Below, piece by piece: positions 1 through 34,100 of a DNA stretch of 34,100 nt. Every line of letters begins with the position of its first letter. Within the stretch, counting starts at the first letter, position 1. This stretch comes from Thermodesulfovibrionales bacterium. Its GTDB lineage: Bacteria; Nitrospirota; Thermodesulfovibrionia; Thermodesulfovibrionales; UBA9159. Under the pieces are notes generated by a model. That model was not told the origin of the DNA. It searched no databases and saw only the letters and a program-made list of their open reading frames with translations. The translations under genes were made by a program, and so were the position numbers. The stretch covers positions 1 through 34,100 of the forward strand of contig JBKBUA010000009.1 of assembly GCA_046290845.1 (NCBI GenBank), read 5' to 3'.

Positions 1-68
1 GCCTCATAAACCTCTAATGGAAGCGTTACAGGCATCCTGACTCAATTGTATTAAATCCTTTGAAGGAT

Positions 69-139
69 GTCAAGCAGCCGCGTTTCCTCAACCTCAAAGC
101 CTCGTAATCTCCACCTACGAGGTGGGGTCAATCTTATAA
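69..139. repeat. Copy A of a ~71-bp direct repeat (61-bp core 79-139) with overlapping hairpins
   Basis: Core 79-139 matches 3152-3212 at 60/61 positions (C129 vs T3202). The flanking GTCAAG (69-74 / 3142-3147) is also shared. Contains mutually exclusive stems CCTCGTA(100-106)/TACGAGG(116-122) and CCACC(111-115)/GGTGG(121-125). A second CCACC-N5-GGTGG hairpin (146-160) follows in this copy only. Confidence 0.85.
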
Positions 140-261
140 TGAACTCCACCTCACAGGTGGCAAATTCTAAAGCCCCTGTTTCCCAAATGACACTTACGAT
201 GTGAAAAATTGTCCCAAACTTAGCCCCTTAATTGATAACCGTAGTTGGTTGGAAGGAAATA

Positions 262-295
262 CTTAAGAATGAAGGGGGTGACTCTTGCCACCCCC
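262..295 (-). terminator. Putative intrinsic terminator of the CBS gene
   Basis: 7-bp GC-rich stem GGGGGTG(274-280)/CACCCCC(289-295), ~30 nt downstream of the minus-strand stop at 324. On the minus strand it is followed by the T-rich TTCATTCTT. Confidence 0.45.
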
Positions 296-323
296 AAAAT
301 GGAAGAGTAAGGTGTGTTGTTTG

Positions 324-701
324 CTACTTTGCTAAAGTCTTCATAACATCCCACACAGATATGATCCCCATCAGGCGATGCTCTCCTATTACCGGTGCCC
401 CATTGACATTCGCCATTCTCAAAAGGTCTGCCACATAGTTTGCTTCCAGGTTTGGATTAATTGTAACCAAAGGTCTCGTCATAATCTGTTTTACCCTTGT
501 CTGCTTCACATCTAGACCTTTTGAAACAGCCTTATAAACTACATCGCGTACACTTATCATGCCAAAAGGATCACCGGCAACTGCAGGCTCTACAACTAAT
601 CTACGAATGTTATTCTTCAACATGAGGTCAACAGCTTCTGCTACAGTAGCATTCTCACCAATTGTAATCACATTCTTGTTCATCATTTCATAGGCTTTCA
701 T
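324..701 (-). CDS. CBS-domain pair protein (125 aa)
   Basis: Translation shows two tandem CBS-like motifs (NVITI...VVDLMLKNNIRRLVV; PLVTINPN...GAPVIGEHRLMGIISVWDV). Strong SD GAAAGGAGGTG lies upstream of the ATG at 701. Confidence 0.85.
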   Translation of the reverse strand: MKAYEMMNKNVITIGENATVAEAVDLMLKNNIRRLVVEPAVAGDPFGMISVRDVVYKAVSKGLDVKQTRVKQIMTRPLVTINPNLEANYVADLLRMANVNGAPVIGEHRLMGIISVWDVMKTLAK

Positions 702-742
702 TTTTTCACCTCCTTTCTATTGGAAAATTCATTCTTAATACA

Positions 743-758
743 CGCAAAAATTGTGCCA
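743..758 (-). promoter_or_regulatory. sigma54 (-24/-12) promoter upstream of the CBS gene
   Basis: The minus strand reads TGGCACAATTTTTGCG, with GG and GC at canonical spacing (TGGCAC-N5-TTGC). The GC lies ~43 nt upstream of the ATG at 701, immediately downstream of a sigma54 activator gene. Confidence 0.7.
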
Positions 759-872
759 ACCTAAAAATTCTTGACACTATGTAAACATATTGAAATTTTA
801 AGAAATTCTTAAAAGCAAATGTGGGCAGGCTAAAAAGGTAGTGTCTAACTATAAGACAATAAAGTCTAAATG

Positions 873-2348
873 TTAGACTTTTCTAATTCCATAAAGTTTT
901 ATTTTATTATAGAGAGTAGCTCGGCTGATACCAAGTTGTTGAGCTGCCTCTTTTATATTCCAATTAAACTTATTAAGTGTGTTAAGGATAGTGTATTTTT
1001 CATTTTCGGCCAATGTAGATATATCCTTTTCAGGTCTATGATAGATTTGATCAGAGAACGAAATATCTTCAGGGGTTATACTTGGACCTCTTGCCAAGAT
1101 ATAAGCCCGTTCTATTACACTTTTTAGTTCACGGACATTACCAGGCCATTCATAATCTATAAGCCTTTGCATTGCCTCAGGGGCGATATCTTTGACAATC
1201 TTGCCGATTCGCAATTTGCACTCTTCTAAAAAATTTGCGCATAACAGAGGAATATCTTCTTTGCGCTCCCGAAGTGGTGGCAAGGTGATAGTTATCGTAT
1301 TTAATCGATAATAGAAGTCTTCACGAAATCTACCAGAGTTAATTTCCTGTCTCAAATCTTTGTTAGTTGCTGCAATTATCCGTGCATTGGTTTTTATTGT
1401 GGCTTCTCCTCCAACCCTTTCAAACTCTTTATCTTGAAGCACACGGAGCAAGAGAACCTGTGTTTGCAGGGGAATATCTCCTACCTCATCTAAAAAAAGT
1501 GTCCCATCCTGGGCCAGTTCAAAACGCCCTTTTTTCTGGCGTATGGCGCCAGTAAATGCCCCTTTCTCATGACCAAAGAGCTCGCTTTCTATTAAGGTTG
1601 GAGCATAACCAGCGCAGTGGGCAACAATAAAAGGTCCTTCTCTCCGATGACTTTTTTGATGGATTGTTCTAGCTAAGAGTTCTTTCCCTGTTCCTGTTTC
1701 ACCTAAAATCAAAACCGTTGAGTCCGTCCTCGCAATCTTCTCTACAAGATTATATACAGCTTGCATCTTCGGACCTTTACCAACCAGCCGTCCAAAGGCT
1801 ATCCTGTTCTGTACCATCTCTGTTACAACAGCCATCTCCTCGTCGTAAAAAACCGCTTTTTTAATAACCTTTGATAACCCCGTAAGAAAGGTATGAATAG
1901 GATAAAAGTCTTCTCTGTGAAAATTGTTCGGATAAGTGGAAGCAAGGATAAAAGATCCCCTTAAGCCGTGACTATCAGCAATAGGGAATATAGTTAACAA
2001 TGAAAAGCGATGAAAGATATCTTTACAGGGAAAATTTAACCATTCCTCACTGGATTTTACAAGAACCCTGTATTGACTCAGAGTTTTAAGATATTGGAGA
2101 AATAAGGGTCTTATAGTATCTTCCGCTAATTTATGTGATTCTCTTTCTAAGCCAATAGACTTGATGAAGACAAAATCTTCACTATTTTTATTTAGAATTA
2201 AAAGTGTTCCATAATTGAATGGAAAAAATTCCTGGATTTTTCCAAACAAAAAGGAAAATATCTGCACAAAATCCATTCTTCTTTCCAGTTCTATTTCTAT
2301 CTTAGATAACAGAACATCGATTTCTGACATCTTAACAACATCTGGCAT
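873..2348 (-). CDS. sigma54-dependent transcriptional activator (GAF-like N-domain, AAA+ domain, Fis-type HTH)
   Basis: Shows Walker A GETGTGKE, the GAFTGA sigma54-contact motif, Walker B LFLDEVGD, and the C-terminal HTH AAQQLGISRATLYNKIK. The ~170-aa N-terminal region lacks a receiver Asp pocket and looks GAF-like. Confidence 0.9.
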   Translation of the reverse strand: MPDVVKMSEIDVLLSKIEIELERRMDFVQIFSFLFGKIQEFFPFNYGTLLILNKNSEDFVFIKSIGLERESHKLAEDTIRPLFLQYLKTLSQYRVLVKSSEEWLNFPCKDIFHRFSLLTIFPIADSHGLRGSFILASTYPNNFHREDFYPIHTFLTGLSKVIKKAVFYDEEMAVVTEMVQNRIAFGRLVGKGPKMQAVYNLVEKIARTDSTVLILGETGTGKELLARTIHQKSHRREGPFIVAHCAGYAPTLIESELFGHEKGAFTGAIRQKKGRFELAQDGTLFLDEVGDIPLQTQVLLLRVLQDKEFERVGGEATIKTNARIIAATNKDLRQEINSGRFREDFYYRLNTITITLPPLRERKEDIPLLCANFLEECKLRIGKIVKDIAPEAMQRLIDYEWPGNVRELKSVIERAYILARGPSITPEDISFSDQIYHRPEKDISTLAENEKYTILNTLNKFNWNIKEAAQQLGISRATLYNKIKLYGIRKV

Positions 2349-2355
2349 TGCAAAT

Positions 2356-3000
2356 TTAACCTTTCCTTATGTCTAAGTCCTTATAATGTCTTTCAAGCTC
2401 GGATTTAAGGTATTTGAAATCTCCTTCACCTTCAGTCCTAATAACGACTTTCTTAAATCCTTTTTTCACTCCTGTATAGGACGTAAGAACGTTCTGAATT
2501 TCGAATCCATGTTTGATTATTATATCAATAACTTCTTTTATAGAGTCTTGCCTATCTTCCAGATTACAAAAAATTCGTAGCCCGGATTGCCTATCTTTCA
2601 TAATGTCAACAATGACCTTAAAGAGATCTTTGTCAGAAATAATTCCTACAAGCTTGCCTTTTTCTATAACAGGAAGACAACCTATGTTATGGTCAATCAT
2701 AAGAATTGCCGCCTCCTCAATCGGAGTATCGGGATCAGTTGTTATAACATTTGTCTTTCCAATATCTCCGCACTTTGTCTTTCCAAGAAGATAGCGGATT
2801 TCAAAAACATCCAGCGATGTTGATTTTGATGGAGAATATTCTTTTATATCCCTGTCTGAGAGTATGCCCACTAACCTCCCATCTTTTACAATTGGAAGGT
2901 GTTTTATCTTCTTTTCTTTAAGCAAAACTGCTGCATCTATTAAGCTATCATCTGGACTGATAGTAATAACTTTTTTTGTCATCCAATCCCGAACAAACAT
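2356..3000 (-). CDS. CBS-pair plus ACT-like C-terminal domain protein (AcuB-like)
   Basis: Two CBS motifs (KVITISPDD...HLPIVKDGRLVGILSDRDI; NVITTDPD...GCLPVIEKGKLVGIISDKDL) are followed by a ~75-aa beta-alpha-beta-like tail. SD GAGGT lies before the ATG at 3000. The gene stops 8 nt before the activator gene. Confidence 0.8.
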   Translation of the reverse strand: MFVRDWMTKKVITISPDDSLIDAAVLLKEKKIKHLPIVKDGRLVGILSDRDIKEYSPSKSTSLDVFEIRYLLGKTKCGDIGKTNVITTDPDTPIEEAAILMIDHNIGCLPVIEKGKLVGIISDKDLFKVIVDIMKDRQSGLRIFCNLEDRQDSIKEVIDIIIKHGFEIQNVLTSYTGVKKGFKKVVIRTEGEGDFKYLKSELERHYKDLDIRKG

Positions 3001-3141
3001 AACCTACCTCAAATATCTTCCCAAAATTCCCAAAATAAATCTTAAAAACCTTCAGTTTGGGTACCCTAACATTGCTAAAAACCTATAGAAATTCAAGCAA
3101 ATAGGAACGCATAAATAAATTAGTATATTGGTGGTTATTCG

Positions 3142-3212
3142 GTCAAGTGTGCGCGTTTCCTCAACCTCAAAGCCTCGTAATCTCCACCTACGAGGTGGGG
3201 TTAATCTTATAA
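3142..3212. repeat. Copy B of the ~71-bp hairpin-containing direct repeat
   Basis: See copy A. The core 3152-3212 is 60/61 identical to 79-139. It overlaps the last codons and stop (3207) of the short minus-strand ORF 3207-3485. Confidence 0.85.
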
Positions 3213-3485
3213 CTGAAACCTTCGCCCTCTGTATTCCCTTAAATCTATAATGCCCTCTTGATAAAGGGCCTTCCACTTCTTTGGCTGAAGCTCAATGCCC
3301 CCAGCGTAACTCAGGGCTACTAAGATAAGGCCAATGCTAATAGATAGGGCATACTCGCCTGCTGTGCTTGTCCTTATACGACCTCCAAAGAGGGTGACGT
3401 ATCTGCCGTTATGGTCATAGACAGGCATGCCAGTAACTGTTAGGCTGTCCATAAGTAGATGGCCTATCATAACTCCAATAGCCAC
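3207..3485 (-). CDS. Short membrane protein resembling the C-terminal half of YdjM/DUF457-type membrane-bound metal-dependent hydrolases; possibly a gene remnant
   Basis: The GHLLMDSLTVTGMPV motif followed by a TM segment resembles the SHILADMLTPAGVPL region of YdjM-like proteins. It uses a GTG start. The frame closes 6 codons upstream (stop at 3504-3506), so the usual N-terminal ~100 aa are absent. Confidence 0.35.
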   Translation of the reverse strand: MAIGVMIGHLLMDSLTVTGMPVYDHNGRYVTLFGGRIRTSTAGEYALSISIGLILVALSYAGGIELQPKKWKALYQEGIIDLREYRGRRFQL

Positions 3486-3508
3486 TGTCTGAGCCTCTCT
3501 ACATCACC

Positions 3509-3536
3509 TCTTCACTCATTACGGATCACGCATTAC
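3509..3536. repeat. Heptanucleotide tandem repeat (TCTTCAC TCATTAC GGATCAC GCATTAC)
   Basis: Four 7-nt units with a conserved ..T.AC pattern, read directly. The last unit overlaps the stop codon of the 3533-4870 gene. Confidence 0.6.
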
Positions 3537-4870
3537 AAACTAATAAGCAATGCCTTCAGCCCCTTTACGGCCCTCTCGGGTGATGGGTAAACAGGTATGC
3601 CATATCTCTCTAAACTTCTTCTAATTTTATCTGTTATCTTGCTCGATGCTATGTAGGCAACAACAGGTTTCCCGAGAACCCTTTTGGCCTCTCCAAGTTT
3701 TTTACCTAAATCCGCGGTTATCCCGAAGACATTTGGTAGCGCAATAAGAATGAAGGCATCAAAGTCATCCTTGAGGAGTCTCAGGGCAGTGATATAATCA
3801 TCATCCTTCACCTGGGCAGTGAGGTCGAGGGGATTGTTTATTCCATAATACTCAGGAAATTGGGGTCTAATCTTCTCCCTTATCTCCTCTGACAGTTGAG
3901 GGAGGTCAAGACCTTGCCTCATGCATTCATCAGCAGCAAGTACTCCTGAACCACCACCATTTGTGATTATACATACCCTGTTTCCCTGAACAGGCCTCTG
4001 AAAGGAAAGTGCCTTTGCAGCATCCATTAATTCATCGAGGTCAGAGACCTCCCTGATTTGAAACTGCCTCAGAATAGAATGAAAGACCTCGTAACGACCA
4101 GCCAGTCTTCCCGTATGGGAGAAGGCAGCGGCCTGACCACCCTTTCCTTTACCAGCCTTCAATATAAGGAGAGACTTTCTCTTGGATAATTCCTTTGCCT
4201 TCTCAACAAAGAGCCTTCCGTCCGTAAGCCCTTCAATGTAAGTTATAACCACCTCTGTCTTTCTTTCATGAAGAAGATATTCGAGGATGTCAGACTCGTT
4301 TATGTCCATGGCATTTCCATAACCAACAGCAATCGATATACCCCTCTTAATTGAGGCTATTTCTCCCACGAGGCAACTAAGAATTGCCCCACTCTGTGAT
4401 ATGACAGCGATATTGCCCTTCCCAGGTCTCCTGAGTCTCTCCTGTGATAGGAAAAAGGTATCAAGCCTCCTGTAGGGGTTTAATAGGCCCATACAGTTCG
4501 GTCCCAGAATCCTGAGACCATATTCACCTCCGAGAACCTTTACCTCCTTCTGTAAATCTACCTTACCGATCTCTGCAAAACCAGCGCTCTCAATTATCAC
4601 CGAGGAGGTCTTCCCCTTGAGTTGCCTGATTATACCTGGAACCTCCTCAGCAGGTCTTATAATTATCGAGAGGTCAACAGCCTCAGGTATGTCTGTGACA
4701 GTGGCATAGGATTTAATTCCCATGAGTTCTGGATACCTGGGATTTACAGGATAGACCTTTCCCTTGAATCTGAGGAGATTCTTAAGGATTGCGCCTCCAA
4801 GTTTTTCCTCACTGTGAGAGGCTCCGATGAGGGCAACACTCCGAGGATTGAAAAGACTATCGAGGCTCAT
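3533..4870 (-). CDS. CoA-binding / succinyl-CoA-synthetase-like flavodoxin domain protein (ADP-forming acetate--CoA ligase alpha-type)
   Basis: The N-terminal FNPRSVALIGAS...VYPVNP CoA-binding fold and the phosphohistidine-loop-like SHTGRLAG match the acetyl-CoA synthetase (ADP-forming) alpha domain. No ATP-grasp beta domain is attached. Confidence 0.75.
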   Translation of the reverse strand: MSLDSLFNPRSVALIGASHSEEKLGGAILKNLLRFKGKVYPVNPRYPELMGIKSYATVTDIPEAVDLSIIIRPAEEVPGIIRQLKGKTSSVIIESAGFAEIGKVDLQKEVKVLGGEYGLRILGPNCMGLLNPYRRLDTFFLSQERLRRPGKGNIAVISQSGAILSCLVGEIASIKRGISIAVGYGNAMDINESDILEYLLHERKTEVVITYIEGLTDGRLFVEKAKELSKRKSLLILKAGKGKGGQAAAFSHTGRLAGRYEVFHSILRQFQIREVSDLDELMDAAKALSFQRPVQGNRVCIITNGGGSGVLAADECMRQGLDLPQLSEEIREKIRPQFPEYYGINNPLDLTAQVKDDDYITALRLLKDDFDAFILIALPNVFGITADLGKKLGEAKRVLGKPVVAYIASSKITDKIRRSLERYGIPVYPSPERAVKGLKALLISL

Positions 4871-4886
4871 ATTAAATTATATAACA

Positions 4887-4895
4887 TGCTATAAT
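4887..4895 (+). promoter_or_regulatory. Extended -10 element (TGcTATAAT) upstream of leuS
   Basis: TGCTATAAT at 4887-4895, ~36 nt before the leuS ATG. The RBS GAGGAGG follows at 4922-4928. No good -35 was seen. Confidence 0.45.
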
Positions 4896-4930
4896 ATCAA
4901 ATCTCTTAATCATGTCGTATCGAGGAGGTT

Positions 4931-7480
4931 ATGGAAGAAAGATATAATCCCCAGAAGGTAGAAGAAAAATGGCAGAGGTACTGGGCTGAAAGGGATTTAT
5001 TCAGGACAGACCATGATTCTGAGAGAAAGAAGTTCTACTGCCTCGAGATGTTCCCCTATCCATCAGGAAAGATACATATGGGACATGTGAGGAATTACGC
5101 GATTGGAGATGTCATAGCCCGATACAAGAGGATGCGTGGATACAATGTCCTTCATCCAATGGGATGGGATGCCTTTGGGCTTCCAGCAGAAAATGCAGCA
5201 ATAAAGGAAGGGGTTCATCCTGCTAAATGGACTTATGAGAATATCGAGTATATGAAGGATCAACTGCGAAGGATGGGCCTGAGCTATGACTGGAGCAGAG
5301 AGGTTACCACATGCGACCCTGAATATTACAGATGGAATCAGTGGTTTTTCCTGAAGATGTATGAGAGAGGGCTTGCCTACAGAAAGACCTCCTTTGTGAA
5401 CTGGTGTCCCTCCTGTCTGACCGTCCTTGCCAACGAACAGGTAATCGATGGGAAGTGCTGGAGGTGTGACTCTCTCGTTATTCAGAAGGAACTTGAACAG
5501 TGGTTTTTTAAGATAACAGAATATGCTGAAGAACTCCTTAATGGTTGTGATAAACTGGAGGGCTGGCCTGAGAATGTTGTGGCGATGCAGAAAAACTGGA
5601 TTGGCAGGAGCGAGGGTGTTGAGATGGACTTCCCTGTTGAAGGGCTTAATGATAAGATAAAGATATTCACGACAAGACCTGATACCTTATGGGGCGCAAC
5701 CTTTGTATGTCTCGCACCAGGACATCCCCTTTCAGAGAGACTCGTAACTGATAAGTTGAGGCTAAATGAGGTTAAGGCAAAGTATGGAAAGATGGAGGAC
5801 AAGGAGGGCCTATTTACAGGGTATTATGCAGTTAATCCGATGAATAATGAGAGGATACCCATTTATATAGCCAATTTTGTGCTCATGGAGTACGGCACAG
5901 GTGCGATCATGTCTGTGCCGGCCCATGATCAGAGGGACTTTGAATTTGCAAAGAAATATAGACTCCCTATAAGGGTCGTGATAGTGCCCGAGGATAGTGT
6001 TACAGATGTGCTGAGTAGCAGCATAACAGAGGCATACGAGGATGAGGGTACTGTCGTTAATTCAGGACAGTTCAGCGGTCTAAGGAGCGATGAGGCAAGA
6101 AGGAGGATAGGAGAATACATAGAAGAGAGGGGAATCGGTAAAAGGGTTATAAACTATAAACTCAGGGACTGGGGGATATCGAGGCAGAGATACTGGGGGA
6201 CTCCGATACCGATTATATACTGTAACAGTTGTGGAATCGTGCCTGTCAATGAAAAAGACCTCCCTGTTATACTTCCAGAAGATGTGAGATTTACAGGCAA
6301 GGGAGGCTCTCCTTTACTCGATTCAAAGGACTTTTTGAATGCTCCTTGCCCTAAGTGCGGGAAGATAGGCAGGAGAGAGACTGACACGATGGATACCTTT
6401 GTTGATTCATCCTGGTATTTTATCCGATACTGTTCAAGGAAGGATGAAGAGGCTCTTAACAGGGAAAAGATAGCCTACTGGATGCCTGTAGAACAGTACA
6501 TTGGAGGTGTGGAACATGCTGTGCTGCACCTTCTCTATTCGAGATTCTTCACGAGGGTTCTGCGAGACCTCGGTATAGTAAGTTTTGATGAGCCCTTCAC
6601 AAACCTTCTAACTCAGGGTATGGTCTGCAAAGAAACCCTTCGATGTCCAGAACATGGATGGCTCTTCCCCGAAGAGGTGGAGCAAGATAGGTGCATACAC
6701 TGCGGCAATCTCATAATCAGGGGAAGGGTTGAGAAGATGTCAAAGTCAAAGAGAAATGTGGTTGACCCCGATCGCATGATTGAAAGGTATGGTGCTGACA
6801 CTGTGAGGCTCTTCTCACTCTTTGCTGCACCACCTGAAAAAGACTTGGAATGGTCTGATCGTGGTGTGGAAGGTGCATTCAGATTCCTGAACAGATTATG
6901 GGGAATCGTTCATAAATTTATTCAGTCTAACCCCACCACGGAGGTTATAGAGAAAATAGATCTATCGAATCTGAGACCTAAGGCGACGGGGCTCCTTAGG
7001 AAGACTCATCAGACAGTGAAGAGGGTCACCACAGACATAGAAAGGGAATATCACTTCAATACTGCCATTGCAGCACTCATGGAACTCGTCAATGAGATAT
7101 CAGGATTCGAGCCTAACAACGATGATGACCTCGGGGTATTGAAATATGCGATCGAGACAACCCTTTTGCTACTTTCACCCTTTTCTCCACACATAGCTGA
7201 GGAATTGTGGGAGGCTATAGGACACAGTCCGAGTATACTTGAAGAGAGATGGCCTGAATGGGATGAGGCTATAGCAAAGGAGGAAGAGATAGAACTCGTA
7301 ATCCAGGTCAATGGAAAGGTTAGGTCAAAGATCATGATACCTGCCGGCCTCAGCGATGAAAGGATAAAGGAACTCTCTCTTGGGGACCCAAAGATAAAGA
7401 CCATGGTCGAGGGAAAAACGATAAGGAATGTCTTTGTTGTTAAGGGCAAGCTCGTGAATATAGTAATTAGTAATGTGTGA
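4931..7480 (+). CDS. leuS: Leucyl-tRNA synthetase
   Basis: 849 aa with the class I HIGH-type motif (HMGHVRNY), KMSKS, the CP1 editing region, and a typical bacterial LeuS N-terminus ([14 protein letters not shown]). Confidence 0.97.
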
Positions 7481-7992
7481 TGAGTAAAGTAACGCGAATT
7501 GTCCATGCTTCGATTAACTCAGCACTCCGTTGCTCTATTATCCTGTTACTCCTCACAGGCTGCGGATACACTATTCAGGGTAGAGCAAGCCTTCCTTTTC
7601 CCTCGGTATCAATTGATAGGATAAACAATATGACCTATGAGCCAAAGATCGATGACAGGATGCGTGAAATCCTCACTGAGGAGTTAATAAGAAGGGGCTT
7701 CGTGGTGGATCATTCCTCTGATTATAAGATCTCTGGTAACCTGAATTCCTTTGAGCTGAGGACTCTCTCTGAGAGGGCAGGGGTTGCTGTTGAATACGAA
7801 GTGGTCATCAGGGGAGAATTTAATCTGAGAACCCCGTCAGGGGCAGTGAAGAATCTCAGATCAGAGGGCCCTTTTATAGTCTCCTTCTCCAGTGCTGAGA
7901 GACTACAGGATGTGATGGCTCTTAAGGAAAAGGCAATAGAGAAAGCCCTGAGGGACCTCTCTCAGGAGTTAATAACATCTATGCGATGGTGA
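7480..7992 (+). CDS. lptE: LPS-assembly lipoprotein LptE-like
   Basis: Lipobox LLLLTGC after a signal peptide. Conserved leuS-lptE-holA synteny. The start overlaps the leuS stop (GTG 7477 or ATG 7480). Confidence 0.65.
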   Translation: MSKVTRIVHASINSALRCSIILLLLTGCGYTIQGRASLPFPSVSIDRINNMTYEPKIDDRMREILTEELIRRGFVVDHSSDYKISGNLNSFELRTLSERAGVAVEYEVVIRGEFNLRTPSGAVKNLRSEGPFIVSFSSAERLQDVMALKEKAIEKALRDLSQELITSMRW

Positions 7993-8014
7993 GCCTGTCG
8001 AACCATAATAACCC

Positions 8015-8893
8015 ATGGGCATTAACCATTATATAGCAGAGATAAGAAAGGGACTCAGTGCCCCTGTTTACCTTCTTTATGGCGAGAGCCACTATCTCCT
8101 GAAGGAGGCCTTCTTTATGACCTCTGACATTATCCCAAAAGATAACAGAGACTTTTGTCTCGATGTCATCGATATGGAAGAAACAGACAGGCCTTCGATA
8201 GATGATATAATCGATATACTCAATACAATGCCCTTTTTAGGTGGAAAGAGATTGGTAATTATCGAGAATGCCCAGATGATGAAGAAAAAGGAGATATCCA
8301 TAATCGGTGATTATATCTCGAACCCATCGCCTTATTCTATCCTCGTAATGTTTTGCCTGGGTAAGCTCAAGGATGACTTTAAAAGCTTCTTATCCCTCGG
8401 AATCAAGCCCATCTCTGTTGATATTCGCCCTCAAGATATTCCATCGTGGATAAAGGAGAAGGCCCGGCAAAAGGACATTCATCTTACCGATGGTGCTGTA
8501 GATTACCTCATCGGCATTACAGGTCAGGATATCGGTCTGATAACATCAGAACTCGAAAAGATAGCCCTCATAGGTAAGAGCGAGGTCGATGCGGCAGATA
8601 TATCAGACATCGTCAGGAATGAAGGAGATTATGATGTCTTTGACCTGATTGAAGCAATAAAGAAAAATGATAGGGAAAGGGTCTTCAGGATACTGAATAG
8701 ACTCCTTGACTCAGTTGAACCTTTCAGCATCCTCGGTGCCCTCAACTGGCACTTCAGCCGCATTAAAGAAGAAGGCAGATATAAAGACCTTGAAGGGATA
8801 TTCAATTTGCTTCATGAGGCAGACTCAGCCCTGAAGGCCTCGGGTGGAAAGTATCCCCTCGAATATCTCTTAATCAGGCTGCTTCAGCCCTGA
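8015..8893 (+). CDS. holA: DNA polymerase III delta subunit
   Basis: 292 aa with an N-terminus PVYLLYGE..YLL typical of HolA. Its position after leuS-lptE is the conserved gene order. Confidence 0.8.
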   Translation: MGINHYIAEIRKGLSAPVYLLYGESHYLLKEAFFMTSDIIPKDNRDFCLDVIDMEETDRPSIDDIIDILNTMPFLGGKRLVIIENAQMMKKKEISIIGDYISNPSPYSILVMFCLGKLKDDFKSFLSLGIKPISVDIRPQDIPSWIKEKARQKDIHLTDGAVDYLIGITGQDIGLITSELEKIALIGKSEVDAADISDIVRNEGDYDVFDLIEAIKKNDRERVFRILNRLLDSVEPFSILGALNWHFSRIKEEGRYKDLEGIFNLLHEADSALKASGGKYPLEYLLIRLLQP

Positions 8894-9170
8894 GCACCTT
8901 ATTCGCTATTATTGCAAGCCTTGAGATCTTTCTCGATGCAGCATTCTTATGGATTATGCCTTTTGCAGCAGCCCTGCTTATCAACTTTGTAGCCTCTAAT
9001 AGTTCTTTCTGTACCTTTTCCCTGTCCTTAGATTCAACCGCTGCAATGACTTTTTTCGTGGCTGTCTTAATAGCAGTCTTTACAGACCTATTCCTTAATT
9101 CCCTTTTTTCTGCTTGCCGAACCCTTTTAAGTGCTGACAGGTTTTTCTTTGGTGTAGCCTTTCCTGGCAT
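8874..9170 (-). CDS. rpsT: 30S ribosomal protein S20
   Basis: 98 aa, basic. Shows SALKRVRQAEKRELRNRSVKTAIKT and KGIIHKNAASRKISRL, characteristic of S20. Convergent with holA, with a 20-nt overlap. Confidence 0.93.
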   Translation of the reverse strand: MPGKATPKKNLSALKRVRQAEKRELRNRSVKTAIKTATKKVIAAVESKDREKVQKELLEATKLISRAAAKGIIHKNAASRKISRLAIIANKVLRAEAA

Positions 9171-9332
9171 CTTTCCTCCTTAGTTAAATAATAATATTGA
9201 TTGCCTTGTTTTTAGATGTTAAAATTTAAATAAAATAACACAAAAAAGAAGACAAAAGCAACATCCTTTGTTTTCTAATCCTTAGCCTATAAGGTACTTG
9301 CTACTTTAGGAATAGAGTGTTTAAAATTAAAT

Positions 9333-10094
9333 ATGAACACAGTTACAACCAGAAAGATATGCCGTCACATTGATGGCTCCTCAGAATTTGTTGATGACCT
9401 TGTGGCACTCGAGAAAAAGATCAGGATCTCTGTAAATGGGAAAGAGATATTAAGCCTTTACTGCACACCGAATATGGTAAGGGAATTCGTCGTTGGCTTT
9501 ATGATGACCGAAGGAATAATAAAGGGTAACTGGTGTGCCGAAAGGATGAGCATTGAATATGGTGATGAAGTCCTTGTTGACATACCTGCTGAGGGAGATG
9601 TATCAATGGATGGTAAGGTCATAACATCAGGCTGCGTGGGAGGCGTTACATTTGAAAAAAGGACTGAAAATGAACCGATAGATGATAAGTTCTCAATAGG
9701 TAGTGACAGGTTAAGGGAGATTTTTAACCTTTTCCAGGCAAGGTCTGACCTTTATAAACTTACGGGATGTATCCATAGCGCTGCCCTTTCAGATGGCGAG
9801 AATATCCTCTGCTTTGCCGAGGACATTGGGAGGCATAATGCTGTTGATAAGGTCATTGGGTATGCAATCCTCGAGAATATACCCTTTTCTGGGAAGATAA
9901 TGCTTGCCAGTGGAAGGATTTCCTCGGAGATTTCATCAAAATGTGCAAGATGGGGAATACCGATGATTGCCACAAGGACAGCACCCACAAACCTTGCTGT
10001 TGAGATCGCAGAAAAAAGGGGAGTTACTATAGTCGGGTTTATAAGGGGTAAGAGATTCAATGTATATACCCATCCTGAAAGGATAGAGCAGTAG
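9333..10094 (+). CDS. fdhD: Formate dehydrogenase accessory sulfurtransferase FdhD
   Basis: Shows GCIHSAAL and EDIGRHNAVDKVIG motifs and the C-terminal SGRISSE...ATRTAPT pattern typical of FdhD. Confidence 0.85.
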   Translation: MNTVTTRKICRHIDGSSEFVDDLVALEKKIRISVNGKEILSLYCTPNMVREFVVGFMMTEGIIKGNWCAERMSIEYGDEVLVDIPAEGDVSMDGKVITSGCVGGVTFEKRTENEPIDDKFSIGSDRLREIFNLFQARSDLYKLTGCIHSAALSDGENILCFAEDIGRHNAVDKVIGYAILENIPFSGKIMLASGRISSEISSKCARWGIPMIATRTAPTNLAVEIAEKRGVTIVGFIRGKRFNVYTHPERIEQ

Positions 10095-10115
10095 ACCAGC
10101 TGACCATTCATGATG

Positions 10116-10173
10116 CAGGATTCAAGATACAAGATTCAAGATAATTATCCTATATCGTGTATCCTGTATCGTG
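10116..10173. repeat. Imperfect 58-nt palindrome built from 2+2 copies of a 14-mer (7-nt periodic); probable bidirectional terminator between convergent fdhD and pilR
   Basis: CAGGATTCAAGATA CAAGATTCAAGATA (10116-10143) is followed across the GATAATTATC centre by TATCCTATATCGTG TATCCTGTATCGTG (10146-10173). 22 of 29 positions pair. Confidence 0.7.
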
Positions 10174-10196
10174 GATAAAGACTACTGCTCTACTGC

Positions 10197-11561
10197 TCAC
10201 CTTATCCCATACTTATGCAATCTATGTCTGAAAGATCTGAAGGTTATATTTAACAATTTAGCAGCCTCTGTCTTACTGCCACCAGATAGTCTCAGGGCCT
10301 CCATCAAATACCTCTTTTCTATCTCAGCAATGATAGAATCAAGTTCTATCCCGTCTTCTGTAAGTGATGGAAGACCTGAAGATTCAGACGGTGCTGACAT
10401 TAAATCAGCAGGGATGTCCGAAACGGTTATCTCTTCATGATCGGTCATCAGGATTATTCTTTCCATCACATTTTCAAGCTCTCTTATATTCCCTCTCCAG
10501 GGACAGTTTATGAGTATCTTCATGGCCCCTGGGGAAACCTTTTTTGGTGACTTTGAAAATTTTTTGAGAAAATAATCAACAAGAAGCGGTATATCCTCTT
10601 TCCTTTCCCTTAAGGCCGGTAAATGTATCGGGATTACATTCAATCTGTAAAAAAGATCCTCCCTGAACCTTCCTGTCTCTATTTCTTCTTTCAGATCTTT
10701 ATTTGTAGCTGCTATAATCCTCACATCAACCTTGATATCACTGGTTCCACCCACTCTTCTGAAGGTACCATTTTCAAGAACCCTTAAGAGTTTCGCCTGA
10801 AGGCTCAGTGGCATGTCCCCTATCTCGTCGAGAAACAAGGTCCCCTTATCAGCGATCTCAAACAATCCCTGCTTATTAGAGACAGCACCTGTAAAGGCTC
10901 CCTTCATGTGCCCAAAGAGCTCGCTTTCGAGAATGCCCTCGGGAAGGGAAGCGCAATTTATTGCTACAAAGTTATTTTCCTTTCTCGAGCTGAGATTGTG
11001 AAGGGCTGTTGCGAAGAACTCCTTGCCTGTCCCGCTCTCTCCGGTAATCAGCACATTCGAGTTAGTCTCAGCTATCTTTGGTAATGTCCTGAGCAGTTCT
11101 TGCATCCTGGCACTTCTGTAAAAGATATTCCCCAGCTCATAGGTTGTCTTTATCTTTTCCCTGAGAACAGAGACCTCACCTCTCAGTCTTTTTTTCTCGA
11201 TGGCGTTCTTAACAACAAGCCTTATCTCATCTATCTTAAAAGGCTTATGTATATAATCATAGGCACCTAATTTCATCGCCTCCACCGCCGACTCCGTAGT
11301 CCCAAAGGCTGTTATCATTATAACGAGCGTCTCTGGCGAAATCTCTTTAGCCTCTCTCAATACATCGAACCCATCATGCCCCGGCATCTTTATATCTGTT
11401 ATAATGAGGTCGTATATATCCTTTCTAAGTTGTTCAATTCCTGTCGTTCCGTCAGGTGCTGTTGTAACCATATAACCCTCAGCCTCTAAGAGCATACTCA
11501 GGATCTCGCGCATATTCTTTTCGTCTTCTATAACCAGTATCTTGCTCCTCCCTTCGGTCAC
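10197..11561 (-). CDS. pilR: NtrC-family sigma54-dependent response regulator (PilR-like)
   Basis: Receiver domain (ILVIEDE...[11 protein letters not shown]), AAA+ domain with [14 protein letters not shown] and LFLDEIGD, and the C-terminal [22 protein letters not shown] start with SD GGAGG. The symbol is inferred from the adjacent kinase and pil genes. Confidence 0.8.
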
Positions 11562-11601
11562 TTATAAACCTCCAGTTGAATTTAACTTTAAACTTTTAAT
11601 C

Positions 11602-11624
11602 CAGAACTTTTAACAAAAGTTCTG
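11602..11624 (-). other. 10-bp perfect hairpin spanning the pilS stop codon (intercistronic structure between pilS and pilR)
   Basis: CAGAACTTTT(11602-11611)/AAAAGTTCTG(11615-11624) with a 3-nt loop. There is no clear T-tract afterwards on the minus strand. Confidence 0.5.
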
Positions 11625-13262
11625 ATTAAGGGGTAATTCCAGTTCAAAGATGGTTCCCTTCCCTGGGACGCTGTCAACCCTGATACTGCCTTTATGTTCC
11701 TGGATTATTCTGTACACAATCGAAAGTCCGAGACCAGTTCCCCAGTCCTTTGTTGTATAAAAGGGATAAAAGATCTTTTCGAGGTTTTCGGGTTTAATGC
11801 CCACGCCAGAATCCTCAAATCTAATATCCACATAGCCATCATGCACCATTGTACTAACCTTAAGCTCTCCTCCCTTGCCCATCGACTCAATAGCATTAGT
11901 CGTCAGATTAATAAATACCTGACGAAGTTTATTGGGATCGCCTGTAATAAAAAGGTCTCCACTGAAACCCTTCCTTAACGAGATGTCGGCCTGATTGGAA
12001 GAACTTATCATCGCCATATCGAGGGTCTCTCCGAGCAATTCATGAAGATCAAAGGAAGTGAACTCAGGAGGTGATGGCCTTGAATACATCAGGAAATCGG
12101 TTATTATCTTATTAAGCCTATCCATCTCATTCAGTGCAATATTCATAAGTTTTTCGCTCTGTTCCTTTGAAATCTTTCCTTCTCTTAGCATTTCTATGGC
12201 TCCCTTTAATGACGCAAGGGGATTCCTTATCTCGTGAGCCATGTTTGCCGATAACTCGCCAATTGTAGCAAGGGTTCTCTTATAATTTAGCTCAGCCTCC
12301 AGTTTTTTTAGATTTGTAATGTCCCGAAAGATGCATATATAGCCTGTCTTCTCACCATCGCTGTTGGCAGTCTCTGATATGGTTAAGCCCACAATCTTCT
12401 TGTCACCATTGAAATTTAAAGTCGTCTCTTCTCTCTGAACCTTAAAGGGTGGTGTCAGAAAGGGAAATAATTCCTTAATATCTTTCCCTATGACCTTTGA
12501 TCTGCTGAGGCCTGTAATGGCCTCAGCAGCCTTATTGAAGATCATTATAATTCCTTCTCTGTCTGTTGTAATGAGACCACTTGGAAGACTTTCTATCAGT
12601 TCCCTATTAAAGATGGTAAGGTCCTGTAAGTCTACATCCTTTTCCTCGAGCTTTTTTGTAGTCTTCTCGAGCCTCGAGACGAGATAGCCCGCAAGATAGG
12701 CGGTCAGATAAAGCGCCGTTATATGAGTAAAGATATTGTACAGGAAGTCTTTTTCCCTGAGGGACACCTCATAGGATAGATTAATAACACCATAGTATTG
12801 AAGGTCAAGCATGGATCCATAAAGAATGCTAAGTATGGTAGCAATGGTATATCCTGCCCTTTTATTTAGGACAATCGGTGAAGCCATTACAGTAAGGAGC
12901 ATGATGCTTGTAAACCAGCTTTCTATACCACCTGTAAGGTATATGAGGACTATCTCGCCTATTGCATCTATAATCAGTTGTGTATAGGCAAAAAGATATA
13001 GATTACTGACCCTTTTAAGAAGAAAAAAATAAACTATCGATAGGATGTAAATAAAGATTATTAAATAGATGACACCTTGTGGAAAGGTTATCTTATAATG
13101 GCCTATGCTAAATAAGGAAAAGGAGCCGAGAAGAAGTGTAACAAAAAAGACTCTGAAGAAGATTAGTACCCTCAGTCTTTTAAAAAAGACATTTTTATCA
13201 CCCAAAAATCTCGGATTTCTGGGGTTGTTTTTATCCTCCATGAGATTATTTGATGAGGGCAC
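11610..13262 (-). CDS. pilS: Sensor histidine kinase with polytopic N-terminal membrane domain and PAS domain (PilS-like)
   Basis: ~6 predicted TM helices, a PAS-like segment, the HisKA H-box (ANMAHEIRNPL), and the HATPase N/G boxes (NLTTNAIES, GTGLGLSIV). Start is uncertain: GTG 13262 overlaps pilC, and ATG 13241 is the alternative. Confidence 0.85.
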   Translation of the reverse strand: MPSSNNLMEDKNNPRNPRFLGDKNVFFKRLRVLIFFRVFFVTLLLGSFSLFSIGHYKITFPQGVIYLIIFIYILSIVYFFLLKRVSNLYLFAYTQLIIDAIGEIVLIYLTGGIESWFTSIMLLTVMASPIVLNKRAGYTIATILSILYGSMLDLQYYGVINLSYEVSLREKDFLYNIFTHITALYLTAYLAGYLVSRLEKTTKKLEEKDVDLQDLTIFNRELIESLPSGLITTDREGIIMIFNKAAEAITGLSRSKVIGKDIKELFPFLTPPFKVQREETTLNFNGDKKIVGLTISETANSDGEKTGYICIFRDITNLKKLEAELNYKRTLATIGELSANMAHEIRNPLASLKGAIEMLREGKISKEQSEKLMNIALNEMDRLNKIITDFLMYSRPSPPEFTSFDLHELLGETLDMAMISSSNQADISLRKGFSGDLFITGDPNKLRQVFINLTTNAIESMGKGGELKVSTMVHDGYVDIRFEDSGVGIKPENLEKIFYPFYTTKDWGTGLGLSIVYRIIQEHKGSIRVDSVPGKGTIFELELPLNQNFC

Positions 13263-14451
13263 CCATCTTGAATATGGGTAAATAGAGAGAAACTACTATA
13301 AAACCAACGGTGCTCCCGAGAAAGACCATTAATAACGGTTCTAACATAGCTGTTAAGTTAGAGACTGCTGCGTCAACCTCGTCATCGTAAAAGTCTGCTA
13401 TCTTGCCGAGCATGGCGTCTAAAGCACCAGTAGATTCACCAACAGCTATCATATGGGTAACCATTGGAGGGAAGACCTTTGCCTTTGAAAGCGGCTCTGC
13501 CAGCGTCTTACCCTCAGCCACAGCCTTCCTCACATCCATAACAGAGTATTCGATGACCTTGTTTCCTGCTGTTTTTGCTGTTATATCAAGGCCATCGAGG
13601 ATCGGAACACCACTGCTTATAAGGGTTCCGAGCGTCCTGGTGAATTTAGCAACCGCAACCTTGTTAAGAATCATGCCAAAGATCGGGAGTTTTAAAAGGA
13701 TAGCATCCGTTGCCCTTTTACCATTTTCGGTCCGTCTGATTTGAGTTATGGCTACACTCATACCAACGATAAGCCCGAAGATAAGTAATCCGCCAATACC
13801 ACCAATAAAATTGCTAATAGATATTATAATCCTTGTAGGAAGAGGAAGAGTCCCACCGAGAGAGGCAAACATCTTCGAAAAAGTCGGGACAACAAAGATC
13901 ATTATTATAGCGAGAACAGTAACTGCCACGCCTGTCACAACAGCAGGATAAATCATTGCTCCCTTGACCTTCTTCTTCAATTTCATTGCCTTTTCTATAT
14001 ATGCTGCGAGCCTGTTCAATATGGTATCGAGGATACCTCCTGCCTCACCTGCCGCAACCATGTTCACATAAAGTTCTGAAAATACTCTCGGATGTTTCCT
14101 CAATGCATCCGCATAGGTAGAGCCTGCCTCAACATCTGATTTTACAGTAGAAAGCGTTTTTGCAAGATTTTTATTCTCTACCTGTGTTGAGAGTATCTCG
14201 AGGGCCTGAACGAGGGGCAAACCAGCGTCTATCATTGTTGCAAACTGCCTCGTAAAAACAACTATATCCTTGTCCTTAACCTTTCCGCCAAAACCAAATA
14301 CCTTTTTTACCTTTTTCTCGGTAATGACCGTTGGGGTTATGTTTCGCCTTCTTAAAATTGCTATTACTTCTTCCTTTGAAGCGGCCACTACCTCTCCTGA
14401 TTCAATAGTTCCTCTCGGATTCTTACCCGACCATTGAAAGGTCATCGGCAT
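13246..14451 (-). CDS. pilC: Type IV pilus assembly platform protein PilC (GspF family)
   Basis: 401 aa with two T2SF repeats (FTRQFATMIDAGLPL..., FTRTLGTLISSGVPIL...) and three TM segments. Confidence 0.92.
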   Translation of the reverse strand: MPMTFQWSGKNPRGTIESGEVVAASKEEVIAILRRRNITPTVITEKKVKKVFGFGGKVKDKDIVVFTRQFATMIDAGLPLVQALEILSTQVENKNLAKTLSTVKSDVEAGSTYADALRKHPRVFSELYVNMVAAGEAGGILDTILNRLAAYIEKAMKLKKKVKGAMIYPAVVTGVAVTVLAIIMIFVVPTFSKMFASLGGTLPLPTRIIISISNFIGGIGGLLIFGLIVGMSVAITQIRRTENGKRATDAILLKLPIFGMILNKVAVAKFTRTLGTLISSGVPILDGLDITAKTAGNKVIEYSVMDVRKAVAEGKTLAEPLSKAKVFPPMVTHMIAVGESTGALDAMLGKIADFYDDEVDAAVSNLTAMLEPLLMVFLGSTVGFIVVSLYLPIFKMGALIK

Positions 14452-14452
14452 T

Positions 14453-15544
14453 TTATCCCCTCCCTCTAATAGATGTATTAGATGCCCTCTGAATCATTGT
14501 TATGAGTTCTTCAGGTACCATTGATCTCCCAATGGCATCCTCATAAGAAATAAGCCCCTTTGTATATAACTCTAAAAGAGATTGATTCATCGTCTGCATA
14601 CCCGATCTTGCCTGACCTGTCTGCATTATTGAGTATATCTGATGAATCTTGTCCTCTCTTATAAGGTTTCGAACAGCAGGATTCGGAATAAGTATTTCTA
14701 CTGCAAGTACCCTTCCCTGCCCGGTCTTCTTTGGAATCAGTTGCTGAGAGATGATACCCTCGAGGACAAAGGAAAGTTGCACCCTTATCTGTTCCTGCTG
14801 ATGCGATGGAAATACATCTATTATCCTGTTTATTGTCTGGACTGCAGAATTTGTGTGAAGAGTAGCCAGAGTAAGATGACCTGTTTCTGAGACAGTAAGG
14901 GCAGCTTCGATAGTCTCAAGGTCCCTCATCTCACCTATCAATACCACATCAGGGTCCTGTCTGAGGACATACTTCAGGGCTGCCTTAAAAGAGGTCGTGT
15001 CAGCATTCACCTCCCTCTGGTTTATTAATGATTTTTTATGCCCATGGAGGTATTCAATAGGATCCTCTATAGTTATGATATGATCATATCTTTCCTCATT
15101 GATCCGGTCCACCATCGCCGCAAGTGTGGTAGATTTCCCGCTTCCTGTAGGACCTGTAACAACGATCAACCCCCTCGGTTTTTTAACGAGTTCATTTATT
15201 ATCTCAGGTAGCCCAAGTTCATTAAAGGTCTTAATACCAAAAGGGATGGTCCTGAAGGCACCAGCCACAGCACCCCTCTGCATAAAGATATTAGCCCTGA
15301 ATCTGCTCAACCCCTTAATCCCGAAGGAGAGGTCCAGTTCACTATTCTCCTCAAACCTGTGCTTCTGCGCATCCGTCAATATACTGTAACAGAGGTTCTT
15401 TGTATCTGTGGGTGTTAATGGAGGATGATCGATTGGTATTAATTTGCCATCTATCCTCAGCCGTGGCGGGCTTCCCGTTGTCACATGAAGGTCAGAAGCA
15501 CCTCTTTCAATCATCTGCTTTAAAAGGTCATAAAGTGTAGCCAT
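14453..15544 (-). CDS. pilT: Twitching motility ATPase PilT
   Basis: 363 aa. Shows ASDLHV, Walker A GPTGSGKST, the Asp box, Walker B VVLIGEMRD, the His box ETGHLTLATLHT, and the AIRNLIRE-like motif AVRNLIRE typical of PilT. Confidence 0.93.
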   Translation of the reverse strand: MATLYDLLKQMIERGASDLHVTTGSPPRLRIDGKLIPIDHPPLTPTDTKNLCYSILTDAQKHRFEENSELDLSFGIKGLSRFRANIFMQRGAVAGAFRTIPFGIKTFNELGLPEIINELVKKPRGLIVVTGPTGSGKSTTLAAMVDRINEERYDHIITIEDPIEYLHGHKKSLINQREVNADTTSFKAALKYVLRQDPDVVLIGEMRDLETIEAALTVSETGHLTLATLHTNSAVQTINRIIDVFPSHQQEQIRVQLSFVLEGIISQQLIPKKTGQGRVLAVEILIPNPAVRNLIREDKIHQIYSIMQTGQARSGMQTMNQSLLELYTKGLISYEDAIGRSMVPEELITMIQRASNTSIRGRG

Positions 15545-15587
15545 TTATTCTCCTTTGATATAAACAATTGATATGAACAATACCCTT

Positions 15588-17393
15588 TTAATCTCCAAAA
15601 GTAACCCTTAATACCTCCTCAATCGAGGTGATACCTTCCTTTACCTTTGTGAGTCCGCTCATTCTCAGGGTTTTCATTCCAAGCCTTATAGCGGTCTTCT
15701 TAATCTCATTAGCAGAGGCACCCTCAAGAATCAACTCCCTTATCTCATCACTTATAGGCATAACCTCATAAAGGGCAATCCTTCCTTTATAACCTGTATT
15801 ATTGCAGGCTGAGCAACCCTTGCCTCTGTAACACTTGATTGTGTTTGCCTCTTCCTCAGAGAACCCGATCTTTATTAGTGTCTGAGGTGATACCTTCTCC
15901 TCCTCCTTACACTGAAGACATATCTTCCTGGCCAGTCTTTGAGCAAGGATTAGAATTACGGATGATGAGACGAGAAATGGCTCTATTCCCATGTTAAGTA
16001 ACCTGCTAACAGTACTTGGTGCATCATTTGTATGTAGTGTACTAAGAACGAGATGCCCTGTTAGAGCAGCCTTAACCGCTATCTCTGCCGTCTCAAAATC
16101 TCTTATCTCGCCGACCATTATAATATCAGGGTCCTGCCTGAGGAATGACCTGAGTGCAGAAGCAAAGGTCAGACCGATCTCTTCCTTTACCTGAACCTGA
16201 TTAATCCCCATAAAGTTATACTCTACAGGATCCTCAGCGGTCATTATATTGGTTCCTGGTTTATTCAGATGGTTGAGGGCTGAGTAAAGGGTTGTTGTCT
16301 TACCACTTCCTGTAGGACCCGTGACAAGGACCATTCCATAAGGCTTCTCGATGGCATCCATGAAGTCATCGAGTTGCTTTTTCTCAAAACCAAGCTTTGT
16401 GAGGTCTATCTGAAGATTTGACTTATCGAGTATCCTCAAAACCGTCTTTTCTCCAAAGAGTGTGGGAAGGGTAGATACACGAAAGTCTATCTCCCTGTTC
16501 CTGCCCAGTTTGAGTTTAATCCTTCCATCCTGGGGTAGCCTTCTTTCTGCTATGTCCAGCTTGGCCATTATCTTTATCCTCGATGTTAGCGCATTCTTTA
16601 TCTTCGTTGGCAAACTCATGGTTGTATGCATAACTCCATCAACCCTGTATCTGACCCTGAGAGAATTCTCATAGGGTTCAATATGAATATCGCTCGCACC
16701 TGCCTTAATAGCATTTATGAAGATCCCATTAACGAGCTTTACAATAGGTGCCTCTACCTCCTTTATGACCTCTGAATCCTCTCTCTCCTCAACTATATCA
16801 ATCGTGTCGAGGGCACTACCGACTATCTTGTCAAATTCCTCAACATCAACCGTCGGCGCCTCTTCGATTGTGATCGTTGATGAATTCTCAGCATCTTCAT
16901 CAGAGAGCGTATAATCCTTGGCCTGAATTATCTGGGAGGTAGTCTTCGATTGGACAGCAACATCTCCACCCCTCGAATAATGTGTATTAATAGCATTCAT
17001 TATTGAAGTCTCTGACGAGACCACAACCTCAACATTATAGCCTGTCATGAACTTCACATCATCAATAGCAAATACATTCGATGGGTCTGCCATGGCAATA
17101 GTTAATGTAGCCCCAACCCTCGCAATGGGAATAATAAGGTATTTTCTTGCCATTTCATATGGTATAAGCTTTATTACAGAGGCGTCTATCTTATGATCAG
17201 ACAGGTTTATGGCTGGAACACCATATTGTTTGCTCAAAAAGGTAACAAGTTTCTCCTCGGTAATATATCCGAGTTTTACAAGATTAGTTCCGAGTCTTCC
17301 ACCTTCTTTTTTTTGGAGATTGAGTGCCTGTTTTAACTGTTCCTCAGATATTATATTCGAGTTAATCAGTATCTGACCAAGTTTTGCAGCCAT
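15588..17393 (-). CDS. pilB: Type IV pilus assembly ATPase PilB (GspE family)
   Basis: 601 aa with an N-terminal T2SSE_N/MshEN-like domain, Walker A GPTGSGKTT, Walker B IIMVGEIRD, and a tetracysteine zinc motif (CLQC...CSAC). Confidence 0.92.
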   Translation of the reverse strand: MAAKLGQILINSNIISEEQLKQALNLQKKEGGRLGTNLVKLGYITEEKLVTFLSKQYGVPAINLSDHKIDASVIKLIPYEMARKYLIIPIARVGATLTIAMADPSNVFAIDDVKFMTGYNVEVVVSSETSIMNAINTHYSRGGDVAVQSKTTSQIIQAKDYTLSDEDAENSSTITIEEAPTVDVEEFDKIVGSALDTIDIVEEREDSEVIKEVEAPIVKLVNGIFINAIKAGASDIHIEPYENSLRVRYRVDGVMHTTMSLPTKIKNALTSRIKIMAKLDIAERRLPQDGRIKLKLGRNREIDFRVSTLPTLFGEKTVLRILDKSNLQIDLTKLGFEKKQLDDFMDAIEKPYGMVLVTGPTGSGKTTTLYSALNHLNKPGTNIMTAEDPVEYNFMGINQVQVKEEIGLTFASALRSFLRQDPDIIMVGEIRDFETAEIAVKAALTGHLVLSTLHTNDAPSTVSRLLNMGIEPFLVSSSVILILAQRLARKICLQCKEEEKVSPQTLIKIGFSEEEANTIKCYRGKGCSACNNTGYKGRIALYEVMPISDEIRELILEGASANEIKKTAIRLGMKTLRMSGLTKVKEGITSIEEVLRVTFGD

Positions 17394-17435
17394 ATATGTT
17401 AAATGTATATGAAATACCGAAGGCTTGTCAACCTT

Positions 17436-18656
17436 CTAAGCACCAAATTTCTTCAGTCTCAAGGAATTTGCAAGGGCAAGAGGGATAAGGTTATAGGCAG
17501 GGAATATACCTAACTCTCCCTTAATACATTCCCTTTCAGAAAAACGGTAAGATACTCCACCGAGGACATAATCTGACCTGATTAAAACAGGAACTGGATG
17601 CCAACTATGGCTTTTCATGAGTGAAGGCGTGGAGTGATCGCCTGTTATAATTAATACATCTGGCTTTAACTCAATTATCCGTGGCAAAAGCGTATCAAAT
17701 TCTTCAATCCTCCTAACCTTCTCGTTAAAATTACCATCCTCTCCATAGGAATCAACCTTTTTTACATGGAGAAAAAAGAAATCATAACCTTTATCAACTT
17801 CCCTGTATTTCTCTCTTAAAAAATTAATCTCATCCTCTACAGTTCCTTCAATATAAGGGGTGTCCATTCCAACAAGCCTTGCAAGCCCCCTGTACATTGG
17901 GTAAGTCGCTATAGCAAGGGCCCTGAGACCAAAGGCTTCTTCAAAGGACGGCATATGAGGGATAATAGAAAAGCCTCTCGTCAGGATAAAATTTGCCTTT
18001 TCCTGATCCTTTAATATTTCCTGTGAAATATTGATCAATCTACTAATAACCCTCGATACCCTCTGAGCCTCAACAGTTAATGGTTCAGGATCCAGTGGCT
18101 TTTTTCCCTCTTTTTGTGGATCTGTATCGGGTATCATTGCTGCCTCCGGGCCGATTGGTTCAGAAAACCTGATAAGAAGGGCAAACCTGTGTTCCATCCC
18201 TGGAGCAAAGATTATTTCGGCATCATCTATTCTGCTGATTTCTTTCTGTAATCTTTCTGTTAATCGCCTGCTTTCTTCGGTAGGTATCCTTCCTGCTCTC
18301 CTGTCAACAATTATTCCATCCTTGATCGTTGCGTAATTACATCTTACCGCCACATCTGTTCTTCTTACCTCAAGACCGAGACCAAGGGCCTCAAGCACTC
18401 CTCTTCCTATCTGATATTTAATTGGGTTGTAACCAAAGATTCCAAGATGACCGGGTCCACTACCGGGAGTAATGCCGTAAGAAACAGGGATATGAAGACC
18501 GCAAGCCGATTCCTTAGCAAGAGAATCAAGATTAGGCGTATTAGCAGCCTCAAGTTCTGTTTTTCCCTTAACAGGTAGGCCACCGACACCGTCAAGAACC
18601 ACCATTATTATCTTTGAACTATTCTTTTGAATTAGACCCTTTATCAATTCTTGCAT
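17436..18656 (-). CDS. apgM: Cofactor-independent phosphoglycerate mutase, archaeal type
   Basis: 406 aa alkaline-phosphatase-superfamily protein. The N-terminal MVVLDGVGG, the ITGDHSTP metal-site motif and the overall length match ApgM-type iPGM. Confidence 0.8.
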   Translation of the reverse strand: MQELIKGLIQKNSSKIIMVVLDGVGGLPVKGKTELEAANTPNLDSLAKESACGLHIPVSYGITPGSGPGHLGIFGYNPIKYQIGRGVLEALGLGLEVRRTDVAVRCNYATIKDGIIVDRRAGRIPTEESRRLTERLQKEISRIDDAEIIFAPGMEHRFALLIRFSEPIGPEAAMIPDTDPQKEGKKPLDPEPLTVEAQRVSRVISRLINISQEILKDQEKANFILTRGFSIIPHMPSFEEAFGLRALAIATYPMYRGLARLVGMDTPYIEGTVEDEINFLREKYREVDKGYDFFFLHVKKVDSYGEDGNFNEKVRRIEEFDTLLPRIIELKPDVLIITGDHSTPSLMKSHSWHPVPVLIRSDYVLGGVSYRFSERECIKGELGIFPAYNLIPLALANSLRLKKFGA

Positions 18657-18792
18657 ATTTGTAGTTTAATTTAAACGTGTTCTTTTTTTCAATTTTTTCT
18701 CCTACTTCACAATTCTTCATAATTCCTTCTCTGTTTCTTCGCAAACCTCTGGTATGCTGAAAATATAAATAGAAGAGAAAGGAGGTGAAAAG

Positions 18793-19197
18793 ATGAAAAA
18801 ATCATTGATAATAGCTTTGGTAGTTGCTACAGCCTTTGTGGTTATCGGAGGCGCGGTCTATGCCCACGGGCCATGGGGTCATAGCATGGGATATGGCATG
18901 AACTTCGGAGGGACAGTGAATATTGAGAACATGAAAGGATTCCAGAAAGAGACAATGGCCCTGCGCGATGAGCTTATAACAAAGAGAGCGGAATTACAGA
19001 ATGAGTACAGCAAACCACAGCGAGATTATGAACGCATCGGCACCTTAAGAAAAGAGATTGTCGAACTACAGACAAAGATACAGGCTGCAGCAGAAAAGTA
19101 TGGTCTATCTGCCGATGGTAGGGCTTACGGCATGAGGAATGGCATGATGGGAAAGGGGATGATGGGACATAACTGTCCATGCCCCATGTCCCGATAG
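18793..19197 (+). CDS. Periplasmic Spy/CpxP/ZraP-family protein with Gly/Met/His-rich ends and a C-terminal CPCP motif
   Basis: Signal peptide, an HGPWGHSMGYGMNFGG N-region, a central coiled LTxxQ-like region (ALRDELITKRAELQNEY), and the C-terminal GMRNGMMGKGMMGHNCPCP. Strong SD AGGAGGTG. Confidence 0.7.
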   Translation: MKKSLIIALVVATAFVVIGGAVYAHGPWGHSMGYGMNFGGTVNIENMKGFQKETMALRDELITKRAELQNEYSKPQRDYERIGTLRKEIVELQTKIQAAAEKYGLSADGRAYGMRNGMMGKGMMGHNCPCPMSR

Positions 19198-19218
19198 ATT
19201 TCACAGATGCAGCCATAT

Positions 19219-19253
19219 GGAGGCAGGCAACCCATACCTGCCTCCCAATTTTA
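19219..19253 (+). terminator. Intrinsic terminator after the ZraP-like gene
   Basis: 9-bp stem GGAGGCAGG(19219-19227)/CCTGCCTCC(19237-19245) with a 9-nt loop, followed by CAATTTTA. Confidence 0.55.
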
Positions 19254-19293
19254 TGTAACTGTGTAATAATATAACCCTAATGTTGCAAAAAAT

Positions 19294-19457
19294 ATGAGGC
19301 AGGCACAATTCAAAACCTTTTATAATGCGATTGGACATTAAATGTGATGCCACAAGCAGAATTGTACCTGTGGTGCCGTTCAATCTAAACCGCCTTATGA
19401 TACGAAATGCTGCTATCGGTATCGCAAATAAAAGGTTTTTCATCATGCCTGCCTCAT
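19294..19457. mobile_element. MITE-like 164-bp element with ~38-bp imperfect terminal inverted repeats (or a long structured RNA)
   Basis: ATGAGGCAGGCA(19294-19305) and AAAACCTTTTAT(19312-19323) are perfect reverse complements of TGCCTGCCTCAT(19446-19457) and ATAAAAGGTTTT(19428-19439). TGCGAT/ATCGCA extends the pairing. No ORF with an RBS lies inside. Confidence 0.5.
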
Positions 19458-19541
19458 AGAAATTGGTTGTTTTATGCAATGTTTATCTATAAGATAAAAC
19501 CATTGAGAAAATTAATCAATTGTTTAAGGTAAACTTTTAAG

Positions 19542-19961
19542 ATGAAGATATTATTAAACAAATTAGTACAAACATCACTCAAAAATAGCCTCCACACTAT
19601 TTTTAACAAATCTTTCGGGTTAATTACCTTTTTATCACTTTCTGTTAATTTAAATGTGGTTTCTCTCGCTTCAGCAGAACAGAACTGCCCTGATTGCCCG
19701 AGGTGGCAAGAAATTGCGCCCTATGGAGATTATTGTCCAGGTTCTCGACGAGGATGGTATGGAGCAAGAAAACAGGTCTTAACCCTTAGGGAGGCCGAGA
19801 TAATCCTTACGGAATACTTTTCCAGGTATGGAGACATGAAGGTAGTAAACATTCAGGAAAAAAAGCGATTCTTTATAGCAGAGATAAGAGATAAAAACGA
19901 TTCCATTGTTGATATTGTTATACTCGATAAAAGGACAGGAAGGATAAGGTCTATTTATTGA
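19542..19961 (+). CDS. Secreted Cys-rich protein with PepSY-like C-terminal domain (hypothetical)
   Basis: A hydrophobic signal-like segment ends in ASA-EQ. Next comes CPDCP...CPG, then a ~70-aa beta-rich tail (KVVNIQEKKRFFIAEIRDKNDSIVDIVILDKRTGRI) of PepSY style. No clear SD. Confidence 0.5.
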   Translation: MKILLNKLVQTSLKNSLHTIFNKSFGLITFLSLSVNLNVVSLASAEQNCPDCPRWQEIAPYGDYCPGSRRGWYGARKQVLTLREAEIILTEYFSRYGDMKVVNIQEKKRFFIAEIRDKNDSIVDIVILDKRTGRIRSIY

Positions 19962-20126
19962 GTATCAGTATTGTCTGGTTTGATCTTTTAGACTTCCTTC
20001 AACAAGCTATAGCCGTACCAATGCTGTAGCTACATAAACGCCGCAAGTATGAATCCAGAGGACTAAAGAACTAAATTTCCGTTTATACAGGATGACGAAT
20101 TAGAGGTATTTTAGGTGAAACAATTT

Positions 20127-20150
20127 TGTAATAAATGAAACATAAATGTA
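20127..20150 (+). promoter_or_regulatory. Candidate upstream activator sequence (TGT-N10-ACA) of the nifH promoter
   Basis: TGTAATAAATGAAACATAAATGTA lies 90 nt upstream of the -24 element and is 19/24 identical to 30164-30187 upstream of the second sigma54 promoter. Confidence 0.45.
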
Positions 20151-20173
20151 TGCAATAAAGGATAATTGGTTAA

Positions 20174-21091
<918 letters not shown>

Positions 21092-21101
21092 GAGGATAAC
21101 T

Positions 21102-21419
21102 ATGCAGATGATAAGGGCAATAGTAAGACCTGAGAAGGCAGACAGTGTTGTTAGGGCCTTGGATGAGGCAGGATTTGTCTCTATGACGAAATTCGATGTC
21201 TTTGGAAGGGGCAAACAGAAAGGATTAACAGTTGGTGGGGTCCATTATGATGAACTACCAAAGGTGATGTTTTTGGTTGTGGTTGATGATGACAGTGCCG
21301 AAGCAGCGGTAGACACTATTATCGACGCAGCAAAGACCGGAAATTTCGGGGACGGTAAGATATTCATAAGTCCTGTCCAGAAATCCTATACCATCAGCAC
21401 AGGAAAGGAGTCCCTATGA
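21102..21419 (+). CDS. nifI1: PII-family nitrogenase regulator NifI1
   Basis: 105-aa GlnB-like protein ([10 protein letters not shown]...[10 protein letters not shown]) immediately after nifH. SD AGGAGGA. Confidence 0.9.
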
Positions 21420-21778
21420 TGAAAGACATAATCGCCATTATCAGGATGAATAAGTTTCAGGAGACAAAAAGGGTTCTTGAGGATATGGGTTTTCCTGCCT
21501 TTACTGTTATGAAGGTAATGGGCAGGGGAAGGCAGAGGGGCTATCTCCATGAGTTTACGCATCCCCTTCCTGTTGACAAGGAACCAGACATAAAAAGATT
21601 TATCCCAAAGAGGATGATAATGCTGACTGTAAGGGATTCTGAAGTGGAGAAGGTTGTAGATGCCATTATAAGAACAAACAAGACAGGCAACCCTGGTGAC
21701 GGAAAGATATTTGTGAACGATGTCACGGGTGCCGTCCGGATAAGGACAGGCGATAAGGGAGAAAAGGCCATCCTTTAA
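21416..21778 (+). CDS. nifI2: PII-family nitrogenase regulator NifI2
   Basis: 120-aa GlnB-like protein with an extended T-loop ([23 protein letters not shown]) and [10 protein letters not shown]. The ATGA start/stop overlaps nifI1. Confidence 0.9.
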
Positions 21779-21792
21779 CATGGAGGAATAAA

Positions 21793-23373
21793 ATGAAAAA
21801 CATAATCGAGGAAAGAGAAGAAGTCCGCAAAAAGATACTGGAAGGCTATCCGAGAAAGGTGGCAAGGGAAAGGGAGAAGCATATCATCGTCCTTGACAAG
21901 TCAAAGGAGCAGAAGATAGAGGCAAATGCCATTACAATTCCTGGAATCATATCTATGAGGGGCTGCTGTTATGCCGGGACAAAGGGCGTGGTCTTTGGCC
22001 CTATAAAGGATATGGTGCATATCGTTCACGGGCCGATCGGCTGTTCCTATTATACATGGGGAACGAGGAGAAATAAGGCAAGGACAGAACCAGGCGGCCA
22101 GAACTTTGTGGGCTATGCCTGCTCAACAGATATGATGGAAAAGGATATAGTCTTTGGCGGTGAGCAGAAGCTCCTTCAGGCAATAAGAGAGGCCTATAGG
22201 ATCTTCAAGCCAAAGGCAATAGGCATCTATGCTACATGCCCTGTAGGTCTCATCGGAGATGACCTTTATAAGGTGGCAAAACTGGCAGAAGAAGAACTTG
22301 GTGTAAAGGTCGTTCCCACGCACTGCGAGGGATACAAGGGTGTGAGCCAGTCTGCAGGCCACCACCTCGCCAGCAATACCCTTATGAAGTATGTGATAGG
22401 GACAGAGGAGTTGAAAGAGCCAGGGCCATTTGATATCAATATCTTTGGCGAGTATAACATAGGTGGAGATGCCTGGGAGATAAGGCGGATCTTCGAAAAG
22501 GTTGGATACAGGATAATCACATTCTTTACAGGCGATGCATCCTATGACAATGTAGCAGCAGCCCACAGGGCAAAGCTCAGCCTGCTTCACTGCCATAGAT
22601 CCATCAATTACACGAACAGGATGATGGAGGAAAAGTGGGGCGTTCCATGGCTTAAGGTCAATTTCTTTGGAGTAAAGGCCTTTATAAAGGCATTAAGGGA
22701 TACGGCTAAATTCTTTGATGACCCTGGCCTTTATGAAAGGACAGAAAAGGTTATCGAGGAGGAGATGTCGCAGGTCGAGCCTGTTCTTGAGAAATACAGA
22801 AAGAGGCTTGAGGGCAAGACCGCCATGCTCTTTGTCGGAGGCTCAAGGGCACACCACTTCCAGAGTCTGTTTGATGATATAGGAATGAAGAGCATAATGG
22901 CTGGTTATGAATTTGCACACAGGGATGATTATGAGGGCAGAAAGGTTATTCCCGAGATAAAGCACTCTGCAAGGAGCAAGGTGCTGGAAGACTTTACCTT
23001 TGAAAGGGAAGGGAAGTCTCAATGGGATGAAGAGTTTATAAGAAGAAAGAAAAAGGAACTTCCTGAGCTTATGGACTACGAGGGTATGATGCCCCACATG
23101 GAAAACGGCTCCTTTGTTATTGATGACACAAACCACTACGAGATAGAGATGCTTGTTAAGGAACTGAAGCCCGACATATTCTGCTCGGGTATCAAGGATA
23201 AGTATGTTGTTCATAAGCTTGGTGTGCCGTCAAAACAGCTCCACTCTTATGATTATGGTGGCCCTTATGTAGGATTCAGGGGAGCGATAAATTTTGCAAA
23301 GGACATAGATGCCATGGTTAATAACCCGGCATGGAAACTTATTACGCCACCATGGAGGTGCAAGGATGCTTGA
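21793..23373 (+). CDS. nifD: Nitrogenase MoFe protein alpha chain NifD (anaerobe type with internal insertion)
   Basis: 526 aa. P-cluster cysteines are in the CAYAG-like CYAGTKG, HGPIGC and TCPVGLIGDD motifs. FeMo-co ligands sit in LLHCHRS (Cys) and QLHSYDYGGPY (His). A ~50-aa insertion (ERE...MDYEGMMPHMENG) is typical of clostridial/methanogen-type NifD. Confidence 0.96.
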   Translation: MKNIIEEREEVRKKILEGYPRKVAREREKHIIVLDKSKEQKIEANAITIPGIISMRGCCYAGTKGVVFGPIKDMVHIVHGPIGCSYYTWGTRRNKARTEPGGQNFVGYACSTDMMEKDIVFGGEQKLLQAIREAYRIFKPKAIGIYATCPVGLIGDDLYKVAKLAEEELGVKVVPTHCEGYKGVSQSAGHHLASNTLMKYVIGTEELKEPGPFDINIFGEYNIGGDAWEIRRIFEKVGYRIITFFTGDASYDNVAAAHRAKLSLLHCHRSINYTNRMMEEKWGVPWLKVNFFGVKAFIKALRDTAKFFDDPGLYERTEKVIEEEMSQVEPVLEKYRKRLEGKTAMLFVGGSRAHHFQSLFDDIGMKSIMAGYEFAHRDDYEGRKVIPEIKHSARSKVLEDFTFEREGKSQWDEEFIRRKKKELPELMDYEGMMPHMENGSFVIDDTNHYEIEMLVKELKPDIFCSGIKDKYVVHKLGVPSKQLHSYDYGGPYVGFRGAINFAKDIDAMVNNPAWKLITPPWRCKDA

Positions 23374-24727
23374 TCATACACCTTTAGAGATAGTAGAAAG
23401 AGAAACGCTTACAATAAACCCCGCAAAGGTATGCCAGCCAATCGGGGCAACATGGGCAGCCCTCGGAATACATGGCTGTATGCCACTTGGGCACGGCTCT
23501 CAGGGTTGTGTCTCATACCTGAGGATGACACTCTCACGGCACCTGAAAGACCCTGCAATATCCGCAACCAGTTCCTTCAGCGAGGCATCAGCGGTATTCG
23601 GAGGAATCGGAAACCTGAGGCAGGCCATAAAGAACATTATCCATATATATAAACCTGAGGTGATAGCTGTCTATACCACCTGCGTTTCAGAGACCATCGG
23701 CGATGATGTAGCAGGCACAGTAAAGGCGATGAGAGAGGAAGGGGATATCCCTGATAATGTAAAGGTAATCCATGCCTCCACGCCGAGCTATGTAGGCTCT
23801 CATATAACAGGGTTCAGCAATATGACTGCATCTATGGCAACACAGCTCACAAAGAAAACAGAGCCGAATGGAAAGATCAATGTCATCCCCGGCTTTGTGA
23901 GCCCTGGCGATGTGAGGGAGATAAAGAGGCTACTCAGGGCAATAGGCATTGCCTCTATTGTGTTCCCTGATGTAACGGATGTCCTCGATACACCTATGAC
24001 AGGAAAGTATGAGCTCTATCCAAAGGGAGGAGTAAAGGTGGAGGAACTCATGGATACAGCGAATTCCTCATGCACAGTTGCATTGGGCAGATATGCCTCT
24101 ACGCAGGCAGCTCTTTTGCTCGAAAGGGATTTTAAAGTCCCGGCTGTTGCGCTGCCTCTACCTATGGGGATAAAGAACACAGACCTTTTTATGATGAAGC
24201 TCAAGGAGCTTTCGGGAAATGATATCCCCGAGGCTATAGAAGATGAAAGAGGAAGGCTTGTTGATATGCTCTGTGACCTCGACAGGCACTTTTATGACAA
24301 AAAGGTAGCCATAGCAGGCGATCCTGATACTGTTCTCGGTATGCTCTCGATTGTTACAGAACTGAATATGATCCCTGTTCATGTTGTAACAGGCACACCT
24401 GCAGAGGGGTTTGCAGATGAGGTGAAGAGGATAGCAGGAGAGGATGTGAACATAAAGGTGCCCGGGGACCTCTTCTATTTCCATCAGCTCATAAAGAACG
24501 AGCCTGTTGACCTGATCATCGGCAATACACACTGTAAGTATATTGCCAGGGCAGAGGATATTCCCCTTGTGAGGATAGGGTTCCCTATCACAGACAGGGG
24601 CTTCAACCATTACTTCCCTGAGACAGGATATGCAGGCACCATGAGGATAATAAAGATGATAGACGATGCCCTTCTGGAGAGATGGGACAGGGATGTGAAG
24701 GATGAGGACTTCGAGCTTATTATGTGA
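23366..24727 (+). CDS. nifK: Nitrogenase MoFe protein beta chain NifK (short N-terminus)
   Basis: 453 aa from ATG 23366, which overlaps the nifD stop by 8 nt. Shows CQPIGA, HGSQGCV and TTCVSETIGDD P-cluster motifs. Confidence 0.95.
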   Translation: MLDHTPLEIVERETLTINPAKVCQPIGATWAALGIHGCMPLGHGSQGCVSYLRMTLSRHLKDPAISATSSFSEASAVFGGIGNLRQAIKNIIHIYKPEVIAVYTTCVSETIGDDVAGTVKAMREEGDIPDNVKVIHASTPSYVGSHITGFSNMTASMATQLTKKTEPNGKINVIPGFVSPGDVREIKRLLRAIGIASIVFPDVTDVLDTPMTGKYELYPKGGVKVEELMDTANSSCTVALGRYASTQAALLLERDFKVPAVALPLPMGIKNTDLFMMKLKELSGNDIPEAIEDERGRLVDMLCDLDRHFYDKKVAIAGDPDTVLGMLSIVTELNMIPVHVVTGTPAEGFADEVKRIAGEDVNIKVPGDLFYFHQLIKNEPVDLIIGNTHCKYIARAEDIPLVRIGFPITDRGFNHYFPETGYAGTMRIIKMIDDALLERWDRDVKDEDFELIM

Positions 24728-24734
24728 GGAGAAA

Positions 24735-25544
24735 ATGCTATCTGAAAGATGCAGCATAATAGAGAGGCATCCGTGCCTTTCAAAGGAGGCTGCCCATAAA
24801 TACGGCAGGATACACCTGCCTGTGGCGCCGAGGTGCAACATCAAATGCAGGTATTGCCTGAGGCGATTTGATTGCGCCAATGAATCGAGGCCTGGCAGGT
24901 CAAGCATGGTTTTGAGGCCCGAAGAGGCAATAGAGAGGCTAAGATGGTATCTGGAAAGGATAGAGGGTCTGAAGGTTGCGGCTGTTGCGGGCCCTGGTGA
25001 ACCCCTTGCTAATCAGCAGACATTTAATGTTATGGAGATGATACGGGATGAGTTCCCTGAACTCATCCTCTGTCTATCTACAAACGGACTACTGCTGACG
25101 GAGAGGATGCAGGATATTATTGACCTTGGTGTGGGAACACTTACGGTCACGCTCAATGCCATCGATCCTGAAATAGGGGCAAAGATATATTCGTATATCA
25201 ACTATAAGGGCAAGACATATATTGGAGCCGAGGCCGCAAGGATACTCCTTGATAATCAACTTGCAGGCATAGAGATGGCTGTAAAGGCAGGTATTGTTGT
25301 GAAGGCCAACACAATATATATGCCTGAGGTAAACGGCGATCATCTAAGTGATATTGCTGAATATCTTAAAGGGCTTGGAATATACCTGATGAATCTTATG
25401 CCCCTTATACCTCAGTCTGATTTTGCGGCACTCAGGCCTCCAACAGAGGTGGAACTGCATCAGGCAAGGGAAAGGCTCAAGGAGATTATTCCACAGATGA
25501 CGCATTGCAGGCAGTGCAGGGCAGATGCCTGCGGAAAGCTTTAA
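24735..25544 (+). CDS. nifB: FeMo-cofactor biosynthesis radical SAM protein NifB (radical-SAM domain only)
   Basis: Shows HPCLSKEA...RIHLPVAPRCNIKCRYC (CxxxCxxC) and the C-terminal HCRQCRADACG. At 269 aa it has no NifX-like C-terminal domain. ATG 24735 is preceded by GAGGAG. Confidence 0.9.
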   Translation: MLSERCSIIERHPCLSKEAAHKYGRIHLPVAPRCNIKCRYCLRRFDCANESRPGRSSMVLRPEEAIERLRWYLERIEGLKVAAVAGPGEPLANQQTFNVMEMIRDEFPELILCLSTNGLLLTERMQDIIDLGVGTLTVTLNAIDPEIGAKIYSYINYKGKTYIGAEAARILLDNQLAGIEMAVKAGIVVKANTIYMPEVNGDHLSDIAEYLKGLGIYLMNLMPLIPQSDFAALRPPTEVELHQARERLKEIIPQMTHCRQCRADACGKL

Positions 25545-25555
25545 GAGGTACAAAG

Positions 25556-28132
25556 GTGTTAACGAAATTAGATGGATTGCTTGATAGTGGCTGTGAAAGG
25601 GAGAAAAAAGAGAAGATCTGCCGTTCAAGAGGTGGAGAGTCATGCGCCTTTGACGGAGCGATGATAGTGCTCCAGCCCATAGCAGACGCTGCACATATCG
25701 TCCACGGCCCTATTGCGTGCTGCGGCAATTCGTGGGAGGGAAGAGGAACATTGTCATCAAAGGGCAGCCTTCACAGGATGGGTTTTACTACTGATATGAG
25801 CGAGATGGATATTATCTATGGTTCTGAAGACAAGCTCTATGATGCGATATTGCGCACATATGAATCAGTGAAGCCAAAGGCGATATTTGTCTATGCCACA
25901 TGTGTTAGCGGCTTGATAGGAGAAGACATTGAAGCTGTATGTAAAAAAGCTGAAGCGTCTCTGGGCATCCGGGTAATACCGGTGAACGCGCCGGGATTCG
26001 TCGGCCCTAAAAATCTCGGCAACAGGATAGCAGGAGAAGCGCTTCTGGATTATGTGATTGGAACAGGTAACCCCCCTCTGTCCCCCCTTAATGTAAGGGG
26101 GGATGAAAGGGGGGTTATCAACCTCATCGGTGAATACAATATAGCAGGCGATTTATGGCTTGTTGAGCCACTGTTGAAAGAGGCAGGAATAAGAATCCTG
26201 TCGAGGATTACAGGCGATTCTACATTTGAGGAGATAACATACGCGCATTATGCAAAACTGAATGTGGTTGTGTGTAGCCGTGCTTTGATAAATATTGCAA
26301 AGGAGATGGAAAGGAGATACGGCATTCCCTATATAGAGGTTTCTTTCTTTGGCAAGACCGAGATGTCAAAGGCGCTGAGATTGATAGGCTTAAACCTGAA
26401 GACTGAAGGCTCGACGGAATTTTTAACAGATAAAATTGCATCGATCATTGCGAGGGAAGAAAAAAAGCTTGAAGAAAACCTAAAGGCGTACGAGCATCTT
26501 AAAGGTAAGAAGGCTGTTCTTTATACCGGCGGTGTTAAGAGTTGGTCTTTTATTTCAGCGCTCATGGATCTGGGAATCGAGATTGTCGCAATAGGAACAA
26601 AAAAGAGCACCTTCGAAGATGAGGAGAAGATGAGGGAGATCCTCGGTGAGGATGCACCGCTGGTTGAAGATGTAACACCGAAGAATCTACTCAGGCTTTT
26701 GAAGGAGAAAAAGGCAGACATGCTTATTGCAGGAGGAAGGAACCAGTATCTTGCAATCAAGGAAGGGTATCCATTCGTTGATGTAAATCAGGAGAGGCAC
26801 AGGGCTTATGCTGGATATGAAGGATTGTTGAATTTAGCCGAACAGATAAGTAATGGCATGAGGTTTTATGGCGGTATGCGGAATGCAGATAACGCCCCTT
26901 CTGGTCCCCCTCTTAAGGTAAGAGGGGGAAGGGGGAGTTATGCCATCAATCCGTTGAAGCATTCTCAGTCAATAGGCGCAGCGATGGCATTTCAGGGAGT
27001 GCATAATGCCCTGCCGATTATTCACGGTGCTCAGGGTTGCACGTTCCTTGCGAAGGCTCTTCTGACAAAACATTTCAGAGAGCCTATCGCTCTGGCAAGC
27101 ACAAAACTATTCACCGAGAACGTGGTGATGGGAAGCGAAGAGAATATCGCCAATACTGTAAACGGCTTCATAGAGAAGAACAGACCGGATGTGATTGGTA
27201 TTCTCACATCAGGACTTTCAGAGGTGAAAGGCGATGATGTAGCGAGGGTAATAAAAGATTTAAAATCCAAAATTCAAGATTCAAGATGCGAGGTTGTCCA
27301 TGTCTCTACACCTGATTATGAAGGAGGGCTTGAGACAGGATATGCAAAGGCAGTGGAAGCACTACTGCAGTTTACAGTTCACGGTTCACGGTTCACAGAG
27401 AGGCAGATTAATGTTCTTGTCGGTTCCCATCTGACCCCTGCGGATTTTACTGAACTGAGGGACATAATCGAATCTTTCAGTTTAAAGCCCATAATACTTC
27501 CCGATCTTTCTGCGCTGGACGGCAGCAGACAGGGGTTTTCCTCGCTTGCCCTCAGCGGCACAAAAATAGATGAGATAAGGAATATGGGGTCATCCGGGTT
27601 TACCATTGCTATAGGCTCAAGCATGGAGTCTGCCGCAATGATTTTAAAAGAAAGGTTCGGCATAGAGTACAGGGTATTTGAAGGCATGTCAGGGCTTAAG
27701 GATACAGATATGCTCATGGAGGCACTTTCCATGTTGAGCGGAAAAGAGGTGCCCGCTAAATACGAGAGGCAGAGAAGGATTCTCATTGACGGTATGAGGG
27801 ATGCGCATTTTTATTACGGCAATAAAAGGATATGTCTTGCGCTCGAGCGTGACCTGTCACTCCAGATGTCGAGCTGGCTTGATGAGATGGGCGCTGAAAT
27901 TGAAATTGTCGATACGAATTCGGGAGACCTGTTTTCTATTCATGGTAATTTTGACCTGCTTATTTCGAATTCCCATGCAGAAGATACAGCAAAGAGGCTT
28001 GGTGTGCCGCTGTATCAGATGGGGTTTCCTGTTTATAAGATTTTAGGAAACAATCACAAGGTTACTATTGGATACAGGGGCACGCTCGGACTTATCAACG
28101 ATATTGGGAATCTGTTATCTGAACATAATTAG
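25556..28132 (+). CDS. nifEN: Fused nitrogenase cofactor scaffold NifE-NifN
   Basis: The N-half is NifE-like (CAFDGA, HGPIACCGNSWEGRG, YATCVSGLIGEDI, LIGEYNIAGD). The C-half is NifN-like (INPLKHSQSIGAAMAFQGV...IHGAQGCT, LTSGLSEVKGDD). It is a single open frame. The start is assigned to GTG 25556 after the nifB stop, but ATG 25505 would overlap nifB by 40 nt, so it is uncertain. Confidence 0.9.
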   Translation: MLTKLDGLLDSGCEREKKEKICRSRGGESCAFDGAMIVLQPIADAAHIVHGPIACCGNSWEGRGTLSSKGSLHRMGFTTDMSEMDIIYGSEDKLYDAILRTYESVKPKAIFVYATCVSGLIGEDIEAVCKKAEASLGIRVIPVNAPGFVGPKNLGNRIAGEALLDYVIGTGNPPLSPLNVRGDERGVINLIGEYNIAGDLWLVEPLLKEAGIRILSRITGDSTFEEITYAHYAKLNVVVCSRALINIAKEMERRYGIPYIEVSFFGKTEMSKALRLIGLNLKTEGSTEFLTDKIASIIAREEKKLEENLKAYEHLKGKKAVLYTGGVKSWSFISALMDLGIEIVAIGTKKSTFEDEEKMREILGEDAPLVEDVTPKNLLRLLKEKKADMLIAGGRNQYLAIKEGYPFVDVNQERHRAYAGYEGLLNLAEQISNGMRFYGGMRNADNAPSGPPLKVRGGRGSYAINPLKHSQSIGAAMAFQGVHNALPIIHGAQGCTFLAKALLTKHFREPIALASTKLFTENVVMGSEENIANTVNGFIEKNRPDVIGILTSGLSEVKGDDVARVIKDLKSKIQDSRCEVVHVSTPDYEGGLETGYAKAVEALLQFTVHGSRFTERQINVLVGSHLTPADFTELRDIIESFSLKPIILPDLSALDGSRQGFSSLALSGTKIDEIRNMGSSGFTIAIGSSMESAAMILKERFGIEYRVFEGMSGLKDTDMLMEALSMLSGKEVPAKYERQRRILIDGMRDAHFYYGNKRICLALERDLSLQMSSWLDEMGAEIEIVDTNSGDLFSIHGNFDLLISNSHAEDTAKRLGVPLYQMGFPVYKILGNNHKVTIGYRGTLGLINDIGNLLSEHN
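26068..26117. repeat. GC-rich palindromic element E1 embedded in frame in the NifE part of nifEN
   Basis: TAACCCCCC(26068-26076)/GGGGGGTTA(26109-26117) and TCCCCCCTTA(26081-26090)/TAAGGGGGGA(26094-26103) are perfect stems. It encodes NPPLSPLNVRGDERGV. Confidence 0.8.
26890..26940. repeat. GC-rich palindromic element E2, homologous to E1, forming the NifE-NifN linker
   Basis: TCCCCCTCTTA(26905-26915)/TAAGAGGGGGA(26919-26929) is a perfect 11-bp stem. The outer arms TAACGCCCCTT/AGGGGGAGTTA pair at 9/11. Same TAAC...GTTA ends as E1. It encodes NAPSGPPLKVRGGRGS. Confidence 0.8.
27255..27289. repeat. Heptanucleotide tandem repeat inside nifEN (AAGATTT AAAATCC AAAATTC AAGATTC AAGATGC)
   Basis: Five degenerate 7-nt units read directly. 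They encode ...DLKSKIQDSRC... in the NifN half. Confidence 0.65.
27370..27397. repeat. Heptanucleotide tandem repeat inside nifEN (GTTTACA GTTCACG GTTCACG GTTCACA)
   Basis: Four 7-nt units, the two central ones identical. They encode FTVHGSRFT in the NifN half. Confidence 0.75.
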
Positions 28133-28150
28133 ATGGAAGGAGGATTAGCT

Positions 28151-28546
28151 ATGAAAATAGCCTTTGCAACAACTGATGGAATCAATGTTGACGAGCATTT
28201 CGGCAGGGCAGGTATGTTCGCCATATACGAGCTTACAAATGACGGATACAGGTTTATTGAAATGAGGAAGTTTGCCGACGGCAGGGATTCGGCGGTGGAA
28301 AACACAAAAGCAATGGGGCATGTCCATGACGAAAAGGTAGAGGGCAAAGTAGATAAGCTCGCGGACTGCAAGATCATATATTCAACCGAAATAGGAGGTC
28401 CTTCTGCTGCCCGGCTTTCAAGAAAAGGGATTATGCCTGTAAAAGTGAAAGAGGTCGTTTCAATCGAGGAATCATTGCAAAAACTTATGGAGACCCTAAA
28501 AAAATCGCCGCCGCCTTGGCTGAAGAAAGCGATTGGTACCAATTAG
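28151..28546 (+). CDS. nifX: NifX/NafY-family dinitrogenase iron-molybdenum cofactor-binding protein
   Basis: Shows MKIAFATTDG..VDEHFGRA..F.IYE and ...LADCKIIYSTEIGGPSAARL, typical of the NifX/NifB-C-terminal fold. SD GGAGG lies 7 nt before ATG 28151. Confidence 0.85.
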   Translation: MKIAFATTDGINVDEHFGRAGMFAIYELTNDGYRFIEMRKFADGRDSAVENTKAMGHVHDEKVEGKVDKLADCKIIYSTEIGGPSAARLSRKGIMPVKVKEVVSIEESLQKLMETLKKSPPPWLKKAIGTN

Positions 28547-28601
28547 TAAGAATAGAGAGTGACCATTCTGGAGATCAGTAATGATATGATATACTTAGTT
28601 T

Positions 28602-29495
28602 ATGGAGAATCAGAGGATTGCTATTATAGAAAGCGCATTGAATCTGGCAAGCGAGACTAAAAGTCATAAAGTCCTTATCTTTCTCAATACAACCAAGGAC
28701 TGCCTGTGGTTTTTAAAATCAGAGCTTGCAACGAAAAAAGATGTTGTGCTTGTAATCCCAAAGACACTTAATATCCCAGAATCTGAATTCAAGGCCGCTG
28801 AAGTGGAGATAATAAGGAGTTGGGCAGGAAACCAGAGCAGATTCTCCCGCATTAAATATGCCTTTCTTCACGGAGTTCTGCAGAATGTAATCCGTACAGA
28901 CAGCAAGATTATCTGCGTCCTCGGACCATGGGGTAAGAGCCATCTCGATACAGTTACAGTACATGATCTTGCCCTTTCATGGAGCGAAGACTTTCCGTTC
29001 GATCCACAGCTTCTTGTCACACATAAGGCATTTAATATCATCATGGCTGTTATTGATATTGCACTGGATATCGGTGCACTCGGAAGAGAAGGCAAAGCTG
29101 TCGGCACAACATTCGTGATAGGTGATGCCGAAAATGTCCTCAAACTCTCTCATCAGGCTGTGTTTAATCCCTTTAAAGGATACCCCAAAAGCGAAAGGTT
29201 GATTACCCGTCCCGAGGTGGTGGAGAGCATAAAGGAACTCGCTAAACTGGATGGTGCCTTTGTTATTTCAGATGCGGGGGTTGTCGAGGCAGCTGGAAGA
29301 CACCTTGATGCCAGAAGTATTGTTACAAGGCAACTCAGAGGGCTGGGATCAAGGCACAGGGCTGCGGCAGGGATCACACGTATGACAAAAGCTGTTTCTG
29401 TTGTAGTCTCAGAAAGTACAGGAAGGGTTACCATCTTTGTAAAAGGGCGTATTATATCGACACTCGAACCTGTCATAAGCAGAAGATTGGTTTAG
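28602..29495 (+). CDS. Diadenylate cyclase (DAC/DisA_N domain) with N-terminal pyruvate-kinase-C-like domain (CdaZ/DacZ-like architecture)
   Basis: C-terminal DAC motifs LDGAFVISD, GLGSRHRAAAGIT and VVVSESTGRVTIF. The ~140-aa N-terminal alpha/beta domain contains HKVLIFLNTTKDC...VVLVIP...IICVLGPWG. Same strand as nifX, 55 nt downstream. Confidence 0.8.
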   Translation: MENQRIAIIESALNLASETKSHKVLIFLNTTKDCLWFLKSELATKKDVVLVIPKTLNIPESEFKAAEVEIIRSWAGNQSRFSRIKYAFLHGVLQNVIRTDSKIICVLGPWGKSHLDTVTVHDLALSWSEDFPFDPQLLVTHKAFNIIMAVIDIALDIGALGREGKAVGTTFVIGDAENVLKLSHQAVFNPFKGYPKSERLITRPEVVESIKELAKLDGAFVISDAGVVEAAGRHLDARSIVTRQLRGLGSRHRAAAGITRMTKAVSVVVSESTGRVTIFVKGRIISTLEPVISRRLV

Positions 29496-29496
29496 T

Positions 29497-29531
29497 AGGG
29501 GCAGGTTCCAAACCTGCCCTGTCTTTTGTAG
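29497..29531 (+). terminator. Intrinsic terminator closing the nif-dac transcription unit
   Basis: 9-bp stem GGGCAGGTT(29499-29507)/AACCTGCCC(29511-29519) with a 3-nt loop, followed by TGTCTTTTGTAG. It begins 2 nt after the stop at 29495. Confidence 0.7.
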
Positions 29532-29617
29532 ATTGATATATCATGCCAGAATCAACAAGGGCGGGTTTAGAACCCTTACAATATTCGTTAGAGCCATTCA
29601 AAGACGAGGACACAAAA

Positions 29618-29833
29618 TCACGAATTTAGTATGTCTTCTGCTGTAAAAAAAGATACTTTGCCTTTGCGCTCCTTTGTCTCAAATTTCTTAATCTCCTCCA
29701 GATCCATGATATTTTCATACAACTCGAGCAACGATTTTTTAATTAATGACGATTTATCCTCATGAAAATAATCTGCCAGTTTTTTCAAAATCTTTTCTTC
29801 ATCCTTATTTAATCTAACGGATATTATCCCCAT
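29618..29833 (-). CDS. Ribbon-helix-helix (RelB/ParD/CopG-like) antitoxin
   Basis: 71 aa. The N-terminal beta-strand plus helices pattern GIISVRLNKDEEKILKKLADYF...SSLIKKSLLELY is present. Its ATG overlaps the 3' end of the upstream RelE/ParE-like reading frame. Confidence 0.7.
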   Translation of the reverse strand: MGIISVRLNKDEEKILKKLADYFHEDKSSLIKKSLLELYENIMDLEEIKKFETKERKGKVSFFTAEDILNS

Positions 29834-30093
29834 TTATCATACACCTCCTCTCTCTTGGCAATTGATATAACATAATAGTTATTGTCTTCTATATAGAATA
29901 TAGCTCTATATTTTCCTTTTCTGACGCGATAGTATGTCCTCTTTTCAGATGCCTTTAATTTTTAAATATCAAAAAGGCTGAGATCATGGGTTGTATCTAA
30001 AGCAATAAAAACATTATTAAACCTTTTAAAAATATCTTTTGGCAAAGTACCTTTAGTAACTGATTTTTTAACGGTCTCTTCATAAACAACCAT
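29824..30093 (-). pseudogene. RelE/ParE-family toxin gene interrupted by an in-frame TAA (codon 44)
   Basis: My hand translation of the minus strand gives MVVYEETVKKSVTKGTLPKDIFKRFNNVFIALDTTHDLSLFDI*KLKASEKRTYYRVRKGKYRAIFYIEDNNYYVISIAKREEVYDKWG*. The C-terminal YRVRKGKYRAIFYI...V.I..I.KREEVY is the RelE/ParE signature. The internal stop is at 29962-29964. It is absent from the ORF track because both pieces are under 60 aa. Confidence 0.7.
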
Positions 30094-30163
30094 ATATATG
30101 TTTACAATGTATTACAACATTTTGTCAAGATACTGTAAAGTTGCAACGGCTTAACTACAAAAA

Positions 30164-30187
30164 TGTTATAAACCATACACAAATGTA
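30164..30187 (+). promoter_or_regulatory. Candidate upstream activator sequence (TGT-N10-ACA) of the hesA-modE-modABC promoter
   Basis: TGTTATAAACCATACACAAATGTA lies 78 nt upstream of the -24 element and is 19/24 identical to the nifH upstream element. Confidence 0.45.
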
Positions 30188-30241
30188 AAGGGGATACAAC
30201 GGGTGATTAGAAATTCCTTATGTATTTCATGTGGTTATAAC

Positions 30242-30257
30242 TGGCATATCTGTTGCT
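30242..30257 (+). promoter_or_regulatory. sigma54 (-24/-12) promoter of the hesA-modE-modABC operon
   Basis: TGGCATATCTGTTGCT has the same spacing as the nifH promoter and identical flanks (cTGGCAT..CTGTTGCTTAT). The GC is ~44 nt before GTG 30300. Confidence 0.75.
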
Positions 30258-30299
30258 TATTCTCTCTGATGAATATTAGAAGGGGACAGAGAGGGACCT

Positions 30300-31154
30300 G
30301 TGAGATGGTTAACTGATATAGAACTTGAGCGTTACCGCAGGCAGCTGATGCTCGAAGGCTTTACAATTGAGCATCAGCAGAGACTGAAGGATTCCACTGC
30401 GCTTATCGCGGGGATAGGCGGGCTTGGAGGGACTGCTGCCATTTATCTTGCGGTTGCGGGAATAGGGAAAATGATTTTTGCACATTATGGAAATCTTACG
30501 CTCTCAAACATGAACAGACAGATATTGATGAGGCATGACTGGATAGGCAAAAGCAGGGTTATACAGGCGATGAAGACCATTGAAGATATAAATCCCGATG
30601 TTGAGGTTGAGATATATAATGAAAGGACATCAGAGGATAATATTGATAAATTACTCGATGGAGTTGGGATAGCTATTTCTGCGCGTCCTAATTTCAATGA
30701 AAGGCGGGTATTAAACAACGCCTGTGTAAAAAAGGGCATTCCAATGGTTGAGGCAGCTATGAATGGTATGGAAGGTTATATTTTCAATGTAGTTCCCGGC
30801 ATAACACCATGCCTTAACTGTCTCTATCCGGATGATAACCCCGAATGGCAGGAGCTTGGATTCCCGGTTCTTGGCGCTGTCTCCGGAATGCTCGGATGCC
30901 TGATGGCCATCGAGGCAATCAAGCTGCTCACAGGTTTTGGCAAACCGATGCTTTCAAAGATGCTTGTGTTTAATACTATTGACATGGAGTTCAGGAAGCT
31001 CAATATCTACAGAGACATAGACTGCGAAGTGTGCAGTGATACTATGAAAAATAAAAAATCCTTGACAACCGTTATTCCTAATGATATATTACGACATGAA
31101 AAAGAAATGTCCTGCAGAAAAGCACAAACCAAAACATGCCCATCGTCCGTGTGA
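30300..31154 (+). CDS. ThiF/HesA/MoeB-family adenylyltransferase
   Basis: Shows YRRQL..EGF..EHQQRL, the Rossmann motif AGIGGLGG, and two CxxC pairs (CLNC, CEVC). GTG start. A ~38-aa tail after CEVC overlaps the next ORF. Confidence 0.85.
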   Translation: MRWLTDIELERYRRQLMLEGFTIEHQQRLKDSTALIAGIGGLGGTAAIYLAVAGIGKMIFAHYGNLTLSNMNRQILMRHDWIGKSRVIQAMKTIEDINPDVEVEIYNERTSEDNIDKLLDGVGIAISARPNFNERRVLNNACVKKGIPMVEAAMNGMEGYIFNVVPGITPCLNCLYPDDNPEWQELGFPVLGAVSGMLGCLMAIEAIKLLTGFGKPMLSKMLVFNTIDMEFRKLNIYRDIDCEVCSDTMKNKKSLTTVIPNDILRHEKEMSCRKAQTKTCPSSV

Positions 31155-31509
31155 AGTATCGGGCAATAAGCGTGAAACTTATGAATTGAGGGGGAGAATA
31201 TGGGTTGAAGGAAAGGAGGGAACATTTCTTGGATACGGAAGGGTAGTGCTTCTTGAACGGATTAAACAGTACGGCTCAATTACAATGGCTGCTAAGTCGA
31301 TGGAAATGTCATACCGCGCTGCATGGGAACTTGTGGAGTCAATGAACAAACAGGCAAAAAAGCCGCTTGTTGTAACAGCTACAGGCGGTAAAGGGGGAGG
31401 CGGCGCTCAGCTTACAGAGGCAGGGGAAAGGGCGATTGAGGCATTCTGGAGGCTTTATAAGAAGTTTGGAGAGTTCTTGAAAGATGAGGTGAAGGAATTT
31501 AAAATTTAA
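31096..31509 (+). CDS. ModE N-terminal-domain-type winged-helix regulator lacking Mop/TOBE domains, with Cys/His-rich N-terminal extension
   Basis: GRVVLLERIKQYGSITMAAKSMEMSYRAAWELVESMN...VVTATGGKGGGGAQLTEAG matches the ModE DNA-binding domain, including its ATGGKGGGGA motif. The start is uncertain: ATG 31081 or 31096 both overlap the upstream gene, and TTG 31186 is also possible. Confidence 0.75.
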   Translation: MKKKCPAEKHKPKHAHRPCEVSGNKRETYELRGRIWVEGKEGTFLGYGRVVLLERIKQYGSITMAAKSMEMSYRAAWELVESMNKQAKKPLVVTATGGKGGGGAQLTEAGERAIEAFWRLYKKFGEFLKDEVKEFKI

Positions 31510-31567
31510 TTTTTTTTGGATAGCGTTATAGTTCATTAAATATAACGAAATTAGAGGAGGCTGTAAG

Positions 31568-32446
31568 ATGGAGTTAAGAGTTAAGGGTCAAGAGTCGAGA
31601 GTCAGTCTATTAATTTTATTGTTAGTTTTTGTATGCATGACAGGGGTAAGCATGGTTTGGGCGGAAGAAAGGCTTATGGTCTTTGCTGGGGCTGCCAGCA
31701 AACCGCCAACAGAGGAAGCGGCAAAGGAATTTGAGAAGAAAACAGGCGTAAAGGTGGATTTGGTCTTTGGAGGTTCAGGCTATGTCATGTCTCAGATGAT
31801 TTTAGGCAAGAAAGGCGATATCTATTTCCCGGGTTCCTCGGATTATATGGAACTGGCAAAGAAGAAGGGTGTGGTATTCCCTGAGACAGAAAGATATGTG
31901 GTATATCTTGTCCCTGCCATTAATGTTCAGAAGGGGAATCCCAAGAATATAAAGTCATTGAAAGACCTTACGAGACCAGGACTTAAGGTTGCAATTGCCA
32001 ATCCTGAAGGTGTATGTGTCGGAGCCTATGCGGTTGAGATAATAGAGAAGAATTTTAGCCCTGAAGAAAAGGCTCAATTTAAAAAGAATCTGATAAACTA
32101 TACCGAGAGTTGCGAAAAGACGGCAACAGCGATTTCTTTAAAGGCAGCAGATGCGGTCATCGGCTGGCGGGTATTTCATTACTGGGACCCCGAAAGGATA
32201 GAGACGATACCGCTTAAAAAGTCGGAGATAATCCGTATTGGTTATATACCAATTGCAATATCAAGATATACGAAAAACAGGGAACTTGCCTGGAAGTTCA
32301 TAGATTTTATTCTTTCTGAAGAGGGGAAGGCCATATACAGGAAATACAATTACTTTATGACTTCTGACGAGGCAATTGCATGGATTGGCGTGAAAAAGCC
32401 TGTAGGCGGAGAATATGTCGTGCCGAAGGAATGGCTTAAAAAATGA
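31568..32446 (+). CDS. modA: Molybdate/tungstate ABC transporter periplasmic binding protein (ModA/WtpA-like)
   Basis: Signal peptide, then VFAGAASKPP..E.A..FEKKTGVKV.LVFGGSG...QI..G..GDI.F.GS, typical of ModA-like type II binding proteins. SD GAGGAGG. Confidence 0.8.
   Translation: MELRVKGQESRVSLLILLLVFVCMTGVSMVWAEERLMVFAGAASKPPTEEAAKEFEKKTGVKVDLVFGGSGYVMSQMILGKKGDIYFPGSSDYMELAKKKGVVFPETERYVVYLVPAINVQKGNPKNIKSLKDLTRPGLKVAIANPEGVCVGAYAVEIIEKNFSPEEKAQFKKNLINYTESCEKTATAISLKAADAVIGWRVFHYWDPERIETIPLKKSEIIRIGYIPIAISRYTKNRELAWKFIDFILSEEGKAIYRKYNYFMTSDEAIAWIGVKKPVGGEYVVPKEWLKK
31571..31605. repeat. Heptanucleotide tandem repeat at codons 2-13 of modA (GAGTTAA GAGTTAA GGGTCAA GAGTCGA GAGTCAG)
   Basis: Five 7-nt units directly after the ATG. 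They encode ELRVKGQESRVS, the charged n-region of the signal peptide. Confidence 0.75.
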
Positions 32447-33219
32447 CATTTAAAAGGCTTTCAATATTCTTTGCGGCATCGGTTTTTGCCCTTTATGCAG
32501 GGCTGGTGCTTTCACTGTTTTATTTCTGGAAGGGGTCTCTCTTTGTGGAGACCCTTTTTTCTGAAAGAACGCTTTTTTCAATCAAGTTGAGTCTTATCGC
32601 TGCAACTATCGCTACTATTCTTTCTCTTATTATTGCTTTGCCTTCCGCCTATGCCCTTTCACGGTTTGATTTTAAGGGCAGGCATATCATAGACACCATT
32701 TTAGAGCTTCCAATGATAGTGTCCCCCGCGGCGCTCGGTGCGATGCTTCTCATATTCTTCAATAATCCTCTCGGCACATGGATTCAGGATAATTACGCAC
32801 AATTCGTATTTACCGCATACGGCATAATCCTTGCACAATTCATAACTACCGCCGGTGTGGCAACAAGACTTATTAAGGCAGCCATGGATGAGATTCCGCA
32901 GAGATACGAAGATGTGGCTCGCTCTCTCGGGGCTTCTCCTTTTAAGGCCTTTTTGACGGTAACCCTTCCCCTCTGTAAAAATGGCATTATCGCTGCCTCT
33001 GTTCTTACATGGGCAAAGGCAATAGGAGAGTTCGGCGCTACAATCACAATAGCAGGTTCAATGGCGATGAAGACAGAGACACTACCTATTGCTATATTCA
33101 TGAGGCTTTCCACCGCAGATATTGAAGGGACGGTTGTCCTTATCCTTATTCTGGTTGCGATAGGTCTTACGACCCTTTATGGAGTGAGGCTGTTAACAAA
33201 AAAGGGAGCAGTTTCATGA
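32443..33219 (+). CDS. modB: Molybdate ABC transporter permease
   Basis: Polytopic membrane protein with the ABC permease EAA-loop (EDVARSLGASPFKAFLTVTLPL). The ATGA start overlaps the modA stop. Confidence 0.85.
   Translation: MTFKRLSIFFAASVFALYAGLVLSLFYFWKGSLFVETLFSERTLFSIKLSLIAATIATILSLIIALPSAYALSRFDFKGRHIIDTILELPMIVSPAALGAMLLIFFNNPLGTWIQDNYAQFVFTAYGIILAQFITTAGVATRLIKAAMDEIPQRYEDVARSLGASPFKAFLTVTLPLCKNGIIAASVLTWAKAIGEFGATITIAGSMAMKTETLPIAIFMRLSTADIEGTVVLILILVAIGLTTLYGVRLLTKKGAVS
32533..32560 (+). other. Terminator-shaped hairpin plus T6 inside the 5' part of modB
   Basis: GGGTCTC(32533-32539)/GAGACCC(32548-32554) with an 8-nt loop, followed by TTTTTT (32555-32560). It lies ~90 nt into the modB reading frame. 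Confidence 0.4.
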
Positions 33220-34100
33220 TAGAGATAAACGGCCTTTCTGTTCAAACAAAAGGATTCTCCATAAAAGATGTATCTTTAGAGGTGCAGCCAGGCTCATGCC
33301 ATTGTCTGATCGGCCCTACGGGGTGTGGCAAAACTACTCTTCTTGAGGCGGTGCTTGGTTTAAGAAAGATCAAAAAAGGAACTATCATACTTGACGGCAG
33401 AGATATCACAAATCTGCCTGTGCATGAGAGGGGATTTTCTTATGTGCCACAGGATCTGGCAATATTTCCTCATCTATCGGTTGAGGAAAACATCCTTTAT
33501 GGCATAAGGCATGGAAGATTATCAAACAAAAACGAAGGATATAAATTAACCTATGAATTGGCAGAGTCTCTCGGCATTACTCATCTTCTTAAAAGAAGGA
33601 TAACAGGTCTCAGTGGTGGTGAAAGGCAGAGGGTTGCCCTTGCCAGGGCACTTGCACCAGGACATAAATACCTGCTCCTCGATGAACCTTTCTCAGCCCT
33701 TCATGAAGGGATGAAGAGGGAGTTATGGTTTCTCATTAAGGAATTGCAAAAAAGATACGGGTTTACAATACTTATGGTCAGTCATGATACAGAAGAGACC
33801 TTCTTTCTTTCTGATCATGTGAGTGTTATGATTGATGGTTCCATCAGACAGGCAGGTCCAAAGGACATGGTTTACAGCAATCCCGCAACCCTTGATGTAG
33901 CAAGGTTCTTTGGCATCAGGAATATCCTCGAGGCAGAGATAAGAGGCATTCAGGATGAAAAATACAGGCTTTATTGTGATGACATCAGGACAGAGGTCCT
34001 TTTGCCAGTTGAAAGGACGAATAAAAAACATCAAATAGGTGAAAGGGTGCTCTTTGGCATAAGGCCAGAGGATGTGATTATCTTAAGGCCTGATCTGCCA
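33216..34100 (+). CDS. modC: Molybdate ABC transporter ATP-binding protein (3'-truncated by the window end)
   Basis: My hand translation from ATG 33216 (ATGA overlap with modB) shows Walker A GPTGCGKTT, the signature LSGGERQRVALARAL, Walker B LLLDEPFSAL, and the H-loop VSHD. The frame stays open to position 34100. Confidence 0.85.
   Translation, partial: MIEINGLSVQTKGFSIKDVSLEVQPGSCHCLIGPTGCGKTTLLEAVLGLRKIKKGTIILDGRDITNLPVHERGFSYVPQDLAIFPHLSVEENILYGIRHGRLSNKNEGYKLTYELAESLGITHLLKRRITGLSGGERQRVALARALAPGHKYLLLDEPFSALHEGMKRELWFLIKELQKRYGFTILMVSHDTEETFFLSDHVSVMIDGSIRQAGPKDMVYSNPATLDVARFFGIRNILEAEIRGIQDEKYRLYCDDIRTEVLLPVERTNKKHQIGERVLFGIRPEDVIILRPDLP

Follow-up and report, generated by a model that had tools for sequence, protein, structure and literature searches.

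The open reading frame at positions 28602-29495 of the window (the whole 34,100-nucleotide stretch analyzed here, from a Thermodesulfovibrionales bacterium) is a genuine DacZ/CdaZ-type diadenylate cyclase, for which the sequence predicts c-di-AMP synthesis. This gene, dac, is the last same-strand gene of a nif block. It belongs to a widespread family and represents the cyclase that the lineage ordinarily carries, inherited vertically and, by the survey of 76 species, in a single copy. We consider it probable that dac is a housekeeping cyclase with its own short-leader promoter that was recently rearranged to a position behind nif, and that any link to nitrogen would run through general physiology. 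On present evidence, its appearance as a nif-operon gene is mostly an accident of that rearrangement. Most of what is known about c-di-AMP itself comes from Gram-positive bacteria, cyanobacteria and archaea, where it serves in potassium and osmolyte control and touches glutamate and glutamine metabolism.

The gene and its two domains are placed as follows.

28602-29495, + strand: dac, from ATG (28602) to TAG, encoding a diadenylate cyclase of 297 amino acids.
28602-29012, + strand: N-terminal sensor domain (residues 1 to ~137) with a pyruvate-kinase C-terminal-like fold (DacZ_P), from Pfam, the AF2 model and its PDB matches.
29082-29450, + strand: catalytic DAC domain (residues 161-283) with the DGA, RHR and SESTG motifs, from Pfam, motifs, alignment and Foldseek.

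The initial annotation had recognized a DAC domain from its signature motifs, and the profile search bears this out: residues 161-283 match Pfam DAC (PF02457) with E 8.9e-23 and 80.6 bits against a cut-off of 27, as do all 42 of 42 aligned orthologs. The motifs D217-G218-A219, R251-H252-R253 and S270-E-S-T-G274 are intact, and the alignment of 42 orthologs shows little or no variation in them, with T273 present in 90% or more. Foldseek searches with the full-length AF2 model (pLDDT 85.4) gave CdaM, DacA, CdaA and DisA as best matches (E 5e-7 to 2e-5, probability 1.0). The pyruvate-kinase-like N-terminus proposed in the same annotation was likewise recovered, mainly through structure. DacZ_P (PF21755) itself scores 20.4 bits, under its gathering cut-off of 27.4, and matches 37 of the 42 orthologs at E <= 0.01, with 1.3e-7 as the best value. 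For residues 1-137, an AF2 model (pLDDT 86.9) returned pyruvate kinases for 50 of its top 50 PDB matches, with a query-normalized TM of 0.52-0.59, E ~2e-5 and ~127 aligned columns. This domain would be a soluble, probably metabolite-binding sensor, and the fused DAC domain is predicted to condense two ATP to c-di-AMP.

The protein belongs to the same cyclase class as DacZ of Haloferax volcanii (HVO_1660) and CdaZ, also called DacY, of Methanocaldococcus jannaschii, from which it differs in being bacterial (Nitrospirota) and in its DacZ_P score under the Pfam cut-off; occurrence of the DacZ/CdaZ family in some bacteria was noted by Braun et al. 2019 (PMC6741144). Haloarchaeal dacZ lies in an operon with mscS (PMC6741144), whereas the dac of the window lies behind nifX. 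The haloarchaeal DacZ model (NCBIfam NF041371) aligns to residues 81-290 with E 1e-36 and scores 126.7 bits against an equivalog cut-off of 430, so that by this profile the protein is related to haloarchaeal DacZ but no equivalog of it. The low score could suggest a degenerate or receptor-type DAC protein, or a cyclase with another product, the more so as the searched literature yielded no characterized member of the bacterial clade. We regard this as very improbable, given the intact and nearly invariant catalytic motifs, the DAC fold match and the cyclase activity known for its archaeal relatives DacZ and CdaZ (PMC6741144; PMC10249747). With CdaA/DacA, CdaM and DisA the protein shares the DAC fold and motifs (structural matches 8ofj for CdaM, 6gyw for DacA, 7y0d/9y9y for DisA) at ~20-25% identity over the catalytic domain, but it has neither the transmembrane N-terminus of CdaA and CdaM nor the DNA-binding HhH domain of DisA.

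Upstream and downstream of dac, the nif block and its flanks comprise the following features.

20217-20231, + strand: sigma54-type promoter TGGCATGGCTGTTGC (TGGCAT-N5-TTGC), one mismatch to TGGCAC-N5-TTGC, 41 nt 5' of the nifH ATG.
20273-21091, + strand: nifH, 63-69% tblastn identity to the nifH of relatives.
21084-21419, + strand: nifI1, Pfam P-II with E 1.5e-26.
21416-21778, + strand: nifI2, Pfam P-II with E 7.4e-25.
21793-23373, + strand: nifD, by tblastn to relatives.
23309-24727, + strand: nifK (open reading frame), by tblastn to relatives.
24702-25544, + strand: short nifB of 280 amino acids, radical-SAM core only, NCBIfam nifB with E 9e-93 over model positions 8-275 of 441.
25505-28132, + strand: fused nifEN of 875 amino acids, NCBIfam bifunctional NifEN with E 1e-298.
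28133-28546, + strand: nifX, NCBIfam nifX with 127.3 bits against a cut-off of 112.
29618-29833, - strand: DUF6290 antitoxin-like open reading frame, convergent with dac and also adjoining dac in the 91% relatives.
30242-30256, + strand: second sigma54-type site TGGCATATCTGTTGC, preceding thiF-modE-modAB.

The nifH frame as listed begins at a TTG (20207), and the ATG at 20273 is preceded by a GGAGG ribosome-binding site. Because the second sigma54-type site precedes thiF-modE-modAB, these genes probably have their own promoter. An Rfam scan of the window, covering the c-di-AMP ydaO-type riboswitch and other RNA elements, gave no match at gathering score. The GC profile of nif and its flanks, examined for an island signature, is even (~0.39-0.49) and uninformative. 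Elsewhere in the window, CBS-domain proteins are encoded at 324-701 and 2356-3000.

Three elements frame the transcription of dac.

28547-28601, + strand: 55-nt nifX-dac spacer, unstructured, without a Shine-Dalgarno sequence and without a sigma54 site.
28582-28590, + strand: promoter-like extended -10 box TGATATGAT whose end lies 11 nt 5' of the dac ATG; putatively dac's own promoter, leaving a very short leader.
29498-29530, + strand: intrinsic terminator predicted by folding, a 10-bp stem (6 GC) with a 3-nt loop, followed by GTCTTTTGTA.

The layout is as the initial annotation had described it. The nifX stop lies at 28546, which leaves a same-strand gap of 55 nt whose RNA shows no hairpin (-6.3 kcal/mol, z +1.1), and directly after dac stands a strong hairpin (29498-29520; -19.1 kcal/mol, z -3.9) followed by TCTTTTGT, the top terminator match within 19400-31000. 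The remaining + strand terminator matches inside nif are weak, and the total count of matches equals the shuffle expectation. Since there is no terminator before dac and a strong one after it, read-through from the sigma54 promoter of nifH is possible and could add dac transcript during diazotrophy. Co-transcription from that promoter, as first proposed, is thus permitted by the layout, but the gap also holds a promoter-like element. Transcript evidence of an independent, nitrogen-insensitive promoter within 28547-28601 had been named as an outcome that would speak against the proposal, and at the level of sequence the conserved extended -10 at 28582-28590 points toward a promoter of that kind.

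This element lies within ~25 nt 5' of the ATG that are common to relatives with DUF2007, not nifX, upstream. Across the family, TGnTAnnnT ending 6-19 nt 5' of the start occurs in 19 of 71 orthologs compared with 55 of 1067 other open reading frames (5%; Fisher p 1.8e-8), the strict motif being present in just 27% of dac orthologs. Conservation across contexts together with enrichment in the family argues for a promoter of dac's own, which would give basal expression independent of nitrogen status. No recognizable -35 accompanies the element, and a consensus sigma70 -35/-10 scan of the gap reports no pair; the extended -10, overlooked in the initial annotation, is the sole convincing sigma70-type element there. 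In some orthologs (L083, L085), dac is translationally coupled to the upstream gene.

To place this locus among its relatives, neighbors were compared by all-against-all protein clustering and inspection of representatives. There are 2205 dac homologs, mostly of 297 amino acids and 65-91% identical, and the orthologs in 76 species (Thermodesulfovibrionia, Desulfobulbales and others; no assembly represented twice) stand in very variable contexts, many of them without a nif gene within 10 kb. Among 64 species, 42 have an upstream gene that shares the strand of dac; in 20 of these the two are at most 55 nt apart, and the identity of the partner varies. In a neighbor-joining tree, the protein of the window clusters with Dissulfurispira-type genes that are not linked to nif. 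The view of dac as a conserved gene of the nif operon does not survive this comparison. Relatives at 75-88% identity carry a transaldolase arrangement, TAL_FSA(-DUF2007)-dac, with no nif adjoining, and of 46 metagenome loci centered on closely related NifX, 0 contain dac in the flanking sequence, which reaches up to 6 kb. The flanks of these loci end at nifH or nifD and leave the region upstream of nifH outside the view, so a divergent nifH/dac layout stays compatible with them. Uniqueness of the adjacency to this genome, together with NifI proteins that do not bind c-di-AMP, had been listed as a further outcome against a functional link: the nifX-dac tandem does recur, in relatives at least 91% identical, and is confined to them.

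Within the window the gene order is H-I1-I2-D-K-B-EN-X-dac-thiF, whereas all 46 related loci read HDK-EN-X-I1-I2-B-thiF. A recent rearrangement in this Thermodesulfovibrionia lineage would have brought dac to within 55 nt of nifX with no terminator between. The scrambled order would also suit a purely neutral juxtaposition, in which dac landed between nifX and thiF, is served by its own promoter only, and has a position without meaning. The same can be said of the toxin-antitoxin remnant (DUF6290) directly after dac, of the point ~30-50 nt before the ATG at which homology with non-nif relatives stops, leaving the promoter-like element in place, and of the high variability of dac neighbors between species. 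A tblastx comparison with the contig of the closest named relative, a Dissulfurispira sp. (L077), matched just dac and ~50 nt upstream; because only these align, no insertion scar is definable. We nevertheless hold mere neutrality to be the less likely account, at something over one chance in four. Some read-through would be hard to avoid, as no terminator separates nifX from dac, and several different layouts in Thermodesulfovibrionia bring dac close to nif, mod or thiF, with Desulfobulbales showing such proximity independently; glnK-amtB and argB recur as neighbors as well.

For nif itself, dac lies within 10 kb in the window and L079/L080, in L001/L002/L023/L045/L086, in L072 and in L050/L069, which amounts to three or four arrangements in two phyla. 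By species, nif is within 10 kb of dac in 7 of 76, against a rough expectation of ~1% per nif-bearing genome for a random gene. On this rough estimate the proximity exceeds chance and hints at a selected linkage more specific than general physiology. In addition, dac is near glnK-amtB in ~10 species and forms argB-dac in six Dissulfurispiraceae. Taken together, the association with nif, glnK-amtB and argB is suggestive of a nitrogen association that has not been described. A stronger version would have DacZ-type c-di-AMP signaling wired into nitrogen control in anaerobic diazotrophs of Thermodesulfovibrionia and Desulfobulbales: selection would favor nif, glnK-amtB and argB as neighbors, the targets of c-di-AMP during N2 fixation would be NifI1/NifI2 or GlnK, or else the handling of ammonium, potassium or glutamate, and in the window read-through from nif would raise its synthesis together with nitrogenase. 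We rate this version as rather unlikely. Under the housekeeping reading that we prefer, the nitrogen link would most likely pass through general c-di-AMP physiology (potassium, glutamate/glutamine and osmolyte balance) instead of a nif-specific circuit.

Canonical PII proteins bind ATP/ADP and 2-oxoglutarate. As the initial annotation had stated, the operon encodes two PII-family NifI proteins, both genes lying between nifH and nifD, and this raises the narrower idea that dac works as part of the nif operon and that its product is sensed by NifI1/NifI2 or another nif component as an input into nitrogenase switch-off. The hypothesis of c-di-AMP sensing by NifI draws on the PII superfamily fold that NifI1/NifI2 share with PstA/DarA and SbtB. 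PII-like PstA/DarA are known c-di-AMP receptors (PMC4316997), and PII-like SbtB is another (PMC8654305). Besides these receptors, the idea can appeal to the shared strand, the 55-nt gap and the placement of the terminator after dac alone, and to the nif clusters with nifI1/nifI2 that lie near dac in L050 and L072. Against it, NifI1 and NifI2 match canonical P-II (PF00543) alone: a Pfam search of both gave no other family at E <= 0.01, which places them outside the PstA/DarA type, and we found in them no feature indicating c-di-AMP binding. In the clade L001/L002, moreover, dac adjoins nifH although no nifI separates nifH from nifD, the next gene. With the restriction of the tandem to close relatives, the many loci of this single-copy gene that have no nif nearby and the conserved promoter-like element also weighing against it, we think the idea has only a slim chance of being right; the connection between c-di-AMP and NifI is pure inference. 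The searched literature held no link of c-di-AMP with nitrogenase or NifI, in agreement with the initial annotation, which knew of no description of such a link.

Connections between c-di-AMP and nitrogen do exist elsewhere. In B. subtilis, c-di-AMP levels respond to potassium and nitrogen source (PMC7857571), and a Synechocystis strain mutated in dacA has an unbalanced Gln/Glu ratio, little arginine and less NtcA (PMC12454622). Both agree with the neighbors glnK-amtB, argB and nif seen here, but they are physiological, concern CdaA-type cyclases and involve no nitrogenase, whereas the present case is one of gene neighborhood alone in anaerobic diazotrophs. [quoted passage not shown] The wider neighborhood pattern of dac with nif, glnK-amtB and argB offers a cheap and testable lead.

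The window carries its nif genes (nifH, nifI1, nifI2, nifD, nifK, nifB, nifEN and nifX) all on one strand, with the diadenylate cyclase gene dac behind nifX:

20217-20231, sigma54-type site TGGCATGGCTGTTGC upstream of nifH
ATG at 20273, plus strand, nifH, start of the same-strand nif block
After nifH, nifI1 and nifI2, canonical P-II (E 1.5e-26 and 7.4e-25)
Between nifI2 and nifB, nifD and nifK
24702-25544, nifB, short radical-SAM-only form (280 aa; model positions 8-275 of 441)
25505-28132, nifEN, NifE and NifN fused (875 aa, E 1e-298)
After nifEN, nifX (127 bits, cut-off 112)
28582-28590, extended -10 box TGATATGAT (TGnTATGAT), ending 11 nt before the dac ATG
28602-29495, dac (297 aa), beginning 55 nt past the nifX stop

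The layout described in the initial annotation, a 55-nt gap free of hairpins and a sole strong terminator right behind dac, is all present in the sequence; the reading placed on it is supported in part. The spacer RNA is unstructured (-6.3 kcal/mol, z +1.1), and three bases past the dac stop codon lies a 10-bp hairpin (-19.1 kcal/mol, z -3.9) followed by TCTTTTGT. This is the top terminator match in 19400-31000, and it is the only strong one, since the terminator total in that interval equals the shuffle expectation. Two similar GC-rich hairpin-forming sequences, GGGCAGGTTCCAAACCTGCCC (29499-29519) and GGGCGGGTTTAGAACCC (29559-29577), follow dac ~40 nt apart; the second hairpin is weak (-8.1 kcal/mol, z 0.05), and the pair may be a short repeated element.

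The proposed DAC-family membership and pyruvate-kinase-C-like N-terminal domain both held. Pfam DAC matches residues 161-283 with 80.6 bits (cut-off 27), and the catalytic motifs DGA (217-219), RHR (251-253) and SESTG (270-274) are invariant or nearly so across an alignment of 42 orthologs. A profile built from these orthologs retrieves CdaA, CdaM and DisA from the PDB, the same structures that Foldseek matches to the AlphaFold model of the protein (pLDDT 85.4). Against the Pfam N-terminal model DacZ_P, the N-terminal half scores 20.4 bits, under the 27.4 cut-off; 37 of the 42 orthologs match DacZ_P at E <= 0.01. When residues 1-137 were modelled apart (pLDDT 86.9), the top 50 PDB matches were pyruvate kinases only (TM 0.52-0.59 normalised to the query, ~127 columns), and the NCBIfam haloarchaeal DacZ model covers residues 81-290 (E 1e-36), with a score far under its equivalog cut-off. 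The DAC match, the motifs, the N-terminal model and the DacZ matches together assign the product, a bacterial protein, to the DacZ/CdaZ class, which extends to some bacteria (Braun et al., PMC6741144). The N-terminal domain is highly conserved in the same alignment (e.g., W74-x-G-N-Q-x-R-F-S-R-I-K-Y-A-F) and would fit a ligand-binding sensor.

A homology search with the protein yielded 2205 relatives, the best 120 of which are almost all 294-300 aa long at 65-91% identity, with named entries mostly from Nitrospirota, Nitrospiraceae or Dissulfurispira. Scanning one genome per GTDB species gave 76 dac loci, mostly from Thermodesulfovibrionia and Desulfobulbales, with a few Spirochaetes and two Methanolinea. 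As no assembly was listed twice, dac is a broadly conserved gene in single copy and not itself a nif-specific paralog. The window protein groups with Dissulfurispira-type sequences in a neighbour-joining tree; it is the housekeeping copy of its lineage.

Conservation of dac behind nifX, which the initial annotation had proposed to look for in related clusters, did not emerge. The tandem is confined to the window and two short contigs (L079 and L080, DAC 91% identical). The four next relatives have dac without nif, namely P0004 (named Dissulfurispira sp., 88% identity), P0005 (87%), P0008 (77%) and P0009 (75%), all in the order QueC-like / CCG / CxxCxxCC / TAL_FSA (/DUF2007), then dac. In six Dissulfurispiraceae (L022, L026, L033, L034, L040 and L042), the conserved block is instead xerC-hslV-hslU-rlpA-argB-dac. 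The gene directly before dac in these six, argB, encodes N-acetylglutamate kinase, a PII target in cyanobacteria. Overall, 42 of 64 species have the upstream gene on the same strand, 20 of them no more than 55 nt away, and its identity varies; thus dac is typically the tail of some operon, and the operon itself is variable.

In the reverse survey, none of 46 metagenome loci encoding NifX at 63-81% identity (L088-L133) had dac after nifX or elsewhere in the flank. The longer loci read nifH-D-K-EN-X-I1-I2-B-thiF(-modAB); what the shorter ones contain agrees with parts of this order. The window order, H-I1-I2-D-K-B-EN-X-dac-thiF, differs from all of them, which shows that its cluster is rearranged and atypical. 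The window NifD is only ~42% identical to that of these loci, NifEN and NifX 60-81%; the cluster looks mosaic. The rearranged nif operon acquired dac at its 3' end recently, in a position that would allow read-through.

The upstream region of dac points to expression of its own. The window, where nifX lies upstream, and L077/L081, where DUF2007 does, share a conserved stretch of about 25 nt ahead of the ATG; beyond this, similarity fades. The extended -10 box lies within this stretch, with no Shine-Dalgarno sequence between it and the ATG. Many orthologs have a similar box right ahead of their start codon (e.g., TGTGGTATGAT, TGTCGTATTATAAT, GGTAGTATAC), and a strict TGnTAnnnT ending 6-19 nt before the start occurs in 19 of 71 orthologs, compared to 55 of 1067 other ORFs from the same loci (Fisher p 1.8e-8). 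From these sequences we infer a putative sigma70-type promoter with a very short or absent leader, so that dac is probably transcribed from a promoter of its own. Not all orthologs share this arrangement, since in L083 and L085 dac lacks the box and overlaps the upstream gene. Such a promoter would be of the independent kind that the initial annotation had set against co-transcription with nif. It would still be compatible with additional read-through, because nothing halts transcription between nifX and dac.

In several other arrangements, nif genes and dac lie no more than 10 kb apart. In L001, L002, L023, L045 and L086/L087, dac is divergent from nifH (327-747 bp between), with modE/thiF/nifB or modABC on its opposite side. 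In L072 it converges with thiF-nifB-nifI2-nifI1-nifX-nifEN-nifK-nifD-nifH. Among Desulfobulbales, L050 has it on the opposite strand, flanked by nifH-I1-I2-D-K and nifE-N-B-X, and the partial locus L069 has nifB and nifK to one side of it. NifI-query matches (34-49% identity) also occur beside AmtB-like clusters <10 kb from dac in L003, L004, L005, L023, L036, L037, L038, L043, L044 and L045, only 64-88 bp away in L005 and L023; we read these as glnK-amtB. By our rough estimate, a nif region falls <10 kb from a random gene of a 3-Mb nif-bearing genome in ~1% of cases, giving under one expected species against seven observed among 76. The nif-linked dac genes form three or four independent groups in the neighbour-joining tree, and three or four events against ~0.3-0.4 expected, allowing for shared ancestry, correspond roughly to a chance of order 10^-2 to 10^-3, which is suggestive, not decisive. 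Co-localisation with nitrogen genes is recurrent but a minority pattern, in two phyla, and on present evidence makes the finding moderately interesting rather than striking.

In L005, L023 and L045, the gene immediately ahead of dac, on the opposite strand, is a 140-149-aa ORF perhaps resembling gamma-glutamyl cyclotransferase or AIG2; in two of these three species it lies between nifH and dac. An IS21-type element (rve, Mu-transposase C, IstB; 4515-6979) interrupts the nif cluster of L086 between nifD and nifK; dac and nifH are divergent there.

A c-di-AMP input through NifI1/NifI2 had also been proposed, and PII-like c-di-AMP receptors do exist, namely PstA/DarA (PMC4316997) and SbtB (PMC8654305). 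Canonical P-II is the only match of NifI1 and NifI2, whose sequences gave no signs of c-di-AMP binding. The clade with dac next to nifH has nifD immediately after nifH, and no nifI gene separates the two. In the searched literature, nothing beyond incidental co-mentions ties c-di-AMP, or a diadenylate cyclase, to nitrogenase, nifH or NifI, and no report of dac co-localised with nitrogen genes was found. In B. subtilis, both potassium and the nitrogen source (glutamate versus ammonium or glutamine) influence c-di-AMP (PMC7857571). In a Synechocystis dacA mutant, the Gln/Glu ratio is upset, arginine is low, NtcA is reduced, and N-acetylglutamate kinase slightly so (PMC12454622). A general c-di-AMP/nitrogen link of this kind matches the neighbours seen around dac (glnK-amtB, argB and nif) better than a NifI-specific circuit.

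Further features flank dac or lie elsewhere in the window:

744-758, minus strand, exact sigma54 consensus TGGCACAATTTTTGC preceding a CBS-domain gene (701-324)
873-2348, sigma54 activator within the minus-strand region 324-3000, adjoining the CBS-domain gene
2356-3000, minus strand, second CBS-pair gene beside the activator
10197-17393, minus strand, type IV pilus and regulation cluster (PilR-like sigma54 response regulator, PilS-like kinase, PilC, PilT-like ATPase, PilB ATPase with MshEN)
Within 29618-30100, minus strand, DUF6290 antitoxin-like ORF (71 aa), directly after and convergent with dac
30242-30256, second sigma54-type site TGGCATATCTGTTGC before thiF / ModE-like / modA / modB

In L079/L080 an 89-aa partner gene comes next after the DUF6290 ORF; its window counterpart looks broken (a 43-aa ORF only), and the pair may be a decaying toxin-antitoxin at the rearrangement junction. 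The molybdate-uptake unit beyond it seems to have a sigma54 promoter of its own. Known c-di-AMP receptor modules include CBS domains, which makes the genes at 324-701 and 2356-3000 candidate c-di-AMP targets. The MshEN domain of the pilus cluster is a c-di-GMP-binding module.
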